Shown here: piece by piece, positions 1 through 64,000 of the stretch
Numbering within the stretch: position 1 is the first letter of the stretch
Layout of the letters: each line of letters starts with the position of its first letter
Assembly (NCBI GenBank): GCA_025336685.1
Contig: GCA_025336685.1_4717.1
Reading direction: 5' to 3' (one strand)
DNA from: Escherichia coli
Lineage (GTDB): Bacteria; Pseudomonadota; Gammaproteobacteria; Enterobacterales; Enterobacteriaceae
Length of the DNA stretch: 64,000 nucleotides
Notes under the pieces: model-generated
Told to the model about the DNA's origin: nothing
The model's input: only the letters and a program-made list of their open reading frames with translations
Database searches by the model: none
Translations under genes and position numbers: made by a program

Positions 1-1
1 C

Positions 2-181
2 GATTCGACGATTGCGCTCGCAGCGATGCCTGCCTGGAAATGTCCGAAATGTAATACCGATATTGCTGACAATCTGCGTGACCAGAAATACTACGATCTG
101 ATTGCTTTGGATGTACCCCAGCTTTTTTTTACCCTAAACTCCGTCCAATCTCTTCAGGAGGGGATGGACGCGGTATTCTAA
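2..181 (+). CDS. partial CDS, 3' end of a gene starting left of the window (contains a CPKC Cys pair)
   Basis: Open frame runs from the window edge to TAA at 179-181; no start codon inside the window. Confidence 0.25.
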   Translation, partial: DSTIALAAMPAWKCPKCNTDIADNLRDQKYYDLIALDVPQLFFTLNSVQSLQEGMDAVF

Positions 182-243
182 TCGATCCGCGATACGGGTT
201 ACACGACGGACAACTTGTTCGTAACGATGAAAAAATCTGGGAA

Positions 244-603
244 TTGCTGTTAGCGCGTAAAGGCGACGGTGGCATGAAACTTAACATCGAAATGGGTATT
301 GCGTACGATACCATGTTTGGCTTGTACGATCGCGTCAGCGACTGGACACCGTTGAAATGGGTTGCTCAGCATCCCGCTGAAGATCCCTGGGACAGATTAG
401 GGATTAAGCCCTTAATCGAGGATTATGTTCGATTCGGTATTAAAGAGTTCATGACGCTGGATGCGTTTTTACAAGCACCGTATCCTTACGCGCAAACGGT
501 ACTCAAAATCGCACAAGACGAACTGCGGAAACGTAGTGCGGTACTGGACGACGATGAGGACAAGTTACGACGAGAAGAAGAACGTTTACGAAACGGAAAA
601 TAA
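244..603 (+). CDS. hypothetical protein (119 aa)
   Basis: Longest ORF in the left 1.1 kb; convergent with the leftward tail module; no recognisable motif. Confidence 0.35.
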   Translation: MLLARKGDGGMKLNIEMGIAYDTMFGLYDRVSDWTPLKWVAQHPAEDPWDRLGIKPLIEDYVRFGIKEFMTLDAFLQAPYPYAQTVLKIAQDELRKRSAVLDDDEDKLRREEERLRNGK

Positions 604-823
604 AATGGCGAGATTTACCAGTTTGATTGGGTTGGATATTTGGGAAACACCGGCCCGTTCGGTTATTCCTGTCAACACCGTCGGTGTGATGGGACATGGT
701 CTTGCCAAGCAGGCGTGATCGTGTGCCCGGTCTTCTTGAAGCGTACCGTAAGCAATGTCGAGATGGGTTTAAGGTGGGTGAAGTCGTATCGTATCAACAT
801 GGTGATAACGATCAACTCACTAC

Positions 824-1105
824 GTGTTGTTTCCATCAAAATCGGATTGGCGTGAAAGGCACGGCGAGTATATCGTTAACGGTTTACTGGCGTTAAAAGC
901 GTGGTTATTGGAGCTTCAGTTCGAAAGAGACGGCTTCTCATGCCGGAGTCCGGCTGAACCGTTGATTGTCGCAATTCCTCCGGTTGGTTCTGGTTGCGGT
1001 AATATCGGTTACGGACAATCTGAAACAATCCAGCCTCAATGGGTACGCGCACAAATCAAACAGTATCTTGCCACCGTGCCGAACGTTCATTTCTACTTGT
1101 TCTAA
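824..1105 (+). CDS. hypothetical protein (93 aa)
   Basis: ORF ends 17 nt before the 1122-1153 hairpin; frame assignment in 600-1105 is ambiguous. Confidence 0.2.
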   Translation: MLFPSKSDWRERHGEYIVNGLLALKAWLLELQFERDGFSCRSPAEPLIVAIPPVGSGCGNIGYGQSETIQPQWVRAQIKQYLATVPNVHFYLF

Positions 1106-1121
1106 TGCAAAGATAGCATAA

Positions 1122-1153
1122 CCCTCCTCCAACCCATCAGGGAAGGAGGAGGG
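1122..1153 (-). terminator. intrinsic terminator hairpin (9-bp CCCTCCTCC/GGAGGAGGG stem, 14-nt loop)
   Basis: Perfect stem 1122-1130/1145-1153 directly downstream of the 1171..1545 gene; minus-strand RNA continues UUAUGCU; sits between convergent genes. Confidence 0.6.
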
Positions 1154-1170
1154 AATATGCTGTTATGCTA

Positions 1171-1545
1171 TTAATGTTCGTTCCAGATGGCATCTTCCGG
1201 TGGAACAATAGGATCTTTCTTCGGCATTGATGGCACTTCATGACGATGTTTACGGAACTGTCCGTCGATAACTTCACGAAGTCGGTACGCATCAACCCAC
1301 GTTGATTTATTGAACAGCTCCAACGTCACAGTTAACCGCGTTCTTGACATTGAATAGCTTTTCTTTGCAATCAAATCGGGATAATTCAGTTGAGCGAACC
1401 ATGCCCGTATTTGTGCTTCGGTAAAAGCGATGCTGTAATAACTAAGTTTACCGTCATTAAAATCGTGCGCGTGGGTGTAACGTCCAGCGTAACGCCAAAC
1501 AAGATGCACATTCAGATCTATCCATGGTGGGGTGGTATCAGCCAT
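1171..1545 (-). CDS. hypothetical protein (124 aa)
   Basis: ORF at the distal end of the leftward tail operon, followed by the terminator hairpin. Confidence 0.5.
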   Translation of the reverse strand: MADTTPPWIDLNVHLVWRYAGRYTHAHDFNDGKLSYYSIAFTEAQIRAWFAQLNYPDLIAKKSYSMSRTRLTVTLELFNKSTWVDAYRLREVIDGQFRKHRHEVPSMPKKDPIVPPEDAIWNEH

Positions 1546-1554
1546 GTGTTACCC

Positions 1555-2124
1555 TCAACGATTTTTCATCACTTTACCCAGGCTTTCGATATTATCCCAA
1601 AAGCGATTTTTACTTGGCGCATCGCCGACGATAACCGACATCAAATCGCGACGTTCACGACTGATGATGCCCTGCGATTTCCAGATCACCATCGTCCAGC
1701 AAGCTGCCAGAACGAACAGGTGGTTAATACTCGGTTTGGTTTGTGCGATGAACGCAAGCCATGCCCAGATACCGGTGTATACTACCGTCACTAAAAAGAG
1801 AGAGATTGTTGCAACGACAACAACGAAGTTTTGGATGGCTGGCTGATTGGCGTTATCCTGAAAAGCGGTAAGATCAGGAAGATTACCTTCAACGGAACTC
1901 GTATCATCGATTTCCAATTCTTCGATTTCTTTTCGTATGTCGGGAGCTAATCCGGCATCATCAAGATGCTTCTTTAACCGCTGAATACTTAATCGTTGAC
2001 CGACAGGGATATTGATGTTGTCGTAACTATTAAGCGCATCAACCAGGGAGCGTCCGTCAACGAGAACCAAGCTCGCAGTACCCATCGTCTGCGGTTTTAT
2101 TTTGTAAAGGTCTTTTACTTTCAT
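1555..2124 (-). CDS. membrane protein (189 aa, two predicted TM helices)
   Basis: Hydrophobic segments FVVVVATISLFLVTVVYTGIWAWLAF and HLFVLAACWTMVIW; ATG preceded by GGAGGTGG. Confidence 0.5.
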   Translation of the reverse strand: MKVKDLYKIKPQTMGTASLVLVDGRSLVDALNSYDNINIPVGQRLSIQRLKKHLDDAGLAPDIRKEIEELEIDDTSSVEGNLPDLTAFQDNANQPAIQNFVVVVATISLFLVTVVYTGIWAWLAFIAQTKPSINHLFVLAACWTMVIWKSQGIISRERRDLMSVIVGDAPSKNRFWDNIESLGKVMKNR

Positions 2125-2145
2125 GTAGACACCACCTCCAACGTG

Positions 2146-4758
2146 TTATACGTCCGGCGTAAAATCAAAAGGAACGTCCGTACGAATGATATCATAACGT
2201 TTTCCTAAGAAATAGAACTCTTCGGGAACCAGACCGGGAATAATGCTATCGCCGATGAACTGTGGGTATGCCCAGATGTACTGAGTGAGTCCTTCGAACA
2301 TATCCAGGTTATTTGCGTGGTTACCCATGATACGTTTCCAGAGTTCGCGTTTATACGGTGTTTTGACATCGAACCCATAAAGCGGTGCGAGGTCTTCGCC
2401 AGGAACAAACCCCAGGTAATAGTGGATCTGACTAACCGGGAACCCAAGCGTATCTCGCGGAATGGTGATCGCTTGCTCGGCCTTGGTGACATGCGTCTCA
2501 ATAATCCAGTCGTAGCACTCCGAATAGAACCGATCGAATTTCTCTGGATTATACCACGCTTTGGGAAGATTCAGTTTCTCCGTGAACGCGTTCGACATGA
2601 TCGTCGGCAAGAACGGAAGAACGCCGGTTTTGATCTGCGTGTATTTCGATTTTACCCGATTGACTAGATTCCAGCAACTGTATCCTAATTGATCGTTGCA
2701 GAACTCAACGTAGAGATCGTAATCCCCACCCGATAATGGATTATTAATATCGCCGATGTCTGCCGCATATTTGTTGGGGTATCGGTTATTGAAAGCCAGT
2801 TTGGTTTGGTAATCGTAAATGCACGGTTTATTGTTCTTCGTGTTAATCCACCACCAGGGTTCACCCACCTGCACACAAATGTCTTGGACATGCGGGTAGA
2901 TGATATCAGCAAACGCGGTTAACACATCCCCTAACCACGCCATCGCGTGTTGGTTGCATGGCGACAACAACCAAGACGGCGGCGTATATCCGGTTGCTGC
3001 TATGTTTCCTTCCCAATCCTGCTGCGCCCACTCGAACGGGCATGCCGTGCTCATCAATTCGTAACTTAAACTGATTGTAACAGAGAAATGGTGTTTTGCA
3101 GCGTATGCGGCGAAAGCTTCATGCCATGCGATACAGGGTGGGTTGAGTACATCTGTGGTGTTCACCAGTAACTTACTCGCACTTGGTGTCCAGACAGTAT
3201 CGTAGAAATGCGACATTCCAACATAGTGCACTAATTCATCTTGATATCCCGCATAAACCAGGTTCTCAAATACGCGTTCCGGCGTGATGTTGTAATGGTC
3301 GTCATAAGCGGTTATCGCACGAAGCTCGTGTGGTGTACATTGGTGACGATTAACCGTCATTTCCTGATACACCCCATCAATAGGAAGAATCTCGAGGGTT
3401 AAACCGAGGTCGATCGGTGTTTCCAGGTAGGTCGTTTCTGTAGCACCTTCCTTATAATGTCGAGAACTCATGCTGAACATCAACGACGTGACCGATTCGA
3501 GTTCGATAGGTTCGTCAGCATAGAACCCCGCCATTGCGTCGTTGAAATCGATCGTTACGATTGCGCTTCTACCATCTTCAGAGACGTCGGTGGCGTATCG
3601 GGTTAATGAGATATACTGACGGCTATCGTCTTTGTGTACGACGGTTAAAACCGGCGGGTTTTCGGTATCCGCAAAGTTACGCTGATCGCCAGTAAACGTG
3701 ATCTTGGCTTTAAAGATCAAACCGAACAACGACGTCATGGGATCATACGCAACACAACCATGATCTAGCGTATCCGTTGTCCGCCATTCTATCCCTACCA
3801 ACCCGTTAGCGGTATGGCATCGCATATACGCATTAAGTGTCATGTCTTCACTGACAACCGCGAAGTTCTCTGTAGATTGACCGTTGATAATCCAATACAT
3901 CGGTTGCCAGAGGTTACGCGTGCCTTTTGCGTAGCGGTAGGTTGGTGCGCCTTTAGGGTTGCCGTTATTGAGATGGAATACAGCCGTACCTTGGTAATGA
4001 TCGTTCGTGTTAATCGGAACACTGTACGCGTCGCCGAGGTCCGTACGTTCGACCTTCGTGACAGTTGCGTTTTCAAACAGCCCACGTAGTGTAGGAAGAC
4101 CAATGTCATCAGGCGCGTTTTCTCGGCGAATCGCGTCCGCGATGCGGTGGGCTAGGGCGGGGTAAATGGTCTCACCCTGCTGTAGGTTTGCAAGACCTAC
4201 AAAGCGATCGGGGTTGATACCAGCAATCAATAACTCGACATCGCCCTTCGTTCTATCGTCATGGAGGTATTTCAGTCCAGTAAGATCAAGATGTTGAATT
4301 AACGACAACAGATTGTACTTACGGTTTTCAACAGTCAGTACAAGATCACCTGCCCAAACCAAACTTCCCTCATCCGCCGTTACTCTAACGGATTGGCGGC
4401 CTGTGGTAGACGTTGTTGTCGTTTTATTTAATTGTCCTTGTAGGAAGTCGGTTGCGAGGTCAAAGGCAACGCCGTAACGGTCAGCGACCGCCTGCATGAT
4501 TTCACGTAACTGGGTATCTTCTTCAATGATGATCTTGACAGGTATTCCCAAGAACGCCTTGGCGAGGTCTCGCTTAACCATCGAGACGAATACGGATTTG
4601 TAATATCGGCCTCCATCTTTCCCTTTAAAAAGAATGGAGGTTGTTTCGGGTGACGATAGAACACGTGCAAATTCAACATCGTCGAAAGTAAGAGAAAGTC
4701 CGTTTTTCTCGTTGGTTAATCTTAGTATTTCATTTTGCGCGGTTTCATGTAACTTCAT
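2146..4758 (-). CDS. tail spike/fibre-like receptor-binding protein (870 aa) with shared N-terminal anchor domain
   Basis: N-terminal ~170 aa (KRDLAKAFLGIPVKI...VWAGDL) paralogous to four other proteins in the window; large distal domain of unknown fold; TGAGG SD. Confidence 0.55.
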   Translation of the reverse strand: MKLHETAQNEILRLTNEKNGLSLTFDDVEFARVLSSPETTSILFKGKDGGRYYKSVFVSMVKRDLAKAFLGIPVKIIIEEDTQLREIMQAVADRYGVAFDLATDFLQGQLNKTTTTSTTGRQSVRVTADEGSLVWAGDLVLTVENRKYNLLSLIQHLDLTGLKYLHDDRTKGDVELLIAGINPDRFVGLANLQQGETIYPALAHRIADAIRRENAPDDIGLPTLRGLFENATVTKVERTDLGDAYSVPINTNDHYQGTAVFHLNNGNPKGAPTYRYAKGTRNLWQPMYWIINGQSTENFAVVSEDMTLNAYMRCHTANGLVGIEWRTTDTLDHGCVAYDPMTSLFGLIFKAKITFTGDQRNFADTENPPVLTVVHKDDSRQYISLTRYATDVSEDGRSAIVTIDFNDAMAGFYADEPIELESVTSLMFSMSSRHYKEGATETTYLETPIDLGLTLEILPIDGVYQEMTVNRHQCTPHELRAITAYDDHYNITPERVFENLVYAGYQDELVHYVGMSHFYDTVWTPSASKLLVNTTDVLNPPCIAWHEAFAAYAAKHHFSVTISLSYELMSTACPFEWAQQDWEGNIAATGYTPPSWLLSPCNQHAMAWLGDVLTAFADIIYPHVQDICVQVGEPWWWINTKNNKPCIYDYQTKLAFNNRYPNKYAADIGDINNPLSGGDYDLYVEFCNDQLGYSCWNLVNRVKSKYTQIKTGVLPFLPTIMSNAFTEKLNLPKAWYNPEKFDRFYSECYDWIIETHVTKAEQAITIPRDTLGFPVSQIHYYLGFVPGEDLAPLYGFDVKTPYKRELWKRIMGNHANNLDMFEGLTQYIWAYPQFIGDSIIPGLVPEEFYFLGKRYDIIRTDVPFDFTPDV

Positions 4759-4780
4759 TGAAAACCTCAGCCCTTTAGAA

Positions 4781-5422
4781 TTAGATGTACTGCTTACCGC
4801 CCACGAAGGAAGTTAGCCAGTTCCCACTGACAAGCTGTGATACCCAGCCAGGCACTGCCCTGCCATTCTGGCTCATGACGTTACCACACCAGCCAGGGAA
4901 TCCGGGACGGATATAATAGAAAGTTAAATTGTAGAGATGGCAATTCCATACCGCAACGTTATGTTTACCAGAAACCGCTTTAAAGACAAACGCAACGGGT
5001 AAAGGCGACGATAACAATTCAGTCACAGGAACGGCTGACCAGTTTGCGTTCGCGTTCCATGGTTGCCAGGTATGGCTACGCGAGTCGCAAAATACGTTAC
5101 CGTTGTTACCGCGCCCACCAGCATGCCACCACAGCGACGGACTCATGTTCTTAAGTGAGGTAAATTGCTGTGGTGGAATATTAGGAATAATAACAGGGTT
5201 GGTACCTTGCCCATGTTTCTTTTCTTTTGCGTTTACATACCCACTTATCGATTCGAGGTATTTGACACCAGGATAATTGTTCTGGACTTGTGTCGCAATA
5301 TCACGGACATCAAACGTCCAGCAGATCATGGTGTTGTAGTAAGCATCGGTGTTGTCGTACCAAGCGTTACCATCTTGTAAACGTGCGCCACTATTCGGTG
5401 TTTTATCTGTGCTTATAGCCAT
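4781..5422 (-). CDS. hypothetical tail-module protein (213 aa) with conserved C-terminal module
   Basis: C-terminal ~45 aa (RPGFPGWxGNVMSQNGRAVPGWVSQLVSGNWLTSFVGGKQY) identical to the next gene; AGGA SD. Confidence 0.5.
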   Translation of the reverse strand: MAISTDKTPNSGARLQDGNAWYDNTDAYYNTMICWTFDVRDIATQVQNNYPGVKYLESISGYVNAKEKKHGQGTNPVIIPNIPPQQFTSLKNMSPSLWWHAGGRGNNGNVFCDSRSHTWQPWNANANWSAVPVTELLSSPLPVAFVFKAVSGKHNVAVWNCHLYNLTFYYIRPGFPGWCGNVMSQNGRAVPGWVSQLVSGNWLTSFVGGKQYI

Positions 5423-5528
5423 GTTATTGTCCTATACTACGATGATTGAGATATCGAATGTCGGACGCTTGGTGCCGTCTGGTAGTACATACAGAAACAC
5501 CCACAGATAAAACAATAACTCCCATCAA

Positions 5529-6194
5529 TTAAATTGATGTTAGATACTGCTTACCTCCGACAAACGATGTCAACCAGTTCCCACTGACGAGCTGTGATAC
5601 CCAGCCAGGCACTGCCCTACCGTTCTGGCTCATCACATTACCCGCCCATCCCGGAAAACCAGGTCGGAAAATATATACTTGAATATGTGTTAAAGCGTTA
5701 TCATTACCTCCACCAACAGCAACATTACGACGTCCGGATGATGGGAAATATTCTTTTAAGAACAGGGGATCGTTTGCCAATAAAGAAGCGGGCCAAGGAT
5801 TAGCGGATGCGTCAACATCGAATTCGGTCCATCGCCATTTGCGTCCGGTATCGAACCAGGTTGACGTACCACCGCCACGCACCGCAAGATTGCGTGCATC
5901 ACGGGCACTGTATATTGATTCGATGTTTCGCCACCCACCTTTTGCGGCGTTTGCCGCATAGCAAATCGCATTACCACCATTCTTCTTTTCGTAAACGGTT
6001 CGTTTGATATGAACACGGTCGATAAACGCTTCACCGTATTTGTTGACGAGTGTTTGCGCGATATCACGAAGATCGTGCATATGAAAGGCGATGTCTTCGT
6101 TGTGGAACCACGTTGTCGGGTTCCAAACGGTGCCGTTTGGTTCGGCACACATCGATCGGATATTGTTGCGTTGATTAATCGCGATAAAGCCCAT
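5529..6194 (-). CDS. hypothetical tail-module protein (about 221 aa), paralog of 4781..5422
   Basis: Same C-terminal module with different N-terminal region; start chosen at internal ATG 6192-6194 with GAGG SD (ORF track extends to 6257 through the terminator). Confidence 0.5.
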   Translation of the reverse strand: MGFIAINQRNNIRSMCAEPNGTVWNPTTWFHNEDIAFHMHDLRDIAQTLVNKYGEAFIDRVHIKRTVYEKKNGGNAICYAANAAKGGWRNIESIYSARDARNLAVRGGGTSTWFDTGRKWRWTEFDVDASANPWPASLLANDPLFLKEYFPSSGRRNVAVGGGNDNALTHIQVYIFRPGFPGWAGNVMSQNGRAVPGWVSQLVSGNWLTSFVGGKQYLTSI

Positions 6195-6246
6195 GGTCCA
6201 CCTCGTTCCTGTTCTCGAAGGAAATTTCATACGATGACGCCATAAC

Positions 6247-6303
6247 AGCTCCCCCATCCTCCCAACCCGTAAGGGAAGGGAGGATGTAAGGGAAGGAGGA
6301 GCT
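6247..6303 (-). terminator. nested GC-rich hairpin terminator
   Basis: Inner stem CATCCTCCC/GGGAGGATG (6255-6263/6278-6286) with loop AACCCGTAAGGGAA, enclosed by AGCTCC/GGAGCT; downstream of the lipoprotein gene. Confidence 0.5.
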
Positions 6304-6309
6304 ATTTAA

Positions 6310-6813
6310 TTACTGGCTGACAACCTCAACGGAACTGGGATCGGCGATCAGCGCACGGTCGGTAGAACAATTGAAGAAGACCATGCCAACACCATCACCG
6401 TTCGAGTTCAGGGTTGAACTTACGTAAGACAATGTTGGTTTATTCATACGGTAGAAGCGTTCGTTGGTGGTGGTATTGAACCCCAGATCAACGTAGTCTT
6501 TCACCGTGGTGTACAACTGTGTGGACTCGAAAACGGTTACCGGAGAGTCAACGGTAAACTGACTACCTTCGTCCACTACCAGAACTTTATCGTTCCAGAT
6601 TTCAGTGGTTGAGAACTTCGGTTTCCAGTGTTCGAATTCCTGGGTTGCTCCCCAGCAGGAATACACAGCGAGATCGCTGTTCTTCTCAACAGGTTTTAAC
6701 CCCACCAGTTGTGTCAGGCCTTTATCCAGATTCGGTAAGCCTTCCAGTGTAGCACACCCACCCAGAGAAAGTACCATCAACATACCGAGAATAATCGCGC
6801 AAAGTTTCTTCAT
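6310..6813 (-). CDS. putative lipoprotein (167 aa)
   Basis: N-terminal MKKLCAIILGMLMVLSLGGC: signal peptide with lipobox-like LGGC; AAGGA SD. Confidence 0.55.
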   Translation of the reverse strand: MKKLCAIILGMLMVLSLGGCATLEGLPNLDKGLTQLVGLKPVEKNSDLAVYSCWGATQEFEHWKPKFSTTEIWNDKVLVVDEGSQFTVDSPVTVFESTQLYTTVKDYVDLGFNTTTNERFYRMNKPTLSYVSSTLNSNGDGVGMVFFNCSTDRALIADPSSVEVVSQ

Positions 6814-6857
6814 CGTCGGATTTCCTTATGTGTTAACGGAAGTGATTTCCATAGTAA

Positions 6858-7273
6858 TTACACAGTTTTAGGAAATTCCGGCCAATCGATATTTGGCGCG
6901 GCGTCGGTATCGATAGCCGTCACCTCGTCAATGTAATCCAAAACAGCATTAAGTTGGGCTGTTTCTTCCGGAGTCAGTTTTCGCCCGGCCCGTAATTTTA
7001 ACTGAATAAGATCAATGGAAGCCAGCGCAGAGTCAATCAGAGATTTTTTCATCTGTTCTGCCTCGGCGACGAGATCTTCGTGTTGCCGCTCGGGTTCCGG
7101 AGGTGCGGTAAACTCACCATTTGAGTATAACCAACCTATTCCAGGCGACACAGCTCCCGTATCGCTAATGCTGACCAACTGTTGATTGTCAGATACATCG
7201 AGCTCTGCTTCGCCATCGTAAACAATCGTGTTTACTACCACCCCATTTTCAATAACAGCGTATGATGTACTCA
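6858..7273 (-). CDS. tail fibre assembly protein (chaperone)
   Basis: Lies immediately after the long fibre gene; start ATG overlaps the fibre stop (ATGTAATGAGT); C-terminal region resembles phage Tfa chaperones. Confidence 0.55.
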
Positions 7274-10200
7274 TTACATAAACTCCTCGATGATGCAAAT
7301 CCCGTCAGCGCCACGCCCGCCACGCATAACGGTTCCAGTGTAACCGTTATCGTAAGCGCCGCCGCCCGAACCTCGTGCGAGGCCGTTTGACCCACCGCCA
7401 ACAGCTGCGCGACCACCGCCACCCCAATATGACGCACCCCCACCACCACATACAGGAAATGCGCCAGCCTGACCGTCATCACCATCACCACCTGAAATGC
7501 GTATATCCCCGGTACTAGGTACACCACCACCCCCACCGCCAGTGTTTGTGACAGTTGTTTTTCCTGCGCCTTGCCCACCGGGAGCAGTCAGCAGGGATGC
7601 AAATTTACTATCCCCGCCCCTGTTTCCAACTGTTGCCCCGGAACCACCAGTGCCACCAGAACCAATTACAACAGAATAACTAGTAGCCGCTACCGTTATA
7701 ACCGAAATTACTGTTGCCCCGGCCCCACCGCCAGCACCAAAAAACGTTTCGCTGTTGGAAAAAGCCTGGCAACCACCACCGCCGCCTCCACCACCGGTTA
7801 ATATTACTCTAATCCGTTTTGTTCCTTGTGTTGGGGTGTACGTCCCTGACGATGTGAAAACACGCATGTTCAGTAAACGTCCGACATATCCACTAGAATC
7901 GGCTAAACCAAGATCTTTAGCTGCTAACGTGATATTAGCTGTGCCATCGAAAGGTTTACCGTTAATCGTGCGTGCCGTCTGCAGCTTCGTGGCCGTTGCT
8001 GCGTTTCCTGACGTATTCTGGTTTCCCGCGGCGTTAACACCTGGTAGATTGATGTTCGCACTACCGTCGAAAGACACCCCACCAATGGTGCGGGCTGTCT
8101 TCAGTTTTGTCGCCGTGGCGGCATTACCGGTCGTGTCTTGGTTACCGGTGGTGTTTACCCCAGGTAGGTTGATATTGGCTGTTCCGTTAAATGAAACACC
8201 ACCAATCGTCCTTGCTGTTTGCAACTTCGTTGCGGATGCCGCATTCCCCGTGGTGTTTTGGTTACCTGTTGCATTCACGCCTGGGATGCTATCCTTAGAT
8301 GTGTAGATCTGTGCCCATTCCGACCAGTTCGAATCGGCCGCATCACGACGTGAACGTAGGTAAGCTGGAGCGTGTGCGCCTGAGGTACCTGACCACCCAA
8401 TGAGGATTTCACCTTCACCGACCGATGAAGCCCCTTTAAGATGAATGATGTTACCATAAGCGGTGGGATATCCGTTATTGTACGCTTCATACATCTGGAT
8501 GCCCGCATTGCTGCCCTGAGCCGTGTTAGCTAAGGCCGTAACACGACCTTTGGAAGCGAGAGCGTTAATACTGAAGCTAATATCCTTAGTACCGTCAAAG
8601 GCGACCCCATTAATCTTCCGTGCTGTTTGGAGTTTCGTAGCAGTAGCCGCATTACCAGAGGTACTCTGATTACCTGCTTTGTTCACGCCCGGTAAATCAA
8701 TGTTGGCTGTTCCATCAAAGGACACACCCCCTATGGTTCTCGCTGTCTGGAGTTTTGTTGCTGAACCAGCGTTTCCAGAAGTGCTTTGATTACCTGCCGC
8801 GTTGACACCCGGTAGGTCAATGCTAGCAGAACCATCAAAAGAAACTCCACCGATCGTGATCGGTGTTTTCAATTTCGTGGCTGTCGCAGCATTACCCGTC
8901 GTATTCTGATTGCCAGCAGCATTAACACCAGGTAATGCGATATCGGTCGTACCATCGAACGCAACACCACCGACTTTACGGGCGGTCTGTAGCTTGGTCG
9001 CTGTAGCCGCGTTGCCGCTGGTATTTTGCGTGCCTGCTTTATTTACGCCAGGCAAATCAATGTTCGCAGTACCATCAAAAGAAACACCCCCGATGGTTCT
9101 CGCGGTCTCAAGTTTGGTTGCGCTTCCTGCGTTTCCGCTGGTGCTTTGATTTCCCGCTGCATCAACACCTGGTAGATTGATGCTGGCCGAACCATCGAAA
9201 CTCACACCACCGATAGTAACAGCGGTTTTCAACTTCGTCGCCGTTGCTGCGTTACCGGTTGTATTTTGATTGCCTGTCGCATTAACGCCCGGTAATGCAA
9301 TATCCGCTGTTCCGTCAAAGGCAACGCCACCGATTCTACGTGCAGTTTGTAGCTTGGTTGCACTAGCAGCGTTACCGCTGGTATTCTGGGTGCCAGCTTT
9401 GTTAACACCGGGGAGATCGATATTAGCAGAACCATCGAAGCTGACGCCACCTATCGTTCTTGCAGTATCGAGTTTAGCTGCTGTGGCTGCATTATTACCC
9501 ACTTTCAGCCAATCATCCCATGGACCATCCTGGCCGTTCCATGATGCCGTTAAACTACGTACGTAAATATTGCCGGTACGTACAGTGTAACGTTGCGTTC
9601 CACCGAATTGTCCGGCAGGGAGCACTTCAAGGTAACCTGCAGCATTTGCTTCAGGGAAATTGTGGGCGACGTCCGCGTTCGTTGATACTGGTTTAGACCA
9701 AATACCCACAGACACTTCAACCGGACCGTAAGTATTCAGATTTGCGTCGGTGGGGAGCTGTCCTCGAAAACGTTGGAATTGTGTCGCCGATAACCCCAAC
9801 GTTGTTTGCATGCTTTCAATGCTGGATTGCTGAAGTAACGTCCGTGCTGTCGATGTAATCACGGTAAGCGCAACTTTATTAACACCGGTGAAATACGGGA
9901 GTTTGTCTGCTGATGTCGCTAAACCTGAAAAGGCGGTCAGTAATGCGTTAAGGGGCTGCTTCCCAGCTAACGCATTTGTTACCGTCGTTGCGAAATTAGG
10001 ATCGCTTCCTATAGCTCGAGCCAGCTTATTAAGCGTATTTAGCGTCGCTGGTGACGAGTCGATCAGCGCCGTGATCGCACGCATCACAAATTCCGTGTTG
10101 GCTATCTGTCGACTGCTATTGTTAACTGCTGCGGTGGGCGCTGCTGGCGTACCAGTGAATACAGGGCTATTAAGATCCGCCTTGAGGGCGATGAGACGTT

Positions 10201-11149
10201 TAAGCGCTTCAACATCGACTTTCAGGTTTTCCCATCCGATGAGAGAACCACCACTGTTGGCATGGTAACGGTTGTACCAGAAGTCACCGTTAACGCCTAA
10301 AAAGAATATTCCCTTCTCTTCGTTTTGTGGGCCGGAACTATTTCGTGATGCGCTGATATATTTGATTTTAATAATACCGTTAAACACCACTCCTGGGATT
10401 ATTTCGCTGCTTCCAGCTAACTGTGATACTTGGTAAATCCCCGGGGTCGCAGCTTTAACCCATGTTAAGAATTCTGTTACTCCGGCGTTACCACTGAAAT
10501 TCTTAACGTCGGTAAGTATCGCACCATAACCGAACATACCGGGCAGAGCAACTCGTCCGTTGGTACGGTCACGAATATTTGATGCGATTACAGGTAGCTG
10601 TTTACGAACATTATTAACCGCCTTAGGTGTGGCCGATTTTGTCTCATCGTCGCTATCGATGGCGTTGCTCAGGATGGTCAGCCCTCGCTTAGCAGTAGTT
10701 GCATCAGGAAGAAATGCGTTATCCAACACCTTAAGCTGTATTGCACTCGTATTACTAACAACGACATGCATCTGACAGTTAAGAACGCTGGTTGCGCCTT
10801 CGGTAGGCATAGGCTTATATCTTTCTGGTGCACTGCAGACGGCAATCAGAACACCCTTGTCGTCGTACAGACCGATCTCACGTACCCAGAACCCACCTTG
10901 ACTGGCAGGAATAATACCCTCAACGACAATCCTGGTTGTACTATCGCCATCCGCATGGATATTAGAAACTTCCCCACGATAAACTTCGTGAACAAGCGCT
11001 GTTTGGCTGGCGGTCGGGGTTGGTGTCGAGCCGTTACCATCACCAACGGCAAAGTGTGTGATTTTTAGTTTCTCACCGTCGGGAAGTAACGCAGCGGTGA
11101 TACGTTCTGCTCCTTTATCGGTAACTACCGTTTTATATGCTGTACTCAT
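7274..11149 (-). CDS. long tail fibre protein (about 1291 aa from internal Met; ORF track 1318 aa)
   Basis: About 12 degenerate ~34-aa repeats (TARTIGGVSFDGTANIDLPGVNxAGNQNTSGNAATATKLQ) typical of phage fibres; Gly-rich C-terminal domain; likely start MSTAYKTVV at 11147-11149. Confidence 0.8.
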   Translation of the reverse strand: MSTAYKTVVTDKGAERITAALLPDGEKLKITHFAVGDGNGSTPTPTASQTALVHEVYRGEVSNIHADGDSTTRIVVEGIIPASQGGFWVREIGLYDDKGVLIAVCSAPERYKPMPTEGATSVLNCQMHVVVSNTSAIQLKVLDNAFLPDATTAKRGLTILSNAIDSDDETKSATPKAVNNVRKQLPVIASNIRDRTNGRVALPGMFGYGAILTDVKNFSGNAGVTEFLTWVKAATPGIYQVSQLAGSSEIIPGVVFNGIIKIKYISASRNSSGPQNEEKGIFFLGVNGDFWYNRYHANSGGSLIGWENLKVDVEALKRLIALKADLNSPVFTGTPAAPTAAVNNSSRQIANTEFVMRAITALIDSSPATLNTLNKLARAIGSDPNFATTVTNALAGKQPLNALLTAFSGLATSADKLPYFTGVNKVALTVITSTARTLLQQSSIESMQTTLGLSATQFQRFRGQLPTDANLNTYGPVEVSVGIWSKPVSTNADVAHNFPEANAAGYLEVLPAGQFGGTQRYTVRTGNIYVRSLTASWNGQDGPWDDWLKVGNNAATAAKLDTARTIGGVSFDGSANIDLPGVNKAGTQNTSGNAASATKLQTARRIGGVAFDGTADIALPGVNATGNQNTTGNAATATKLKTAVTIGGVSFDGSASINLPGVDAAGNQSTSGNAGSATKLETARTIGGVSFDGTANIDLPGVNKAGTQNTSGNAATATKLQTARKVGGVAFDGTTDIALPGVNAAGNQNTTGNAATATKLKTPITIGGVSFDGSASIDLPGVNAAGNQSTSGNAGSATKLQTARTIGGVSFDGTANIDLPGVNKAGNQSTSGNAATATKLQTARKINGVAFDGTKDISFSINALASKGRVTALANTAQGSNAGIQMYEAYNNGYPTAYGNIIHLKGASSVGEGEILIGWSGTSGAHAPAYLRSRRDAADSNWSEWAQIYTSKDSIPGVNATGNQNTTGNAASATKLQTARTIGGVSFNGTANINLPGVNTTGNQDTTGNAATATKLKTARTIGGVSFDGSANINLPGVNAAGNQNTSGNAATATKLQTARTINGKPFDGTANITLAAKDLGLADSSGYVGRLLNMRVFTSSGTYTPTQGTKRIRVILTGGGGGGGGCQAFSNSETFFGAGGGAGATVISVITVAATSYSVVIGSGGTGGSGATVGNRGGDSKFASLLTAPGGQGAGKTTVTNTGGGGGGVPSTGDIRISGGDGDDGQAGAFPVCGGGGASYWGGGGRAAVGGGSNGLARGSGGGAYDNGYTGTVMRGGRGADGICIIEEFM
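7905..8285 (-). repeat. coding tandem repeats, block B (about 3 units) inside the long fibre gene
   Basis: Same ~34-aa unit after a ~100-aa non-repeat spacer. Confidence 0.55.
8575..9485 (-). repeat. coding tandem repeats, block A (about 9 units of ~102 bp) inside the long fibre gene
   Basis: Repeated GGVSFDG...LPGVN...TGNAATATKL units read from the translation; DNA copies are diverged. Confidence 0.6.
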
Positions 11150-11156
11150 GGTGTTT

Positions 11157-11684
11157 TTATCCTGGATAAATAGTGATGATATCACCAATGACCGTTGTGG
11201 CACCGGCGTAAAGATGAGCCGGAGATACATCGTGTTGGTTTGTCACGGTAAGATCCAATCGACCACGCCAAACCATGGAGGTATTCGCGATGGGGATAGA
11301 AATCTTTTTGGATATATCGTCACGAAAATCAATAACAGTGGCAAGGGTAACTGTATCAAAGTCAACGTCGGGGTCAAAGACGAACCCGTATTGATCTGAA
11401 ATCGCCCGAATAATCGCGTGTATAGTTGTTGTCTTAACAGACTCTAAAACGATTTTTATTGGTATTCCTAGAAATGCCTTCGCAATATCGCGTCGAGCGT
11501 AAACGATAAAACTTTCACCGTTCCACCTTGTTCCTTCATTTGCTGTGACGATCACTTTTGCCCTGTTAGCACCAGAACTTCCATCCAAGACTAATGTAAG
11601 ATCGGAGCTGTTGAATACGCTACTGTTACGTCTGTTTATCAACGACGTCAGTTCGTCTTTCCATGGCGGGTAAAGTGAACACAT
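11157..11684 (-). CDS. free-standing anchor-domain protein (about 175 aa) upstream of the long fibre
   Basis: Paralog of the N-terminal domain of the 870/590/503-aa proteins (YARRDIAKAFLGIPIKI); start MCSLYPPWKDEL with GGAGGAGGG SD. Confidence 0.5.
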   Translation of the reverse strand: MCSLYPPWKDELTSLINRRNSSVFNSSDLTLVLDGSSGANRAKVIVTANEGTRWNGESFIVYARRDIAKAFLGIPIKIVLESVKTTTIHAIIRAISDQYGFVFDPDVDFDTVTLATVIDFRDDISKKISIPIANTSMVWRGRLDLTVTNQHDVSPAHLYAGATTVIGDIITIYPG

Positions 11685-11797
11685 ATGTGCACCCTCCTCC
11701 AACATAACCAGATTAAATATATATTTCTTAAACGTGGGACACGATTCGAGATAAACGTTAACGGTCTTAACGACCGCATAAAATTCCGCGCATATTA

Positions 11798-11829
11798 CCC
11801 CTCTATCCCGACAAAGCGAGATAGAGGGG
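11798..11829 (-). terminator. intrinsic terminator hairpin (10-bp stem)
   Basis: CCCCTCTATC/GATAGAGGGG perfect stem with 12-nt loop, 12 nt downstream of the 590-aa gene stop. Confidence 0.6.
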
Positions 11830-11841
11830 AGGATAATACGA

Positions 11842-13596
11842 TTATGCTGCTACATATCCAGGCCAACGTTCTCTTGGCCAGTTTGTTGCGCCCTGTCCAA
11901 CGTTGTCCTTACCAGAAATTACGTTACTTACATCCCATCCACTCAGATCCTGATTGAACGCGGTGTTTTCGCGCATCATGAGATCGATCTTACGTAGTGA
12001 ACGGGTATTCCAGCCGGAAATGTCTTGGTTGAATGCTGTATTGTAGGCAAACATGTTAGACACGCTTTGTAACTTCGATGTGTTCCAACCACTGATGTCG
12101 CTATTGAACGACATGCTCGAGAACATGCTGCTCGCATCAACAAGGCTGTCGGTTTTCCAATTAACCAGTTTATCACCATCAAGCGCAGCGCTGCTGCTGA
12201 ACATAAAACTCATGTCGTTAACTTTGGACACATCCCATTTATCCAACCCGTTACCCACGAACGCGGGACAGGACGAGAACATATAACTCATATTAGTAAC
12301 CCGACTCACATTCCATTTACTGAAGTCGAGGTTAAGTTTCTGACACCCTAAGAAGGTTTTAGACATGTTGGTGATACGACTAACATCCCACTCTTGGATG
12401 TTGGGGTCGTTAAGTGTCGTTAAATAGTTGAACAATGTCGCTAACGACGTCCATTTCTGTGGAATCTGGTTTGGTACCGTACGAAGCGATGCGAGGTTGT
12501 TGGTTGACGGAGAGCAGAACATGCCGTTATCCCAATTTACGATCTCCGTAATTTTGGACCCTTTGATCGTCTGAGTGACGTTACCATCTTTCACCATACC
12601 TGTAGCGACGATGGTATATTCACCGGTGTCCGCATAATCGTGGGAGTAGGAGTTGTTGCTTGAGGTCTCCGTTACTTTATTCCCATCACCCCAATCGATA
12701 TTGACCTTATCCCATCCACCTAGATAGAACTGTACTTTGCCTCCGGTGGCTTTTAGGATGTATTTACCCCCATTGTCTGTATAATAACAGACGACCATCG
12801 AACCGTACAGATTACCTATCTGCCAATCATCCTTTTGCGTTATTGCGATTTGCGCCGCACCACGCTGTACGAAGAGTACCGTACGATTCTCGGCAGTCTG
12901 TAATGTGGTTATTGCCTGAGCCTTATCGTCCTCGCTAATTTCGCCAGACGCCACCAAAGCGCTTAACATCCTTTCGAAGTATTCGATCGGTAACTCGGTT
13001 CCAACAGACTTATCAACAGACGATACGGCAAGATCACCCAATGCTGCGGTGGTAGCCAACGCCAATGAACCCTTGGTCATATCTGTTTCTTGGATGTAAT
13101 GCAGTCCTGTAAGCTGGTACGCTTGAATAATAGTAATCAGGTTCAGCGTATCGTTAACGACCTGTACCTGTAAATTCCCGGACCATACATAACTGCTTTC
13201 AGCAATCGGTAGTTCGACCGACTGAATACCCGATGTTTCAAAGGTGATCTTCTTATTAAGATCGGTTTCCAGGAAATCAACCGCGAGGTCGAAATTCATG
13301 CCGTACTTTTCAGCGATGGAATCTACGATATTCTTGAAAGCAACATCGGTGCTTACGATAAAACGTAACGGAATTCCTGTAAACGCTTTAGCGATATCTC
13401 GACGAACATACGTAAGCGATTGTTCGAAGAAATAGGGACTGTTATCTCCAGGCTTGATGGTTACCTGACACGCTTCAGGATATTCAGCTGGGATGAACGA
13501 TTCGAATTTAACATCGGATTCCTTCAACGAAAGCTTGTTATTTCGGTTCACTAACGCCAGAAGATCGGCTTTCCATCCGGGGTAAACTGTAGACAT
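11842..13596 (-). CDS. receptor-binding protein: anchor domain fused to DUF285/BspA-like repeat domain
   Basis: N-terminal anchor paralog; C-terminal repeats WNVSRVTNMSYMFSSC / WDVSKVNDMSFMFSS / WNTSKLQSVSNMF match the DUF285 repeat signature; start MSTVYPGW with GGAG SD. Confidence 0.6.
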   Translation of the reverse strand: MSTVYPGWKADLLALVNRNNKLSLKESDVKFESFIPAEYPEACQVTIKPGDNSPYFFEQSLTYVRRDIAKAFTGIPLRFIVSTDVAFKNIVDSIAEKYGMNFDLAVDFLETDLNKKITFETSGIQSVELPIAESSYVWSGNLQVQVVNDTLNLITIIQAYQLTGLHYIQETDMTKGSLALATTAALGDLAVSSVDKSVGTELPIEYFERMLSALVASGEISEDDKAQAITTLQTAENRTVLFVQRGAAQIAITQKDDWQIGNLYGSMVVCYYTDNGGKYILKATGGKVQFYLGGWDKVNIDWGDGNKVTETSSNNSYSHDYADTGEYTIVATGMVKDGNVTQTIKGSKITEIVNWDNGMFCSPSTNNLASLRTVPNQIPQKWTSLATLFNYLTTLNDPNIQEWDVSRITNMSKTFLGCQKLNLDFSKWNVSRVTNMSYMFSSCPAFVGNGLDKWDVSKVNDMSFMFSSSAALDGDKLVNWKTDSLVDASSMFSSMSFNSDISGWNTSKLQSVSNMFAYNTAFNQDISGWNTRSLRKIDLMMRENTAFNQDLSGWDVSNVISGKDNVGQGATNWPRERWPGYVAA

Positions 13597-13614
13597 AAGC
13601 ACTCCAAAGTTCAT

Positions 13615-13631
13615 GGGGCGGTAACCGCCCC
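13615..13631 (-). other. short GC hairpin in the 22-nt spacer between two tail genes
   Basis: GGGGCGG-TAA-CCGCCCC perfect 7-bp stem; no U-tract follows, so attenuator or RNA-processing element rather than a clean terminator. Confidence 0.4.
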
Positions 13632-13636
13632 GTTGG

Positions 13637-16600
13637 TTAAATTGTTGGTTTAATATCGCGTAATAGGGCGATATAATAGCCTAATCCTCGGAGGATCTCC
13701 CCGCTCCAGAAACCAAAATACATTCCGTCTCTGCCGAGATTAGCACTATCTGGTGCAGGACTCCACCCACCATTCATTGCGTCATCAACGGTGTAACGGT
13801 TTATGTAGTTCTCAACGATCTCGTTATAAACATTAACAGCAACAGAATAGCCTTTATCGTTGGGATGTTCGTACAACATCGCTAACGACGCTCCGGCTAA
13901 CCATAATCCCGCCATATGACCAGTAAAGTCGTTCGGGATAAAGGTAGGGGGTTTATCCATCGGAAAATCCGTAGGAGACCGATAGGCGTTTTCCTGCTGA
14001 TACGTAAACAAGAAATCGATCCAATGACTGATGTAAGTGGATAACTTCTCAGGGACAGCCAAACCACGATCAAGCAGTCCTGCATAAAGCCTCACCGCTG
14101 AAAAGAAAGCCCTCGGCTGATAACCAGACCATGCTGTCTGATCGCCGAAGTGGTACATCGTAAAATCATTAACTTTTGATCCGCTTGGCGCATCCCAACG
14201 ATCCCACACGTACGCACTCGCACCCGGCCCTAAAACCCCGAATTTCTGATAATACCACTGTTGTGAGTCATACCAGAAATTCACAACATTCTGGATCATA
14301 AGGTCACGTCGTTCAGCCGGTACGTCCATATCCAGGAAGACCCATGGATGTTGGTAGCCGGGATAAGGCTGCCCACGCCAACTGTCGAACGTCGGTGCGT
14401 TAGGGATATAGTTGTTCGAGAACGGAATAATACCCGGAGTATAAGGCAACGGATCGAGACGCTGGTTGACAATCGTGCAATCACCAACCCGTAATGTTCC
14501 CTCCGCCTCAAAGGTTGCTTTTAACGTAAACAGCATGGTATATCCGTCATCCGTGGTGTAAGTTGACGGCGGATTGTTGATGGCGTAAAGCTTAAATACC
14601 CCTTCAGCGATATCGCTGTCATCGGGCAAGAACAAAATTTCAGTTGAGCCATCACCCCACACAGGTGCAGAAGGTTTAGGGTCAGTATCCGTGTGGTTCG
14701 GTTGATACCCCGAGAGCGTCCATCCGGTAGCCGAAAGCGTCAACGTATTTCTTGATGTGGTGGTCGGTAGCATCTGCCACCATCGCCAACCATTCGCATC
14801 TTCTACACGAACGTTGAAGTCAATCGACGCGAAATAACTGACCTGTCTTACGATCTGTTTTGCTGTTGGATTGAATTCAAATTGTCCGCCTGCCGCAGTA
14901 AGCTGCGCTTTTAAGAACAACCCATCCCAGGAATCTTCCGCCGCTTCGCTGAATTCTGTTGTGATTGCGACATCGTCTTTCCAGCCGACTTTATCGGCCG
15001 ATATCAGCACAGAACCCGTAACAGCATCACCGGTTGGTGTTGAAGCTTCATCAACCGCATCAGCAGGAATCAACGAGCCTATTTTGAAATCCCATCCTTT
15101 CGGTTCAACGCTGGAAGGTAATACCAGCTTATACGTTTTGGCTTTCGCTTCGGTTTTGTCCAAAGAAAGCGATAACGAGATCTCAACCGGAATTGCAAGG
15201 CCTGTCGTATCTTTACCTCCGCAGGTTACACGAAGAATCGATTCGCGATTTACGCGGAACGGAATGGCCTGCTGTTCGAGGTAAATTTGTGCTGAAGATG
15301 CTTGAATCACGATCCAGCCATCGGTATCACGCGTGATTGTGAACGGCGCTTTCGATGGGTATGTATACGTGTAAGCGATACCGTCGGTATCGTAACGATT
15401 GGTTCCTTTTACCTGACGGAAGAACTTATCGTTGGCGTCGATACGGGTATATTCTTCAATTGTAAACAAAGATGCCTTGTACGCTTTCTGATAGCGCTCC
15501 TGCTGCGTTAAACGGTATAAGGTGTAGGCTGATTCACAAAACCACTGTTCGGCGTCTGATGCGTTTCCCATGTAGTCTCTGGTGACTGGCACCTGGATCG
15601 GTCGGTTATGCTGACATTCATTCGTTTTAATAAGGTATCCGCCATATTCAACAGGAACACGGGGTGCCCATGCAACCAAGTAAGAACCGTTGACGGATTT
15701 ATCTTTGAGTACGATGGTGCCCACCTCATCGTCGGTACACGCTGCAAGATCGTCCCCGTCAGCACTTACGTAACGTTTTGTGCGTAACGCAACTTTCTCG
15801 ATAGGAAACACCGTACCCTTTGTATTCCAGTCAATTGTCCCATCATCATTGGTTTTGAACACGTCCGCGTTCAAATTCTGCCAGCCGAGTTTACCCTCAT
15901 AGACCTTAACAACAAGATCCGCGTATTCCCCGAACGTTGGTGCACCATGTGCTATTTTTCCAATACCGTTGGTGAATGTAACCACTGTGTCATGGAAACC
16001 ACCATGTGTTGGGTAATCGTCTTTTGCAAGAGGATAATGGGCCAACACAGGCTGTTTACCATTAACAATCCAGTTAGCGATCCAGCGTGCCGGTGTATCC
16101 GGTGGTTCAAGGCCTGCATAGAACGCTTTTATATACGCATCGAACGATGATTCTGCTAATGTAAGATAGTGCGCTTTAAGTTTGGTATCATCCGTTGTAT
16201 GACTGAATATACCAGCACCCAGAATTAACAACGACTGTCCTTCTGTTGTCGCGTCACCGTCTGGTTGTGCTTCTTGTCGTGTTGCTGCGATGAAATGGCG
16301 ATTGTTTACCATTACCCCGCTTTCATTTAACACGTAATGATCGGTTTCTGGGTTGGTAAACGTTCCTGTATTTCGGGTTAAGAAGCTTGCATGGCCATAA
16401 CCAACGAAATTAACCGGCGACGCTGTAATCATCCATTTACCGATAAGTTGGGCGACGTCGTTATAACGCTCCGATGCGGTGATTTGTTTCACGTACCAAT
16501 CTTTACGGTTGAATGTCCAAAGCAGGAAGTAATACGTGGCATTGATTTCCATTACCGGAAACGTCGGTGTTAACGGCTCCAGCGTTAAGTAGTTGCTCCA

Positions 16601-17233
16601 ATCAATCTGCCCACCAACAACCGATGGGGTAATCTCTAATAACTGACACCATTCATAACGGTCCGACACACTACTGGACGTTGCTGGTAAAGGTAACTTG
16701 TATACGCCAGTACGATTCAGATTGAATGCTTTCCTAGCTGATCCTAAATCAACATAAATACCGGATGATGCGTTTGCACTAGATGTCTCCAAAGCACCTA
16801 GCGTTGACCGATACATTGAGATGAACAGCGTATCTTTCCAGTAAGGGTTATCCTTGGTTGGTTCTAGTGCGATTTGTGCAAAGATGCTGTTCTGTGTCCC
16901 TAACTGGTATGTTGCACTTAAAGATTCTTCTGTGAAGTAACTTTCTGCAATCGCCAGATGGAACTGCTCGTTCAATAACGCGAGTGCCGCTCGACCAGAA
17001 ACCGCTTCATTACCGGTTTCTTTTTTCATGATTGCGCCGAACGGAAACAGTGTCGCGAATGACCGTTTTGGTTTATTAACCGTAACCGTCCCCGTGTAAT
17101 TTCCAACACCATCAAGTTTTTGACTATCGCCGACAGCAGTGACTGTGACGCCATCAACTGGGATATCTGTTTTGTTTAGTGCGTTGAGTTGGTCGACCAG
17201 ATCCTGTTTATCATCAGGTAAGAATGTCGTCAT
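13637..17233 (-). CDS. large tail-associated protein (1198 aa), putative tail spike
   Basis: Giant ORF immediately downstream of a free-standing anchor-domain gene (13-nt gap, GGAG SD); no motif confidently recognised. Confidence 0.5.
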   Translation of the reverse strand: MTTFLPDDKQDLVDQLNALNKTDIPVDGVTVTAVGDSQKLDGVGNYTGTVTVNKPKRSFATLFPFGAIMKKETGNEAVSGRAALALLNEQFHLAIAESYFTEESLSATYQLGTQNSIFAQIALEPTKDNPYWKDTLFISMYRSTLGALETSSANASSGIYVDLGSARKAFNLNRTGVYKLPLPATSSSVSDRYEWCQLLEITPSVVGGQIDWSNYLTLEPLTPTFPVMEINATYYFLLWTFNRKDWYVKQITASERYNDVAQLIGKWMITASPVNFVGYGHASFLTRNTGTFTNPETDHYVLNESGVMVNNRHFIAATRQEAQPDGDATTEGQSLLILGAGIFSHTTDDTKLKAHYLTLAESSFDAYIKAFYAGLEPPDTPARWIANWIVNGKQPVLAHYPLAKDDYPTHGGFHDTVVTFTNGIGKIAHGAPTFGEYADLVVKVYEGKLGWQNLNADVFKTNDDGTIDWNTKGTVFPIEKVALRTKRYVSADGDDLAACTDDEVGTIVLKDKSVNGSYLVAWAPRVPVEYGGYLIKTNECQHNRPIQVPVTRDYMGNASDAEQWFCESAYTLYRLTQQERYQKAYKASLFTIEEYTRIDANDKFFRQVKGTNRYDTDGIAYTYTYPSKAPFTITRDTDGWIVIQASSAQIYLEQQAIPFRVNRESILRVTCGGKDTTGLAIPVEISLSLSLDKTEAKAKTYKLVLPSSVEPKGWDFKIGSLIPADAVDEASTPTGDAVTGSVLISADKVGWKDDVAITTEFSEAAEDSWDGLFLKAQLTAAGGQFEFNPTAKQIVRQVSYFASIDFNVRVEDANGWRWWQMLPTTTSRNTLTLSATGWTLSGYQPNHTDTDPKPSAPVWGDGSTEILFLPDDSDIAEGVFKLYAINNPPSTYTTDDGYTMLFTLKATFEAEGTLRVGDCTIVNQRLDPLPYTPGIIPFSNNYIPNAPTFDSWRGQPYPGYQHPWVFLDMDVPAERRDLMIQNVVNFWYDSQQWYYQKFGVLGPGASAYVWDRWDAPSGSKVNDFTMYHFGDQTAWSGYQPRAFFSAVRLYAGLLDRGLAVPEKLSTYISHWIDFLFTYQQENAYRSPTDFPMDKPPTFIPNDFTGHMAGLWLAGASLAMLYEHPNDKGYSVAVNVYNEIVENYINRYTVDDAMNGGWSPAPDSANLGRDGMYFGFWSGEILRGLGYYIALLRDIKPTI

Positions 17234-17246
17234 TATTTACTCCGCC

Positions 17247-18077
17247 TTAATCGTAACTGAAATAAAGTTTGCTGCTGACGCCGCTATCGGAATGAGGTTT
17301 TAATACCAGAACAGAGCTTCCGAACGACGGAAGTATCGGAACATTTAAATCGTTTGCGTCGGCAACTTTTCCGTTATAAACGACACTGGCTGTTGTGATA
17401 AGTTCCCAAGCTAAGGCATAACTCATTGAAATCAGTGAAGAGGCTAAACGGAATGCGTTGTATCCTTCAGGAGAATCTCCAACCGACAATGAACGTATCG
17501 CATCTTGCGGTGGTAAATTTAGCTTGATGCCGTAGGTGCTAAACGTGTGGAAATCCCCTTGTTTACTATCTTCTGGATAGTAAGAGGTTAGCGGTTCTCG
17601 CACCGTAATCAGTTCGCTAATATCGGTATTTACCGCTTTTCGTGCGAGGAATTGAAACGTACCGTACCACGATGCTGATGCATCAGAACGAATAGGAACA
17701 GTTATGGTTTTCTCGCCGCTTTCAAATTCAATCTGTGTCGCTAACGTTGAAGAATCAAAGATCGTTAAATCGATCTTCAACCCATACTTCTTAAACAGCT
17801 GCGTTAAGCAGTCTGCTATAGTCGTCATATCAGCAACGACAATAAAAGGTTGGTGTTTGATAAAGAGCTTATTAATGTCTCGACGTTGAAGATAAACCTG
17901 CACGGGGTCTTCGATATAGTAAGTCGATTGTGATGTGGGGACTATAGAAAGGCGTAACCGACCTGATGCACCATACCAGGCTGGCGTTAGCGTAATGTCT
18001 GACGGGGATAATGGGTGCTGGAGGTCGGTGTTTATTTTAGATAACACTTCCTCTTGCCATGATGCTTCAGGATACAT
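17247..18077 (-). CDS. free-standing anchor-domain protein (276 aa)
   Basis: Diverged paralog of the anchor domain (YLQRRDINKLF...); TGAGG SD; first gene after the 18163-18190 terminator. Confidence 0.45.
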   Translation of the reverse strand: MYPEASWQEEVLSKINTDLQHPLSPSDITLTPAWYGASGRLRLSIVPTSQSTYYIEDPVQVYLQRRDINKLFIKHQPFIVVADMTTIADCLTQLFKKYGLKIDLTIFDSSTLATQIEFESGEKTITVPIRSDASASWYGTFQFLARKAVNTDISELITVREPLTSYYPEDSKQGDFHTFSTYGIKLNLPPQDAIRSLSVGDSPEGYNAFRLASSLISMSYALAWELITTASVVYNGKVADANDLNVPILPSFGSSVLVLKPHSDSGVSSKLYFSYD

Positions 18078-18162
18078 GCTGACCTCATAGATGATCGTTG
18101 ATAGGAAAGAGACCTAATTCATACCATGGGAACCTCAAAAAAAAAACAAAAAATAGGAAAAC

Positions 18163-18190
18163 GGTGCTCATCCCTAAAAGGATGAGCACC
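18163..18190 (-). terminator. rho-independent terminator
   Basis: Perfect 11-bp stem GGTGCTCATCC/GGATGAGCACC, loop CTAAAA, followed on the minus strand by a long U-tract (plus-strand A-run 18137-18160). Confidence 0.8.
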
Positions 18191-18211
18191 GCGTACCGTT
18201 ATATCGAATGA

Positions 18212-18790
18212 TTAGTAAGGAATCAGATCGTTAAGCTTTTCTTCTTCGATGACAAAGAAGTTGTTCTGGTCGTCTAAATCTGTTAACAGGACTTGTCCGA
18301 CAGTAAAGCACGTGCCACCCTTCTTAGGCATCCATACCGGCTCATTTGTTACCTTATCGGGATACCATTTGAAACGATTGGTATCCAAGAAGAACGCTGC
18401 TTTGTTCACTTTATCCGTTGATCGGTAACTTACTAACGCTGGCCACTCAATCCAGGTATTTGTGCACGGCACATGTAAAGGATACCATGCACGCCAGCGT
18501 TTGCCTGGCTTGTTAGGATCAACCCAATACTCGGCAGTCAATACAGCATCTTTATAATGTTTCTGTATTAACATTTCGAGCACAAGCTCATTGCCTTTTG
18601 ATGAATCTAAAGTCACTTCAGCCATATAAAGAGATTTAGGTAATCCAGACTGTTTTGCGGGTGGTATTACGACACCGGTAACCAACGGTCTGCTCGGCTT
18701 ACGCTTCTGTTCTTTCCGATGTGTGTAAAGGAATAGCCCGATAGCTGCGGCAACAAGTATAATAAACAACACTACCTTAATCCAATTCAT
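18212..18790 (-). CDS. membrane-anchored hypothetical protein (192 aa)
   Basis: N-terminal hydrophobic helix VVLFIILVAAAIGLFLY; 4-nt overlap with the upstream gene. Confidence 0.45.
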   Translation of the reverse strand: MNWIKVVLFIILVAAAIGLFLYTHRKEQKRKPSRPLVTGVVIPPAKQSGLPKSLYMAEVTLDSSKGNELVLEMLIQKHYKDAVLTAEYWVDPNKPGKRWRAWYPLHVPCTNTWIEWPALVSYRSTDKVNKAAFFLDTNRFKWYPDKVTNEPVWMPKKGGTCFTVGQVLLTDLDDQNNFFVIEEEKLNDLIPY

Positions 18791-19536
18791 TCGTCAATAT
18801 CTCCTTCTACAAACAGAGTCAATTTGATTTCAGGATCATAGAACATAGTAATCACACCATCTTGCTCTACTGAACGTTGCGCTGTCCATATTAACTGTTC
18901 ATCCCGAATATCAAATTTATGCCGCTCATCACTCACCACGGCTTCCGCATCAACGTAATGGTAAACATCACCGAGAGGGTTCTCAATCCAACCACGTACC
19001 ATCAAACGTTCTTTTTGTTTACGTGTAAAGAAGCGATAAGGATCTTCGCACGTGCGCCATACATCCCCGTTCCCGCTGACCAGCTCATCATAAACTTTAG
19101 AGAGTTCGTCAGGTACCGGAATCAAAATGTTATCTTGATAGTTCGACCAGAAACGACGTACATCTTGGATCAGCTCATCGTCCTGCAGTTTGATTACCGC
19201 GTCACTATGATCGATTTTAACAGTATCGATATCAAGACGGGTAAACGGAAGAGCGTCTAGGTTTACCGCAACGACATCGATCCGATCATGATGAACATAA
19301 ACCCACCCATCAAACCACCGGTAACCATCAGCTTGATATAGCGTTGTGTGATATCTGACGACGCTGATGTCTTCGAACGATTCTAATAAGGCTTTAGCTG
19401 CTAAAAGCGGTGAAAAGTTCTTTGATTGTCCTGGTTTACGTATCTCTTCTTTGATGAACAATTTACCAAGCAGTGGGTGTTCGATAACAAAACCACAGGA
19501 AAGCATGATGCTTCCTTGATAGCGAGGTTCTTGCAT
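18787..19536 (-). CDS. hypothetical protein (249 aa)
   Basis: ORF with GAGGAA SD. Confidence 0.45.
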   Translation of the reverse strand: MQEPRYQGSIMLSCGFVIEHPLLGKLFIKEEIRKPGQSKNFSPLLAAKALLESFEDISVVRYHTTLYQADGYRWFDGWVYVHHDRIDVVAVNLDALPFTRLDIDTVKIDHSDAVIKLQDDELIQDVRRFWSNYQDNILIPVPDELSKVYDELVSGNGDVWRTCEDPYRFFTRKQKERLMVRGWIENPLGDVYHYVDAEAVVSDERHKFDIRDEQLIWTAQRSVEQDGVITMFYDPEIKLTLFVEGDIDE

Positions 19537-19654
19537 TTCCTATTCCTCAAACAAATGATTGTCTTTTACGCGACATGATTACAAGTACACAGGTTACTGA
19601 ATTTCTGTAAGAATTAATTTTCGTAAACTAAAAGAAAATGTATCCGTGTTTCCT

Positions 19655-19691
19655 GGTTCTTCCCCTCCACAGCCTCAGGAAGAGAAGAACC
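19655..19691 (-). terminator. terminator hairpin
   Basis: Stem GGTTCTTC/GAAGAACC around a CCTCC-containing loop, after the 82-aa gene; minus-strand RNA continues U-rich. Confidence 0.5.
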
Positions 19692-19711
19692 GTTTGCTAA
19701 GTTGTTATGTA

Positions 19712-19960
19712 TTAAAATGCATTGATTGGACTGTTCAATGCTTTATCACGGATTTGAATCGCCGCCAGCATTGCTTTCTGGTACGAATCGTAAGCATCAA
19801 CAGAAACAGTCGTATCAACCAATTCCTTTAATACTGATTCAGCCGCTTTTACGCGGACGCGGAACTTGGTGATTGCATTATCTTTGTTACGATAAACCGT
19901 GATGTGGTGCAGCGGTTGAACTTTGGTTTTAACGGATTTAGTTGCTTTGATCGTTTTCAT
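19712..19960 (-). CDS. hypothetical protein (82 aa)
   Basis: ORF flanked by terminators on both sides; AAGGAAA SD. Confidence 0.4.
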   Translation of the reverse strand: MKTIKATKSVKTKVQPLHHITVYRNKDNAITKFRVRVKAAESVLKELVDTTVSVDAYDSYQKAMLAAIQIRDKALNSPINAF

Positions 19961-20014
19961 GGTGATTTCCTTCTTTATTAGGATGATTACATTTAGTCAG
20001 TTTAACAGCATAAA

Positions 20015-20039
20015 CCCTTCCTGCTTTACGCAGGAAGGG
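20015..20039 (-). terminator. intrinsic terminator hairpin
   Basis: CCCTTCCTGC/GCAGGAAGGG perfect 10-bp stem, loop TTTAC, followed on the minus strand by UUUAUGCUG. Confidence 0.7.
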
Positions 20040-20053
20040 CATACGGATTTGTT

Positions 20054-20551
20054 TTACGCGTGTCGTCGTTTACCAAAGAAAATATGATTGTCTACCACGG
20101 TGATATTGGTAGCATGTTTTCTGAAATGTTTAGGGCGAAGATGTTTCGCGTTAAAGAATACGGCTCCTCGTGTTGGATCGGCTTTACGGTAAGCAACAAT
20201 GTCGTTATTGCGCAATGTTGCGACCTCTCGTGCTATCGCTCTTGCCCGCTCAAAAGCGGCACGATCGCGTATGACAATTCGTTGTTGTCTTGCCCAGGGG
20301 AATTGACCTCTTTGCAGTACGACGTCTCTGACGTTCGTAGGGAATCGGTAGTCCATAGATCGATTATGTATTAAAAACGCCACGGAGTATTGCCCTTTTA
20401 CAGATTCGCCTCTGGCTTCCATATACACAGCGCATGCGACGATCTCTTTCCGGCAATCGATTCTAGGTCCTGCGTTCACCGATGCTTGACTTAACGGTGC
20501 GATAAGCAACATAACAAGCCCTAAAACCAACGTGTGTAAAATACCTTGCAT
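20054..20551 (-). CDS. SleB-like cell-wall hydrolase with N-terminal signal/anchor (candidate endolysin)
   Basis: Hydrophobic N-terminus GILHTLVLGLVMLLIAPLSQA, then CAVYMEARGES...VAFLIHNR...VVLQRGQF resembling the SleB hydrolase family; start at Met18 with GAGG SD (ORF track extends to 20602). Confidence 0.6.
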   Translation of the reverse strand: MQGILHTLVLGLVMLLIAPLSQASVNAGPRIDCRKEIVACAVYMEARGESVKGQYSVAFLIHNRSMDYRFPTNVRDVVLQRGQFPWARQQRIVIRDRAAFERARAIAREVATLRNNDIVAYRKADPTRGAVFFNAKHLRPKHFRKHATNITVVDNHIFFGKRRHA

Positions 20552-20805
20552 CTTAATTAACCTCACGATAAGGTGCTGTCCACTGGCGTCTTGATAACGC
20601 ATCCCGTCTATCGGGTTATTCTATTCAGCGGGCAGCAGGTTAGCGTCAGATGTTTGCCCGACATCCACGACAGAAATAAACGGTACTGAAAATACGGTCT
20701 CCTCTGGTTTGGCAATAAACATAACGTTGGATAACAGAACCCATTTCCCGCATCCAACGCGGTAAAGGTGTACATCGTTTGAATTCATATAGTTTCTCAA
20801 AGATG

Positions 20806-21108
20806 TTAACCTCTACCGTCGAGCCACAAGTTGTATTTCTCACGAGCGTCGGGATCGCGATAGATGCGACGATACCTTAATTCCGGTAATAATCCGGTTC
20901 GCACTAACTCATCCGTTAACTTTCTACGACGTTCTACGCCGTTATGGATACGACGTAACTCACGAAAGTTAAGCGGTGTTTGTTTCATTAGAACCCCCAT
21001 TACGATCGGGCGATGATCAATTTCATACAGCGATAATACCCCACGTATTTCATCTAATACCCGCTCGCGATCGATTAGTATTCGATCATGATATTTTAAT
21101 TGTTCCAT
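20806..21108 (-). CDS. hypothetical protein (100 aa)
   Basis: ORF in the lysis-like cassette; no motif. Confidence 0.35.
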   Translation of the reverse strand: MEQLKYHDRILIDRERVLDEIRGVLSLYEIDHRPIVMGVLMKQTPLNFRELRRIHNGVERRRKLTDELVRTGLLPELRYRRIYRDPDAREKYNLWLDGRG

Positions 21109-21134
21109 AACAGTCGCTCTCGTTTCAGGGGGAG

Positions 21135-21338
21135 TTAAGTATTGTGTTTATTCCTACCTACATTCCTCAACAGTGTAACGATAACGAATACCGCCACCAT
21201 CAAGAAGACGAACCATAACCCGACATTAATTCGGGCGGCTGGTACATCCACCATAAGGAGCATCGTCCCACAAAACCCAAGGACTATCCATACTAACATC
21301 ATCCCTATCAACCCCCGCAGCAACTTAAGCCAGATCAT
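21135..21338 (-). CDS. small membrane protein (67 aa), holin candidate
   Basis: Two hydrophobic helices (LIGMMLVWIVLGFCGTMLLMV and LWFVFLMVAVFVIVTLL); start preceded by TAAGGAGGAG. Confidence 0.4.
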   Translation of the reverse strand: MIWLKLLRGLIGMMLVWIVLGFCGTMLLMVDVPAARINVGLWFVFLMVAVFVIVTLLRNVGRNKHNT

Positions 21339-21511
21339 AAACTCCTCCTTACTTTCTCTGATAAAGCGACGATTCTAATTTTAGAAACATCCCTAATGCG
21401 AATGCGAGTAATGACGCACGTACCCACATACCTCCTTGAAAACTGTTGTACAACATAAAGACCAGAGCGATGCCGCCCATATGCAGGCGGCACTTATCGA
21501 ACAATGTTGGT

Positions 21512-21721
21512 TTATACATAGGAGATTAAACGTTGAATGATTTTTACTTTGCCTTTGCCTGGACCTTTCTTGCGACGATTCAATAGACGGATACGGTTTC
21601 CAATTACGGAATCGCCGTCATAATCAGCACGCAACTGTGGTGGGAGAGCAAGATGTTCGCGATTGACACCCGGGTTGTTATAAAAACGATTGAAACTTAA
21701 AAGATGGTTAGTTGGAATCAT
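21512..21721 (-). CDS. small basic protein with RRKKGPGKGK motif
   Basis: Shares the motif (I/L)xxRxx(K/R)KKGPxKGK with three small ORFs at 39.9-40.4 kb; ORF-track start is TTG, first ATG at 21719-21721. Confidence 0.4.
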   Translation of the reverse strand: MIPTNHLLSFNRFYNNPGVNREHLALPPQLRADYDGDSVIGNRIRLLNRRKKGPGKGKVKIIQRLISYV

Positions 21722-21739
21722 TGTATTGACCTTATTCAA

Positions 21740-22090
21740 TTATTTACCAAGATAGAGGTATTCGCCACCCTGAATAACACCGGTTGATGGGTCAACCAGT
21801 ATGCGAACCCGCGCGTAGGTCTTGAAAGAGGGATTGAAAACTTCGAAGTCAGCCACTTTCAATTTCACGCTGGGGTTGGTAGGGTTTTTAACTCCTGGAA
21901 GTTCTTTCGGTAATCCGAAGTCGACTCCATATTCTTCAAGGTCTGCTGGTGTCATGCTCTCCATGGCCATGTAGATTGCTTTTGCTTTATCGTAAACCTC
22001 TGGGCTATCCAGCAACCCAGCCTGCGCTGAACCGACAACACTACCGAACAGAATAGCAACAGCAACAAACAATTTAGTTAACGTTTTCAT
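21740..22090 (-). CDS. secreted/periplasmic protein (116 aa)
   Basis: N-terminal signal peptide MKTLTKLFVAVAILFGSVVGSAQA. Confidence 0.5.
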   Translation of the reverse strand: MKTLTKLFVAVAILFGSVVGSAQAGLLDSPEVYDKAKAIYMAMESMTPADLEEYGVDFGLPKELPGVKNPTNPSVKLKVADFEVFNPSFKTYARVRILVDPSTGVIQGGEYLYLGK

Positions 22091-22126
22091 GATATTTTCC
22101 TCGAAAGTAAAATGTTACAATACCTA

Positions 22127-22549
22127 TTAACGTACGGCTGCTACGCTGTTAGCGCATGCCTGAATATCATCGGTATTTACGATGATGGTTTCGTTAAACG
22201 CACGAATGCGTGCGCGACGGGCTTCTTTAAGGCTGGCGATTGCGTTAGCAGCTTGATCTGTATTCGCAAGGCTAATAACCGGGATCAAACGCATGTCAGG
22301 ACTGCAGATATTCAATGCTTGGTATACACGGCCGTTGATTCCTACGGTATCAGACATCGGATAGTGCGCACGGCATTGAAATTGACCCATGACAACAAGC
22401 GAACGATCGGAGATACCAATCTGATAACGACCGTCTTCGCTGTAGGTGTAACAGTTATTCCCACGAGCCATCCAGTTAGCTTGTGCTTGTGCACTAACAA
22501 AAGCCAGGGTAGCGACGATAGCGAATGCGATATTTTTGAACAGTTTCAT
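22127..22549 (-). CDS. secreted/periplasmic protein (about 141 aa)
   Basis: Signal peptide MKLFKNIAFAIVATLAFVSAQAQA from the internal ATG at 22547-22549. Confidence 0.5.
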   Translation of the reverse strand: MKLFKNIAFAIVATLAFVSAQAQANWMARGNNCYTYSEDGRYQIGISDRSLVVMGQFQCRAHYPMSDTVGINGRVYQALNICSPDMRLIPVISLANTDQAANAIASLKEARRARIRAFNETIIVNTDDIQACANSVAAVR

Positions 22550-22585
22550 GATAAAGATCCTTATTGAAATAAAATCGGTATAAAG

Positions 22586-22601
22586 CCCCCCATTTAGGGG
22601 G
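22586..22601 (-). terminator. short terminator hairpin
   Basis: CCCCC-ATTTA-GGGGG followed on the minus strand by a U-rich run. Confidence 0.4.
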
Positions 22602-22607
22602 ACCTGA

Positions 22608-22925
22608 TTAGTTTGCACTTAAGAAATGACCCAGAACCGTTACGATTGGAAACAGTCCCGTAACCGTATTATCGCCAGAAAACATCATCTTTGAGTCGTT
22701 AACGGTGATGAAACGGATGTCGGTTGCAGACCCATCGATAGCGACAAAACGCATCGAGTTCGGTGGAAGATCCTCAACAACTTCCACGAGGTGTTCACGA
22801 TTTTCAAAGGCTTCTTTAACACGACGCATGAAACGAATCAATGTTCCTTCAGCGTCGGCTTCCAAATGACCTAAGATATCGCGATTATTACGAATAGCGA
22901 ATACAGCCATTTTAAACATACACAT
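22608..22925 (-). CDS. hypothetical protein (105 aa)
   Basis: ORF with AAGAGGA SD; conserved 17-mer and a 12-bp hairpin lie upstream. Confidence 0.45.
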   Translation of the reverse strand: MCMFKMAVFAIRNNRDILGHLEADAEGTLIRFMRRVKEAFENREHLVEVVEDLPPNSMRFVAIDGSATDIRFITVNDSKMMFSGDNTVTGLFPIVTVLGHFLSAN

Positions 22926-22998
22926 CTTGACATCCTCTTATATTGGATTGCTTGCTAATAATTCAAGGTGAAGCCAATGACTCCATTGCTTCACCTAG

Positions 22999-23015
22999 GT
23001 AATATAGCCGTGAAA
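22999..23015. promoter_or_regulatory. conserved 17-mer GTAATATAGCCGTGAAA, copy 1
   Basis: Exact copy of the 17-mer at 53145-53161; both lie within about 100 nt upstream of a leftward gene; ACTCACGT octamer nearby in both. Confidence 0.35.
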
Positions 23016-23029
23016 ATTAATGCATTGAC

Positions 23030-23986
23030 TCACGTCTTTGCTACATGGGGCTGAATCTCGTCGATGCGTTTAACCACAACCTCAGGGAAAAGTTGGAGGA
23101 TTTCATCAGGTGGTGTCGTACCTTCTGTCCAACGATAACGTTCAACCTTTTCGATGCGTGGACTCCCTCCGACATCAGCGATACGAAAGATACAGGCGAT
23201 ACCTAAATCGAAACATACGCTGTAAATATCTTCCGTGCCCCCTTTATCGGCAAGTATTTTCGCAAAATGCTCGTTATCAGGAAGAATGGCTAAATTACGG
23301 ATACACCAAACATTATCACCCATTTCTTCAAGTTTTGGGTAGGTTAAAGTGTGTCCGTAGCATGTTAACCATCGATGATTTTCTAGGCGGAAGTCCTTAT
23401 CTCCTGGCCGATAACCCAGTATCACCTCGGTGTAGAAGAGATTAGGCATATTGAGCAGTTCTCTAATCGTTGGACCGGTATGCTCCCAGAGACAGATTTG
23501 TTTACGGTCTATATCGTAATCTGTGACGTTACTCACCTCCCAACTTATCGTAAGTTCATCGACAACGTGCCAACCTAAAGCATGTTCACCACCAAGCAGA
23601 TTAACAATAGCTGCTATCTCGTGCTTGTCAAATACCCCCAAATTCTGCGGTGGTTGCATCGTACGTAATGGCTCCCATAACGCACTGTAATCATAGAGCA
23701 AATGACGACACAGACTTTTTGTTAAGGGGGTATGTTCAGTAAACAGTGGGAGAATCACTGTATCCAACAATGGACGTAATGGATGATTGTCGGGTGGCAA
23801 CGAAGCGTATAGCCGACTTTCCTTTTTAGGAATGTCGTAACCAAACCCGTAACGCTCCGAAATGAGAGCAATCAACACTTTTGCTATGCGATTACGCAGC
23901 ATGCGATGGATATCATCCGTGTAACAGAATTTCGGTCTATTACCAGAAACGAAGGTGAAGTATCTGGGCGTTAGCGCAGCCATCAT
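23030..23986 (-). CDS. hypothetical protein (318 aa)
   Basis: ORF, no motif. Confidence 0.5.
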   Translation of the reverse strand: MMAALTPRYFTFVSGNRPKFCYTDDIHRMLRNRIAKVLIALISERYGFGYDIPKKESRLYASLPPDNHPLRPLLDTVILPLFTEHTPLTKSLCRHLLYDYSALWEPLRTMQPPQNLGVFDKHEIAAIVNLLGGEHALGWHVVDELTISWEVSNVTDYDIDRKQICLWEHTGPTIRELLNMPNLFYTEVILGYRPGDKDFRLENHRWLTCYGHTLTYPKLEEMGDNVWCIRNLAILPDNEHFAKILADKGGTEDIYSVCFDLGIACIFRIADVGGSPRIEKVERYRWTEGTTPPDEILQLFPEVVVKRIDEIQPHVAKT

Positions 23987-23993
23987 CTTTCCC

Positions 23994-24440
23994 TCAATCT
24001 AAATAGTACGTGATGGAAAGGTCTTTTCCATCGAACACGATATCCGTGCAGTCATGGACCGTCGGTAATACCATTTTGGCGGCTACTGGAACGTACGCCT
24101 GCAACTCCATGAAGTTATCCATACGGAATGCACGACGCACCATCAGCGGCGTTAGTGTAAACGTTACGCTGACGTTACCACCTGAGGTCAAGTGCATTAT
24201 CGCATGCCCATGATCGCACCAACAATGGTTTTCGATCCATCCGGTGTAAATCAGAATATTTTTATCTTCGTCGTAATAAGCAATGCCAGTCTGCTTTAAA
24301 CGGCTGGTAAACCGAGAGGCTTGCTCGTAGCCCGCACGCAACATTCGAGCAACCAAACGGGTATTGTTAGCGATTCGATTCTGTTCGTTGGTTTTTGTGG
24401 TTTTGAAAAGTTCGATACGTTCTGCTTTTGTAATTTGCAT
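23994..24440 (-). CDS. hypothetical protein (148 aa)
   Basis: ORF, no motif. Confidence 0.45.
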   Translation of the reverse strand: MQITKAERIELFKTTKTNEQNRIANNTRLVARMLRAGYEQASRFTSRLKQTGIAYYDEDKNILIYTGWIENHCWCDHGHAIMHLTSGGNVSVTFTLTPLMVRRAFRMDNFMELQAYVPVAAKMVLPTVHDCTDIVFDGKDLSITYYLD

Positions 24441-24445
24441 GATTA

Positions 24446-24859
24446 CTAACCTAATGAATTGTGTTTAAATAATTGGATGTATGGGGTACCGAATAAAGGA
24501 CTGTATGAATGTATTCGGTTCTCCTCTGATTCGTAATACTCGATAGGCCACGATATTGGTTTAGGTAGACGATCTAATGCTTGCAACACAGCGAGTTTAA
24601 CGCTATTACTTTCGATCGGATACGGAAGTACCGTTGACGAACAGAACACACGTGTTCGATGTAAATAAATGAGATGCTGTTGTAGCTTAGACAAACGCCT
24701 ACGCTTGATTAAGAAACTGGCTACGCGACAATCGGGGTGATCGTAGTGATAGCGCATGGTGTCGAAATAAACCTGTTCTCCTTTAACAATGAGGTATTTA
24801 ATCGCGTGTATGAATGAATAACGACGTAGTTCTCCATCAGCCAACATAACACGGATCAT
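24446..24859 (-). CDS. hypothetical protein (137 aa)
   Basis: ORF, no motif. Confidence 0.45.
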   Translation of the reverse strand: MIRVMLADGELRRYSFIHAIKYLIVKGEQVYFDTMRYHYDHPDCRVASFLIKRRRLSKLQQHLIYLHRTRVFCSSTVLPYPIESNSVKLAVLQALDRLPKPISWPIEYYESEENRIHSYSPLFGTPYIQLFKHNSLG

Positions 24860-25458
24860 TACTTAGGCTCCAGAATCGGTCCGAACAACCAGAAAGTCAG
24901 ACGTTGGTAGATCTGTTCGATGACAGCGGATTCTGTTTGCTCTTCCCACGATTTCCCTTTCTTATACTTTATTTCTGGCGGAATATCGCCAGTGTAAACG
25001 TACCCCGTTGAGAAATCCCACACCAATCGTTTACCGAAAGCGGGTAAGAACACCTCTTCGAATCTGAACGCTTTCGAATTCCAATGCAGCAATTGATCGG
25101 ATTCAACACGTAATGCTTTATTACGTTTGCTCGGCATGTTTCCGAAGTACTGAACGATGGCTGACTTCATAACCCGATCAGCGAAGTCTTTGGCTTCAGC
25201 CTCATCGAGGGGAGGCAGGTGATGTGACAGATTTAGCTTGCGTTGTTCGATATCGATCTTACGCATTGCTTTAATTAAATCGCCGGGGGTAATTTTACCC
25301 TTATGTCCTTCCTGCCGATGTATGAAGCATCCCTGGAATAACACGCAAAGCTCTTGAGGCGCGGTACTTTCCATTCGTCCATAAGCAACGATCACCGAAC
25401 GACGACGGTCGATAACTTCACGGATAAACCGCGGCTCAGTAATACTCACCACTGTCAT
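24859..25458 (-). CDS. hypothetical protein (199 aa)
   Basis: ORF, no motif. Confidence 0.45.
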   Translation of the reverse strand: MTVVSITEPRFIREVIDRRRSVIVAYGRMESTAPQELCVLFQGCFIHRQEGHKGKITPGDLIKAMRKIDIEQRKLNLSHHLPPLDEAEAKDFADRVMKSAIVQYFGNMPSKRNKALRVESDQLLHWNSKAFRFEEVFLPAFGKRLVWDFSTGYVYTGDIPPEIKYKKGKSWEEQTESAVIEQIYQRLTFWLFGPILEPK

Positions 25459-25502
25459 TTAAAGCCCTCTTTATCTTTTTCCATTTCTCTTTACATAACC
25501 AA

Positions 25503-26228
25503 TTAAGACGTCGCCATCTTATCTTCCAGAGACTTCTTCGGTAAACCATGGATAACTCCTTCCGGGGTTAAGAACACACAGTCCGGATTCTGCGTTCGTG
25601 AGCGGTCGTCTGGACTGTTCAACGAGAACAGCAACGCAGAAATACCTTTTGTCCGATTTAATGCCGCTACGATCACGTCAAGCTGTCGCAGCGCATCCGA
25701 CACGGTTCGATGAGGAACAATACGTGACTGTTTGAAGCTGGCTAACCGCCAAGTCTCGAACAAACAACGCAGTTTAAACACGTCGGACGGAATAGCAGTA
25801 GATCCCTGTTCGATAACCTCAACACGATCAGCTTCAGGATAACCTACAGCAACCGCACTAAAGTGTCGTACCCCATTATGAAAATCATCGATAGATGCTT
25901 CGGCGTATTTACATACCGTGCCAGAAACGACCATCACTTTTGCTAAACCGCGATAATTGATCGTCAATGGAATACGAAATACGCGCAAAGCATGTTCTGG
26001 ATTTAATGAGACGTCGTTAACCTTTGTTGCGGTCAACTTACCACGCTCGTAACGTGCGGTGAACGGCAGCCCGTCATAAACGGGATTAATCACAACGCCC
26101 CCTGGGGAGGCGTTAGCGTTAAGATGGACATTAAGCCAATCGGATACTTCCTGTCTACTAGTTACGATTAACATAAAACGGTCCTCCATTTCTTTTCCTT
26201 CATTCATGGCGCATATCTTCCAAATCAT
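25503..26228 (-). CDS. hypothetical protein (241 aa)
   Basis: ORF, no motif. Confidence 0.45.
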   Translation of the reverse strand: MIWKICAMNEGKEMEDRFMLIVTSRQEVSDWLNVHLNANASPGGVVINPVYDGLPFTARYERGKLTATKVNDVSLNPEHALRVFRIPLTINYRGLAKVMVVSGTVCKYAEASIDDFHNGVRHFSAVAVGYPEADRVEVIEQGSTAIPSDVFKLRCLFETWRLASFKQSRIVPHRTVSDALRQLDVIVAALNRTKGISALLFSLNSPDDRSRTQNPDCVFLTPEGVIHGLPKKSLEDKMATS

Positions 26229-26850
26229 CCTTTTGTTTTGTAAATTCTGATTGCTTGCGATAAACCTCCCATGCGTCGTATAAACCGTAAAAGTTCAAAT
26301 GGCGTGCATTTAAGTTAACGGTGAATTCTTCCACAGAGGCAAAATCCGAACGAAGCATCGAATGGAAGGTGTCATCTCCAGTGCAGCCTCCGTATCCTTC
26401 ACCCTGATAGACCAAAAGCTGGTGAGGTTGGATACGTGCGGCAACCAATGCAGCTTGTGGTTCGTCGTAAGGCGGCCATGACAGTAGAATAACGTCGTAC
26501 TGTGAAAGATCGATGTTTGTGTAGTCGGCTTGCTGAATGTCCTCGATAAACGGGTGGGGATGTAATTCCGTATCGTAAGCGGTAATGTCCTCAACACCAA
26601 GTTTACGCAACACATAGGTCAGGTAACCCGTCCCACAACCCAGGTCAGCGACACGTCGCCCGTAACAGATGTTCGCTAACTGGAGCGCAGTATCCATGGT
26701 TAACAACGACCATCCAACGCGTTGTGTGTATTCTTCACGTACATCCCATTGTTGATGGAACGTCATGGGTTCTATGATATTAGCAAGCTGCTGGTACGGC
26801 AACGGCATTTTGGTTTCGCCTTGCGTGAGTAAAGCAATAACATCGTTCAT
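26200..26850 (-). CDS. class I SAM-dependent methyltransferase
   Basis: Motif I VADLGCGTGYLT, acidic residue after strand 2 (AYDTE), and a PPY tetrad (LLSWPPY) after strand 4; start MNDVIALL with AGGAAA SD. Confidence 0.6.
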   Translation of the reverse strand: MNDVIALLTQGETKMPLPYQQLANIIEPMTFHQQWDVREEYTQRVGWSLLTMDTALQLANICYGRRVADLGCGTGYLTYVLRKLGVEDITAYDTELHPHPFIEDIQQADYTNIDLSQYDVILLSWPPYDEPQAALVAARIQPHQLLVYQGEGYGGCTGDDTFHSMLRSDFASVEEFTVNLNARHLNFYGLYDAWEVYRKQSEFTKQKDDLEDMRHE

Positions 26851-26873
26851 TTTGTTTCCTTTTATCAGCATAA

Positions 26874-26894
26874 ACCCTCCCATACCGGGAGGGT
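26874..26894 (-). terminator. intrinsic terminator hairpin
   Basis: ACCCTCCC/GGGAGGGT stem, 5-nt loop, followed on the minus strand by UUUAUGCUG. Confidence 0.6.
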
Positions 26895-26898
26895 ACGA

Positions 26899-27327
26899 TT
26901 ATTCATTTTCAATAACTTTAAGATTCGGTGTGCCGAGCGTTTTCTTCACCAACGCCTCAGCAATGCGTTTCTCGATGAAATCGGTCGAATTGCTTCCGTC
27001 TATCGTACGCATATCACCACGGAAATTGTTGAAGACCATAAACAAATCACACCCGTCGATAGGTATCGCAAGATCATAACTGACTTGTGATGCGGTGAAA
27101 TGGACGCCAACGACAACGGCGGGAACGAATTCAACCGCCGTGTTATCCCCTTCTTCTCCGGTTCCGAATGGAAGTTCAACACGATCGCCGATAGAGAATT
27201 GAGTGACATCATTAATTGCGTTCGTTAATGCAATTCGTTGCATGTTAGCGATATTTTCATTATTCGCATCACAAGGTAGATCCAGGACTTCTTCCAATGT
27301 GAAGAATTTACGATCGAACCAGCTCAT
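26899..27327 (-). CDS. hypothetical protein (142 aa)
   Basis: ORF, no motif. Confidence 0.45.
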   Translation of the reverse strand: MSWFDRKFFTLEEVLDLPCDANNENIANMQRIALTNAINDVTQFSIGDRVELPFGTGEEGDNTAVEFVPAVVVGVHFTASQVSYDLAIPIDGCDLFMVFNNFRGDMRTIDGSNSTDFIEKRIAEALVKKTLGTPNLKVIENE

Positions 27328-27328
27328 G

Positions 27329-27862
27329 TTAATCTCCTTTGTGTTTTACGGACGATGTTAACCACGATGATCTTACAGTGAAACCCTCGGATTCATAGAA
27401 CGCCTGGGCTTCATCGTTATCGGCACGAACATCCAGGCCGATAGAATGACCACCACACTGGTAAGCGATGTTACGTGCTTCATTCATCAAGGCGTGACCG
27501 ATACCGCGCCCGCGATATTCGGGTTTTACAATAATCGATGTAACGTCATGAATGCCCATATGGCTCTCTGCGCTCACTTCCAAGAGGCCCACCGGCGTCG
27601 AAACGATAGCGTCGATCATAACGACCAGCATTGCGGCGTCCGGTAAACGCTTTTCTAATTCTAAGGAATCATATTCACGTTTTAAATCGGGAATATTCCC
27701 AAACATAAACGTGGTGCCCCACGCCTCCGATTCCGCATCATCGAGAATACGGTACAGTTCACGAATCTGTTGTTTATGTGGATAAAGATGTGGATCAGCG
27801 ACCGTCGAGGTGCTAATGCAAAAGAACGGTCGTTCGTTAATAACCAGTGTTTTGATGCTCAT
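27329..27862 (-). CDS. GNAT-family N-acetyltransferase
   Basis: Acetyl-CoA binding motif RGRGIGHALM and C-terminal AQAFYESEGF. Confidence 0.7.
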   Translation of the reverse strand: MSIKTLVINERPFFCISTSTVADPHLYPHKQQIRELYRILDDAESEAWGTTFMFGNIPDLKREYDSLELEKRLPDAAMLVVMIDAIVSTPVGLLEVSAESHMGIHDVTSIIVKPEYRGRGIGHALMNEARNIAYQCGGHSIGLDVRADNDEAQAFYESEGFTVRSSWLTSSVKHKGD

Positions 27863-28365
27863 GCTAAAATTCCTTCATTACCTAACAGTCGATTACGATG
27901 ACGTCGGTACATTTGACAAAGTGTTGTAATTTGATAAAGTTTGTTGTAACGTACTTCGATACGTTTTTGCACCTCTTTCCACGGAAGTTTATCGTATTGC
28001 CGATAACGATGGATTTCATTCAACATCCGAAGACGCGTAGGATCGGTATTCTTTATTGTTACGAGCTTCACGCGTTGGTATCCGCGCTGCAACCCCGATT
28101 CCGAATACGTAATGCCGAACTCATCCTGAATGATAGTAATGATCTCCCGCCATCGGCGCTTCTCACCGTCACGTAAATGGACAACCCGCGATAAGATATC
28201 GTTCCGATTACGATGACTCAGTTTAATGTTAAGCATTGAAGCAATCGCGCTGATTGCTCTCTGACTCCGTCCTAACGCATCACCGATCTCTTTCGATGTC
28301 ATGACGCCAGCGTTTCGGCGTATGAATGCGATTTCGGTTGTTGTGTATTCTTTACCTGCTGCCAT
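27859..28365 (-). CDS. Myb/SANT-like DNA-binding protein, paralog 6 (168 aa)
   Basis: Repeat pattern (Y/W)xxxExxxL...EIGDALGRSxxAIS and a third Trp-spaced repeat; member of the six-gene tandem family. Confidence 0.5.
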   Translation of the reverse strand: MAAGKEYTTTEIAFIRRNAGVMTSKEIGDALGRSQRAISAIASMLNIKLSHRNRNDILSRVVHLRDGEKRRWREIITIIQDEFGITYSESGLQRGYQRVKLVTIKNTDPTRLRMLNEIHRYRQYDKLPWKEVQKRIEVRYNKLYQITTLCQMYRRHRNRLLGNEGILA

Positions 28366-28829
28366 TTTTTACCACGTGTGTTATAATAGTAACGCTGACA
28401 AAGATGTGTGTGATGGTACTCCCGTTTGAACTCGACGTTGATAATGCGAGTAACTTCTCTCCATCTGACCCCTTCATGTCGCAGTGCTGTGATACGGTCT
28501 GAAATTTTGCACCATTCATCTGGGTCGTATCGTCGCAGTTTATGGCGTCGTATTACGGAGGCGACACTCGCTCTCGATCGGCCAAGATGGTTTGACAGTT
28601 GTTTAACCGAGTATCTGTGGATATTGTCGCGAATATAGGAAATCTCGTTGTTCGTATATGCCTCATTGGTTCTTGACGAAGGGAACAACATATACAACTT
28701 ATTCTTAATCGCGCTTTCTGTGCGTTGAAATACCGTAGTCAAATCACTAACTGGTGGTCTGGGTATCTGATCCGCGTAACTCTCAAGGCGTGAGAGTTCC
28801 TCATCTGTCCAGCGACGATACTTGCGCAT
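28299..28829 (-). CDS. Myb/SANT-like DNA-binding protein, paralog 5
   Basis: RRWTDEELSRL...LSNHLGRSRASVASV; start MRKYRRW with AAAGGAG SD (ORF track extends to 28913). Confidence 0.5.
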   Translation of the reverse strand: MRKYRRWTDEELSRLESYADQIPRPPVSDLTTVFQRTESAIKNKLYMLFPSSRTNEAYTNNEISYIRDNIHRYSVKQLSNHLGRSRASVASVIRRHKLRRYDPDEWCKISDRITALRHEGVRWREVTRIINVEFKREYHHTHLCQRYYYNTRGKKWQQVKNTQQPKSHSYAETLAS

Positions 28830-29304
28830 GGGCAACTCCTTTGTTTTTCGTGTAATAGCACCAACGTTGATACAACGCATGTTTATTCGTTGTAATCCCA
28901 AATTTAACAACAACGTCGTATGTGATAATATTCCAATTTTGGGTAACGTTAAGTCGTTCCGCGATAAACGCGATAATCGCTTCCCGTTCTTGCTTGGTTA
29001 ACGCACGACGAATTCCATTAAGTCGTATAAACTGACGAACCGAGTCATACGAACGGTTTAAATCATACGCAATCTCTCGCAATGATTTTTGTTTGATTAC
29101 AGACTTGATGTACGTTCGTTCCGCTTCCGTATACGGCCGATGCTTCTGACGTTGACGTATTCCCAAGCGTCCTAGACGCGCGTCGACGCTAGCGCGTGTT
29201 CGTCCTGCCTGTTGCGCGATTTCATCAATCGTCAGCGACGTGTTCAAATACAGATGCGTAACATCTTTCAGCTCGTCGTCACGCCATGGTTGAGATCGTC
29301 TCAT
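28801..29304 (-). CDS. Myb/SANT-like DNA-binding protein, paralog 4
   Basis: QPWRDDELKDV...IAQQAGRTRASVDARL...LREIAYDLNRSYDSV; AGAGGAG SD. Confidence 0.5.
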   Translation of the reverse strand: MRRSQPWRDDELKDVTHLYLNTSLTIDEIAQQAGRTRASVDARLGRLGIRQRQKHRPYTEAERTYIKSVIKQKSLREIAYDLNRSYDSVRQFIRLNGIRRALTKQEREAIIAFIAERLNVTQNWNIITYDVVVKFGITTNKHALYQRWCYYTKNKGVAHAQVSSLDR

Positions 29305-29782
29305 CTTGGACTCCTCTTTTCTTTCTATGATGCCACCAACGCTGATAGACAGCTTGCTTCGTCCGCGTTATACCAAAATGCGCATTAACCCGTTCAGCGA
29401 TATGGTACCAATCCTGCGTTTCTTCTAACAACGCATCAACGAAAGCTATGAAGATCTTAGTATCATCCTCGCTTAACCGCTTGAAACCATGGCGGTGTGC
29501 TATTGTTCGAATACTGTTTGGATCTCTGTTTAAATCGCGTGCGAGCTGTTTGTAACTTTTGTGCTTACAGTGTAGTCTGATATGTTCCAATTCGTCGGCG
29601 CTGAAACGTTTATGTGGTTTACGGCGTTCAACGTTTAAGTGCATCAACCTCGATTTAATTGCACCGTACGTTGTTTCCATGATTTCTGCGATTTCACGGA
29701 TTTTTAATTTCGGGTGACGGTAGTACAATTTCAACAACTGTTCATCGTACTCACGATTCCATCGTCGTACTGGAGGTTTCAC
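29279..29782 (-). CDS. Myb/SANT-like DNA-binding protein, paralog 3
   Basis: RRWNREYDEQLL...IAEIMETTYGAI...LARDLNRDPNSI; GTG start 2 nt after the upstream stop. Confidence 0.45.
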   Translation of the reverse strand: MKPPVRRWNREYDEQLLKLYYRHPKLKIREIAEIMETTYGAIKSRLMHLNVERRKPHKRFSADELEHIRLHCKHKSYKQLARDLNRDPNSIRTIAHRHGFKRLSEDDTKIFIAFVDALLEETQDWYHIAERVNAHFGITRTKQAVYQRWWHHRKKRGVQDETISTMA

Positions 29783-29784
29783 AA

Positions 29785-30264
29785 CTAGATTTCTCCTGTT
29801 CTACGCGTTTTTAATGCTTGAGTGTAGTAGAGTGTATGAACACCACTTAACGTGTAATGGGTGTTAAATTCGTTATTGATGATATTCTGTATTCTCTCCC
29901 AGGTTCTGTTCTCTTTTCTAAGCGCATGTATTCGGTGATAAATCATCTCTCGACGTTGCGCTTTGCAAGCAACAATACCGTAACGGTAGCAGAGTTTAGC
30001 GATTGCGTCCACGCTACGATTGAACATTACCGCGGCTTCTTTCACGCTGTGCGTCTTGAGATAATCGGCTAACATCACGCGTTCTTCGAAACAACAATAG
30101 CGATGACGCGACATGAGTTTCCAGCGCTTGCGATTACGGTTAATTCGACCTTGAACCGAACCTTCTGTTCGACCAAGCCGTTCCGCAATCTCTTGCATCG
30201 GTATACCGTTTCGGTACAGGGTAATCAACATCGCATCTTCTTCGGGTGTCCAGTCCTTGACCAT
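29785..30264 (-). CDS. Myb/SANT-like DNA-binding protein, paralog 2
   Basis: WTPEEDAMLITLYRNGIPMQEIAERLGRTEGSVQGRINRNRKRW: near-canonical Myb repeat with three spaced Trp. Confidence 0.55.
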   Translation of the reverse strand: MVKDWTPEEDAMLITLYRNGIPMQEIAERLGRTEGSVQGRINRNRKRWKLMSRHRYCCFEERVMLADYLKTHSVKEAAVMFNRSVDAIAKLCYRYGIVACKAQRREMIYHRIHALRKENRTWERIQNIINNEFNTHYTLSGVHTLYYTQALKTRRTGEI

Positions 30265-30276
30265 AGTACCACCCCA

Positions 30277-32940
<2,664 letters not shown>

Positions 32941-32999
32941 ATTGTCGTTTCCTCCATACGAAACCAAAAAATTGTCAAAATGTACATCGGCATAACACC

Positions 33000-33027
33000 C
33001 GTGTCCGCCCGCGATGGGAGGGACACG
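33000..33027 (-). terminator. terminator-like hairpin
   Basis: CGTGTCC...GGACACG outer stem with inner CCC/GGG pairing, between the 210-aa gene and the membrane-protein gene. Confidence 0.45.
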
Positions 33028-33047
33028 AGCAATACGCTTTTATTTCT

Positions 33048-33680
33048 TCAAGACTTCACAACACATTCGACTTCGTCGTTCATATAGGCTTCGTATAAAG
33101 ACAGCACTTCCTTCATTTTAATTTCAGGTAGCGCGACGGAACGAATCGCTTTCAGGATATTCCGTGTTTGATGGTGTTTAGCCTTCGCCTCACGCAGTTT
33201 ACAGAATTGACGGATACAGGTATTAACTTTACCGCCTTCCGCACGTTCGAGGGCGACATGCAGTTTCAGATCCAGTAATACTTCCGTGAGTTCCTGGGTG
33301 GCAGGATCGTTACGAATAAGTCGCACCGTCCGTTCATCCGGATTCAGCATCGTAAGGTACTGAAGCTTGATCTGCTCGGGTACGGGTTTCGTGTTCATCA
33401 TGATGGTGTCAAACTGTTCCTTAACATCCAACTCATTGAACACATAACGTTCGATGTGTACGACGTGCGCTTTTCCTGACTCACCGTAAACCGCCATCGC
33501 ACGATAGTCATCGAACAACACGACATACATCAGATCTTGTTCCGGTCCGGTGGTACCATCGATGAGCTTCGGTGCATACTCCTTAAAGAAGCCGCAACGA
33601 ACCGCTTCATCCGGCATGATCGTCCACGCTTTAACGGGTTGCTTTACGAGTTCCATGTAACACCTCATCAAGATTATCAC
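33048..33680 (-). CDS. hypothetical protein (210 aa)
   Basis: ORF, no motif. Confidence 0.45.
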   Translation of the reverse strand: MIILMRCYMELVKQPVKAWTIMPDEAVRCGFFKEYAPKLIDGTTGPEQDLMYVVLFDDYRAMAVYGESGKAHVVHIERYVFNELDVKEQFDTIMMNTKPVPEQIKLQYLTMLNPDERTVRLIRNDPATQELTEVLLDLKLHVALERAEGGKVNTCIRQFCKLREAKAKHHQTRNILKAIRSVALPEIKMKEVLSLYEAYMNDEVECVVKS

Positions 33681-33951
33681 TTACACCTGGCGGTACCACG
33701 ATACCGGTACGAATCACAGCAGCAACTTCCTGCATGCCTTTACCCTTCAACGCATATGTTTCATGTACCACATTACGTCGAGTCGTTAATCCAACAAATT
33801 TACATACCACCATGTTGTTTTCTGAAAGATAAGCGGTGTCGAGTTCACCGTGCAACAATTCTTTTTCTTTGGTATCAATGCCTAATAACGCAATTTGATA
33901 AGCAGAAAGTTTCCAATAACGCATGTTATCACCCAAACTGTTAAGAAGCAT
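33631..33951 (-). CDS. hypothetical protein (106 aa)
   Basis: ORF overlapping its neighbours by 50 and 11 nt; start uncertain. Confidence 0.35.
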   Translation of the reverse strand: MLLNSLGDNMRYWKLSAYQIALLGIDTKEKELLHGELDTAYLSENNMVVCKFVGLTTRRNVVHETYALKGKGMQEVAAVIRTGIVVPPGVSDNLDEVLHGTRKATR

Positions 33952-34357
33952 CCTGTTTAATGTTGATGACTATTTCCGTTCGAACCGGATTGGTCAGTAC
34001 GGCCTGCATGCGTTCAAGCATCATTGGGTTATCCGTAACTACCACATCGGCGTAACACATTGGATGACTTTCGAACGCTTCGGTGTCGCTTACTAACAGA
34101 ACACCCATCACATTTACGTATTGCGGTATGCGACCACGAATGCGTTGCCACATGTCTTGAGTAAGGTCTTCGCTTTCTAACGCAACCACGACAACAGGAC
34201 TGATATTTACCGGGAAACGCGGATGTACCGTGCGGCGAAACGTTATCCAGCTTTCGATGTGGGATAATGCAAGTTCGAGAGAACAACATTTTGGAGAAAT
34301 CTGTATGTTTATTTGCTGAATCAATGAAAGGGGGTTTTGTACAGTCTCTTCAGCCAT
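33941..34357 (-). CDS. hypothetical protein (138 aa)
   Basis: ORF, no motif. Confidence 0.4.
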   Translation of the reverse strand: MAEETVQNPLSLIQQINIQISPKCCSLELALSHIESWITFRRTVHPRFPVNISPVVVVALESEDLTQDMWQRIRGRIPQYVNVMGVLLVSDTEAFESHPMCYADVVVTDNPMMLERMQAVLTNPVRTEIVINIKQDAS

Positions 34358-35335
34358 TTACTTTTTCCTGAAAATCAATGTCGGTAAGCCGTTTCTTACA
34401 GCATAATACAACACTAAGAGGTTAATCTTGCCTGCGGATACCGTAAGCATTTTACGACGACGTGGTAAACTAACCGGTACGGTAGATGCCATCGTCGCAC
34501 TGTTCTTGAACGTTTGGGAATAACGTCGCAGCGACGCTTCACCTAACAACGGAAGGAAAAGATCCTCGGTAAGAATATCATCGCAGATATACGTAATCGC
34601 AAGTAACGACGGATTCCACTCGTTCAGGAACTCGAAAATCTCGTTTGCGATACCCAGTGCGTTATTGGGAAGCGGAACCTCACGAACGTATTTCTGATTG
34701 CCTTTATCCAGCAGGATTCTCGACATACAGTAGTCGTGGATTATACCCGCAACGTCATCCGCTGTCTCAGCATTCTGCATCAATGCTTGCGCTTCTTCCC
34801 AAGCCAGCTGACGTTTTGTTTCGTAATAGGTTGGTTTCAAAACCGCGTAAAAATCATGGATTAAACGACCAACGTCGCCACGGGTTTTCTCAGCCAGCGC
34901 GATTGCGTACGCTTTCTTCTCCGCATCCGTTAAGATCTGATTACGCCACAGTTCATATTCGTCTAACAGCTCGGTGTATTTGGCGGTCCAGTCAGAGGAA
35001 AGATAATAACCGATGCTATCAATCAACGCCTTCGTTAAAACACCCAGACGTTCGCGTCTCGGATCGACCGACGGCTCATAGACGAAAGGCAGCTTCGGTT
35101 TTTCAAAACCGCTGGCTACGACGGTATCTGAAAAAGCGTTCGCGAAAACACCCATCGGTTTCCATGACGTGAGGAGATCCTGATACAGCATCGGATGAAC
35201 GTTATTAATCGCTGTGAATTTATCGTCGAAAAGACTCACGCTTGGATGTTCGGCATTCGCAAGTTCAAAATAAATTATTTCGAGCAACGCCTTTACCGCA
35301 TCGCGTGTCTTATCGATAGGGCCAACAGAAGCCAT
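34358..35335 (-). CDS. hypothetical protein (325 aa)
   Basis: ORF, no motif. Confidence 0.45.
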   Translation of the reverse strand: MASVGPIDKTRDAVKALLEIIYFELANAEHPSVSLFDDKFTAINNVHPMLYQDLLTSWKPMGVFANAFSDTVVASGFEKPKLPFVYEPSVDPRRERLGVLTKALIDSIGYYLSSDWTAKYTELLDEYELWRNQILTDAEKKAYAIALAEKTRGDVGRLIHDFYAVLKPTYYETKRQLAWEEAQALMQNAETADDVAGIIHDYCMSRILLDKGNQKYVREVPLPNNALGIANEIFEFLNEWNPSLLAITYICDDILTEDLFLPLLGEASLRRYSQTFKNSATMASTVPVSLPRRRKMLTVSAGKINLLVLYYAVRNGLPTLIFRKK

Positions 35336-35349
35336 GTAAAATATCCTCG

Positions 35350-35616
35350 TTAAAAAGTACCCATGATCGATAGGGCAATATGGTCTTTATTCGCACGCGC
35401 TTGTAACGACATATCGAGACCGCTTTTCTTAATATGCCAACGTGCCACCAGTTCCGGTTGGTCAACGGAATACAACCCTTCTCGATGTTGATTCAACCAT
35501 TTAGCAATCGGATGCAATTTATCGGGATTGACCACACCCAATTCCAAGCCGCCAGGTGTTAATGGTTTAGAATAAAAGTCAAGTGCGTTCCGTAAAAAGT
35601 CATCCTCGATGTTCAT
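35350..35616 (-). CDS. hypothetical protein (88 aa)
   Basis: ORF; ATGA overlap with the upstream small ORF. Confidence 0.4.
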   Translation of the reverse strand: MNIEDDFLRNALDFYSKPLTPGGLELGVVNPDKLHPIAKWLNQHREGLYSVDQPELVARWHIKKSGLDMSLQARANKDHIALSIMGTF

Positions 35617-35729
35617 CGTAGCATACCTACCATGCCAATTACAGCAAACAGTACGCCGACGGCGCTATACGCAAGCAGCGCTTTAGCAACCCAAGATTTT
35701 ATTTCCGTAAGCTCGTCATTATTTACCAT
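35613..35729 (-). CDS. small hydrophobic protein (38 aa), below the ORF-track size cut-off
   Basis: ATG at 35727-35729 preceded by GGGGTGAGAT; encodes a single TM-like segment (SAVGVLFAVIGMVGML); stop overlaps the next start (ATGA). Confidence 0.35.
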   Translation of the reverse strand: MVNNDELTEIKSWVAKALLAYSAVGVLFAVIGMVGMLR

Positions 35730-35780
35730 ATCTCACCCCGTTATGTTATTGTCTGATCTCATACCTTTACCTAAGCGTAT

Positions 35781-35799
35781 CCCCGCCATTAAGACGGGG
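35781..35799 (-). terminator. short hairpin, possible terminator
   Basis: CCCCG-CCATTAAGA-CGGGG downstream of the 124-aa gene; weak U-tract. Confidence 0.35.
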
Positions 35800-35805
35800 T
35801 GCTTA

Positions 35806-36180
35806 TCACCAGAGACGATTACCTTCCTCGTCCCACCAAGCAAACGCTTGTGTCGACCCAAATGCGTTAGGGCGTAATGCCATGCCCTTACGGTCAACGA
35901 TTAACCGCAACTCAGTACCGAACCATTCAATCGAGATAAACAAACCCTTCCGAATGATTGCTTGATAACCTGATAGCCGTTCAAAGAGTCGTTGAAAATT
36001 CTCATCATGTTCACACGACACTAATGCTTCTGAATAGCGCCGCATCGATCTTGCGTCAGCGGGTAAACGTGTTTTACAGTCCCACCATAACACAGCGTAC
36101 ATCAATGCGGCATTACGCAATCGTAGTGATTGAACCGGTGTTAATTGTCGTCCTTCAACATCGTCGATGATAACGTACAT
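35806..36180 (-). CDS. hypothetical protein (124 aa)
   Basis: ORF, no motif. Confidence 0.4.
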   Translation of the reverse strand: MYVIIDDVEGRQLTPVQSLRLRNAALMYAVLWWDCKTRLPADARSMRRYSEALVSCEHDENFQRLFERLSGYQAIIRKGLFISIEWFGTELRLIVDRKGMALRPNAFGSTQAFAWWDEEGNRLW

Positions 36181-36413
36181 TGCGTCTTATTCCGCGTTTG
36201 TTTCCTTAACATGGACACATTCCGCATCGATCGTCACACCGGTAGAACGATGGGTCTCGTTGGGAGAATCAAATCCGCTATTGAACAACATAGCGAACGT
36301 GTTATTATCCATACGAGCAAAGGTCTCCGCAATACGATCGGGATGAAAATCGGTGCGGTTGATGGTCGATTTCACAAAAACTCCTATAAACAATTTAATT
36401 ATTGGTATTAAGA

Positions 36414-36899
36414 TTAAAGCAGGATCTGCGGACAGCAACATGATTCGTAACCACCTTCATGCGGTAACGTATTGCTGGTGTCAGGCCAGACAAGCTGAAT
36501 GCCCGCAACTTTTTTACCATATCGAGCGACAGCAGCTATCGCATACACTTCATTGAAGGATTCAATATCTTCAATTTCGCGTACGTCGAGACGCAACGTT
36601 TCGCCTGTACCCTTCAAAGTCAGATTGCCGTCGAACGCACCTAACGGGATGGTCTTTGCCTTCACCATGAAGTTACCCAGCTTGTTGATTGCTGAACCAA
36701 GGGCAGGGCAGTAACCGGACACGAAGATTTCCGGCATCCCATGTTCGGTTAGACCAACAGTATACATAAAGCCGGGCTCGTCGCTTCCCTCATCAGGAGC
36801 GACACCGACAATAGCCCACTGCTTTTTCTCGATATATTCTTCGACAAAATCGTCCAGTTTTGAAAAATTGTTTTCATTAAGTTTAACTGTGTTACTCAT
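36414..36899 (-). CDS. hypothetical protein (161 aa)
   Basis: ORF, no confident motif. Confidence 0.4.
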   Translation of the reverse strand: MSNTVKLNENNFSKLDDFVEEYIEKKQWAIVGVAPDEGSDEPGFMYTVGLTEHGMPEIFVSGYCPALGSAINKLGNFMVKAKTIPLGAFDGNLTLKGTGETLRLDVREIEDIESFNEVYAIAAVARYGKKVAGIQLVWPDTSNTLPHEGGYESCCCPQILL

Positions 36900-37173
36900 G
36901 TTCTTTATCCTTTAATGCGTTTTCTAACCAACGGACATAACTTTCACGATAAATATGAATATGTCTTTTACCGTCGCGAAAGTTAGGGTCAATAAGATGA
37001 ATCGCAGCATGGGTTGAGGTAGCCGCATGCTGCAAATGTTTTCGTGTTAATCGTCCACGTTTTACCCAGCGTTGAATATACCGTGCGTCTGCTGCAAGAC
37101 AGGTATGTTCATCGATGAAAGGCACCAATACCTGAACGATGCTACCGTAATACACCATCGAACTGTTGAACAT
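36892..37173 (-). CDS. hypothetical protein (93 aa)
   Basis: ORF, no motif. Confidence 0.4.
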   Translation of the reverse strand: MFNSSMVYYGSIVQVLVPFIDEHTCLAADARYIQRWVKRGRLTRKHLQHAATSTHAAIHLIDPNFRDGKRHIHIYRESYVRWLENALKDKEHE

Positions 37174-37203
37174 CTGCGTCTCCGTGCAAATGGATGGGGC
37201 GGA

Positions 37204-37512
37204 TTAGTGAAGAATTACTGTTTGCGATCCGTTCTCGTATTCAGCAAGTAACTCGTCGTACCGACGATCAACTGTCTTGATCGCATTATCAATCTCCGAC
37301 ATGTCTGATGCCGTAGATCGTTTCGCTTCCAGTCGATATACTAACGCATCACGCATACCCTCGGCTGCAGCGAGTTCACAGGTTGCTTGATGTTTATTAT
37401 CCGAAAAGACGAAGAACGGTTTGTTTTCTTCATCAGCCAAGAAGTAGTCACGAATCGCAACCAACCTTTCTTCTGGAACCAGTTCACAATTGTTTTCGTT
37501 CATTTTCATCAT
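37204..37512 (-). CDS. hypothetical protein (102 aa)
   Basis: ORF, no motif. Confidence 0.4.
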   Translation of the reverse strand: MMKMNENNCELVPEERLVAIRDYFLADEENKPFFVFSDNKHQATCELAAAEGMRDALVYRLEAKRSTASDMSEIDNAIKTVDRRYDELLAEYENGSQTVILH

Positions 37513-37517
37513 CTCTC

Positions 37518-37844
37518 TTAAAGTTTTAACGTATTGACGCCGCTTATAAAGGCGTTGATTTCATTGTCGATGTTACCGGTTTGTTCGATAATCTTCTCCA
37601 CCATCAATCTTGGTTTGTTGTATGCGATACATACAGCATCGGGACCATTTCCATACATGCTAGCGACGTAAATCCGAAGTTCTTTTAAACGATCGAGTAA
37701 CAACTGTGTGACATCCAGAACTTCTTCTGTGGCGGTCCGTGTGTTACAATCGCGTAACTTATGCTCTAACAGTGACGTCGCGGCATCGAGCATGGATGTG
37801 TATTTACGGTAGTTATAGATATCAATCATGGCTGTCTGATTCAT
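37518..37844 (-). CDS. hypothetical protein (108 aa)
   Basis: ORF, no motif. Confidence 0.4.
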   Translation of the reverse strand: MNQTAMIDIYNYRKYTSMLDAATSLLEHKLRDCNTRTATEEVLDVTQLLLDRLKELRIYVASMYGNGPDAVCIAYNKPRLMVEKIIEQTGNIDNEINAFISGVNTLKL

Positions 37845-37855
37845 ACATACGTTAC

Positions 37856-38515
37856 TTATTTGTCAGGGTCTGGAAAATAGTAATATCGCCAATACAACAT
37901 AGCAATCGCATTTCTTATTCGACGCGCCTCGAAACGACGGCCGAGAAAGGACTTGTAACAAGAATCGCGAACCATAAACAACTCATGGCTCGATATCATC
38001 AGAACCACGATCTCTCTTATATACGAATTGCAGCACTCGATAAACGGATCTGTATCGTACGTATATTTCCTGGCACTACCTATCCCCAACTCTCTATTTA
38101 ACTCACGACAGTTTATCAAAGACTTCGCACAACTGATAAGCCGGACGAAGTCCCGTAAATTGCGGCGAAAGCAAAAATGTCGCCAGGTTCTTAGTGCGTT
38201 ATGTAGCGGACCTAGGATATCTATTCCGATTTTTACAATGTCCGCATCTTTCTTTAATACTTTTTTGTAATACTTCCTATCGTTCGATAATCCATTAAAC
38301 TCATAATTACAATTATATAGCTTATTCGTGCATTCAACCATCTCGTCGATGTATGATAAGAAGTAGTCCACTAATCTAACTGCTTTGTTATCGTCGTACT
38401 GTTCAGTCAGCAGGCGAAGCTGGAGTAGTCGTTTTCGGAAGCGGCGAATACGCCATTGCCACCAAAACCATCGAATATCCCGAATAGGTTTTACTGTCTC
38501 TGTATTAGAGTTCAT
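37856..38515 (-). CDS. hypothetical protein (219 aa), AT-rich block
   Basis: ORF in a lower-GC segment; Trp/Arg-rich N-terminus. Confidence 0.4.
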   Translation of the reverse strand: MNSNTETVKPIRDIRWFWWQWRIRRFRKRLLQLRLLTEQYDDNKAVRLVDYFLSYIDEMVECTNKLYNCNYEFNGLSNDRKYYKKVLKKDADIVKIGIDILGPLHNALRTWRHFCFRRNLRDFVRLISCAKSLINCRELNRELGIGSARKYTYDTDPFIECCNSYIREIVVLMISSHELFMVRDSCYKSFLGRRFEARRIRNAIAMLYWRYYYFPDPDK

Positions 38516-39149
38516 CGTTATTGATACCCTCTATTAGTTGTACCGCAACCTCTCTTTCGGTGTTGTAAAAGAACTTGCGATGGAACCGAACAAGAAGCCT
38601 TTCAAATTTACGTTGCACGATCTTTTTGCGTTCGATATGGCCCAGGGAGAGCAAAGCACCCATGCAACGTACCGCCTGTTCAAGAACTTGTTTCGCGGTA
38701 TCATGATCATCCGGCAACGGTAAATCTTCTTCGTCGTCTTTAGCGATAAGACGTCTAATGATGTTATCGATGCGTATCTCATCGCCGTTAATAAAAGCAC
38801 CTTTCTCCCATTCATCAAACCGTTGATGGATTTGACGTTGTAGGTTGGCCCTATCTTCCGTTAACTCTTTCAACTGGTTTTCTAAGTTGAATACGGTACG
38901 GCGATCTGTTTCAGTGAATCTTTCCGACTCTTTATACCACCAATCATTACGTGCCAGTAAATCGTTGACACGCGATACCATCCGACGACATTCACCAACA
39001 AGTCCATCACCATTCGGTAACTCTGTGCCGAAATAACATTTGTATTTATAACGCGTAACACGGATTAAACGTTTCGCTAGAAAACCTTGTTTTTCCAGTT
39101 TCTTCTTCAGCTGTATGTATTTCTCTTCTTTTGTTTCCATTAATTCCAT
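38505..39149 (-). CDS. hypothetical protein (214 aa), AT-rich block
   Basis: ORF, no motif. Confidence 0.4.
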   Translation of the reverse strand: MELMETKEEKYIQLKKKLEKQGFLAKRLIRVTRYKYKCYFGTELPNGDGLVGECRRMVSRVNDLLARNDWWYKESERFTETDRRTVFNLENQLKELTEDRANLQRQIHQRFDEWEKGAFINGDEIRIDNIIRRLIAKDDEEDLPLPDDHDTAKQVLEQAVRCMGALLSLGHIERKKIVQRKFERLLVRFHRKFFYNTEREVAVQLIEGINNDEL

Positions 39150-39538
39150 GATGTTGTACCTCGTTCAGCAATCAGGAGGGTCGTGGTTGTGCTTTTCACT
39201 AATCTATTAAAGTCTTGATATATCCGCCTGAGGGATGATTTCAAATTGCAATAACGGTTGAAATAAACCTTCAGGTCATCTTTTGTCACCGTCTCCGTAT
39301 TTATTTTCGTAGAAACACCGAGATCGATAAACTCTTTTCTTAATTGGGATAATTCGTCAAGAAGTCGATGATGGCTTAGATAAATAATAGATTTATCGGA
39401 TAACAACTCGCCGGTTATCCGGCTCTGGCGTTCATCGAGATATTGGAGCCGCCATTCAATTCGCTTACGTAATTTATCAAGTAAATCAACAAAAGCGGTA
39501 TAGCTGTTAACGGCTAGGTTAACTTGACTCGCTATCAT
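39140..39538 (-). CDS. hypothetical protein (132 aa), AT-rich block
   Basis: ORF, no motif. Confidence 0.4.
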   Translation of the reverse strand: MIASQVNLAVNSYTAFVDLLDKLRKRIEWRLQYLDERQSRITGELLSDKSIIYLSHHRLLDELSQLRKEFIDLGVSTKINTETVTKDDLKVYFNRYCNLKSSLRRIYQDFNRLVKSTTTTLLIAERGTTSWN

Positions 39539-39885
39539 TCCACATTCTCCGTTATATGCTTTAAACTGTTACGTATACTTCTCAATCGATGGTTAAATCC
39601 GGAACGATAACATTTCCGTTCAAACCGTGCCGCTCGCGATTTATTCGCCTGATGAAGCTGTTCGTTCACCTGCGACGCTATACGTAAACGCCGCAATAAA
39701 GACCTCAGCCGAACGACAACCAACGGCTGTTCTTTTACCTTCTCTAGTTTGAGTAAATCGTCAATACGAAACTTTATTTCGATAATCTGATTCCTGTTTT
39801 TGCGGTACTGATGAATATACCAACATCGACGAAAATAGGCGATGCTAAACATAGGGTAGGTCCTTTTCAACGCCACCTCCAACAA
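39535..39885 (-). CDS. hypothetical protein (116 aa), AT-rich block
   Basis: ORF, basic, no motif. Confidence 0.4.
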   Translation of the reverse strand: MLEVALKRTYPMFSIAYFRRCWYIHQYRKNRNQIIEIKFRIDDLLKLEKVKEQPLVVVRLRSLLRRLRIASQVNEQLHQANKSRAARFERKCYRSGFNHRLRSIRNSLKHITENVE

Positions 39886-40070
39886 TAAAACGGATTAGGT
39901 GCTTTATGGTATTTATAAATACCCACTTTCTTCCGTCTGCCTTTACCCGGTCCTCGTTTAATACGTTTGTTATAAACACGACCCAAATATCGAGTGACGA
40001 TAGATCGGGATAAATACATCGGATCGATATAATCCAGAGTACCCGCTTCTGTTTCTTCGAGACATTGCAT
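39867..40070 (-). CDS. small basic protein with KRGPGKGRRKK motif
   Basis: Paralog of the 21512..21721 product (DYxD...RxxxxKRGPGKGRR). Confidence 0.4.
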   Translation of the reverse strand: MQCLEETEAGTLDYIDPMYLSRSIVTRYLGRVYNKRIKRGPGKGRRKKVGIYKYHKAPNPFYCWRWR

Positions 40071-40096
40071 ACGTAACTCCTCTTTCCTCTAAGAAG

Positions 40097-40300
40097 TCAA
40101 TCCAGCATAAGCCATGGCATCGCTTTCGCGATAGAATCCACCGCAGCATTTGCTATCCTTCGTTCAGTCGTTGGTACCACATGCGCCACGAACCGTTTCC
40201 CTTTATTGCAACCTTTCTTGTGTTTTCCTTTGACCAAACGAACACCAATCATGTCGTTGATAACATGATTTAGTATGTGGCGCTGTAGAGAATTAATCAT
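40097..40300 (-). CDS. small basic protein with HKKGCNKGKR motif
   Basis: Same family; first ATG at 40298-40300 (ORF track starts at GTG 40303). Confidence 0.4.
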   Translation of the reverse strand: MINSLQRHILNHVINDMIGVRLVKGKHKKGCNKGKRFVAHVVPTTERRIANAAVDSIAKAMPWLMLD

Positions 40301-40439
40301 CACTTTTACTCCAGGCAGAGAAGATTCTTGGTTTTAGTTCTATCTGTCCGCATATCCAGGTGTATCTCCATTTACCTTTACGAGGACCTTTCTTATTTTT
40401 AACACCTATCAGAATACGATAAGGGTATGACCAAGCCAT
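40293..40439 (-). CDS. small basic protein (48 aa) with NKKGPRKGKW motif, below the ORF-track cut-off
   Basis: ATG 40437-40439 preceded by AGGAG with 6-nt spacing; stop overlaps the next gene start; same KKGPxKGK motif. Confidence 0.4.
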   Translation of the reverse strand: MAWSYPYRILIGVKNKKGPRKGKWRYTWICGQIELKPRIFSAWSKSDD

Positions 40440-40469
40440 TCTAAACTCCTAAAATAAATCTCGATATTC

Positions 40470-40796
40470 TTAATGCAATTGCTTCTTAAAACCTAATTTA
40501 AGAAGCGTCATTCTCTTGTCGATGGTATCTAAGGCTTCCAGCAAGGATTTACGCTGCTCCTTTGTAAGCATATCGACGCGTAGACGTTCGTTAATTTCTG
40601 CTTTAAGTTGTATAGGAAGGGTTTGTGTAAGTATGCTATCAGCCTCCATCTCGTAACTATTTTTCGGTATGGGTAATGCTTCAGTAACGCCAGTGAGATA
40701 AAAACCGATAATGGTTACTCGTTTATCCATTGCTTCTAACAGTTCAGAACTTACTTCATCCACGATAGTTCTCCGTATTAGGGTGGGCGTACCCAC
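40470..40796 (-). CDS. hypothetical protein (108 aa)
   Basis: ORF immediately upstream of thyA exon 2. Confidence 0.4.
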   Translation of the reverse strand: MGTPTLIRRTIVDEVSSELLEAMDKRVTIIGFYLTGVTEALPIPKNSYEMEADSILTQTLPIQLKAEINERLRVDMLTKEQRKSLLEALDTIDKRMTLLKLGFKKQLH

Positions 40797-40810
40797 CCTC
40801 AGTTGTTAAT

Positions 40811-41107
40811 TTATACCGCCACCTTAGCCTTGATAGCAGGGTGTGATTGATAACCGACGAATACAAAGTCTTCGTAGCGGTAATCCGTAATACTTTCCGG
40901 TTTACGTACGATTGTTAGCTTCGGTAATGGATACGGCTCACGACTAAGTTGCTCTTTAACCTGTTCGAAATGGTTGTGATAGATGTGGCAATCCCCACCC
41001 GTCCACACGAACTCACCAACGTCCATATTCAACTGCTGGGCAAGCATATGCGTTAGCAACGAATATGATGCGATGTTGAATGGAACACCTAAAAATACGT
41101 CAGCACT
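40811..41107 (-). CDS. thyA: thymidylate synthase, exon 2 (C-terminal 98 aa)
   Basis: Begins [15 protein letters not shown] and ends PAIKAKVAV, matching the ThyA C-terminus; joins in frame to exon 1 (...LSCQLYQR|SADVFLG). Confidence 0.85.
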
Positions 41108-42214
41108 CATTCTGTTCAGATAAGGTCGTTAATCTTATCCCGTTAAAATAACAGCTGTAGATTATCTCTACAGTTCGGACTATATCACGATCTCCTTCCC
41201 TGGAGACCCCTCCCGTTTCACACCCACTTGGGCGTTACGCTACTCATCACTATTTTTATTCATCCGTTTAGTGCTTTCGCTAGTCTCTGGGCATTCTTCT
41301 ACAAGTCTGTACGATTCAAATTTGGGATTTTTACTACCTAATCGATAAAGTATCGTTGCCGGAACAACACCTAACTGCCGAGCCGCCTCAGTTAAAGAGA
41401 CATACTGAATTCCGTCGATTTCCACTTTACGTGCTGTAGTGGGAATCTTCCCCTTATTCACTTCGGCAAGACGACGTCGCGTCTCTTCTGTATGGTGTCG
41501 CCCATAGAACGAATTCTTTTCCCCGGTTCGGGTTTTTGCAAACTCTGATATCTTTCGACGAGTTTCTTCGCCAACCTTTACACCTAGGCGTCTAGCCCTA
41601 GACGCCGCGATGTTTTCGGGAGTGCATACTTTTCGCCGAATGAGTTCACGTGTTTCCGGTGTATGTGTTCGACCATACATCCCGTTACGTTCGCCCGGAT
41701 TGCCATGAACAGCGCGCCTTTGTTCAGGCGACATCGAAGCGAATCGATCGTTAACGACTTTAGTTATTTTCTCGATTATGTCATCGCGACGTGGGTTTCT
41801 CGATAAATTATCACCGCCTAAAGCACCTTTCCCGATATTGAGAGATGCTTCTTCCGGGATGCTATCGATATACACCTGCTCTAAAGCGTATGCCTCTTCT
41901 CGGGTACTACATTCATCGATATCCACGGTGATAAATCCACCACGGTTATGGATATCTTGTAATTTAGCGTTGTGGTGAGAACCATTACGCAAAGCCGATC
42001 TGTGCGTAGCTAACCGCTGATTAATGTTCCCGGTGCTACCAACATAGACATCGCCGTCTTGAGTACATAACCGATATACTACTGGTTTTTTCATACTGCC
42101 TCCTTTAAAAGAGAGACAGACTTGTAGAAGGTTAGCAACGGATTAGCCCGTAGGCTTTCCCGTTTTAAGGAGGTTATTCGACGTAGCTCACGCTACGAAG
42201 GCGCAGTTGCGTTT
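41108..42214 (-). mobile_element. group I self-splicing intron (1107 nt) interrupting thyA, carrying a homing endonuclease gene
   Basis: Exon 1 ends in U (CAGCGU), intron ends in G (AAUG) before exon 2; P7 strands CCAGAGACUAG (plus 41279-41289) and GAUAUAGUCC (41177-41186); P9 hairpin CUGUAGA-GAUAA-UCUACAG (41155-41173); P8-like hairpin GGUCUCC...GGAGAUC. Confidence 0.8.
41240..42094 (-). CDS. intron-encoded GIY-YIG homing endonuclease, I-TevI-like
   Basis: N-terminal VYRL...DVYVGST GIY-YIG module with conserved Arg/Glu; repeated NGMYGRTHTPETR / NSFYGRHHTEETR NUMOD3-like motifs; C-terminal HTH; AAAGGAGG SD inside the intron. Confidence 0.8.
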   Translation of the reverse strand: MKKPVVYRLCTQDGDVYVGSTGNINQRLATHRSALRNGSHHNAKLQDIHNRGGFITVDIDECSTREEAYALEQVYIDSIPEEASLNIGKGALGGDNLSRNPRRDDIIEKITKVVNDRFASMSPEQRRAVHGNPGERNGMYGRTHTPETRELIRRKVCTPENIAASRARRLGVKVGEETRRKISEFAKTRTGEKNSFYGRHHTEETRRRLAEVNKGKIPTTARKVEIDGIQYVSLTEAARQLGVVPATILYRLGSKNPKFESYRLVEECPETSESTKRMNKNSDE

Positions 42215-42937
42215 ACGCTGGTAAAGCTGACAGGATAAAGCACGTGTTGGTACGTTATGCGCATTCAACCAAAGTTCTGTTTCACTGCGTCGTACATCAT
42301 CCGTAACCCACTGGGTTCTTAATACGTCGTTGCGCTGGACATAATCAACGCGTTCATCGAGTGTGAGTTCGTGGGTATAGAACTGATAGAATGAATGGCA
42401 CGGAGCGAGATGCATATCGTCTAAATCACCTACGTTCCATGCGCTAACGATGATCCGTCGAGAATCAGGATCTTCTTTAAGCTGACGCATCACGTTTGCA
42501 ATCTGATCGTGATGTCTAACATACACGAGGTGTTTTAGCATACCGTCATTAAGAATGCCGAAATATTCATAGCCGCGTTGCATCAACTCACGAGTACGTT
42601 CTGTATCGTGCGGAACAACCACTTTATAGTCGATCCATTCCCGCCATTGTTTGCCGTAAATCGGTCCTAGATTCCCTTCTTCGTCAGCCCATTCATTCCA
42701 GATACGAACACCGTTATCTTGAAGATAAGCAACGTTTGTGTCGCCGTTAAGAAACCAGAGCAGTTCGTGGATAACGCTCTTAAGGTGAATCTTCTTGGTG
42801 GTTACCAGCGGAAATCCTTTCTTCAAGTCAAAACGCATCTGACGTCCGAATACGGAACGGGTCCCGGTCCCCGTGCGGTCGGCTTTATCGCGACCGTTAT
42901 CCATGATGTCTTGCAAAAGGTCCAAATACTGTTTCAT
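42215..42937 (-). CDS. thyA: thymidylate synthase, exon 1 (N-terminal 241 aa)
   Basis: [12 protein letters not shown]...DRTGTGT...[12 protein letters not shown]...[23 protein letters not shown]...LSCQLYQR: ThyA motifs including the catalytic Cys loop; the ORF-track frame runs on into the intron. Confidence 0.85.
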
Positions 42938-43146
42938 TTTAATCCTCTAAGTGTTTCAAGTAGTTCCTGAAATTTATAACGATATTTAGAATCACTTAAC
43001 GTGTAGCAGCAACCACGTAACACGTTATACGCGTAATCAGCTTGTAAACCACGAACCTTCGGATCCAATGATAGATTCAATGACGCGTCATCAAAAATCC
43101 ACGCTTCAATGTTCTTCTTAGATTCCTTCGTTAACATCGTTTTCAC
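42934..43146 (-). CDS. hypothetical protein (70 aa)
   Basis: ORF overlapping the thyA start by 4 nt. Confidence 0.35.
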
Positions 43147-43268
43147 CTCGTCGTAAAAGTAAATAGAGTTTTGTCGAGACGCCCTAATTACTTACAACGT
43201 AGGTTCTCCTGGCTTCAGAGAATTCTTAAAATCCGTTAGTTTTGATAGATAGGATAAGACGGCATAAA

Positions 43269-43289
43269 AGCCTCCCATTACGGGAGGCT
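43269..43289 (-). terminator. intrinsic terminator hairpin
   Basis: AGCCTCCC/GGGAGGCT 8-bp stem, loop ATTAC, followed on the minus strand by UUUUAUGCCG. Confidence 0.65.
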
Positions 43290-43301
43290 CCATCAATCAA
43301 C

Positions 43302-43850
43302 TTACTTCACGAGAACAGTGAATTCGAGAACGTAAATAGTCTCGTCATCCATCGGATTTGTCGTGGTATAACCAACAAAGCAATAACCCATATCCGCGAT
43401 AAAATCGCTAAGTTTATCAACATCGCCTACATTGATACGATCATCAACAGACAGACGACATTTACGGGTTATACCACATCCGCGAGGAACACCGGATAAC
43501 ACGGATAGGAAATGCGCGATCCGGTTATTGGTTGCGAACTGTGCATAATCGCCGTAGCGTTTAAGGTCCTTCATCGCAACCTCGACAGCCATACGACGAC
43601 CAGGCGCTACGTATTCAGTGTACGCATACGCTGCGATCGTACGACGATCTTCAGTCAGGTAAGTATTCCCATCAGGATGGTAGCTCTCGATTGTTCCGTC
43701 TTCATAGGTGACGTTTACAACAGGTGCACCGTACTCGTCGCGACCGAATTCAATCTTGCATTTATCCGAAAGCGGTAGAATCGTACACGGTTTTGCGTTG
43801 TTCTCATCGGGGAGATTATAACCGCTCATCATTTTCAAAAAGATAGACAT
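43302..43850 (-). CDS. hypothetical protein (182 aa), paralog A
   Basis: Shares MS(I/V)xxK(M/V)M...NNAKP...IEFxRD...TIAxYAY...VK with the next gene; GAGGT SD. Confidence 0.45.
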   Translation of the reverse strand: MSIFLKMMSGYNLPDENNAKPCTILPLSDKCKIEFGRDEYGAPVVNVTYEDGTIESYHPDGNTYLTEDRRTIAAYAYTEYVAPGRRMAVEVAMKDLKRYGDYAQFATNNRIAHFLSVLSGVPRGCGITRKCRLSVDDRINVGDVDKLSDFIADMGYCFVGYTTTNPMDDETIYVLEFTVLVK

Positions 43851-43936
43851 AATAGAACCTCATGATAATAGATAATAGAAATGATAGATAGTACAACAAA
43901 TTGAGGAGGTATTATCCCACCCCCTCGTAGGGATTA

Positions 43937-44470
43937 CTACTTAACGATCGCGATGATTTTGCCGCTCGCACCGGCGTAATATGCTGTTAATTTACCAGTA
44001 AACAACTCTTGTAAAAGACGATTTACATGACTAACAAAGTTAGGGTTGTCTGATTTTACAAACTCGATATTGCGCGTTTGTTTTATATCACGATCGATTA
44101 AGCGTATTTCCAACAACGCACAAATAAGGCGATCGTCAAGTTTACCACTTGTATCCAACACTTCCCCATACGTCGTAGCACGGACGTCCGCATACATACG
44201 GTCAACATCATCCTTCCCAAAACCACAGGAATAGGCATACGTTGCGATGGTATTACCATTGTCCATCACATAAACGTTACCGCCTGGGTAATCGATAAAT
44301 CGTTGATCCTTATCGCCATGAGCGACGAACTCCAGTGTCGGTCTACCTAGTGAATCACGATTGAATTCGATTGTGGTCAAACGGTCAGGTACCACATGCA
44401 ACGTAAACGGTTTCGCATTGTTACGATCGCTAGTATCACAGTTAGCCATTACTTTTACAATAACACTCAT
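43937..44470 (-). CDS. hypothetical protein (177 aa), paralog B
   Basis: Paralog of 43302..43850. Confidence 0.45.
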   Translation of the reverse strand: MSVIVKVMANCDTSDRNNAKPFTLHVVPDRLTTIEFNRDSLGRPTLEFVAHGDKDQRFIDYPGGNVYVMDNGNTIATYAYSCGFGKDDVDRMYADVRATTYGEVLDTSGKLDDRLICALLEIRLIDRDIKQTRNIEFVKSDNPNFVSHVNRLLQELFTGKLTAYYAGASGKIIAIVK

Positions 44471-44544
44471 GTTTTATTCCTTAGTAGTCCTAGTAGTAGT
44501 ATTGAGGAATTTCACCTCATTAGATAGTCTATTTTGGTAATGTT

Positions 44545-44844
44545 TTACTGAAACAGGACATTAAATTCGACAAGATACCCATCGGATCTATCACCACGAT
44601 AACGGTTGCAGAAAACGCCGAATTTCATCAAGAACTCACATAACTCTTCGGCTTTGTATAACGGAATACGATTTTCGTCGAACAGAGGGCACTTATGGCT
44701 AACCCGCTCCGACGAATCAACGCAACACAAATAAAGAAGGAACCGAACGATAGCTCGGTTCTTAGTGAAGCTCTCGAATTCACCTGCGGTTCTGAACTCA
44801 TCGAGGAGCTTTGTCGTTTTCTTCAATCGTTCACGATCAAGCAT
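44545..44844 (-). CDS. hypothetical protein (99 aa)
   Basis: ORF; C-terminal EFNVLFQ loosely resembles the C-termini of the two preceding paralogs. Confidence 0.4.
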   Translation of the reverse strand: MLDRERLKKTTKLLDEFRTAGEFESFTKNRAIVRFLLYLCCVDSSERVSHKCPLFDENRIPLYKAEELCEFLMKFGVFCNRYRGDRSDGYLVEFNVLFQ

Positions 44845-44866
44845 GTTAACCTCAATACGAACATAA

Positions 44867-44898
44867 CCCTCCTCCTTCCCTGATGGGTTGGAGGAGGG
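44867..44898 (-). terminator. intrinsic terminator hairpin, loop-inverted copy of the 1122-1153 element
   Basis: Same 9-bp CCCTCCTCC/GGAGGAGGG stem and flanks (cataa ... aatatgct) as 1122-1153, but the 14-nt loop is the reverse complement. Confidence 0.6.
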
Positions 44899-44907
44899 AA
44901 TATGCTA

Positions 44908-45222
44908 TTATTCTGCTTTAGGCGATGAACCGTTCTTTTTGAAGTCGGATTCGTATTTCACGTTAGAATCGAGAACCTCACGAACGGTTTTATCCGTACA
45001 ACCACGGGCGATGTATGCATTAAGATCGTCGCGTAATTTACGCATTGTTGTTTTATCCGCATCAGAAACATCTGACTTGGTAAGACGGAACGCAATCGCA
45101 TCACGAATTTTATTCAACATTGCTGGGTTATTACGCTGTTCTGCAAATACCGCTTTGATGAACTTATCGCTATCTTTCGAAGCGATGGCTGCATCAAGAA
45201 TCTCAATATGCTTTTCAGACAT
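44908..45222 (-). CDS. hypothetical protein (104 aa)
   Basis: ORF, no motif. Confidence 0.4.
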   Translation of the reverse strand: MSEKHIEILDAAIASKDSDKFIKAVFAEQRNNPAMLNKIRDAIAFRLTKSDVSDADKTTMRKLRDDLNAYIARGCTDKTVREVLDSNVKYESDFKKNGSSPKAE

Positions 45223-45273
45223 CTTCTTTCCTTTATTAAACGATCATCGTCATATTCATTGCGCAGGGTGCTA

Positions 45274-46599
45274 TCACTTCAGAAGCTTAGACATCGCCAT
45301 GCTTCGCGCTAACGCAACATCATACGCATCCATGATCGCGTCACCGATAGCGGTATGACGGATCAGCGGAATACCCATGTCTGGATACTCTTTGGTGCCT
45401 AAGATGGATACCGGTTTGTCTTGATACGCAGCAATCATCGAACGGATATCCTGAACCTGGTTATAACGACAAACTGGCTTAAAGCCCGCTTTACGGAACC
45501 AATGCTCTAATTGAGGCCAATCTGTTTCACCGCGAGCAAGATAATAGAAGGTATCCTTACCGTAGTATTCAGTCATTTTGTCACGAATACTGTTGACGAA
45601 CGCATTTACTTCGGTGATGGCTTCTTTATAACCCATTGCCTTACAATGTTGAAAACAATAGTCGCGCGCTTCCTTTGGTGCTTTGGTTTGCCACCATTCT
45701 ACTGTTGATTCACTGATACGACCACCGTCAGCGATTTGACCATGAACGTCAGGGAAGATATCTATACGCGGACCGTTAACAATGGATTCTGGATTAGCCA
45801 GATCGAAGAACACGATACCGATTTCCAGCAATACTCCATTCTTTTCCAGACTAAGGTTTTCAACATCTAAACAAAATGCAGGCTTCTCTACCGCTAACGG
45901 CTCGAACGAATGGTTGCTGGTATCCGATTCGGTTTTAAGTTCGACGACAACCGGATCGGTATCCGTAGGTTTCAGTTCTACTACAGCATCATCGAGTCCC
46001 GATAACGAAAAATAGTCTTCGAAGAAATCGGGTATCGTCATGCCATGCAAATTGATATCGCAATCTTCCAACCATTGCTTCAACTGGTGCTCACCGGCAT
46101 GAATCGCTAAACGACATGGTCCGGAACGATCATCTAGCGCTGCATCGATCCAGAAGAAAGCGCGTATAAGTAAGTAAGGATTGTACTCCGCGATGATTTC
46201 TTGGCTAGCCGAGAAATCGTACACCATTAGTTGTGTTATTCCCTTACGAGTGTTATACGGATCAACTTTCAATCGACGCACTATTTCTTCTACGAATTCC
46301 AACGCACGCGTGTACGATGTGGACCCACCTTGTTCATACGAACATATACCCGTCAAAAGTTCCTTATAGGACGCATATGGAACCATAGGCGATAATTTGT
46401 ACGACAGTTCAGTATTGTAATTATCGCATAATTTCTTCGGGGCGATAGCATCCTGTATCGCTGTAATAAACGCCGGTCCATCAATATCAAACAACCATCC
46501 TTGACGCCGGTATGCAGTGTATCGTAATAACGCACCGATAACTGCCTGGGGCGGTGTATATTCTTTTCCGTTAATTTCAAACAGTAGTTTGCTCATCAT
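45274..46599 (-). CDS. putative DnaQ-like (DEDDh) 3'-5' exonuclease domain protein (441 aa)
   Basis: C-terminal half has Exo I-like FCLDVENL (D-x-E) and Exo III-like RHTAIGDAIMDAYD (H-x4-D); N-terminal half unknown. Confidence 0.55.
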   Translation of the reverse strand: MMSKLLFEINGKEYTPPQAVIGALLRYTAYRRQGWLFDIDGPAFITAIQDAIAPKKLCDNYNTELSYKLSPMVPYASYKELLTGICSYEQGGSTSYTRALEFVEEIVRRLKVDPYNTRKGITQLMVYDFSASQEIIAEYNPYLLIRAFFWIDAALDDRSGPCRLAIHAGEHQLKQWLEDCDINLHGMTIPDFFEDYFSLSGLDDAVVELKPTDTDPVVVELKTESDTSNHSFEPLAVEKPAFCLDVENLSLEKNGVLLEIGIVFFDLANPESIVNGPRIDIFPDVHGQIADGGRISESTVEWWQTKAPKEARDYCFQHCKAMGYKEAITEVNAFVNSIRDKMTEYYGKDTFYYLARGETDWPQLEHWFRKAGFKPVCRYNQVQDIRSMIAAYQDKPVSILGTKEYPDMGIPLIRHTAIGDAIMDAYDVALARSMAMSKLLK

Positions 46600-46611
46600 A
46601 ACACCTTTTCA

Positions 46612-46947
46612 TTATTCTGGTTTATCTGTTGTCAGGCCGAGTCCGGTCAATATCACGTAGTCGTACCAAGCTTTTACTTTCGCTTTCGCTTCATCTAAAC
46701 TATCGGTGTTGATGTGCGGAAACTCATCGTTGATTGGGAAAGGTAAATCACAGTCGTAGCTTGTATAATCCTTCCAACCTTTCCACTCGATAGTTAGAGA
46801 ACCAAAAACGGTCTCAGCAACAACGTGGTTATAGCGACATTCTTCACATGGCGAGCGCTCTTCCGACCAAACAAGCTCATGCTGCGCTAAAAGTTGTTGT
46901 ACGACCGATAATGGTTGCTCTTCATTAAGTTCGATAATGTCTATCAC
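46612..46947 (-). CDS. hypothetical protein (111 aa)
   Basis: ORF, no motif. Confidence 0.4.
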   Translation of the reverse strand: MIDIIELNEEQPLSVVQQLLAQHELVWSEERSPCEECRYNHVVAETVFGSLTIEWKGWKDYTSYDCDLPFPINDEFPHINTDSLDEAKAKVKAWYDYVILTGLGLTTDKPE

Positions 46948-47540
46948 CGTATACCCTCCTTTTCCTTATCGTAATTACTACACATATTGACAAACGCAGT
47001 ATTATCAGACAGCATGCTAACCATCTGACGGATTGCGTCCAACGGTTCAAGTTTAGGATTGATTGATTCACCGGTCAACGCGCTTATTGCTCGTGTGATC
47101 TCAGCCAAATCAACGTTCGGGTCTTTATCATCAATGATGAGCAGACTCTTCGCTGGTTTCTGACGACGTTTGATGATTAACAAATACGTGACAAGGTTCT
47201 CACGCCAAGCGTCAGAATCCAGATTGCGTATTACGGTTAACGCGCGACGCTCTTCCGCCCATGATGGTTTCTCACGGATAACGGGCATGTAAGATAATTG
47301 CTCAGCAAGCCCTTTCAAACTGACACGGTTGGTGCCACCAGGATGCTCACTAATCCGCAACATCTCGGTTAACAGACGGACATATGCGGTTGTTGTAGAA
47401 ACACCCCGCAGCGGCAGGAACAAATTATGTCCCGGAACCCCATCATGACTCAGCGGTGCGATATACGCCATGAATTGACGGATATCGTCATCGGTCTGTT
47501 CTCCAGCAACGAACTTAAACGCTTCACGTAGAACGCTCAC
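46944..47540 (-). CDS. hypothetical protein (198 aa)
   Basis: ORF, no motif. Confidence 0.4.
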   Translation of the reverse strand: MSVLREAFKFVAGEQTDDDIRQFMAYIAPLSHDGVPGHNLFLPLRGVSTTTAYVRLLTEMLRISEHPGGTNRVSLKGLAEQLSYMPVIREKPSWAEERRALTVIRNLDSDAWRENLVTYLLIIKRRQKPAKSLLIIDDKDPNVDLAEITRAISALTGESINPKLEPLDAIRQMVSMLSDNTAFVNMCSNYDKEKEGIR

Positions 47541-47826
47541 TACGAAGTCTCCTTAATGTTTCTTTTATATGCAATCTCTTCGGCAAGTACAGACGTTTGT
47601 ATAGATCAATTAACAGATAACGCATAACAGAAGCGACCACCAGGTATTCACCTTCAGCTTCCGAATAACGTATCATGTTAATTGGGTAATTCAAATAAGA
47701 ATAAGAAAAGAGATCATCGTTGGTAAGGTGATGATCTTCAAGATACTGACGAAACAATTTTGCTAAGGCATCGTACTCCATTCCGTAGTAACACAACGAC
47801 ACCTGTCTTGCAGATAGTCGTTTCAT
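47524..47826 (-). CDS. hypothetical protein (100 aa)
   Basis: ORF, no motif. Confidence 0.4.
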   Translation of the reverse strand: MKRLSARQVSLCYYGMEYDALAKLFRQYLEDHHLTNDDLFSYSYLNYPINMIRYSEAEGEYLVVASVMRYLLIDLYKRLYLPKRLHIKETLRRLRSERST

Positions 47827-48665
47827 GCTGGGTTACCTTTTAGTTTTCCACGTATCATGTCGACAACGCGTGAGGGATCAGAAATAACATTGGCGATAAG
47901 ATGATCGATAGGTAGGTCGAGAACGATTTTCTTCAGCTGGAAAGCCGTATCTTTACGACGCACGCCGTAGAACACGCCATCTTTAAACACAACCTCGTAC
48001 GAAATGGGGAGCTGGCTAATAACCGTGTTAGCGTAATCACCCAACCACATCGACCCCGCCATCAGATGCGCACAAACCGCATGACTAATACGCACATCTT
48101 TGTTCTTCCGGCTAACGTCTTTGGTTTTCGACATGGTAACCAGAAGTTCACCGATCTTACTCAGCATATCGTCGTATACCCCAAAGAACTTAATCAGTTG
48201 TCGGGCACCTAACGATATATACGTTTCTCGCGGTAAGACACAACACACCTGCGGTAACGTTCCAACCCCATAGACACAACTGTAGGGTGATAATGGGAGC
48301 AAATCAGCAACCGCGTTCTTGATGTTGTTATACTCAACGATATCGTTGAACGGCGAAAGCCCTTTCGTAATCGGTTTATCAATCGCCACATCAAACTCCG
48401 CGAACGTCCATGCTGCTTTACGGGGTTCCCCTTTCTTGTACGGTGGGGCCAGTACCGCAACAACACGAAGTCGATATTCGTGTGTATCGCGTAGCTTAAG
48501 TTGGATACCCTCATCGTCGCCTTCACGCACAAGTGAGTAGCGGCTCGCGCAACCATCACAGGCCACCGTTGGTTCGTGTTGACCGTATGCTGCAAGCATT
48601 GGTTTACTAAGATCTTTATCACAGTGTTTACAATGATGATCCTGTTCCTGATAACTGATTTTCAC
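47823..48665 (-). CDS. hypothetical protein with N-terminal zinc-ribbon-like Cys pairs (280 aa)
   Basis: CKHC...(21 aa)...CDGC at the N-terminus. Confidence 0.4.
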   Translation of the reverse strand: MKISYQEQDHHCKHCDKDLSKPMLAAYGQHEPTVACDGCASRYSLVREGDDEGIQLKLRDTHEYRLRVVAVLAPPYKKGEPRKAAWTFAEFDVAIDKPITKGLSPFNDIVEYNNIKNAVADLLPLSPYSCVYGVGTLPQVCCVLPRETYISLGARQLIKFFGVYDDMLSKIGELLVTMSKTKDVSRKNKDVRISHAVCAHLMAGSMWLGDYANTVISQLPISYEVVFKDGVFYGVRRKDTAFQLKKIVLDLPIDHLIANVISDPSRVVDMIRGKLKGNPA

Positions 48666-48680
48666 ATCAGGGCTCCTTTG

Positions 48681-49637
48681 TTAATGTAATACGCGATCTA
48701 CTGGAATTGTCGAAGCGTTGCTGGCGGACAGATTCGTTGCTTTACGATCGGGACTGAATCGACGAGCGTTCTCTTCATGGTAGTTAACAGGGTTGTCCTG
48801 TTTCAGCAATTCTATTGCTTCATCAAACGCTAATTCCCTATAACCCTTTGGATATAGGAACAGAGGTTCGTCAATATCCAACCCTTTAACAAACTCATGC
48901 GACAACCAAACGCTACCATCGGCACTGTAAAGAACAGGCTCAACATCATAATCCAAAACGTATTGATACCAGTAATTAAACAGTTGGGCGATCCATCGAT
49001 TACGTAATAAATAATCGATTACGACCGCACTACGCACGCTATGGCACCAGCCGATCTTACCGTCAACTCTCTGTAACAATGTACCGTCATTTGCTTGGTG
49101 GATGACAGCATTAAATAACCAGGCAAGATCGGTTGCGAAAAGTGCCGCTTCTTGAATATCGCTAATGTAGCGCACAGGTATCGTCAGATGAGTGCGGTAA
49201 TGCGCCATCGCTTCTTCGTAGTTGTCTCCTTCGATACAGAGAATACCATTTGACGACAGATGCCCCTGATTCAATGACTGGCTGATATAAAGATCAGCGA
49301 TCGCGTTAATATGTTCGACGGTACCCAAGGTTAATTCGGACATAAAACGATCAACGTCAACAGACATCGATGTACCGGAAATGAACGGATTGGCTGGGCG
49401 AGCCGTATTAGAGAAAATGATCGACCAGATCGCTTCGTGTTTTTCATCCGATGGGACAAACGAAATATGACGTTCTGCACTATTATCATCAACAGATACT
49501 TCTACTGTTTTCAAACAGCTAGTACAAACATAACACGTGTTCGGCAACGGCATATCCGAAAACATATCGTAACGAATTGTCGCAATTGAAATATCGTGTC
49601 CGCAGTGAGGGCATGTGGTATCAATAAGTGTTCTCAT
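48681..49637 (-). CDS. hypothetical protein with N-terminal zinc-ribbon-like Cys pairs (318 aa)
   Basis: CPHC...(25 aa)...CYVCTSC at the N-terminus. Confidence 0.4.
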   Translation of the reverse strand: MRTLIDTTCPHCGHDISIATIRYDMFSDMPLPNTCYVCTSCLKTVEVSVDDNSAERHISFVPSDEKHEAIWSIIFSNTARPANPFISGTSMSVDVDRFMSELTLGTVEHINAIADLYISQSLNQGHLSSNGILCIEGDNYEEAMAHYRTHLTIPVRYISDIQEAALFATDLAWLFNAVIHQANDGTLLQRVDGKIGWCHSVRSAVVIDYLLRNRWIAQLFNYWYQYVLDYDVEPVLYSADGSVWLSHEFVKGLDIDEPLFLYPKGYRELAFDEAIELLKQDNPVNYHEENARRFSPDRKATNLSASNASTIPVDRVLH

Positions 49638-49903
49638 TGTTGAATTCCTTTTGATAAGAATAACTGTATATCGGTAAACTGTTCTTTAGGAACATCGTCG
49701 GCAGCCGTTAGAACCTCAGGGCCGTGTTCGTTGAGGTAAGCTTCTCGTTGAAGATGATAAAGTCGATTGGCTTCTTGGAACTCAGTGTCCGTCATGTAAA
49801 CCAACTTAAACTTCGAACGTTTATTCGGATTATATCTCTTATTACGTTTCTTTGGTTTCTTCGCCATAATAGCCTCGTGAAGGTGGATGGGTGTACCATC
49901 CAC
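49634..49903 (-). CDS. hypothetical protein (89 aa)
   Basis: ORF, basic N-terminus. Confidence 0.4.
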   Translation of the reverse strand: MDGTPIHLHEAIMAKKPKKRNKRYNPNKRSKFKLVYMTDTEFQEANRLYHLQREAYLNEHGPEVLTAADDVPKEQFTDIQLFLSKGIQQ

Positions 49904-49914
49904 CTTCCTCCATG

Positions 49915-50436
49915 TTAAAGTGCGTTCATTTCTTCAGGTGTGCGTACAGTGCGCGTGTTGGGATCGACCATTGCTGGTACGCCCGCAGGACATTTACGGA
50001 CATCAATCCGCATCTCCGGCTCGATCGGACGAACGCGATACGTTTTACCATCGTCGGTTAACACCGAAATGGTCAACGCTTGGTTCAATTCATTAACGAA
50101 GTTCACCAAACGCTGCTGCCCGCCTGTCGACCAGAAGTTAAGATCGGTTTCTCCGCTGAAATAACTGATTCCTTCGGCGGTCCCAATCGTGATTTTAACG
50201 ATGCCTGGATAGTCACGAAGAAGGGGTGCCTGATAACCTTCATCTTCCGTATCCAATTTTACCCACGCGCCTCCCGTAGACAAGCAGTTAACTTCCAAGG
50301 CGGTTGGCGCACTGACTTCTGCCGATGACCAGGTATACATCGTACCTAGTTTAGCGTGTCCGGTTTCCAGCTCACTGTAATCCCAAGCGTGTGCTGATGC
50401 TGTAATAAAGAGGGCTGCAAGAAACAACTTTTTCAT
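49915..50436 (-). CDS. secreted/periplasmic protein (173 aa)
   Basis: Signal peptide MKKLFLAALFITASAHA. Confidence 0.5.
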   Translation of the reverse strand: MKKLFLAALFITASAHAWDYSELETGHAKLGTMYTWSSAEVSAPTALEVNCLSTGGAWVKLDTEDEGYQAPLLRDYPGIVKITIGTAEGISYFSGETDLNFWSTGGQQRLVNFVNELNQALTISVLTDDGKTYRVRPIEPEMRIDVRKCPAGVPAMVDPNTRTVRTPEEMNAL

Positions 50437-50491
50437 TCTTTTCGATTCCTATTAAAAGTGACCGATTTCTGTGGTCAGGATTGCTAATACA

Positions 50492-50953
50492 TTAAATCCG
50501 GTTTTGTTTCCGTATTGCACGGTTACGTTTACGTTCTTGGTCTTTGACAGTACCAAGAAACTTCCTTAATTCTGACGGTTGGAGCGTACCCTCACGTACC
50601 ACGCCGTTTTGTTCGATATGGTAAGACCAATAACCAACTTCAGCTGTTAAAGATAACGTTGTTGGTTGCACGTCGGGCAGCGATCGAGGTGAGAAAATAA
50701 AGAGTAATTCAAAAGGCGTTTCTCGGCTGATGGTGGGACGGATACTAACGTCAAGCCCCTCCCATCGCTGCGGCTTAAATATTCCTCCAGCGGCGACGAT
50801 TGTCTCCGAGCGTTGGTCTACAAGCTCAGCTAATTCACGATCGTCATTGAAATAAATATCGTGAAGGATATCTGTGTCGATAAAAAACCCGCGATCGGAA
50901 TCGTGACGAACAATTGAATTCTTCATTCTAACGCCTTTGTTGTTTGTTTTCAT
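50492..50953 (-). CDS. hypothetical protein (153 aa)
   Basis: ORF, no motif. Confidence 0.4.
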   Translation of the reverse strand: MKTNNKGVRMKNSIVRHDSDRGFFIDTDILHDIYFNDDRELAELVDQRSETIVAAGGIFKPQRWEGLDVSIRPTISRETPFELLFIFSPRSLPDVQPTTLSLTAEVGYWSYHIEQNGVVREGTLQPSELRKFLGTVKDQERKRNRAIRKQNRI

Positions 50954-51000
50954 GTCCTATACGAACACGAAAAACCGTTAATTTTTACCTTGGTTGCGTG

Positions 51001-51288
51001 TTAAAATTCCACACCGCGACCGGTCATCGACGAAGGAACCGTGCGATAATAGAAGTAGATGTAATGGTCGCGATGGCTAAAATAGTTTTTGCAAGCATAG
51101 AACTCTCCAGATCCAATGAATGATTTAATACGTGTGACTTGAGGGTGTCGTTCGATTAGCGCTCGTAGGACGATTTCCATTTGGTGTGCGCTCAAGCCTG
51201 GTCGAGCTGCGACATGATAATGAAGCTCCTTAAGAAATCGTTTCCAGGGTTCGGGTTGTGTCGACGATCGAGACATCGTTATCTCCAT
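51001..51288 (-). CDS. hypothetical protein (95 aa)
   Basis: ORF, no motif. Confidence 0.4.
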   Translation of the reverse strand: MEITMSRSSTQPEPWKRFLKELHYHVAARPGLSAHQMEIVLRALIERHPQVTRIKSFIGSGEFYACKNYFSHRDHYIYFYYRTVPSSMTGRGVEF

Positions 51289-51314
51289 AGCAGGTACCGG
51301 TAACGCGGCATAAA

Positions 51315-51332
51315 CCCTCCCCGAAGGGAGGG
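51315..51332 (-). terminator. intrinsic terminator hairpin
   Basis: CCCTCCC-CGAA-GGGAGGG followed on the minus strand by UUUAUGCCG. Confidence 0.6.
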
Positions 51333-51342
51333 CGGTTAATGA

Positions 51343-51900
51343 TTACTCCATCCATACTTCTTCGTCGTAATGATTTTCTATCGCATTACGCCAAAAACGT
51401 ACGGTGTCCAAACTAATCGGTGCGTAAAAGTGTTGGTCAACGCCTACATTAAGTCCGTTGGCCTTCGCTAACATACAGCGATGAATGTGCCCGAATAGAT
51501 TGAAGTAGCCTGGGTTTCTTTCGCTGGGCTTATGGCATAGCCAGTAGGATTCGTCATTGCTAATCGGCAATACCAGCGGATGTTCATAAACAGCAGCAAA
51601 CCCCATACCGAGCAGTTTATCACGCCACGCGTCGAAGCTTAATCCTGTCGCTTTGTATGCGTCTTCGTCCCAATTCCCCATTACCAATTGAACCTGGATA
51701 TCAGAACGAATGGCTTCCACGAACTCGAACTTACCCCAATCACCTAAATGCCACAACACACTGTTCTTTGGAAGATTGTTGATGGCTTTCAGCATATGCT
51801 GGTTCATATCGGCGACGCTTGCGAACGGACGGCGTGAATACGTCCATGTACGCTCGCTATCAAAATGGGTATCCGATATAAAGAAGATGGGTGAGGTCAT
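51343..51900 (-). CDS. calcineurin-like metallophosphoesterase
   Basis: Signature motifs ISDTHFD, GDWG, GNWD and GHIH in canonical order. Confidence 0.7.
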   Translation of the reverse strand: MTSPIFFISDTHFDSERTWTYSRRPFASVADMNQHMLKAINNLPKNSVLWHLGDWGKFEFVEAIRSDIQVQLVMGNWDEDAYKATGLSFDAWRDKLLGMGFAAVYEHPLVLPISNDESYWLCHKPSERNPGYFNLFGHIHRCMLAKANGLNVGVDQHFYAPISLDTVRFWRNAIENHYDEEVWME

Positions 51901-52379
51901 CGATTTAATTGCTCCAGAAATGCACGACCCGATTTACTTGCTTTTAAATGTTGTTCTGCGGAAGTAAGCAGAAGATCGGTTGGTGTGAATGCAGCGCTAC
52001 CTTTCCACGCCGTTTTCAGTTTACCCTTTTCGATACTGAACTGAATCAGTTGTTGGGTACCGAAGTTAAGCGTGTTCGTTGCGGCGCTAAATACACCACC
52101 CATCATGCTGTAACCAAAGACTTTCACATTTTCCGTGTAGAAGTCATTGTCGATCAATTTGTTCTGGAGCTCGAGTTGGTCGGACGGCAGTAATCCCCCA
52201 TCAAAGACACTTAAAATACCAGCCAGGCGATACATACTCACCTTCCCTGCAACGCCCACCACGTAATTGCCATACACGGTTTCTTCCAGTTTAGCAACAA
52301 CGGTGCGATCGTCGGAGGTTTTCATCGAAACCTCAATACCATCACCAACTTCTGTCAACGTTAAATCAACGATACTCAT
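51897..52379 (-). CDS. hypothetical protein (160 aa)
   Basis: ORF between the phosphoesterase and HD genes. Confidence 0.4.
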   Translation of the reverse strand: MSIVDLTLTEVGDGIEVSMKTSDDRTVVAKLEETVYGNYVVGVAGKVSMYRLAGILSVFDGGLLPSDQLELQNKLIDNDFYTENVKVFGYSMMGGVFSAATNTLNFGTQQLIQFSIEKGKLKTAWKGSAAFTPTDLLLTSAEQHLKASKSGRAFLEQLNR

Positions 52380-52401
52380 TCATTATTCTCCGCTTTCATG
52401 T

Positions 52402-53088
52402 TTAACACATGATTTCACCATGTTTCTTTTCAACATACGTATAAACGTCATCCAAATAAGCAATGAGTTTATCCCGATTTGCACAAAGCGATTTAATCGC
52501 CGCAATCTCTTTCATATAAAGCTGCTGACCTAACGCCGGATAAGTAATCCAAGCATAGCCGTCAGGCGCAAATTTAGAAATAAGATAATCGGCGGTTTCC
52601 TGTAATGCGAACTCTTTACTCATCTGACCGTAACGATGTTCGATTGCACGGATACCAAAACGTTCACTATCCAGACGACCCATATCCGCCAAACGAAGCA
52701 CCTGAGAAGCAACCGAGCTACGTGGACCGGAGTATGAGGCACGGTGTTCAGCAATAAGTACACGTATCTCCTCGATGTCTTCTGGTGTGAAAATATGTTG
52801 CTCGTTACGAAGCAGGATAACCGCTGCACGAATACCCCCGATGAGGTGGTGGTATGTTCTGTTTTCATGGCATGCAATATCGTGCATAAAAGCGGCAGTT
52901 AATAGACGACGACGTTCCGTGGGTCTGATGATGCCAACCACATCGGCAAGCTCATTTGCCAGTTCAACAACAGCAAGCACATGTTCTTCTTGATGGGCAA
53001 GATCGTTCTTCTGAATATTTTCAATTACTTCAGCGCGAGTTTCCTGAGATAAGAAATTTAAACAATCCAACGAATATAAAGATTTCAT
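52402..53088 (-). CDS. HD-domain phosphohydrolase
   Basis: HQEEHVLAV...AAFMHDIACH gives the H...HD metal-binding signature. Confidence 0.6.
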   Translation of the reverse strand: MKSLYSLDCLNFLSQETRAEVIENIQKNDLAHQEEHVLAVVELANELADVVGIIRPTERRRLLTAAFMHDIACHENRTYHHLIGGIRAAVILLRNEQHIFTPEDIEEIRVLIAEHRASYSGPRSSVASQVLRLADMGRLDSERFGIRAIEHRYGQMSKEFALQETADYLISKFAPDGYAWITYPALGQQLYMKEIAAIKSLCANRDKLIAYLDDVYTYVEKKHGEIMC

Positions 53089-53144
53089 CGCACGTACCTC
53101 TTTGAATCGGTAGATAGATTAATAGATATTGATTACTCACGTAA

Positions 53145-53161
53145 GTAATATAGCCGTGAAA
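53145..53161. promoter_or_regulatory. conserved 17-mer GTAATATAGCCGTGAAA, copy 2, in the divergent intergenic region
   Basis: Identical to 22999-23015; overlapped by a 6-bp hairpin ATTACT-CACGTA-AGTAAT; ACTCACGT octamer at 53135-53142. Confidence 0.35.
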
Positions 53162-53240
53162 GGATTTGTGTTGGTCCGTTTCGATGCCCATCGTATTTTA
53201 TGGATTGTCGAATGACGTCATTTTAAGGGACATCCCCGAC

Positions 53241-53276
53241 CTCCTCCCCACACCTTTCCAGGGGAGGAGTTTTATC
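53241..53276 (+). terminator. plus-strand terminator-like hairpin in the leader of the SNF2 gene (attenuator or small-RNA terminator)
   Basis: CTCCTCCCC/GGGGAGGAG 9-bp stem, 11-nt loop, followed by TTTTATC; sits 30 nt upstream of the SNF2 start. Confidence 0.45.
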
Positions 53277-53304
53277 ATACTTTTCTATTAATTCGAGCGC
53301 GATT

Positions 53305-55386
53305 ATGTTGGATAGAATCAATCGTTTAATGAACCGAATGACGGTTAAAAATCAGAGTAACAATACCGTGCATATCGGGGGTATCGATGCGTGGCGTCTT
53401 TCAGATGACATTCAGCGAATATGGGGTACCTCCCGATTTATGAAGCACATGTTTCGTAATTTTTCTTCTAGTGGGCTCAGTCTCCACAACTTTTACCTCC
53501 CCGATTTCGTTTATATTCTCGAAACGATCATCGAGGCAAAGAATACCCGTAGCAACAAACGCATGCTGAAACACCTTATCGAGATACTACTACAGGAAAC
53601 ATGGTTGCAAAATACCACCATCGAGCAGCCCGCAATCCTCGATAAAGCACGCATGAACAAAATGCTAACGCTCTCTCTGTTCGATTATCAAGATGAGTTC
53701 ATCGACATCTATAACCGTAACGTACCTAAATACCGACTGAAAGGATACGTGTGTGCGATGGGTGCAGGTGCCGGTAAAACGATCACAGCGCTGGCATTAA
53801 GCGCCGCAATGAACGTCGATGTATTTGTGGTCTGCTGTCCTAAGAACACCATGCGTTCAGCATGGCAATCCGATGTAAACAAAGCCATCGTTGATCCTGC
53901 AACAGAAACCGCGTTCTGGTCAGACACAATGCCACCATCACAGCTGCAGAAAAGCGATAAGTACTATTTTCTACATTACGAATCGATGGGCTTATTAAAC
54001 GATGTGATGATCAAGCATAAACGCACAGCGAAGCGCGTTCTTATTGTTGTTGACGAAAGCCATAACTTCAACGACAAGAACAGCCAACGTTCCCAGCGAC
54101 TGGTTGATCTTGTACAGACAATGCGTCAGACCATGAATGCGGATGTGCACGTCTTGTTTATGTCAGGTACCCCTGTTAAACAGATGGGTTCTGAGATGAT
54201 CCCATGTTTAGGTTGTATCGATCCGATGTTCCAAGGACAGGTGGTCGATAGCTTCAAAGCAATTTACGGTTTAACCAGCAGCCGTGCTAACGATATCCTC
54301 AGACATCGTCTTGGGTTCATGATGCATGTCGTACCTAAAGAGGCTTACCGTAAAACCCGTCCGGAAGTTCAGGATGTTTACGTGAAGCTTCCTAATGGTA
54401 GCGATTATACCATCTCGAGCATTCGTGACGACATGGCGATATTTGTACGCGATCGGGCGAAGTATTACAAGGATAACTGGGGACATTACCGAAAGATTTT
54501 TGATGATGCCTTGGACTACTATCGTAAGACTATTCGTACCGACGGAGAACGTAAAGAGCTATCTCGATACGAATCGATTGTTGCGCGTTTCCAGAAAGGT
54601 TACGATCCCGTCAGAGACAAAGACGATGCGATGTTCTGCAGCGCGTTTGAAAAACGTTCCATCATGCCAGTTCTTCCTTCTGATTTAAGGGTTGCTTTCA
54701 AAGACGCCAAGAGCGTCATCAAGTACGTTGGGTTGAAAATTCAGGGTGAAGCATTGGCCCGTGTTCTGGGCGCAGCGCGCATTCGGTGTCATGTCGACAT
54801 GGTGGAATACATCGACTTCGAAGGGTACATCAATAACGCCGAAGCCAAAGTGTTGATCTTCACGTCGTACGTTCAGGTGGTTGAACGCGTCGATAACATG
54901 CTTCGTGATGCGGGCTTCTTACCGGAACCCATTTACGGGAAGACCAACAAAAACATCAACCAAATACTTGCCCGTCTACGCGACGATCCTGACAGCGGTC
55001 CCGCTATCGCAACCTTTGATAGCTTAGCTGAAGGGGTTCCGATGCTGATGTGTAATGTGGGTCTCTTCTTGAACAACCCGTGGCGTTCATCCGATGAAAT
55101 CCAAGCCATCAGCCGTCTCGACCGTGTAGGGCAAACGCAACCTGTTCGGATTTATCGTTTCATGTTAGATACGGGAAGCGAGGGTAACGTTTCTACCCGT
55201 AGTCACGAAATCATGGAGTTAAGTCGACAGCTTGTTGAAGAAATCACGGGCGTCAAATATGTAGTGAACAAGCAAGATGATGTTAACTTGCAAGAAACGT
55301 TGGCGATGGAAGGATACGATCAATACGTTACCGTAAACGCCACGGAATACGATATTAAACCACGACCTGCGTTCTTGGAATGGTAA
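53305..55386 (+). CDS. SNF2-family (SF2) helicase/ATPase
   Basis: DYQDEF motif, Walker A GAGAGKT, Walker B VVDESHNF, SGTP motif III, C-terminal helicase domain. Confidence 0.8.
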   Translation: MLDRINRLMNRMTVKNQSNNTVHIGGIDAWRLSDDIQRIWGTSRFMKHMFRNFSSSGLSLHNFYLPDFVYILETIIEAKNTRSNKRMLKHLIEILLQETWLQNTTIEQPAILDKARMNKMLTLSLFDYQDEFIDIYNRNVPKYRLKGYVCAMGAGAGKTITALALSAAMNVDVFVVCCPKNTMRSAWQSDVNKAIVDPATETAFWSDTMPPSQLQKSDKYYFLHYESMGLLNDVMIKHKRTAKRVLIVVDESHNFNDKNSQRSQRLVDLVQTMRQTMNADVHVLFMSGTPVKQMGSEMIPCLGCIDPMFQGQVVDSFKAIYGLTSSRANDILRHRLGFMMHVVPKEAYRKTRPEVQDVYVKLPNGSDYTISSIRDDMAIFVRDRAKYYKDNWGHYRKIFDDALDYYRKTIRTDGERKELSRYESIVARFQKGYDPVRDKDDAMFCSAFEKRSIMPVLPSDLRVAFKDAKSVIKYVGLKIQGEALARVLGAARIRCHVDMVEYIDFEGYINNAEAKVLIFTSYVQVVERVDNMLRDAGFLPEPIYGKTNKNINQILARLRDDPDSGPAIATFDSLAEGVPMLMCNVGLFLNNPWRSSDEIQAISRLDRVGQTQPVRIYRFMLDTGSEGNVSTRSHEIMELSRQLVEEITGVKYVVNKQDDVNLQETLAMEGYDQYVTVNATEYDIKPRPAFLEW

Positions 55387-55391
55387 TTAAG

Positions 55392-55419
55392 AAGCTCTGT
55401 CTGATGTCAGACAGAGCTT
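55392..55419 (+). terminator. intrinsic terminator hairpin (13-bp stem)
   Basis: AAGCTCTGTCTGA/TCAGACAGAGCTT perfect stem after the SNF2 stop, followed by TATGCCGTGTTTGTT. Confidence 0.65.
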
Positions 55420-55485
55420 TATGCCGTGTTTGTTACAAAATCGTATGGCGTATATGCGTTGTACTTATTAAATAGGACAGAATAC

Positions 55486-56937
55486 ATGAAACTCAAACAA
55501 AGCTGGAAAGACGAACTTCTTGCGTTAGTAAATAGCAAAAACAGTTTACAGCTGACATTAGCCGACGTAAAATTTGAACTAACTGAACCGGTAAGCGAAG
55601 TGCCCGGAACGGTTACTGTTACGATCAAACCGAACGATGATAGCCGTTACTTTAACGAGCAGTCTCTGACCTACATCCGTCGAGACATCGCTAAAAACTT
55701 CACCGGGATCCCGTTACGGGTTATCGTTAAAAATGATACTGCCGTAAAGGATATCATCAACACGATCGCTGAACGTTACGGATTGGTATTTGACACAACC
55801 GTCGACTTCCTCGAATCCGAGCTGAATAAACAAATTACGTTCGCAGACACCGGTATTAAAGACATCACGGTTCCGGTTGCAAACACGTCTTATGTTTGGG
55901 CTGGTAATCTTCAGTTCAACATTGCTAACGATACGTTAAGCTTGATTACGATCATCAAGCAAACCGATCTTACGAATCTGGTTTATCTGGATGGTGTTGA
56001 AGCTGATACAACGGGATCGTTACTATTAGCAACGACCTCGGTTATCGACGAAAACGGAAATACCGAAACAACTGAAGGTGTCCTTGACGCAGCGCACTTC
56101 CAGAATGTCCTGAACGTCATGGTTCGTTATGGTGATATTACCAACGAACAAATGCAACAAGCAATGCAGACAATTAACCAAAGCGAAGACGTTCGTAGAG
56201 TAGAGGTGAGATCATACGGTGACGCCGAATTACTGGTAACCACCAAGAAAGATTGGGCTATCGGCAGCCTTAAGGGTGCTATGGTTGTTGGACGCGCTTC
56301 ACCTAAACCGATCCAATACGTTCTTAAAACAAAAGGCGGCAGCATTATATTATCATTAGATGGTTGGACAAATGTTTCCATCGATTGGGGTGATGGGAAT
56401 AAGACGACGGAGGACTCAGTCGATAATGAATATCGGCACACCTATGCGGACACTACAGAACGTACGATCGTCGCTACGGGTACCCCTACCAACGTTGAAG
56501 ATACAGAGGTACAGCAAAGCTTCACCGGTGGTAACATCACTGAAATCGTTGACTGGAACAACGGATTACCTAAGGCCCCATCATTACCTGCGGCGAACAG
56601 TTTAACTAAGGTTCCTAATTATATCCCGGCATACTGGACATCGTTAGAAGGTATGTTTACACGATGCAGCGTTATTAACGACGTGAACATCACCAAATGG
56701 AACACCCGCAACATTACTTCAATGAAGGACCTCTTCTACGGTTGCGCTGCGTTCAACCAACCGATCGGTTCGTGGGATGTTTCGTCTGTTAAGAATATCG
56801 ACAATATGTTGTCTGGATGCTTCGCGTTCAATCAGGATCTGAGTGGTTGGACATTCCCGGCAGGCACTTCACACATCAACTACGACGGCATGACCGCCGT
56901 GTGGAGTACTGAACACAAACCACACTTCGCTGAGTAA
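55486..56937 (+). CDS. receptor-binding-like protein: anchor domain fused to DUF285/BspA-like repeats, encoded outside the tail module
   Basis: N-terminal anchor paralog (YIRRDIAKNFTGIPLRVI); C-terminal WNTRNITSMKDLFYGC / WDVSSVKNIDNMLSGC repeats; start MKLKQSWKDEL with AGGA SD. Confidence 0.6.
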   Translation: MKLKQSWKDELLALVNSKNSLQLTLADVKFELTEPVSEVPGTVTVTIKPNDDSRYFNEQSLTYIRRDIAKNFTGIPLRVIVKNDTAVKDIINTIAERYGLVFDTTVDFLESELNKQITFADTGIKDITVPVANTSYVWAGNLQFNIANDTLSLITIIKQTDLTNLVYLDGVEADTTGSLLLATTSVIDENGNTETTEGVLDAAHFQNVLNVMVRYGDITNEQMQQAMQTINQSEDVRRVEVRSYGDAELLVTTKKDWAIGSLKGAMVVGRASPKPIQYVLKTKGGSIILSLDGWTNVSIDWGDGNKTTEDSVDNEYRHTYADTTERTIVATGTPTNVEDTEVQQSFTGGNITEIVDWNNGLPKAPSLPAANSLTKVPNYIPAYWTSLEGMFTRCSVINDVNITKWNTRNITSMKDLFYGCAAFNQPIGSWDVSSVKNIDNMLSGCFAFNQDLSGWTFPAGTSHINYDGMTAVWSTEHKPHFAE

Positions 56938-56956
56938 AAAAAAATAGTTAGCATAT

Positions 56957-56989
56957 CTTCCTCCCTACCCATAACGGGCGGGGAGGAAG
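56957..56989. terminator. bidirectional terminator between convergent genes
   Basis: CTTCCTCCC/GGGAGGAAG stem with 15-nt loop; A9 run on one side and TTTATG on the other gives a U-tract on both strands. Confidence 0.65.
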
Positions 56990-57006
56990 GTTTATGTGGC
57001 TATGAC

Positions 57007-57345
57007 TTAGAACCAGAGTTCTTTCATGAGGTAGGCTTCCATATCGTAGATAAGCCACTCGTCAGGAATTTCTAAAGGATCGTCTTCGGTTAAGGTCAGC
57101 ATGTGCAGGGCGAACGCACGCTTAATATCGTTCAGCAGTTTCTCGTCGTCGTAACCTTCGGGTAGTTTACGGTCTACCAGTTGGGTTTGTTTATAGACAG
57201 CACAGAACGCTTCAGGGCTATGTTTGTCCATCGGAAATTGTTCGGCGGCCTGGACCATCGTCAACGTCCAGCTTACAACATTGTAACGCTCACCGTTAAT
57301 TTCACTGAACTGATCATCGATTAAACAGATTTGTTGTACGTTCAT
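57007..57345 (-). CDS. hypothetical acidic protein (112 aa)
   Basis: ORF, D/E-rich. Confidence 0.4.
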   Translation of the reverse strand: MNVQQICLIDDQFSEINGERYNVVSWTLTMVQAAEQFPMDKHSPEAFCAVYKQTQLVDRKLPEGYDDEKLLNDIKRAFALHMLTLTEDDPLEIPDEWLIYDMEAYLMKELWF

Positions 57346-58235
57346 TCATTTTCTCCATTCTTATCTTGGTCGCAATCGCACTCTTCGACGTCTTTCTTAC
57401 TTAAACGTAAGACACCAAGTGCGGCATGCTTGAGTTCTTGCAACGCGCTTTTCAGCTGACCTTCTTCATCGAAATCAAAATACTTCTCGTTGTAGCTTAA
57501 TGCTGGAATCATATTTACGAGAGGCTCGATGGCAGGCATCAACATTTCAATAACAACCTTAGGATCAACAAAGCGTTCAAACCCTTCAGGAAGTTTGCTT
57601 ACCACAACTTTATCGTTCTTGATGAAGAATTTGTTCTTGAACAAATCGTCAAGAATAGCGTTCTCTTCATCCGTACGTTTTGCGTGAGGACGATCGATCA
57701 TCTGCACAAACACATCACTCAACGCTTCAGGCAAGGTCGGATTTTCACGAAGAGAAGTTCCAGCCGGAATTTCAATATCGATCTTTGCCCACTCAACAAC
57801 CTGGTGATCTCGTGTGTAGATAACATCGACTTCCCATGCCAGGCCGTCCGGACTTTCTACGGTGTAGCGTGTTTTCGCCTGACCTTCCGGAGCCATACGC
57901 TCGATAGCATCAAACATCTCGACTGGAATTTCGACTTCGCTTTCCGTTGCATCGCCTGGACCACGATACACCTTCGTGGTCATGATGTATTTCGGTTCTT
58001 CGTTATCGATCTGTATAGCTCGTGCTCGTACTTGACCTTTCACACCACCAACGGCCGTGTTATCAAACAACCATTGATGTTGCACCATATGTTCGATTTT
58101 TGATGCTACTTGACGAAGACGCTCAACACCATCCTCAGCCAGTTTACCAAAGAAGACCAGCTCACGTTCCTGCTGTGTCTCACCACTTAACATCATTAAA
58201 TTGGCGATTTGTTTCACGCCTCTTACTTTTGACAT
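57342..58235 (-). CDS. hypothetical protein (297 aa)
   Basis: ORF with GGAG SD, acidic. Confidence 0.45.
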   Translation of the reverse strand: MSKVRGVKQIANLMMLSGETQQERELVFFGKLAEDGVERLRQVASKIEHMVQHQWLFDNTAVGGVKGQVRARAIQIDNEEPKYIMTTKVYRGPGDATESEVEIPVEMFDAIERMAPEGQAKTRYTVESPDGLAWEVDVIYTRDHQVVEWAKIDIEIPAGTSLRENPTLPEALSDVFVQMIDRPHAKRTDEENAILDDLFKNKFFIKNDKVVVSKLPEGFERFVDPKVVIEMLMPAIEPLVNMIPALSYNEKYFDFDEEGQLKSALQELKHAALGVLRLSKKDVEECDCDQDKNGENE

Positions 58236-58250
58236 ATATGCTCCGGTTGT

Positions 58251-58272
58251 AAGGGCCTGCTTCGAGGCCCTT
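58251..58272 (-). other. intergenic hairpin
   Basis: AAGGGCCT-GCTTCG-AGGCCCTT 8-bp stem between the helicase and the next gene; no U-tract. Confidence 0.35.
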
Positions 58273-58303
58273 CATTGATTTTTGATTCCACCAAACGCTA
58301 TCG

Positions 58304-59878
58304 TTACAATTCAAAATCTTCATCGATAACGCGCTGGGTAAGCACTTTGTCGCTGAAGAACTCCACCTTGCGCTGATGGTATTTACGATGCGCTTCGATA
58401 GAAGTACATACCAGATACCAGAAGGTTGGCGTCATTCCTTCAAACTTCCCTTTCAGCTGACGCAGTCGCCCCAACACCTGAATGTTACCGGTTCGTGACC
58501 CCATCGCTAACGTCATGAACGCCATCACCAAGTCAGGAAGGTCGATGCCCGTACCTGCCGATTTCACCGTCGTAACGCTAATATCGTTATCCAACAAGAC
58601 CATGAAATCTTCTTCAGCCGTATAAGGACCGATCTCTAACTCAGGAATACGTTCACTGAGATAATGCGACAACGACTTACACATATCAACGGTTGCACAA
58701 TACACCAGCATCTTCATACCTTCCTGATACTGGTTCATGAAACCTTTGATGATAACCGTATAGATAAAGTTGAAATACGCGAGTTTGAGCTGCTTGTTCT
58801 TCATGATAGACTGTTCGAATATCGTGTGAGAATAAGAACCCCCAAACCCTTTGTATCTGACTTTATCTGTACTACGTAGTCGATACGTCACGGCATTTAC
58901 CGCAATGTATTTCTTGTATTCGCCTTTCGCATAACGGGCTTCTTTCGGATACATCAAATACAACATCCGCTCGATGAACGGATCATCGGACACCGCCGTT
59001 GCTGACAGATAGATGATTTCCGGAATACTAGCGTAACACTTGACCTTAAACAAGAAATGCAATGCTTCATGGCACTCGTCATGAATCAGAAGGCCTATGC
59101 CGGTCTTTTCCCAAAACTCAGCGGGATGAAAGGCATACGGCGCAACGCAGTTATTCTTCTCGTAGTCCGCAATATAACGTTGGAACATGTTCAAGGAGAA
59201 CAATGCGATTTTGAAGTCGAGTTCACCTTGTTCAACCAAGGTTTGAAACTCCAACATACTGTAACGAGGAATGTCGGGATGCGGTGGATCCTCCTTAGCG
59301 TTCCCGCGTATCTCGATAACGTCCCCTGGTTCCATCCCGAAGAAGTTCAGCAGTGAGCTTCGCCAACCTGGCATGTATCTCGGCGACAGAATGATACCCG
59401 TCCGTACACCGCGTCGGAAGGTAATCTCCTGCGACATGGCCGTTTTTCCCGACCCTGTTTGAGCGGTGTTTAGACTCATTCTGAAGGGGGTATCCTTACC
59501 CCCATTCATGTACTCCAACCATTCTTGCTGATCTTCACGCCATGGGAACTTCCATTTCTTTACGAACTCCACTTCTTTACCTGGTGCCGGATCGTGATAA
59601 ACGATTTCCAACCACTCTTTTCGTATCCCTCGGGAAAAGATAAAATCCAAAAACGATTTCAACTGTTCGCGGAGTAAGTATACCTCGCTATAATCGCTTC
59701 TCGCTGCGGCATACGTGTTTATGGTATCGGTAACCATTCTCCGTGTACGAGGGTCGCGCCGTTTCCTCAGATGCAAACAACGGTCTCGAAGGTAATGGCC
59801 GATAAGATGGGCAAATCGAAGTCCGTATCCGCTCAGCTTCATGCCATGCGAGAAGACGTCGATACGAGCTAACTTCAT
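58304..59878 (-). CDS. SF2 DExH-box helicase (524 aa)
   Basis: Walker A AQTGSGKT, Walker B LIHDECHE, motif III LSAT, C-terminal helicase domain. Confidence 0.7.
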   Translation of the reverse strand: MKLARIDVFSHGMKLSGYGLRFAHLIGHYLRDRCLHLRKRRDPRTRRMVTDTINTYAAARSDYSEVYLLREQLKSFLDFIFSRGIRKEWLEIVYHDPAPGKEVEFVKKWKFPWREDQQEWLEYMNGGKDTPFRMSLNTAQTGSGKTAMSQEITFRRGVRTGIILSPRYMPGWRSSLLNFFGMEPGDVIEIRGNAKEDPPHPDIPRYSMLEFQTLVEQGELDFKIALFSLNMFQRYIADYEKNNCVAPYAFHPAEFWEKTGIGLLIHDECHEALHFLFKVKCYASIPEIIYLSATAVSDDPFIERMLYLMYPKEARYAKGEYKKYIAVNAVTYRLRSTDKVRYKGFGGSYSHTIFEQSIMKNKQLKLAYFNFIYTVIIKGFMNQYQEGMKMLVYCATVDMCKSLSHYLSERIPELEIGPYTAEEDFMVLLDNDISVTTVKSAGTGIDLPDLVMAFMTLAMGSRTGNIQVLGRLRQLKGKFEGMTPTFWYLVCTSIEAHRKYHQRKVEFFSDKVLTQRVIDEDFEL

Positions 59879-61881
59879 AACGTGAATACATCCTCCGGTT
59901 TAGGTTCTTTGCGCGGTAAAAGCATGTAGTCGATCGGATGATCCGGCTTCATGGTTGGGATATAACTGTTCGGGTTTTGGAACGCATCCAGCTGCTCTTG
60001 GTGAGCGAACTTCATACTCAAGGAGCGCATGTTCATGTTCTTCTTGAAGGTACTGAAGTATCGTGTTGTTCCCTGTTTCGGCATGCGATAATCTTTCGTG
60101 TGTGGTGAACGAATCATGCTAGCGTAGAGAATAACATCGAGATGCGAAAGGTTCATTCGCAGACGCTGGGCACACAGGCGATGCCAATAGTACAGCACGT
60201 TTGCAACTTCTTCCGGTGTAGCTTCGTCTTCCGAGAGGAATCCGGCACTGAAAGAACCTTTCCCGAATTTGAACTCACGTTCGATTTCTTTTGCGTACTC
60301 CATCATGTTTTTGTGGATTAACGGCATCTGGAATAACGTACGTGAATTGTCCCAGTGTTTCAAGTCGAAAATCACAATCCCGTCAGACGTCACTTCCCAG
60401 CTATGGCGTTTAAGATAACGGATAAACGCTTTACTCGGTACAACAGGACGTCCGCAGAAATCGAAATTGACTTTGAGCTTACGATAGCTTTCATCTTTCC
60501 TGTCGTAAATCTCCATATCGCAAAGCGTCATGTTAAACAGACGCTGTGGTATCAGCGAACTGATTTCTTCCGCTTCAGCTACATCGTACAACATGTTCGC
60601 AAGACCTAACTTCATCTTAATCAACACGTGTTTACCTTTCAGCTCACGTGCGAGTTTGATGTCGTTCATGTTCTGGCTGTAGCGAAGGATATGTTGATAT
60701 TCCGGTGGGATTGGTGCTGTGGATACCGTTGACGAACCATCGTGGTGTTTGGTAGAAAGAATGTTCTGCGTTACCTGTTGCGAGCAGGTACGTGCTGCAC
60801 CATCACCGACATTATCAGTCAATGCGAAGTTATGGCTCAATTCACCATAACACGTCGTGCATACCCCAGCAGGATCGGGATGATGACAATAGTTAACGGA
60901 GCGCATGCGTACCGTCGTGCCGATCAATTCTTTCATGTGTGGTTGTATCGCTACCAACGAACCGTCATCACGAATAATGAATCGACCGTGGAAGCCGCGT
61001 AGGTCGGTCTCATCACGGATTGGCATCGGGATGGCCTCTCTACTACCACAATCACCAGGATGTAGTCGTTGCACAACCGCTGTCGCTATCTGAAGTTCGC
61101 GACCGAAATATTCGGACTTTTTAATCTGCTCTTTGTTGAACAGCAGCGATTTCGCCGCAGAACGACTTTCTTTCAAGCTGTCAGGAAGAGAGATCAAACC
61201 GGCTGCATACGACCGCATTACCGGATCGCGGAATATCTCGGAGTTAATATCGGTCAAGAATCCACGCATCCCAATACACTGTAGCACCTGCCCAATCGAA
61301 ACGTGTTCGGTTCTTACCGCACGTGCGATAGGGTTTGCATGTAACGTTTTATCGGTGCTCAGTACCTTTGTCAATTTCTTGTATGCGCTTTCGATACCTT
61401 CGCGGGTGGGTTCCGCTTCAGCGATGATTTTCTTAACTTCAGGGTGTACAGTAATCTGATAAAAATCGTCCGCACAAATAGTTGTTACGTATTCCTCCAA
61501 CGCATACGTAAAGAAGTTATACACATTGTTAAACATATCGAACAATGCTTTCCAGAGAACCTCACGATTCTCTTGTGGGTAAGCATACATGCATTGACGA
61601 TACGCTGCGCTTTGCAACGCAACCGACGAACCAGCAGTAAACTTGCGTTTATCCACCAGGTTCTCTTTTGTCAATGGTGTCTCAGGATACATGCGATGCA
61701 CAGACCAGTGCATGTAACTAAAGAAAATGCGTCGTGCGCGCAATTCATGAACGCCATCGTCCATCTCGATATATACACGGTCGTTAGGCTGTGCCCACTC
61801 GAATACCTCATCAACCGGCCAGTGCATAAGCTCGCGTGCCCTCACACGACGTTTCGTGGTGGTCGTCTGTGTTGTAGTCAT
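59875..61881 (-). CDS. large hypothetical protein (668 aa), replication/recombination-associated by context
   Basis: 4-nt overlap with the helicase gene; basic Thr-rich N-terminus; no polymerase or primase motif recognised. Confidence 0.45.
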   Translation of the reverse strand: MTTTQTTTTKRRVRARELMHWPVDEVFEWAQPNDRVYIEMDDGVHELRARRIFFSYMHWSVHRMYPETPLTKENLVDKRKFTAGSSVALQSAAYRQCMYAYPQENREVLWKALFDMFNNVYNFFTYALEEYVTTICADDFYQITVHPEVKKIIAEAEPTREGIESAYKKLTKVLSTDKTLHANPIARAVRTEHVSIGQVLQCIGMRGFLTDINSEIFRDPVMRSYAAGLISLPDSLKESRSAAKSLLFNKEQIKKSEYFGRELQIATAVVQRLHPGDCGSREAIPMPIRDETDLRGFHGRFIIRDDGSLVAIQPHMKELIGTTVRMRSVNYCHHPDPAGVCTTCYGELSHNFALTDNVGDGAARTCSQQVTQNILSTKHHDGSSTVSTAPIPPEYQHILRYSQNMNDIKLARELKGKHVLIKMKLGLANMLYDVAEAEEISSLIPQRLFNMTLCDMEIYDRKDESYRKLKVNFDFCGRPVVPSKAFIRYLKRHSWEVTSDGIVIFDLKHWDNSRTLFQMPLIHKNMMEYAKEIEREFKFGKGSFSAGFLSEDEATPEEVANVLYYWHRLCAQRLRMNLSHLDVILYASMIRSPHTKDYRMPKQGTTRYFSTFKKNMNMRSLSMKFAHQEQLDAFQNPNSYIPTMKPDHPIDYMLLPRKEPKPEDVFTL

Positions 61882-62026
61882 TATTGCTTTCCGATTTAAA
61901 TGGTTTTATCATACGGTTTACCAAATCCGTTGGACTTTACTATCGTTGTGATAGCATCGGGAATCCCTTCCCTTAGGTTATGTAGGTGTTAATATATCTC
62001 CACTGCTGTCGTAAAGGTCAGCAGCA

Positions 62027-62512
62027 TTATCCAGCTTCCTGTTGTAAAGCGTATGGATCCATAGCGTCTGACATATTCGCAAAAACGGTGAGAATAAACC
62101 CCTTTATCTGTCTCACCTCGGTTACACGAAGCCCTTTATCATTACGGTATACGTTTTCTTCACCGACCAACTTCGGCCTGACAGCATAAACCCCATCAAC
62201 AAACGGGAATGTCGGATACGGATAAACGCCGATACGAATGATGTTTGGGTAATCACCTCGAAGGTCACGCCCAAATGTATCTACTCTACCGTAAACCGTT
62301 CCATCCACACCCTCCACTTCAATGAGATCATTTCGAATATCCTGAAATAGCTGCTCTAACGTGTCGGCGGGGTACGTATATGCGACACCTAACGCTGGAT
62401 CCTCAATGGTTTTGACACTGAATCCGTTAAGCCAAACAATCTGTTCATCCGCCCATGTTTCTTCATATACCGTTAATCCATCGCCGTATATGTTGGCGTG
62501 TGCTATCTCCAT
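62027..62512 (-). CDS. hypothetical protein (161 aa)
   Basis: ORF with GAGGAAA SD. Confidence 0.45.
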   Translation of the reverse strand: MEIAHANIYGDGLTVYEETWADEQIVWLNGFSVKTIEDPALGVAYTYPADTLEQLFQDIRNDLIEVEGVDGTVYGRVDTFGRDLRGDYPNIIRIGVYPYPTFPFVDGVYAVRPKLVGEENVYRNDKGLRVTEVRQIKGFILTVFANMSDAMDPYALQQEAG

Positions 62513-62626
62513 AATCTCATTTCCTCTTATACGTTAGGATAGATGACATGTTGGATATACGTTGCCTTTGCATATATTGCTTTATTTCCGTCAGAAATAA
62601 CGGAAAATAAAAACAACGACATAGTT

Positions 62627-62656
62627 CCCTCCCACCTCCACACGGGAGAGGGAGGG
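62627..62656 (-). terminator. intrinsic terminator hairpin
   Basis: CCCTCCC/GGGAGGG stem with nested CTCC/GGAG pairing, followed on the minus strand by a U-rich run. Confidence 0.55.
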
Positions 62657-62669
62657 TTAGTCATGTTTA

Positions 62670-63035
62670 TTACTCTATGCTGTCTTCTTCAGCACAATCC
62701 TCTTCGGAACCGTCGAACGTTTTCTGCACCGCGGTGGTATCCCAGTTGGCGGCGTAATCAGCCATCGCTTCGCGCAACGCTTCTTCACCAGCATCACCGG
62801 CCAGGTCAAGCACAACCAAACCTTGCGCGACGTTTTGAGCGACTGTATCAATAACGGTTGCATCTTCTTCAAAACTACGTACCGGTTCAATGGTGCCTAC
62901 ATCAACAGCATAGTTCGTGGTCGCTGTAAGCACGGCGACTTGTAGCGCATCGCTATTATCATCATCATGCAATGCTGCTTCAATACCGATTGGACGGGCC
63001 AGTTCTTGCAGTGTTAATTTGCGAATTAAGTTCAT
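62670..63035 (-). CDS. strongly acidic small protein (121 aa), DNA-mimic candidate
   Basis: About 27 Asp/Glu versus 6 Lys/Arg (HDDDNSD, FEED, SEEDCAEEDSIE). Confidence 0.45.
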   Translation of the reverse strand: MNLIRKLTLQELARPIGIEAALHDDDNSDALQVAVLTATTNYAVDVGTIEPVRSFEEDATVIDTVAQNVAQGLVVLDLAGDAGEEALREAMADYAANWDTTAVQKTFDGSEEDCAEEDSIE

Positions 63036-63068
63036 TATGTTTTTCCTCAGGTGAATGTTAGCGATCGT

Positions 63069-63416
63069 TTAAAACTTTAAAACTTTTTCGATACGATGGT
63101 TGACAAGTTCATTGAACGATTCTTCAACTTGTTCAATAATTTCATCAACGTCGATATCTAATTGTTGGGGTTGGATAACATGCTCTTTCATGGTTTCTAG
63201 CCAGTATTCGGCTTTAACCATAACGTTAGCTACTTGTTCAACCTGACTACGTATGTCGACGATCTGACAGTCAGGATTTTTAATGTCGATGATGTGTCCA
63301 TGATGATTGATAAAACCTAGCTTATTCGTTGCTTTTACTGCATCGCGGGCAAGTTCTTGCAGGATTAAATTATTTACGTAGTTCACTGCTATGGAACGAT
63401 TTTCTTTATCACTCAT
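63069..63416 (-). CDS. hypothetical acidic protein (115 aa)
   Basis: ORF with AGAGGA SD; shares an LQELAR motif with the previous gene. Confidence 0.4.
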   Translation of the reverse strand: MSDKENRSIAVNYVNNLILQELARDAVKATNKLGFINHHGHIIDIKNPDCQIVDIRSQVEQVANVMVKAEYWLETMKEHVIQPQQLDIDVDEIIEQVEESFNELVNHRIEKVLKF

Positions 63417-63496
63417 ACCAGGGATCCTCTTTTTAAGTCTTCACATTCTAGTGTTAAGCAGTTAAAATAAACCGTCCCTTTAATCAGCATAAACAT

Positions 63497-63525
63497 CCTC
63501 CTCCCACCACATGGGTAGGAGGAGG
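63497..63525 (-). terminator. intrinsic terminator hairpin
   Basis: CCTCCTCC/GGAGGAGG 8-bp stem, 13-nt loop, followed on the minus strand by AUGUUUAUGCUG. Confidence 0.6.
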
Positions 63526-63536
63526 CGTAATATACA

Positions 63537-63947
63537 TCAGAAAGGAGGACGATCTTTAAATTCTAGCAACGTGTCTTCGAAGCAAGCGATGAGTTCAGAC
63601 TGCAATTCTGTTCGGCCTTGTTCACCGAAAAGTTCCAGCAACATTAACCCCCGAGCGGTCTTCGTAGCAACCTCTTCGCAGATACAGAGATTGTGGACTT
63701 CATCATCGTCAACATCTTTACGTAACTGTGCCGCAATGGGCTTAAGATTGCCGTTTTCATCGTATTCGTCACGAAATGCATCATAAGCCGCATCGATGTT
63801 CGCTATCCGTGTCAATCCTTCAGAATCCCGCCAGTCTCGATATAATCCAAGCAGACGGTTATGATTCTTCGTTTTGATGTTCGGTGCCGGAAGGTTGCGT
63901 AACAGATGTGGTGTAATCCTTGCTATAACGCTATCCGAATGGTCCAT
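63537..63947 (-). CDS. hypothetical protein (136 aa)
   Basis: ORF, acidic C-terminal half. Confidence 0.4.
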   Translation of the reverse strand: MDHSDSVIARITPHLLRNLPAPNIKTKNHNRLLGLYRDWRDSEGLTRIANIDAAYDAFRDEYDENGNLKPIAAQLRKDVDDDEVHNLCICEEVATKTARGLMLLELFGEQGRTELQSELIACFEDTLLEFKDRPPF

Positions 63948-64000
63948 CGTTTACCTCGCTAGCTTTCGCAGTCATCTGCGTCGATGATTTGTCCACCGGC

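What the first reader, a model, noticed from the sequence alone, without database searches (positions are those of the whole stretch)
53145..53304. Terminator-like hairpin inside the SNF2 leader: candidate attenuator or small RNA
In the 216-nt divergent intergenic region, the conserved 17-mer is followed about 80 nt later on the plus strand by a strong hairpin (9-bp stem, 53241-53269) plus TTTTATC, only 30 nt before the SNF2 ATG. No plus-strand gene lies upstream. So either a roughly 100-nt plus-strand RNA ends here, or SNF2 expression is controlled by attenuation or antitermination.
Basis: partly seen in the sequence, partly recalled or inferred. Interest (0 to 1): 0.45.

Follow-up and report, generated by a model that had tools for sequence, protein, structure and literature searches.

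The report
Phage terminator hairpin in helicase leader
A conserved jumbo-phage-type terminator hairpin lies just upstream of a virion helicase gene with no gene before it, probably cutting a short leader RNA as already shown in the related phage phiKZ, so it is a new example of a known arrangement.

Summary
The window is a Goslar-like nucleus-forming jumbo phage of E. coli. The hairpin is real: 9-bp stem 53241-53249/53261-53269, then TTTTATC, 28 nt before the SNF2 ATG. Its stem is invariant in nine related genomes. It belongs to the phage's own terminator family (CCTCC arm, GGAGG arm, TTTAT tail), the same type mapped experimentally in phiKZ. It is one of only two or three such hairpins in Goslar with no upstream gene on their strand.

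It is the reverse complement of an early-promoter motif (TTTCACGGCTATATTAC...) that always points leftward, here into the HD gene.

A different plus-strand start is plausible: an invariant TATG (53199-53202), the phiKZ late-promoter consensus. It opens the most conserved 60 nt of the locus and would give a 72-75 nt RNA ending at the hairpin. The validated phiKZ PHIKZ221 leader has the same layout (about 71 nt).

Best reading: a leader terminator that attenuates SNF2 expression and releases a short RNA. No transcript ends are available, so this is inferred. Ribosome-coupled attenuation is unlikely.

Verdict: new member of a known kind, moderate interest.

The parts
53241..53269 (+). Terminator-type hairpin. 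The 5' arm is CTCCTCCCC, the loop is 11 nt (ACACCTTTCCA) and the 3' arm is GGGGAGGAG.
   Evidence: Sequence. Folds at -18.1 kcal/mol, z = -3.8, 0 of 200 shuffles as stable. The 9 stem pairs are invariant in 9 genomes. The closing pair is A-T in 7 genomes, G-C in L018 and an A.A mismatch in the window. Annotated as a terminator in Goslar. It matches the phage's hairpin family.
53270..53276 (+). T-rich tail TTTTATC, the U tract of the terminator. It contains the TTAT that is typical of phiKZ-type terminators.
   Evidence: Variants in relatives are TTTTTATC, TTTTTAC and TGTTTTC, all still T-rich. The phiKZ terminator motif has TTAT after the stem (PMC10914365).
53137..53161 (-). Early-type (virion RNA polymerase-like) promoter motif TTTCACGGCTATATTACTTACGTGA, pointing at the HD gene.
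   Evidence: There are 2 exact matches in the window, both on the minus strand, with 0 expected. Goslar has 12 intergenic matches, all on the minus strand and all upstream of minus-strand genes, including chimallin. It is the second longest invariant run in the 2-kb alignment.
53190..53249 (+). Ultra-conserved block running from just upstream of the TATG to the end of the 5' arm of the hairpin.
   Evidence: My count is 2 variable columns out of 61 across 7 genomes, against 38% variable third codon positions in SNF2. It contains the longest invariant run of the 2-kb alignment, 53190-53224.
53199..53202 (+). TATG, a candidate late-type (non-virion RNA polymerase) start signal, with G 53202 as +1.
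   Evidence: It is the only plus-strand TATG in the intergenic region apart from the one overlapping the start codon, and it is invariant in 9 genomes. The phiKZ late promoter is TATG with G as +1 (PMC7598289, PMC12809450). Use as a start site here is inferred, not shown.
53202..53276 (+). Predicted leader RNA of 72-75 nt, running from the TATG start to the U tract.
   Evidence: Inference from the anatomy. Folds at -25.4 kcal/mol with the terminator hairpin as the only stable element. The phiKZ PHIKZ221 leader has the same layout and size.
53211..53222 (.). Perfect 12-bp palindrome AATGACGTCATT inside the conserved block.
   Evidence: There are only two copies in the 237-kb Goslar genome, with 0.018 expected. 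Both lie in divergent intergenic regions that carry early promoters, and the other copy is 35 nt upstream of the chimallin ATG.
53305..55386 (+). SNF2-family helicase gene. It is the homologue of the virion-associated helicases RAY gp131 and phiKZ gp203.
   Evidence: ORF. Pfam ResIII, SNF2-related and Helicase_C. tblastn hits and their annotations. RAY gp131 localisation (bioRxiv 10.1101/2023.02.24.529968).
52402..53088 (-). HD-domain hydrolase gene. It is the first gene of the leftward block served by the early-type promoter.
   Evidence: ORF, Pfam HD, Goslar_00159 annotation.
55391..55420 (+). Terminator hairpin directly after the SNF2 stop codon, followed by TATGCCGT.
   Evidence: Across 8 genomes it shows two compensatory stem changes and, in Goslar, a flipped loop.
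53276..53279 (-). The only minus-strand TATG in the intergenic region (plus-strand CATA). If used as a start, the hairpin would sit at +8 to +36 of a long HD leader.
   Evidence: CATAC is invariant in 9 genomes, but 5 invariant columns are not significant here (and my arithmetic). Listed as a sense TATG 181 nt upstream of Goslar gene 159.

Best explanation
The hairpin is a phage-type intrinsic terminator in the 5' leader of the virion SNF2 helicase gene.

Proposed mechanism. The phage's non-virion RNA polymerase starts rightward inside the intergenic region, most likely at the invariant TATG 53199-53202 with G 53202 as +1. It transcribes the conserved 40-nt stretch and then meets the 9-10 bp GC-rich hairpin and its U tract. 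Most polymerases stop near 53273-53276 and release a 72-75 nt leader RNA. The fraction that reads through makes SNF2 mRNA with a 102-nt leader. The element would therefore hold helicase expression down and, as a by-product or a function, yield a small RNA.

What is shown: the hairpin exists, it is conserved, it belongs to the terminator family, it has no upstream plus-strand gene, and the 17-mer points the other way.

What is inferred: the start site, actual termination at this site, the read-through fraction, and any regulation of that fraction.

The confidence of 0.45 is for this mechanism. That the hairpin is a conserved, family-type terminator element I rate at about 0.85.
For: 1. The hairpin is real and stable. 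Its 18 stem bases are invariant in 9 genomes, while 38% of SNF2 third codon positions vary. The closing pair changes A-T to G-C in L018.

2. It has the family signature of this phage's terminators: a CCTCC-rich 5' arm, a GGAGG-rich 3' arm and a TTTAT tail. Of 40 strong intergenic hairpins in Goslar, 31 lie downstream of a gene on the same strand. The same design is the experimentally mapped phiKZ terminator motif BCCYCCCC-HWWD-GGGRRGG-BYTTATKYYGT (PMC10914365).

3. phiKZ offers a direct precedent. Across the six phages of that study, 42 termination sites lie in 5'UTRs. phiKZ terminator T102 aborts more than 90% of PHIKZ221 transcripts and gives an RNA of about 71 nt, confirmed by northern blot. 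On the phiKZ sequence I read TATG, then a two-hairpin RNA of about 71 nt, then a T-rich tail, then the ATG. That is the same layout as here.

4. The plus-strand TATG is invariant and opens the most conserved stretch of the 2-kb alignment, 53190-53249, where 2 of 61 columns vary.

5. SNF2 is a virion-associated protein in RAY and phiKZ, so it is expected to be a late gene.

6. The other two orphan leader hairpins in Goslar (between genes 12 and 13, and between 210 and 211) also have a sense TATG within about 45 nt upstream of the hairpin.
Against: No transcript 5' or 3' ends exist for any Goslar-like phage in the searched literature.

TATG is only 4 bp. I found no extended consensus around Goslar TATG sites that could rank candidates, and the requirement for TATG is known for phiKZ, not for Goslar.

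Covariation support is weak: one pair, reached by 70 of 500 shuffles.

The tail lacks the G/T and YYGT positions of the phiKZ motif, and the loop is 9-11 nt rather than 4.

The conserved block could instead be a protein-binding region or an upstream element of the leftward early promoter.

The hairpin is not found upstream of the SNF2 homologue in Proteus phage 10, where the intergenic region is only 33 nt. In phiKZ a hairpin is present but about 250 nt upstream and unrelated in sequence. The arrangement is therefore specific to the Goslar group.
Confidence: 0.45

Rival explanations
1. Insulator. The hairpin stops stray or antisense plus-strand transcription that starts inside the long leftward gene block or at chance TATG sites. 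This keeps such transcripts from running into the late SNF2 gene. No dedicated promoter lies upstream of the hairpin, and the SNF2 promoter is elsewhere or of an unknown type.
For: About 48 kb of minus-strand genes lie upstream. The TATG promoter consensus is only 4 bp and frequent, with 1293 copies in Goslar. phiKZ produces antisense RNAs, and 9% of the terminators mapped across the six phages of that study are antisense to genes. The SNF2 unit is bracketed by plus-strand hairpins at 53241, 55391 and 56956.
Against: It does not explain why the 50 nt immediately upstream of the hairpin are the most conserved part of the locus. Only 28 nt with no TATG would be left for the SNF2 promoter. About twenty other plus-strand islands in Goslar lack such a hairpin.
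Confidence: 0.2
2. Minus-strand element. A second, late-type promoter for the HD block starts at the minus-strand TATG (53279-53276, with G 53276 as +1). The same inverted repeat then forms a 5'-proximal stem-loop at +8 to +36 that stabilises a long HD leader. On this view the plus-strand T tract is incidental.
For: The stem folds equally well on the minus strand, at -19.3 kcal/mol. CATAC, which reads GTATG on the minus strand, is invariant in 9 genomes while the T tract beside it varies in length and sequence. Tandem early and middle promoters are reported for phiKZ chimallin (PMC8244752). The same GTATGATAAAAC sequence lies 29 nt upstream of Goslar gene 165.
Against: Five invariant columns in this region are expected by chance about 1 time in 8 (my arithmetic). 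The 12-mer match has a BLAST E-value of 1.5. The 5'UTR would be about 188 nt, far longer than the 25-50 nt typical here. All nine genomes keep a T-rich run directly after the stem on the plus strand, and the hairpin has the orientation-specific design of the family, with the pyrimidine arm first and a TTTAT tail.
Confidence: 0.1
3. Coupled terminator-promoter module. The hairpin with its T tract marks the SNF2 start site itself, at the end of the tail (TATC, C 53276). This parallels the many Goslar hairpins followed by TATG 17-50 nt before the next gene.
For: Twenty of 31 bona fide terminators carry TATG in the tail. The spacing from the tail to the next ATG is typically 20-100 nt, and here it is 28 nt.
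Against: None of the nine genomes has TATG at this position; they have TATC, TTAC or TTTC. All four bases are strictly required in phiKZ (PMC7598289). Six of 7 terminators between convergent genes also carry TATG although no gene follows, so the TATG tail belongs to the terminator rather than to a downstream gene.
Confidence: 0.05
4. Stray copy. The hairpin is a member of a dispersed, recombining hairpin family that landed in this intergenic region and has no role of its own.
For: Family members are near-identical at distant sites and on opposite strands, for example the same 30-mer at window 1123 (-) and 44868 (+). Loops flip between related phages.
Against: The hairpin is present at the same site in 9 of 9 genomes with an invariant stem, a compensatory closing pair and a flanking ultra-conserved block.
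Confidence: 0.07
5. Classical ribosome-coupled attenuator. Translation of the 8-codon ORF at 53200-53226 (MDCRMTSF) decides between terminator and antiterminator folds.
For: A short ORF ends 15 nt before the hairpin and is invariant.
Against: The ORF has no Shine-Dalgarno sequence, and no alternative antiterminator pairing appears in the folds. Nucleus-forming phages separate transcription from translation (PMC12908238 abstract).
Confidence: 0.02

Closest known systems
phiKZ 5'UTR premature terminators and 5'UTR-derived short RNAs: T102 upstream of PHIKZ221 (about 71 nt) and T131 upstream of PHIKZ302 (141 nt). Source: Putzeys et al. 2024, PMC10914365.
   Same: Both are in nucleus-forming jumbo phages with their own RNA polymerases. 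In both, a strong hairpin with a T-rich tail sits between a candidate TATG start and the start codon. The predicted short RNA is almost the same size (72-75 nt here, about 71 nt there) and has a two-hairpin shape.
   Different: There is no sequence similarity, the downstream gene differs, and the host is different. In phiKZ the RNA ends were mapped and confirmed by northern blot; here nothing is measured. PHIKZ221 follows a gene on the same strand, whereas here the leader lies in a divergent intergenic region.
Conserved phiKZ intrinsic terminator motif 5'-BCCYCCCC-HWWD-GGGRRGG-BYTTATKYYGT-3' (61 sites; PMC10914365).
   Same: A pyrimidine-rich CCYCC 5' arm, a GGRGG 3' arm, and TTAT right after the stem. 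Goslar carries the same design genome-wide, as hairpin plus TTTATGCYGT.
   Different: The loop is 9-11 nt instead of 4, the stem is 9-10 bp instead of 7, and the tail is TTTTATCATAC, so the K and YYGT positions do not match. It also lies upstream of a gene rather than downstream.
Bacterial Rho-independent terminators used as 5' leader attenuators (trp, pyr, T-box and riboswitch types).
   Same: A GC-rich hairpin plus U tract placed between a promoter and a start codon.
   Different: There is no antiterminator alternative and no sensing domain, and Rfam gives no match. No coupled translation is possible in the phage nucleus, and the polymerase is a divergent phage enzyme.
Hairpin-associated small inversions of chloroplast genomes, for the flipped loop.
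   Same: The loop is replaced by its reverse complement while the inverted-repeat arms stay unchanged. The chloroplast phenomenon is discussed in PMC12928735.
   Different: It is seen here in phage terminators. Only two cases were examined, the leader hairpin in the window and the SNF2 3' terminator in Goslar.

Membership tests
phiKZ-type (chimallivirus) intrinsic terminator | GC-rich stem with a CCYCC-type pyrimidine 5' arm and a GGRGG-type purine 3' arm | tested here: met
   The arms are CTCCTCCCC and GGGGAGGAG. The family is listed in Goslar and in the window. The motif is from PMC10914365.
phiKZ-type (chimallivirus) intrinsic terminator | Short loop of about 4 nt (HWWD) | tested here: not met
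   The loop is 11 nt in the window and 9 nt in the relatives. The validated phiKZ T102 hairpin, as I read it, also has a 12-nt loop region.
phiKZ-type (chimallivirus) intrinsic terminator | TTAT directly after the stem, followed by K and YYGT | tested here: inconclusive
   TTAT is present in the window and 6 relatives, but absent in L018 (TTTTTAC) and L020 (TGTTTTC). The K and YYGT positions are not matched, the sequence being CATAC. Eleven of 31 bona fide Goslar terminators also lack TATG.
phiKZ-type (chimallivirus) intrinsic terminator | Lies downstream of a gene on the same strand | tested here: not met
   The upstream neighbour is on the opposite strand. This is one of only 2 strong orphan hairpins among 40 in Goslar.
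phiKZ-type (chimallivirus) intrinsic terminator | RNA 3' ends map to the tail, meaning the phage polymerase terminates there | not testable with these tools
   No transcriptome of a Goslar-like phage was found.
5'UTR premature terminator / 5'UTR-derived short RNA (phiKZ T102 type) | A transcription start lies upstream of the terminator and within the same leader | not testable with these tools
   The candidate is only the invariant TATG 53199-53202. No discriminating context around Goslar TATG sites was found.
5'UTR premature terminator / 5'UTR-derived short RNA (phiKZ T102 type) | Layout of TATG start, then a structured RNA under 250 nt, then hairpin with T-rich tail, then a short spacer, then the ATG | tested here: met
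   In the window: TATG at 53199, hairpin at 53241-53269, tail to 53276, ATG at 53305. In phiKZ locus L026: TATG at 560, hairpin at 595-628, ATG at 653.
5'UTR premature terminator / 5'UTR-derived short RNA (phiKZ T102 type) | A short transcript and a read-through transcript share one 5' end | not testable with these tools
   This needs long-read or northern data.
Ribosome-mediated leader-peptide attenuator | A translated leader ORF plus mutually exclusive terminator and antiterminator folds | tested here: not met
   The 8-codon ORF has no Shine-Dalgarno sequence, and no competing helix appears in the folds. Transcription and translation are separated in these phages.
Described RNA families (riboswitches, known sRNAs) | Match to an Rfam covariance model | tested here: not met
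   There were no matches at E <= 1 in 52000-54500 on either strand.
Jumbo-phage early (virion RNA polymerase) promoter, for the 17-mer | A conserved AT-rich motif of about 10 nt recurring upstream of early operons, oriented with the gene | tested here: met
   Goslar has 12 intergenic copies, all on the minus strand and all 36-163 nt upstream of minus-strand genes, including chimallin. The window has 2 exact copies with 0 expected. The general rule is from PMC7598289.
Jumbo-phage early (virion RNA polymerase) promoter, for the 17-mer | A transcription start mapped about 10 nt downstream of the motif centre, early in infection | not testable with these tools
   No 5'-end data are available.

The most novel reading that the evidence does not exclude
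The 72-75 nt leader transcript could be a trans-acting late small RNA. Its invariant 12-nt palindrome AAUGACGUCAUU would pair with the identical, self-complementary sequence in the 5'UTR of the chimallin (nuclear shell) early mRNA, or would be bound by the same factor. Late transcription from the SNF2 leader would thereby be linked to shut-off or control of early nuclear-shell expression.

More broadly, the terminator tail (TTTATG) overlaps the 4-bp late-promoter consensus TATG. This may point to coupling between termination and initiation by the non-virion RNA polymerase. What gives that promoter its specificity is an open question.
Probability: 0.07. Interest if true: 0.75.

Novelty: new member of a known kind. 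Interest (0 to 1): 0.35.

Why it matters
Nucleus-forming jumbo phages transcribe their genes with their own polymerases, and in phiKZ the late promoter consensus is only four bases. How they set expression levels of individual genes is poorly understood. In the literature I searched, genome-wide transcript-end maps for this family were found only for phiKZ.

This locus gives a clean, conserved and testable case in an E. coli phage. It contains a family-type terminator with no upstream gene, an invariant candidate start and leader, and a divergent early promoter, all within 216 nt. If termination here is confirmed, leader attenuation and 5'UTR-derived short RNAs would extend beyond phiKZ. It would also offer a tractable system for studying termination by these unusual polymerases.

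The correction of the 17-mer's orientation also gives a usable early-promoter motif for Goslar-like phages.

Tried and rejected
- **Rfam:** an E-value search of 52000-54500 gave no match.
- **Host promoters:** the sigma-70 scan found nothing in the intergenic region.
- **Whole-region fold:** the 232-nt intergenic region folds no better than shuffles, z = -0.4. Only the hairpin itself stands out.
- **Covariation:** one compensatory pair, not significant, reached by 70 of 500 shuffles.
- **Extended late-promoter consensus:** 57 gene-proximal TATG sites in Goslar were compared with 1293 genome-wide. No position was informative, so TATG candidates cannot be ranked.
- **Similarity of the conserved block to other sites:** short-word BLAST against Goslar and the window gave only chance-level 10-13-mers, apart from the palindrome.
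- **Conservation across the phage family:** the Proteus phage 10 homologue has a 33-nt divergent intergenic region with no room for a hairpin. phiKZ gp203 has a 350-nt divergent region with unrelated hairpins. I did not examine further genera.
- **phiKZ supplementary tables:** the start and termination coordinates are not held. I therefore read the PHIKZ221 leader from the sequence myself.
- **Goslar transcriptome:** literature searches found none.
- **Small plus-strand coding ORF:** the 41-codon TTG ORF 53166-53291 is broken by 1-nt indels among relatives.
- **Bidirectional terminator:** rejected, because no T-rich run follows the stem on the minus strand.
- **Uninformative script:** one ortholog-matching script produced mostly noise from an over-permissive pattern. 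Only the specific hairpin comparisons from it were used, and these were re-checked by alignment.

Full report
**Identity of the window.** Region 52300-55500 is 93.8% identical to Escherichia phage vB_EcoM_Goslar, a nucleus-forming jumbo phage. The finding lies between Goslar_00159 (HD hydrolase, minus strand) and Goslar_00160 (helicase, plus strand). The GenBank record already marks the orthologous hairpin as a putative terminator. Pfam confirms both genes: HD for one, and ResIII, SNF2-related and Helicase_C for the other. By tblastn the helicase is the homologue of Erwinia phage RAY gp131, annotated as a virion-associated SWI/SNF helicase, and of phiKZ gp203, annotated as a structural protein. 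RAY gp131 localises with capsids (bioRxiv 10.1101/2023.02.24.529968). The gene is therefore most likely a late gene.

- The stem is 53241-53249 paired with 53261-53269 (9 bp), the loop is 11 nt, the tail is TTTTATC at 53270-53276, and the ATG is at 53305.
- The hairpin folds at -18.1 kcal/mol, z = -3.8, and none of 200 shuffles folds as well.
- Upstream, the plus strand carries no gene for about 48 kb.

**The 17-mer points the other way.**
- Read on the minus strand, GTAATATAGCCGTGAAA is TTTCACGGCTATATTAC. All ten TATATTAC copies in Goslar are on the minus strand.
- Eight of these lie in intergenic regions and align into a 25-nt motif, TTTCACGGCTATATTACYTANGTGA.
- A mismatch search finds 12 intergenic copies, all on the minus strand. 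Each lies 36-163 nt upstream of the start of a minus-strand gene, including the nuclear-shell (chimallin) gene.
- The window has two exact copies, both on the minus strand, with none expected by chance. The second copy (22991-23015) lies between two minus-strand genes.
- This fits the general rule that jumbo phages with their own polymerases carry a conserved AT-rich early-promoter motif upstream of early operons (PMC7598289). In phiKZ the chimallin gene has such an early promoter (PMC8244752).
- The 17-mer therefore belongs to a leftward promoter for the HD block.

**The hairpin belongs to the phage's terminator family.**
- My scan of the assembled Goslar genome found 40 strong intergenic hairpins with T-rich tails. 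Thirty-one lie downstream of a gene on the same strand.
- Many have a CCTCC-rich 5' arm, a GGAGG-rich 3' arm and the tail TTTATGCYG. Twenty of the 31 carry TATG in the tail, including 6 of 7 between convergent genes.
- This is the same design as the 61 experimentally mapped phiKZ terminators, BCCYCCCC-HWWD-GGGRRGG-BYTTATKYYGT (PMC10914365).
- The hairpin here has the arms and the TTAT, but a longer loop and a tail that reads TATC rather than TATG.
- It is one of only two strong hairpins in Goslar with no upstream gene on their strand. The other lies between genes 210 and 211, and a weaker third between genes 12 and 13.
- In the window, plus-strand hairpins bracket the helicase unit at 53241, 55391 and 56956.

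**Comparative evidence.** Eight further Goslar-like genomes were recovered from viral and metagenome collections.
- The hairpin is present in all of them at the same place, and the nine stem pairs never vary.
- A tenth, closing pair is A-T in seven genomes, G-C in L018 (compensatory), and A.A in the window. Formally this is weak covariation: one pair, reached by 70 of 500 shuffles.
- The T tract varies (TTTTATC, TTTTTATC, TTTTTAC, TGTTTTC) but stays T-rich.
- In a 2-kb alignment of seven genomes the two longest invariant runs both lie in this intergenic region: 53190-53224 (35 nt) and the early promoter 53142-53168 (27 nt).
- From 53190 to 53249 I count only 2 variable columns out of 61 from the alignment, while 38% of helicase third codon positions vary.
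- The stretch just upstream of the hairpin is therefore under strong constraint.

**What the conserved block contains.**
- It begins with the only plus-strand TATG of the intergenic region apart from the one overlapping the start codon (53199-53202). TATG, with G as +1, is the late-promoter consensus of the phiKZ non-virion polymerase. That consensus is bound in the non-template strand, and further promoter determinants lie downstream (PMC7598289, PMC12809450).
- In Goslar, sense TATG sites cluster 25-50 nt upstream of many genes. I found no wider consensus, so sites cannot be ranked.
- A start at G 53202 would give a 72-75 nt RNA ending in the hairpin's U tract, and a 102-nt helicase leader.
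- The block also holds a perfect 12-bp palindrome, AATGACGTCATT (53211-53222). This occurs only twice in Goslar, with 0.018 expected. The other copy is 35 nt upstream of the chimallin start codon.

**Precedent.**
- Across the six Pseudomonas phages of that study, including phiKZ, 42 mapped termination sites lie inside 5'UTRs.
- phiKZ terminator T102, in the PHIKZ221 leader, stops more than 90% of transcripts and gives an RNA of about 71 nt. T131 gives a 141-nt RNA. Both were confirmed by northern blot (PMC10914365).
- Reading the phiKZ sequence, I find TATG just after the preceding gene, a two-hairpin RNA of about 71 nt ending in a hairpin with a T-rich tail, and the start codon about 20 nt later.
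- The window has the same layout and nearly the same size, with no sequence similarity.

**Most likely mechanism.** A late-type start in the intergenic region is followed by frequent termination at the hairpin. This limits helicase expression and releases a short leader RNA. I rate this at about 0.45.
- The identity of the hairpin as a conserved, family-type terminator element is much more secure, at about 0.85. That it acts on a transcript born in the intergenic region is inferred.
- Ribosome-coupled attenuation is unlikely. There is no Shine-Dalgarno sequence for the 8-codon ORF and no antiterminator fold, and these phages separate transcription from translation (PMC12908238).

**Rivals.**
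- An insulator against stray plus-strand transcription (0.2).
- A 5' stabilising stem-loop of a long HD leader started at the minus-strand TATG 53279-53276 (0.1).
- A stray family copy (0.07).
- A coupled terminator-promoter (0.05). This is disfavoured because none of the nine genomes has TATG in the tail, and convergent terminators carry TATG too.

**Scope.** The arrangement is specific to the Goslar group. The Proteus phage 10 homologue has only a 33-nt divergent intergenic region. phiKZ gp203 is also divergently arranged, but its 350-nt upstream region carries unrelated hairpins.

**Verdict.** The element is a new member of a known kind, with moderate interest. The decisive test is RNA-end mapping in infected cells.

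Noticed in passing
window 53250-53260: The hairpin loop is reverse-complemented in the window (ACACCTTTCCA) relative to all eight related genomes (AGGAAAGGTGT). The stem arms are unchanged, and one base differs in addition. This is a small inversion bounded by the inverted repeat, of the kind known from chloroplast hairpins. It shows that the loop sequence and orientation are not essential.
   Followed up: yes
window 55391-55420: The terminator after the SNF2 stop codon shows two independent compensatory stem changes among 8 genomes: C-G to T-A in the window and L015, and T-A to C-G in L020. In Goslar its 4-nt loop is flipped (ACAT versus ATGT). Loop flipping therefore recurs in these terminators.
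   Followed up: yes
window 53211-53222; Goslar 172929-172940: The perfect 12-bp palindrome AATGACGTCATT occurs only twice in the Goslar genome, with 0.018 expected. Both copies lie in divergent intergenic regions with early promoters: here, and 35 nt upstream of the chimallin start codon. It could be an operator or an RNA pairing site.
   Followed up: partly
Goslar genome-wide; window 20015, 26875, 43270, 44867, 56956, 63496: Terminator hairpins are followed by TTTATGCYG. The tail TATG equals the phiKZ late-promoter consensus. It is present in 20 of 31 bona fide terminators, including 6 of 7 between convergent genes where no gene follows.
   Followed up: partly
window 22991-23015 and 53137-53161 (minus strand): The early-type promoter motif is TTTCACGGCTATATTACYTANGTGA. 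All Goslar copies are on the minus strand and none precedes a plus-strand gene. The part around the expected start, TTACYTANGTGA, is nearly palindromic.
   Followed up: partly
window 1123-1152 (-) and 44868-44897 (+): The identical 30-nt hairpin sequence CCTCCTCCTTCCCTGATGGGTTGGAGGAGG is present at two distant sites on opposite strands. At the second site the asymmetric parts are oriented opposite to Goslar. The terminator hairpins behave like a dispersed, recombining repeat family.
   Followed up: partly
window 53104-53111: An 8-nt insertion (GGTAGATA) lies in the HD leader relative to Goslar. Among the relatives it is shared only with L018 (GGTAAATA). The surrounding 30 nt are the most variable part of the intergenic region.
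   Followed up: no
Goslar 134413-134640 (orthologous to window about 44700-44930): The lone plus-strand ORF Goslar_00145, inside a long minus-strand block, is overlapped by a strong minus-strand terminator hairpin (134586-134615). It may not be a real gene.
   Followed up: no
L023 851-1200 (phiKZ 212768-213117): The phiKZ SNF2 homologue gp203 is also divergent from its neighbour gp204. The 350-nt intergenic region is rich in hairpins, for example AAAGGAGCCC-CTGGT-GGGCTCCTTT followed by AATG. Whether it encodes a short RNA could be checked in the published phiKZ maps.
   Followed up: partly
Goslar 9956-10069 and 187574-187711: Two other plus-strand single-gene islands have a plus-strand hairpin with a T-rich tail in their divergent leader, each with a sense TATG within about 45 nt upstream of the hairpin. 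They are gene 13 (baseplate assembly protein) and gene 211. This is the same layout as the SNF2 leader.
   Followed up: partly

Follow-up and report, generated by a model that had tools for sequence, protein, structure and literature searches.

A DUF7941–DUF285 protein beside the packaged helicase of a Goslar-like jumbo phage, a probable modular host-recognition subunit

The helicase and its downstream gene

The stretch of DNA analysed here, hereafter the window (64,000 nucleotides of contig GCA_025336685.1_4717.1), belongs to a Goslar-like chimallivirus, a nucleus-forming jumbo phage of Escherichia coli, and is 94% identical to Goslar at the DNA level. Two adjacent plus-strand reading frames, 53305..55386 and 55486..56937, are the orthologues of Goslar gp160 and gp161, and the gene order is that of Goslar, the second gene lying after the helicase gp160 and before gp162. 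The product of the second gene, 483 aa long, has DUF7941 as its N-terminal domain and carries DUF285/PARCEL repeats at its C-terminus. It has the same length (483 aa) and the same domains as gp161, at 91.7% amino acid and 94% DNA identity, with the roughly 8% amino acid divergence concentrated in the distal domains. A preliminary reading from sequence alone (the sequence-only reading) had described a 484-aa protein beside an SNF2 helicase, on the only plus-strand island in the window. Both frames are indeed on the plus strand, but translation from the ATG at 55486 gives 483 residues (484 codons including the stop), and the island is not the only one, as homologues of Goslar gp082 and gp083 also lie on the plus strand (274..603 and 554..1102). 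The elements of the locus are:

53241..53269, plus strand: CCTCC-rich hairpin with a 9-bp stem and an 11-nt loop, then TTTTAT, located between divergent genes upstream of the helicase (dG -18.1 kcal/mol, z -3.4)
53305..55386, plus strand: SNF2/SF2 helicase (693 aa), orthologous to gp160 of Goslar and gp131 of RAY
55391..55420, plus strand: perfect 13-bp hairpin separating the two genes (dG -21.6 kcal/mol, z -6.1)
55486..56937, plus strand: the 483-aa protein, orthologue of Goslar gp161
56957..56989, read on both strands: long CCTCC-rich hairpin between convergent genes, with an A-run before and TTTATG after (dG -32.9 kcal/mol on the plus and -26.9 kcal/mol on the minus strand; z -7.0 and -5.4)

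The helicase passes the Pfam models ResIII, SNF2-rel_dom (31.9 bits, cut-off 24.9) and Helicase_C (30.1 bits, cut-off 23.5), and matches SWR1, ISWI and SNF2 chains in the PDB (E = 2.5e-7 and weaker). It is 98.4% identical in amino acids to Goslar gp160 and has homologues in 205 phage records. A virion-associated SWI/SNF-family helicase is found across chimalliviruses: gp131 of the Erwinia phage RAY localises with capsids, and Goslar gp160 is estimated at about 10 copies per virion. Since the virion carries the helicase too, a position beside it is ordinary for a structural gene. The neighbours gp162 and gp163 have likewise been detected in Goslar virions. The proposal that the adhesin-like gene sits in an early or replication context is therefore not supported; chimallivirus virion genes are scattered, and a helicase neighbour is no sign of such a context.

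Stable hairpins do precede, separate and follow the two genes, as expected from the earlier suggestion of strong terminators on both sides, but they are generic intergenic punctuation, with about a dozen similar sites in the genome. The first is annotated as a terminator in Goslar; its stem is kept in Goslar and in the relatives L005 and L010, while its loop is the reverse complement of theirs. The second carries one compensatory change (a T-A to a C-G pair) relative to the same three genomes, and its last bases run into TTTATGCCG (55418-55426), a recurrent intergenic motif. The third is conserved in Goslar, L005 and L010 and is a probable bidirectional terminator. As a hairpin separates it from the helicase, the 483-aa gene, in this opposite-strand island downstream of a packaged helicase, is probably transcribed alone, which would be the work of the phage non-virion RNA polymerase.

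The hairpin plus TTTATGC[CT]G element is enriched in intergenic DNA, with 6 of its 13 occurrences in 8% of the sequence. Its resemblance to the TATG core of phiKZ late promoters was considered as a mark of late expression and rejected: the element is also found ahead of the ligase and thyA units, in part it is no more than the base of palindromic terminators, and at the 483-aa gene the TATG reads CATG in Goslar. For these reasons expression timing, here a matter of inference, cannot be deduced from the element. A scan for sigma-70 promoters and simple terminators gave no enrichment over shuffled sequence; the phage uses its own RNA polymerases. The palindrome TTACTCACGTAAGTAA upstream of the helicase, considered as a recurring operator, occurs only once, and a literature search returned no time-resolved Goslar transcriptome. 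Separately, Rfam recognised no group I intron in the thyA insertion.

Domain architecture and conservation of the 483-aa protein

The coding sequence divides into four parts, overlaid by a segment that differs between strains:

55486..55992, plus strand: part 1, globular DUF7941 domain at the N-terminus (aa 1-169; Pfam DUF7941, 4.6e-24), conserved and the putative anchor/oligomerisation module
55993..56196, plus strand: part 2, linker and short helical bundle (aa 170-237; helices at 179-237 in the AF2 model)
56197..56559, plus strand: part 3, beta-sandwich with a PKD-like WGDG...HxY motif (aa 238-358; AF2 strands 238-358, pLDDT 85-96)
56560..56937, plus strand: part 4, DUF285/PARCEL leucine-rich-repeat (LRR) solenoid (aa 359-483), then the stop codon
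56001..56900, plus strand: exchangeable distal cassette, with a sliding-window DNA identity to L005 of 44-64% against about 90-95% on both sides

Pfam recognises DUF285 (PF03382) at 78.4 bits against a cut-off of 25, in agreement with the repeats proposed earlier, and the two repeat motifs quoted at that time lie at aa 405-420 and 430-445. The PARCEL model TIGR02167 scores marginally (32.4 bits against 30, one repeat scored), and a pattern search found two clean DUF285 repeats and one degenerate repeat. The solenoid consists of about three repeats of 25-26 aa and a cap, and is the proposed ligand-binding tip. Its fold resembles TpLRR/BspA-type structures (6mlx, 4fs7 and 4h09 were compared). 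The BspA-type model LRR_5 (PF13306) found no Pfam match in the protein at E <= 0.1, and its RefSeq name is a generic PGAP label.

At the other end, DUF7941 (PF25613) scores 85.8 bits against a cut-off of 27, over aa 4-214 and profile positions 5-222 of 276. A profile built from nine DUF7941 N-terminal sequences, the 483-aa protein included, matches phiKZ gp127 (PDB 9xqd, chain 0; residues 12-163) with E = 4.3e-7; a single-sequence phmmer search of the protein against PDB sequences gave no match. The AF2 model of this domain is of low confidence (pLDDT 35-80).

Comparison of 55 orthologues revealed a marked difference between the two ends. The anchor (aa 1-169) is at least 86% identical throughout, while the distal two-thirds are only 30-57% identical. 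At 90% identity the N-terminal domain forms a single cluster, whereas the beta-sandwich and LRR domains form 22-24, with 22 for the beta-sandwich, the most variable segment; at 80% identity the 55 cluster representatives fall into 8 clusters of natural alleles. The same picture emerges from L005, whose neighbouring genes are 89-99% identical in amino acids to those of the window and whose gp161-type protein is 61.6% identical. DNA identity to L005 falls from 95% to 59% at about 56001, so that the hypervariable region begins within part 2; its DNA breakpoints, one near codon 172 and one at the stop codon, are sharp. This constant anchor with diverged distal two-thirds, bounded by sharp breakpoints, is new in this analysis. 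Judging from these alignments, strains appear to exchange only the distal part of the gene, and a conserved anchor with a hypervariable tip is typical of host-recognition proteins. A diversity-generating retroelement was considered as the source of the variability and rejected: the window contains no template repeat and the divergence is not adenine-specific.

The variability bears on the suggestion that the gene in its entirety was acquired recently, as an alternative receptor-binding cassette placed beside the helicase. The distal 900 bp are indeed exchanged or diverged between phages otherwise about 92% identical, the slot downstream of the helicase differs between genera, and hairpins flank the gene. 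The 5' 510 bp, however, are as conserved as the flanks, and the GC content (0.43-0.47) is unremarkable, the window averaging 0.456. Goslar, L010, L005 (with an orthologue at just 62% identity) and dozens of further contigs of about 235-247 kb all have the gene, in the same position. Since the helicase-then-gp161 order is kept across Goslar-like phages, the gene is not a recent arrival; what varies in presence is a paralogue in the tail module (see below). We consider recent acquisition of the entire gene unlikely, in favour of exchange restricted to its distal part.

Outside the Goslar-like phages, with their DUF7941-LRR protein, the slot downstream of the helicase holds a DUF7941 protein in Eowyn, in Noxifer and on three IMG/VR contigs the "virion structural protein" phrog_11065 (for Noxifer-like phages, structural proteins of a beta-propeller or fibre-like kind), and in RAY gp130, which carries a weak glycine-rich fibre-tip domain (Gly_rich_2). 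Proteus phage 10 has nothing in this slot, and in some contigs unrelated genes fill it. An automated survey of 79 IMG/VR helicase loci, based on crude ORF calls, was too noisy to give an island frequency and is used qualitatively only. A speculative extension, possible but doubtful at present, is that the helicase-headed island is a conserved diversification hotspot across Chimalliviridae, its downstream slot repeatedly capturing and exchanging host-recognition modules. The gp161-type protein, at about 100 copies, might then be the principal adhesin of a micron-scale cloud of DUF7941 filaments and so a main host-range determinant in jumbo phages of E. coli, Salmonella and Shigella.

Tail-module relatives, virion association and proposed role

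The nearest relative of the protein in the window lies, as the sequence-only reading had it, in the tail module; it is on the minus strand:

11842..13614, minus strand: paralogue, a 590-aa frame with DUF7941, a PKD-like domain and about seven DUF285 repeats, between gp92-like and gp91-like genes

The two proteins share 48% identity over 445 aa (E = 4e-136), and the PKD match of the paralogue is weak in Pfam. By comparison with its homologues, the paralogue probably starts at 13596, giving 584 aa. This 584/590-aa gene is carried by the window phage but not by Goslar, whose genome has no counterpart of window positions 11855-13599; this absence from Goslar itself is new in this analysis. The slot is also occupied in the Goslar-like contigs L089 and L090. 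The notion of an anchor shared with the tail-fibre proteins holds in part: DUF7941 also occurs in 2146..4758, 11157..11705, 11842..13614 and 17247..18077, but not in the canonical P1-S-like tail fibre (7274..11230), which begins with Phage_tail_fib.

In a 2026 preprint, Goslar gp161 was found in purified virions with 27 peptides, 54% coverage and an estimate of about 111 copies per virion (range 74-174), and was placed in a "fibre cloud" of DUF7941 proteins at the peripheral baseplate (10.64898/2026.04.21.720040). This is far above gp86 and gp92, the other DUF7941 proteins with binding or hydrolase domains (about 5 copies each). Each of the ten Goslar DUF7941 proteins was detected, with copy numbers in the hundreds to thousands for two, and purified gp22 forms filaments for which AlphaFold predicts head-to-tail docking (10.64898/2026.04.21.720040). 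In phiKZ, gp126 and gp127 lie on the outer peripheral baseplate, with the DUF7941 protein gp127 modelled in the virion map (PDB 9xqd).

Together, the domain composition, the presence of the 92%-identical orthologue in virions and the conserved-anchor, hypervariable-tip pattern support the initial view of a structural, adhesin-type receptor-binding candidate. Neither finding that the sequence-only reading named as refuting it applies, since DUF285 is recognised and the orthologue occurs in virions. Regarding the opposite proposal, a non-virion role inside the cell with virion detection as carry-over of an abundant late protein, chimallin (at about 126 "copies") and proteins of E. coli were present in the same Goslar preparation, which makes mass spectrometry alone no proof of gp161 incorporation, and the Goslar baseplate map shows no density for DUF7941 proteins (10.64898/2026.04.21.720040). 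The carry-over leaves some room for such a role, but detection of the entire Goslar family, the modelled position of phiKZ gp127 and a variability pattern expected from host-surface selection make it very unlikely.

Equally, the neighbouring helicase is packaged and probably injected, and the LRR could be imagined as part of an effector that is ejected along with it and, after infection, binds a cytoplasmic or envelope protein of the host, like the LRRs of type III effectors. However, the structural matches of the LRR are generic to the fold, the best of them being surface proteins, the N-terminal domain assigns the family to the outer baseplate, and a copy number estimated at about 111, with filament-forming paralogues, fits an external structure. 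We regard delivery as an effector as highly improbable.

Taken globally, the 483-aa protein is probably a modular subunit for host recognition (an adhesin), carried on the virion of a Goslar-like chimallivirus. Mechanistically, the DUF7941 module (aa 1-169 and the linker) would attach it either to the periphery of the baseplate or to the network of DUF7941 filaments, possibly by head-to-tail docking, by analogy with Goslar gp22/gp23 and phiKZ gp126/gp127. The helical connector, PKD-like beta-sandwich and three-repeat DUF285/PARCEL LRR would project outward and bind a ligand on the host surface. The anchor would be held constant while recombination swaps the distal cassette, or lets it diverge rapidly, between breakpoints near codon 172 and the stop codon. 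Our literature search found no binding or host-range experiment on this or any DUF285 phage protein.

If the distal cassette sets adsorption to enterobacteria, codons ~172-483 on an invariant anchor would offer a swappable module for engineering or predicting host range, in nucleus-forming jumbo phages that are attractive for therapy because of their resistance to most DNA-targeting defences. The natural alleles would also provide a ready panel for testing the "fibre cloud" model.

Comparison with known families

With the DUF7941 family (the filament proteins gp22/gp23 of Goslar, gp126/gp127 of phiKZ) the 483-aa protein has in common the globular domain at the N-terminus and the linker. Unlike these, it has no DUF7941 C-terminal subdomain, the Pfam match ending at profile position 222 of 276, and carries in its place the helical bundle, beta-sandwich and LRR tip. 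Compared with the DUF285/PARCEL surface proteins (Mycoplasma and Listeria lipoproteins, TIGR02167), it has only about three repeats and neither a lipoprotein signal nor a cell-wall anchor, the repeats being fused instead to a phage anchor domain.

Classical mosaic fibres (T-even gp37/gp38, the S-type fibres of P1, P2 and Mu) combine a conserved N-terminal attachment part with an exchangeable C-terminal receptor-binding part. The 483-aa protein shows the same signature, with a proximal domain that does not vary, distal domains that are swapped and sharp boundaries of recombination, and is in this sense an ordinary but well-illustrated modular host-recognition protein. On the other hand, it lacks trimeric fibre-shaft motifs and an adjacent chaperone or assembly gene, the gp161-type protein is present at about 100 copies against the 6-18 of classical fibres, and its gene adjoins a packaged helicase, whereas classical fibre genes sit in the tail module.

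A helicase and a gp161-type protein in a plus-strand island

ORF calling in the window placed two plus-strand genes between minus-strand neighbours in the flagged region:

53305..55386, plus strand: SF2/SNF2 helicase, 693 aa, with Pfam domains ResIII, SNF2-rel_dom and Helicase_C
55486..56937, plus strand: gp161-type protein, 483 aa, DUF7941 N-terminal and DUF285 C-terminal

The helicase matches SWR1/ISWI/SNF2 chains in the PDB. The second gene has its ATG at 55486, not 55483, and encodes a protein with DUF7941 at its N-terminus (85.8 bits) and DUF285 at its C-terminus (78.4 bits) in Pfam; it also scores above the threshold of TIGR02167, the PARCEL 26-residue repeat model, with no match to the Pfam BspA-type repeat LRR_5. 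The sequence-only reading had paired a helicase with an adhesin-like gene carrying DUF285 repeats, and this description proved correct, including the two peptide motifs it quoted and the nearest relative in the window (ORF 11842..13614, minus strand, 48% identity).

From its sequence, the window belongs to a Goslar-like chimallivirus. The flagged region shares 94% DNA identity with Escherichia phage vB_EcoM_Goslar, the helicase being the gp160 orthologue (98.4% amino acid identity) and the 483-aa protein that of gp161 (91.7%). No identical sequence to the region was found in the databases (top IMG/VR contig, 94.8%), and the protein cluster closest to the 483-aa protein is at 95% identity. The protein is a 92% orthologue in a family already described in 2026.

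Fixed anchor and exchangeable tip

An AlphaFold2 model of the 483-aa protein, built on 51 homologues, is confident over residues 180–483 (pLDDT 85–97), where it predicts a short helical bundle, a beta-sandwich bearing a PKD-like WGDG...HxY motif, and an LRR-type solenoid. The same model predicts the N-terminal domain poorly. When nine DUF7941 N-terminal domains were combined into a profile, it matched phiKZ gp127 (PDB 9xqd, E = 4.3e-7), a protein of the outer peripheral baseplate (10.64898/2026.04.21.720040). This link between the anchor and phiKZ gp127, together with the predicted fold-level assignment of the tip, is an addition of the present work.

To the sequence-only reading, the gene might have been a recently acquired cassette. 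However, L005, a 238-kb contig from an E. coli assembly, shares the gene order, and the 5' part of the gene is conserved like its flanks, leaving recent acquisition of the whole gene unsupported. Flanking proteins are 89–99% identical between L005 and the window, while the gp161-type protein reaches only 61.6%: DNA identity is ~90–95% up to position 56000, drops to 44–64% over 56001–56900 and recovers to 81–97% directly past the stop codon. Across 55 orthologue cluster representatives, residues 1–169 form one cluster at 90% identity (minimum 86%), the beta-sandwich segment 22 clusters at 90% and 8 at 80%, and the LRR segment 24 and 8, with domain-level mosaics in some representatives. The same N- to C-terminal gradient appears in the family of the tail-module paralogue. 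The GC content of the gene is ordinary, and scanning the window revealed no DGR-like template repeat. The gene is old at its site with an exchangeable distal part, and such a pattern of variability is classically the mark of host-recognition proteins that keep their anchor fixed while the tip is interchangeable. This analysis adds the sharpness of the cassette boundaries and the diversity of alleles.

Virion association of the island

In April 2026 a bioRxiv preprint (10.64898/2026.04.21.720040) reported the Goslar virion structure and quantitative mass spectrometry. It counts gp161 as one of ten DUF7941 proteins, and as one of three with carbohydrate-binding, glycoside-hydrolase or LRR domains after the DUF7941 module, and proposes head-to-tail polymerisation of DUF7941 proteins, giving filaments that are long and flexible and are fixed to the peripheral baseplate. 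Its supplementary table gives gp161 27 peptides, 54% coverage and ~111 copies per virion (range 74–174), compared with ~5 each for gp86 and gp92, ~10 for the helicase gp160, ~127 for gp162 and ~45 for gp163 (10.64898/2026.04.21.720040). Since the nuclear-shell protein chimallin appears in the same table at ~126, the sample has some non-virion carry-over. The adhesin or receptor-binding reading is nevertheless well supported by the predicted domains, the fixed anchor with its variable tip, and the presence of the orthologue in virions; the alternative of a non-virion role for this fold finds no support and is disfavoured by the mass spectrometry. Two small proteins without known domains follow downstream:

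57007..57345, minus strand: gp162 homologue
57342..58235, minus strand: gp163 homologue

As both are also reported in Goslar virions, 53305–58235 forms a small cluster of virion-associated genes.

The early or replication context proposed from the sequence was not borne out, as the helicase is itself virion-associated: it is the chimallivirus 'virion-associated SWI/SNF family helicase', of which RAY gp131 localises with capsids and was earlier detected in virions. Full-length homologues occur in ~200 phage records. The helicase likewise runs opposite to its neighbours, with 0–2 same-strand genes after it, in RAY, Eowyn, Noxifer and Proteus phage 10, and the content of this slot differs between phages:

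Eowyn: DUF7941 protein (E = 8.6e-13)
Noxifer, plus three contigs of IMG/VR: a phrog_11065 protein ('virion structural protein'), sometimes with C-terminal parts of beta-propeller or tail-fibre-like type
RAY: gp130, with a weak match to Gly_rich_2, a domain also at the tip of the window's P1-S-like tail fibre
Other phages: empty, or unrelated genes

Our survey of 79 IMG/VR helicase loci was crude and too noisy for a frequency. That the helicase partner is a virion protein within a recurrent island is a further addition of this analysis.

Intergenic hairpins and differences from Goslar

The island is bounded on both sides and split between its genes by stable hairpins, three in all. Compared with three relatives, the middle one shows a compensatory change from T-A to C-G, and the downstream one is conserved. 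All three are examples of a CCTCC-rich hairpin type, with (T)TTATGC after it, that occurs genome-wide. CCTCCTC, GGAGGAG and TTTATGC are the top-enriched 7-mers of intergenic DNA, and six of 13 TTATGC[CT]G sites fall in non-coding DNA (8% of the window), all six on the local coding strand. G+C-rich hairpins (often CCTCC/GGAGG) directly followed by (T)TTATG(C) lie at:

1091-1170, minus strand
20009-20045, minus strand
26869-26894, minus strand
32990-33031, minus strand
43262-43291, minus strand
44845-44907, minus strand
51308-51336, minus strand
63487-63525, minus strand
55391-55426, plus strand
56957-56996, plus strand

The element may act as a terminator, as a promoter core of the phiKZ TATG type, or as both; in phiKZ, late promoters have a TATG core whose G is the transcription start (PMC4666361). 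Because the motif is also found ahead of the ligase and thyA units, and reads CATG at the helicase/gp161 site in Goslar, we draw no expression timing from it. Separately, the 11-nt loop of the hairpin upstream of the helicase (53250-53260) is the exact reverse complement of that in Goslar, L005 and L010 (another relative's contig), and the 4-nt loop between helicase and gp161 (55404-55407) is ACAT in Goslar, the reverse complement of ATGT in the others. Such flipped loops suggest small inversions across the stem arms.

Several other segments differ from Goslar or from other relatives. The 584/590-aa DUF7941-DUF285 paralogue (11855-13599) is an extra gene where Goslar has only ~200 bp; other Goslar-like contigs fill this slot, in the order gp92-like, paralogue, gp91-like, tail fibre. 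By these comparisons the paralogue is common in the clade and missing from Goslar, which we count as a new finding. A 242-aa ORF (5529..6257, no Pfam hit) within the differing segment 5437-6294 is absent from Goslar, Goslar gp096 and gp120 are missing from the window (sites 19620-19648 and 30600), and ~1.4 kb is replaced at 38162-39531. At the left end, a second plus-strand pair (274..603 and 554..1102) comprises homologues of gp082 (98% amino acid identity) and of the macro-domain protein gp083 (76%), the latter possibly a pseudogene given its in-frame stop at 716-718. The SF2 helicase homologous to gp164 has 753 aa in L005 and L010 versus 524 aa in the window, owing to a ~720 bp in-frame insertion (L005 ~9935-10660; L010 ~11112-11833; equivalent window position ~59416-59444) without a Pfam match, a candidate intein or domain insertion.

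Two further genes recall modules of known phages:

41240..42094, minus strand: homing endonuclease, 284 aa, GIY-YIG, NUMOD3 and I-TevI-type DNA-binding domains
2146..4758, minus strand: Goslar gp86 homologue, DUF7941 fused to N4-type tail sheath domains

Compared with Goslar, the gene for thymidylate synthase is split by a 1130-bp insertion (41095-42224), and the endonuclease lies within it; the arrangement is reminiscent of T4, where the td intron carries I-TevI, but an Rfam scan detected no group I intron. In the gp86 homologue, the fused domains are those (N-terminal and TIM-barrel) that podophages of the N4 type have in their 'non-contractile tail sheath protein' (PF23844 and PF23845, E = 4.9e-85), an N4 gp65-like module within the genome of a jumbo myophage.

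What the first reader, a model, noticed from the sequence alone, without database searches (positions are those of the whole stretch)
62670..63035. Strongly acidic 121-aa protein: possible DNA mimic or anti-restriction factor
The product has about 27 Asp/Glu against 6 Lys/Arg, with acidic clusters (HDDDNSD, SFEEDATVID, DGSEEDCAEEDSIE). It lies in a run of small acidic ORFs (57007..58235, 63069..63947) at the upstream end of a leftward early operon. The composition is typical of DNA-mimic anti-restriction proteins.
Basis: partly seen in the sequence, partly recalled or inferred. Interest (0 to 1): 0.45.

Follow-up and report, generated by a model that had tools for sequence, protein, structure and literature searches.

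The report
Conserved acidic early protein, Goslar gp168 ortholog
This is a real, expressed, very acidic small protein found only in Goslar-like nucleus-forming jumbo phages of E. coli; its conserved negative charge fits a nucleic-acid-mimicking decoy, but nothing yet shows that it blocks restriction enzymes.

Summary
ORF 62670..63035 (-) encodes 121 aa with 27 D/E against 6 K/R and pI 4.05. It is the most acidic of about 92 genes in the window.

The window is a Goslar-like chimallivirus (nucleus-forming jumbo phage). The ORF is the 98%-identical ortholog of Goslar gp168.

- **Real gene.** dN/dS against Goslar is 0.019, and peptides of the ortholog were found by published mass spectrometry.
- **Orphan family.** It has two 50%-identity clusters among 1.84 billion representative proteins. 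It matches nothing in Pfam, PHROGs, NCBIfam, PADLOC or PDB sequences.
- **Conserved charge.** All 24 members keep 26-27 D/E and 5-7 K/R. The core is nearly invariant. The C-terminal tail varies in sequence but keeps 9-10 acidic residues.
- **Context.** It lies in a roughly 2-kb lineage-specific insertion that splits two non-virion RNA polymerase genes. These genes are adjacent in phiKZ, Ea35-70 and RSL2.
- **Published Goslar data.** The transcript is early-class. The protein was estimated at about 219 copies per virion in purified preparations, which also contained PhuZ and chimallin.
- **Structure.** Two AlphaFold2 runs failed (pLDDT 40-42), so a DNA-like surface could not be tested.

Verdict: an acidic early accessory protein, probably a polyanionic decoy with an unknown partner. 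A specific anti-restriction role is possible but unsupported. Interest is moderate to low.

The parts
62670..63035 (-). CDS of the 121-aa acidic protein, the ortholog of Goslar gp168 (YP_009820853.1).
   Evidence: ORF listing. Composition. 98% aa identity to Goslar gp168. dN/dS 0.019. Peptides of the ortholog seen by LC-MS/MS.
62736..62945 (-). Codons 31-100, the nearly invariant core. It includes LTATTNYAVDVGTIE and LAGDAGEEALREAMADYAANWD.
   Evidence: Only 4 of 70 columns vary among 23 close homologs. Most residues are also kept in the 50%-identity relative.
62673..62735 (-). Codons 101-121, the C-terminal acidic tail. Its sequence varies but its charge is conserved.
   Evidence: 18 of 21 columns vary, yet every member has 9-10 D/E and 0-2 K/R in the tail.
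63044..63048 (-). GAGGA ribosome-binding site, 8 nt upstream of the ATG.
   Evidence: Upstream sequence printed.
62628..62655 (-). CCTCC...GGAGG stem-loop 14 nt after the stop codon, followed by a T-rich tract. It is the likely terminator of the gp169-gp168 unit.
   Evidence: Fold energy -26.7 kcal/mol, z = -3.15. Member of an 11-site hairpin family, with 16 pattern matches against 0.41 expected. Flanks shown.
63069..63416 (-). Upstream gene, the 115-aa gp169 ortholog (pI 5.0). It is separated from the acidic ORF by only 33 nt and is probably co-transcribed with it.
   Evidence: The ortholog was also detected in the virion preparation at about 92 copies and is early-class.
63497..63525 (-). 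12-bp CCTCC...GGAGG stem-loop just after the gp170 stop, followed by TGTTTATGC (63487-63495). It marks the upstream boundary of the gp169-gp168 cassette.
   Evidence: Found by the terminator scan. Fold energy -33.7 kcal/mol, z = -5.27. Motif shown.
63537..63947 (-). gp170 ortholog (136 aa, pI 4.86). It may be a distant paralog of the acidic protein over about 36 residues.
   Evidence: hhalign of the two family alignments aligned 36 columns with P = 3e-4 and probability 39.5%. The gene stays syntenic with gp168 in the distant relative L002.
62027..62512 (-). gp166 ortholog (161 aa, pI 4.31), the last gene of the lineage-specific insertion.
59875..61881 (-). Non-virion RNA polymerase subunit, the homolog of phiKZ gp74 (Goslar gp165). 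It flanks the insertion.
   Evidence: tblastn hit to PHIKZ074, 29.5% identity, E = 2e-82. The preprint lists the virion polymerase subunits as gp78, gp196, gp205, gp207 and gp210, so gp165 is not one of them.

Best explanation
**What it is.** The ORF is a genuine, translated, early-class gene. It is the ortholog of Goslar gp168 and belongs to an orphan family confined to Goslar-like chimalliviruses. The protein has an almost invariant core of about 100 residues. Its C-terminal tail changes in sequence but keeps its negative charge.

**Proposed mechanism.** I propose that it acts stoichiometrically as a polyanionic ligand, not as an enzyme. Its acidic surface and tail would occupy a basic, nucleic-acid-binding surface on a partner protein. 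In that sense it 'works like' a DNA or RNA mimic or decoy. It also accumulates enough to travel with large phage assemblies.

**Shown.**
- The gene is real and under strong purifying selection.
- The charge is conserved across the family.
- The gene sits in a lineage-specific accessory insertion.
- For the 98%-identical Goslar ortholog, the transcript is early-class and the protein is abundant in purified virion preparations.

**Inferred.**
- The decoy mechanism itself.
- The identity of the partner. In my order of preference this is a host DNA-binding defence or nucleoid protein, then the phage's own basic virion or internal proteins, then the non-virion RNA polymerase.
For: **Conserved charge.** Total D+E is 26-27 and K+R is 5-7 in all 24 members, including the 50%-identity relative. 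The tail varies at 18 of 21 columns but always keeps 9-10 acidic residues. This is the pattern expected when charge rather than sequence is under selection.

**Acidity.** It is the most acidic of 92 genes in the window.

**No enzyme signature.** There is no enzyme-like or other family match.

**Selection.** dN/dS is 0.019, from 14 synonymous changes and 1 nonsynonymous change.

**Accessory context.** It lies in a roughly 2-kb insertion that splits polymerase genes which are adjacent in phiKZ, Ea35-70 and RSL2. Stem-loops bound the cassette. The arrangement is kept in divergent Goslar-like contigs and in the distant relative.

**Early-class transcript.** In the ChmA knockdown the log2 fold change is +0.84 to +1.12. 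Chimallin behaves the same way, whereas structural genes fall by 3 to 7 log2 units.

**Protein evidence.** The ortholog was seen with 8 peptides and 50% coverage, at an estimated 219 copies per virion.
Against: - There is no usable structure. AlphaFold2 gave pLDDT 39.7 and 41.9, and the two runs disagree on secondary structure.
- No partner is known.
- Acidity alone is not specific. 27% of the window's genes have pI below 5.
- The core is as constrained as an RNA polymerase subunit. That suggests a conserved phage-internal interaction rather than a host arms race.
- The protein could be a structural or assembly component whose charge is incidental.
- The virion association is unverified. The same preparation contained PhuZ at about 171 copies and chimallin at about 126 copies, which the authors treat as co-purifying assemblies.
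Confidence: 0.4

Rival explanations
1. It is an Ocr/ArdA-type anti-restriction DNA mimic. The early protein would bind the DNA-binding groove of type I R-M enzymes or BREX and protect incoming unmodified phage DNA.
For: The size, pI 4.05 and net charge of -21 resemble Ocr and ArdA (the comparison values are from my own knowledge). The ortholog's transcript is early-class. The gene sits in a lineage-specific accessory insertion, as anti-defence genes often do. Chimalliviruses do carry extra anti-defence proteins despite the nucleus (abstract of PMC13309987).
Against: It does not match the Ocr or ArdA Pfam profiles, or any other profile, at E up to 1. No structural model is available to show a DNA-like surface. 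The chimallivirus genome is already sequestered from restriction enzymes and DNA-targeting Cas nucleases (abstract of PMC11077065). dN/dS of 0.019 and a near-invariant core are not what an arms-race gene usually shows.
Confidence: 0.12
2. It is a virion-packaged internal protein, possibly ejected on infection. Its job would be inside the capsid or in the early-infection (EPI) vesicle, for example as a partner or charge counterweight for basic internal proteins. It would not be a decoy for DNA-binding proteins.
For: LC-MS/MS of CsCl-purified Goslar virions estimates about 219 copies per virion (range 146-344). The authors list it among the 12 most abundant unmodelled proteins. A soluble 12.9-kDa protein should not survive PEG precipitation and CsCl banding unless it is bound to a large particle (inference). 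Some modelled structural proteins, gp172, gp243 and gp233, are also early-class transcripts.
Against: All four proteins that GFP tagging showed to be packaged (gp60, gp61, gp208, gp209) are late-class, with log2 fold changes of -3 to -6.6, and so is the injected internal protein gp58. gp168 instead behaves like PhuZ and chimallin, which are present at similar 'copy numbers' as contaminating assemblies. It has no PF12699 domain. Packing a protein of net charge -21 next to condensed DNA is electrostatically unfavourable (inference). gp168 itself has not been tested by GFP tagging.
Confidence: 0.25
3. [quoted passage not shown] This would explain why it is encoded between two polymerase subunit genes and why it co-purifies with nuclear-shell fragments.
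For: It lies between the homologs of phiKZ gp71/73 and gp74. Linkage to the polymerase beta-like gene is kept in the distant relative L002. Its conservation is close to that of the polymerase. Against L002 the protein is 50% identical and the polymerase subunit 65%. Against Goslar, dN/dS is 0.019 for gp168 and 0.012 for the polymerase gene gp165. It is transcribed with the polymerase genes at a similar read density. The virion preparation also captured chimallin and ChmC.
Against: The protein is absent from all other chimalliviruses. There the two polymerase genes abut each other, so it cannot be a core subunit. There is no interaction or localisation evidence.
Confidence: 0.1
4. It is not a functional gene. 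The open frame would be a chance ORF, or a decaying one with biased composition.
For: None beyond its small size and the lack of database matches.
Against: Against Goslar there are 14 synonymous changes and 1 nonsynonymous change. It is conserved in all Goslar-like contigs examined and in a 50%-identity relative. It has a good ribosome-binding site. Eight peptides of the ortholog were detected.
Confidence: 0.01

Closest known systems
Goslar gp168 (HOV27_gp168, YP_009820853.1), hypothetical protein of Escherichia phage vB_EcoM_Goslar
   Same: It is 98% identical over the full length, with the same neighbours and the same flanking stem-loops. It is the same gene in a sister genome.
   Different: The window's copy has one extra residue in the acidic loop (DDDNSD instead of DEDSD). 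Nothing is known about function for either copy. The only data on the Goslar protein are early-class RNA-seq and abundance in virion mass spectrometry.
T7 Ocr (gp0.3; Pfam PF08684), a DNA-mimic inhibitor of type I R-M and BREX
   Same: It is a small, early-expressed phage protein with pI near 4 and a large net negative charge (the Ocr properties are from my own knowledge).
   Different: There is no sequence relationship. The fold is unknown. The host phage already hides its DNA in an early vesicle and then in a protein nucleus. Much of the charge lies in a loop and in a probably disordered tail, so a rigid array of carboxylates on helices has not been shown.
ArdA (Pfam PF07275), the plasmid and transposon anti-restriction DNA mimic
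   Same: The protein is strongly acidic, and the proposed mode of action is competitive.
   Different: There is no profile match. It is smaller, at 121 aa against roughly 165 aa (from my own knowledge). It is encoded by a lytic jumbo phage rather than a conjugative element.
Other small acidic phage decoys aimed at different targets: T7 gp5.9 (RecBCD, MukBEF), T4 Arn (McrBC, H-NS), phi29 p56 and PBS Ugi (UDG), SPO1 Gp44 (RNA polymerase)
   Same: They are small, acidic and lineage-restricted, and they lack mutual sequence similarity. They show that 'acidic early phage protein' does not imply type I R-M as the target (papers listed: PMC9836394, PMC7617805, PMC3711442, PMC8208478).
   Different: None is homologous to this protein. 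No target has been identified for it.
Packaged, co-injected anti-restriction proteins: T4 IPI* and P1 DarA/DarB (from my own knowledge)
   Same: If the virion association is real, gp168 would be delivered with the DNA, as these proteins are.
   Different: Packaging of gp168 is unverified. There is no homology. T4 internal proteins are basic, whereas gp168 is highly acidic.

Membership tests
Ocr (PF08684) DNA-mimic anti-restriction family | Sequence match to the family profile | tested here: not met
   Pfam-A scan at E up to 1 returned 0 families. A profile search of PDB sequences gave only insignificant enzyme hits.
Ocr (PF08684) DNA-mimic anti-restriction family | Very low pI and a large net negative charge | tested here: met
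   27 D/E against 6 K/R, pI 4.05, net charge -21. The charge is conserved in all 24 family members.
Ocr (PF08684) DNA-mimic anti-restriction family | Folded surface, usually a dimer, that displays carboxylates in a B-DNA-like array | tested here: inconclusive
   Two AlphaFold2 runs gave mean pLDDT 39.7 and 41.9. One model is alpha/beta and the other all-helical. The models are too poor for surface analysis or fold search.
Ocr (PF08684) DNA-mimic anti-restriction family | Expressed at the very start of infection | tested here: met
   In published Goslar RNA-seq the ortholog's transcript is unaffected, or slightly raised, when infection is arrested at the early-vesicle stage (log2FC +0.84 to +1.12). 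This is literature data on the ortholog, not on this genome.
Ocr (PF08684) DNA-mimic anti-restriction family | Binds and inhibits type I R-M enzymes or BREX | not testable with these tools
   This needs plating and binding assays.
ArdA (PF07275) | Sequence match to the family profile | tested here: not met
   No Pfam hit at E up to 1.
Goslar gp168 orphan family | Full-length sequence similarity and conserved position between the gp170/gp169 and gp166 orthologs | tested here: met
   88-98% identity to 22 full-length clusters from Goslar-like contigs, 50% to one relative, and 98% to Goslar gp168 itself. Synteny shown.
Chimallivirus packaged or injected internal proteins (PF12699 'inner body' group and gp60/gp61-type proteins) | PF12699 domain | tested here: not met
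   No Pfam hit.
Chimallivirus packaged or injected internal proteins (PF12699 'inner body' group and gp60/gp61-type proteins) | Detected in purified virions | tested here: met
   Literature data on the ortholog: about 219 copies per virion, 8 peptides, 50% coverage. Caveat: PhuZ and chimallin were present at similar levels.
Chimallivirus packaged or injected internal proteins (PF12699 'inner body' group and gp60/gp61-type proteins) | Late-class transcription, as in the verified packaged proteins | tested here: not met
   gp58, gp60, gp61, gp208 and gp209 show log2FC of -3 to -6.6, whereas gp168 shows about +1. This is not a strict criterion. Modelled gp172, gp243 and gp233 are also early-class.
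Chimallivirus packaged or injected internal proteins (PF12699 'inner body' group and gp60/gp61-type proteins) | Capsid co-localisation and transfer into the next host, shown with tagged protein | not tested
   The preprint tested gp60, gp61, gp208 and gp209, but not gp168.
Non-virion RNA polymerase subunits of Chimalliviridae | Conserved across the family as part of the core genome | tested here: not met
   An exhaustive profile search found only two 50%-identity clusters. phiKZ, Ea35-70 and RSL2 have no gene between the two polymerase genes.

The most novel reading that the evidence does not exclude
gp168 is a genuinely packaged polyanionic decoy. It would be made early, loaded into or onto virions at about 200 copies, and delivered with the genome into the early-infection vesicle or the cytoplasm of the next host. 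There it would mimic nucleic acid and neutralise a host DNA-binding defence or nucleoid protein before any phage gene is expressed. That would be a new fold and a new delivery route for DNA mimicry in nucleus-forming phages.
Probability: 0.1. Interest if true: 0.65.

Novelty: new member of a known kind. Interest (0 to 1): 0.35.

Why it matters
Nucleus-forming jumbo phages are thought to rely on physical sequestration of their DNA instead of classical anti-restriction proteins. It would refine that picture if this abundant, charge-conserved acidic early protein, restricted to one lineage, turned out to be a nucleic-acid mimic, and more so if it is carried in the virion. It would also add a new fold to the short list of DNA mimics.

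If it is only a particle-associated structural partner, it helps account for one of the unexplained high-copy proteins in the Goslar virion proteome.

In either case the protein is small and tractable. Knockdown by CRISPRi-ART already works in Goslar.

Tried and rejected
1. **phiKZ early-promoter motif.** I recalled the consensus TATATTAC from memory, and one copy sits at 63527-63534 next to the upstream hairpin. The motif is not enriched in the window (3 matches against 2.6 expected), so I dropped it.
2. **Sigma-70 promoter scan.** It found 17 sites against 13.0 +/- 3.6 in shuffles. This is uninformative, and these phages use their own polymerases.
3. **N-terminal similarity between gp168 and gp169** (N-x-I/V-x-x-L-x-LQELAR). 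BLASTP gave E = 0.004 for the single comparison. The motif is not kept in the 50%-identity relative, which has LLEVLR. I treat it as chance or a recent event.
4. **Structure prediction.** I ran AlphaFold2 twice, with 12 and then 24 aligned sequences. Both gave pLDDT near 40 and contradictory secondary structure. I therefore ran no fold search, because matches to such models are meaningless.
5. **Searches against known families and structures.** PDB sequences, PADLOC and NCBIfam gave only sub-threshold chance hits to metabolic enzymes.
6. **More distant homologs.** A word-indexed search and an exhaustive profile search of 1.84 billion representatives found nothing beyond Goslar-like phages and one relative.
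7. **N-terminal processing.** I tried to read it from the published peptide list. The stored supplement is truncated alphabetically, so only the peptides EAMADYAANWDTTAVQK and ADYAANWDTTAVQK could be seen.
8. **The 140-aa gene in the gp169 slot of L009 and L010.** It looked like a gene replacement. It is gp169 with a longer called start.
9. **Fitness and restriction data.** I found no genome-wide fitness data for Goslar and no restriction-sensitivity data for Goslar-like phages.

Full report
**1. What is in the sequence**

The minus-strand ORF 62670..63035 starts with ATG, ends with TAA and encodes 121 aa. A GAGGA ribosome-binding site lies 8 nt upstream. The protein has 27 Asp/Glu, 6 Lys/Arg and 1 His, with pI 4.05 and a net charge of about -21 at pH 7.

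I called genes greedily across the window and obtained 92. This one is the most acidic, at -0.174 net charge per residue against a mean of +0.006 and an sd of 0.064. It is a real outlier but not an extreme one, since 27% of the window's genes have pI below 5. Six of the eight leftward genes between 57007 and 63947 have pI of 5 or below (P = 0.006). The 'run of acidic ORFs' is therefore also real.

**2. Where the window comes from**

The region is 93.2% identical in DNA to Escherichia phage vB_EcoM_Goslar. Goslar is a nucleus-forming jumbo phage of the family Chimalliviridae. The ORF is the ortholog of Goslar gp168 (HOV27_gp168 = Goslar_00168, YP_009820853.1), at 98% protein identity.

RefSeq gene numbers are the ones used in the papers cited below. 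Two checks support this. The preprint names RefSeq NC_048170.1, and it describes gp161 as a DUF7941 plus leucine-rich-repeat protein, which matches the RefSeq annotation.

The flanking large genes are annotated as RNA polymerase beta subunits. The product of 59875..61881 is the homolog of phiKZ gp74 (E = 2e-82). It is not among the five virion polymerase subunits listed for Goslar, which are gp78, gp196, gp205, gp207 and gp210. These flanking genes therefore encode subunits of the non-virion RNA polymerase.

**3. The gene is real**

Against Goslar the CDS carries 14 synonymous changes and 1 nonsynonymous change, giving dN/dS of 0.019. This is as constrained as the polymerase gene next door (0.012). 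It is much tighter than its small neighbours gp166 (0.18), gp169 (0.08) and gp170 (0.10). Published LC-MS/MS of Goslar identified 8 peptides covering 50% of the ortholog, including EAMADYAANWDTTAVQK.

**4. An orphan family**

- A word-indexed search of 5.8 billion clusters found only Goslar-like proteins at 88-98% identity and one relative at 50% identity. Many of the Goslar-like proteins come from contigs of about 240 kb in Escherichia, Shigella and Salmonella assemblies. The relative is P0024, on a 3.9-kb contig, L002.
- An exhaustive profile search of 1.84 billion representatives found the same two clusters and nothing else.
- Pfam, PHROGs, NCBIfam, PADLOC and PDB sequences gave no significant match.

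Sequence membership in the Ocr and ArdA families is therefore tested and not met.

**5. Anatomy of the protein**

Among the 23 close homologs, residues 31-100 vary at 4 of 70 columns and residues 1-23 at 2 of 23. The acidic loop 24-30 varies at 5 of 7 columns and the tail 101-121 at 18 of 21. Despite this, every member has 26-27 D/E and 5-7 K/R in total, and 9-10 acidic residues in the tail. That includes the 50%-identity relative.

A variable sequence with constant charge is what selection on charge itself would produce. This is the strongest internal evidence that the acidity is functional.

AlphaFold2 failed twice. Mean pLDDT was 39.7 with 12 sequences and 41.9 with 24. One model was alpha/beta and the other all-helical. 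The Goslar virion preprint reports that AlphaFold-predicted structures of gp168 and the other high-copy proteins suggested no function.

**6. Genomic context**

In phiKZ, Erwinia phage Ea35-70 and Ralstonia phage RSL2, the homologs of phiKZ gp71/73 and gp74 are directly adjacent and are followed by a helicase gene. In Goslar-like phages five small ORFs, gp170 to gp166 and about 2 kb in total, are inserted between them. The order is kept in the most divergent Goslar-like contigs, L009 and L010.

The distant relative L002 has the order polymerase gene, a 62-aa ORF, a gp170-like gene, a terminator-like hairpin and then a gp168-like gene. It lacks gp169. Between L002 and the Goslar group, the polymerase subunit is 65% identical, gp168 50% and gp170 30%.

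gp168 and gp170 share a 36-column motif of the form VAxxxAxGLxxLxLxGxxGxxxL. hhalign gave P = 3e-4 and probability 39.5%. This suggests distant paralogy but does not prove it.

gp169 and gp168 are 33 nt apart and lie between two strong stem-loops:
- 63497-63525, with fold energy -33.7 kcal/mol and z = -5.3;
- 62628-62655, with fold energy -26.7 kcal/mol and z = -3.2.

Both belong to a family of CCTCC...GGAGG hairpins with 11 sites in the window, giving 16 pattern matches against 0.41 expected. The pair therefore looks like a two-gene cassette inside a longer leftward block.

**7. Published data on the ortholog**

*Transcription.* In Goslar RNA-seq at 30 min, with and without knockdown of chimallin (ChmA), genes fall into two groups. 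Knockdown arrests infection at the early-vesicle stage. Structural genes drop by 3-7 log2 units. Early genes are unchanged or slightly raised. gp162-gp175 are all early-class. gp168 shows +0.84 to +1.12, the same as chimallin. The neighbouring rightward genes gp160 and gp161 fall by about 5 (bioRxiv 10.1101/2023.09.20.558163, Supplementary Table 2). Read density for gp168 is about 1.6 reads per nt, similar to the flanking polymerase genes (my arithmetic). The operon continues upstream beyond the window, so the 'upstream end' is an edge effect.

*Protein.* In LC-MS/MS of PEG- and CsCl-purified Goslar virions, gp168 is estimated at about 219 copies per virion (range 146-344). It is named among ten high-copy proteins of unknown function. 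gp169 is estimated at about 92 copies and gp162 at about 127 (bioRxiv 10.64898/2026.04.21.720040).

*Caveats on the protein data.*
- The authors state that the preparation also captured nucleus fragments and PhuZ filaments. Their table gives PhuZ at about 171 copies and chimallin at about 126.
- The four proteins verified as packaged by GFP tagging (gp60, gp61, gp208, gp209) are all late-class transcripts. gp168 was not tested this way.
- On the other hand, three modelled structural proteins, gp172, gp243 and gp233, are early-class. Transcript class therefore does not decide the matter.

**8. How it most likely works**

The evidence supports the following description. gp168 is a small non-enzymatic protein made early. 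It is abundant and lineage-specific. It has a tightly constrained core and a charge-conserved acidic tail, and it is physically associated with some large phage assembly.

The simplest mechanism is stoichiometric binding of a basic, nucleic-acid-binding surface on a partner. That amounts to a polyanionic decoy or nucleic-acid mimic. I give this a confidence of 0.4.

The partner is unknown, and I rank the more specific readings below that general one:
- **Type I R-M or BREX as the target (0.12).** The composition and timing fit. However, chimalliviruses already exclude restriction enzymes from their DNA (abstract of PMC11077065). The conservation pattern is also not arms-race-like.
- **A packaged internal protein with a purely capsid or vesicle role (0.25).** This rests on one mass-spectrometry dataset with known contaminants.
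- **A factor of the non-virion polymerase or the nucleus (0.10).** The gene's position fits, but the family is absent from all other chimalliviruses.
- **A spurious ORF.** This is excluded.

**9. Comparison with known families, and verdict**

The protein works, at most, like the diverse small acidic phage decoys. Examples are Ocr, ArdA, Arn, gp5.9, p56, Ugi and Gp44. It is not a sequence member of any of them. Its only established family is the uncharacterised Goslar gp168 group.

The ORF itself is already catalogued, and a 2026 preprint flagged it as an abundant virion-associated protein. The new points here are:
- the charge is conserved while the tail sequence varies;
- selection on the core is very strong;
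- the gene sits in a lineage-specific insertion that splits the polymerase genes;
- gp170 may be a paralog;
- the cassette is bounded by hairpins.

Interest is moderate to low (0.35). This is a reasonable and cheap experimental candidate, but not a surprise.

Noticed in passing
window 1123-1152, 4610-4640, 6258-6283, 26876-26892, 43271-43287, 44868-44897, 51316-51331, 53240-53267, 56960-56986, 62628-62655, 63497-63525: There is a family of CCTCC...GGAGG stem-loops, with 16 pattern matches against 0.41 expected. Most are followed on the minus strand by a conserved (T)TTATGC or TATGC. GGTTTATGC with up to one mismatch occurs 29 times against 14.9 expected. They are probably phage-specific terminators, perhaps combined with a start-site motif.
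   Followed up: partly
window 63537-63947 (-), and L002 2875-3294: The gp170 ortholog ends in an invariant D-x-PPF, which is also present in the 30%-identity relative. From memory this resembles the C-terminal tip of bacterial SSB (DDDIPF), which recruits many host DNA-metabolism proteins. It may be a tail mimic. The protein also shares a 36-residue motif with the acidic protein.
   Followed up: partly
window 62027-63947; compare L006 (phiKZ), L007 (Ea35-70), L008 (RSL2): Five small ORFs (gp166-gp170, about 2 kb) are inserted between two non-virion RNA polymerase genes. These genes are immediately adjacent in three other chimallivirus genera. The insertion is a lineage-specific accessory island inside a core block.
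   Followed up: yes
window 57007-57345 (-) and 63069-63416 (-): The orthologs of these two other small acidic ORFs, Goslar gp162 and gp169, are also reported in purified-virion mass spectrometry at about 127 and about 92 copies. Their transcripts are nevertheless early-class. Several further abundant but unverified 'virion' proteins (gp158, gp214, gp70) share this early-class pattern.
   Followed up: partly
window 62527-62664 (-): This 45-aa ORF overlaps the terminator-like hairpin. Goslar annotates only a 31-aa version (gp167), which starts after the hairpin. Its read density in the published RNA-seq is about one third of its neighbours'. It is doubtful as a gene.
   Followed up: no
window 62184-62208 (-): A hairpin followed by TTTATGC lies inside the gp166 coding sequence. 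It is the same module that follows intergenic hairpins elsewhere in the window.
   Followed up: no
homologs P0001-P0022: Most close homologs come from contigs of about 240 kb in assemblies labelled Shigella, Salmonella or E. coli. They appear to be complete Goslar-like phage genomes riding along in bacterial isolate sequencing. This matches papers on lytic phages found in bacterial assemblies (PMC12768965 and bioRxiv 10.1101/2024.12.31.630880, listed).
   Followed up: no
L009 3555-3977 and L010 3552-3977: In two divergent Goslar-like contigs, gp169 was called with a 25-residue N-terminal extension. The extension starts at the ATG inside the post-hairpin TTTATGCTG motif. In the window that ATG is out of frame with gp169, so the extension is probably an artefact.
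   Followed up: yes
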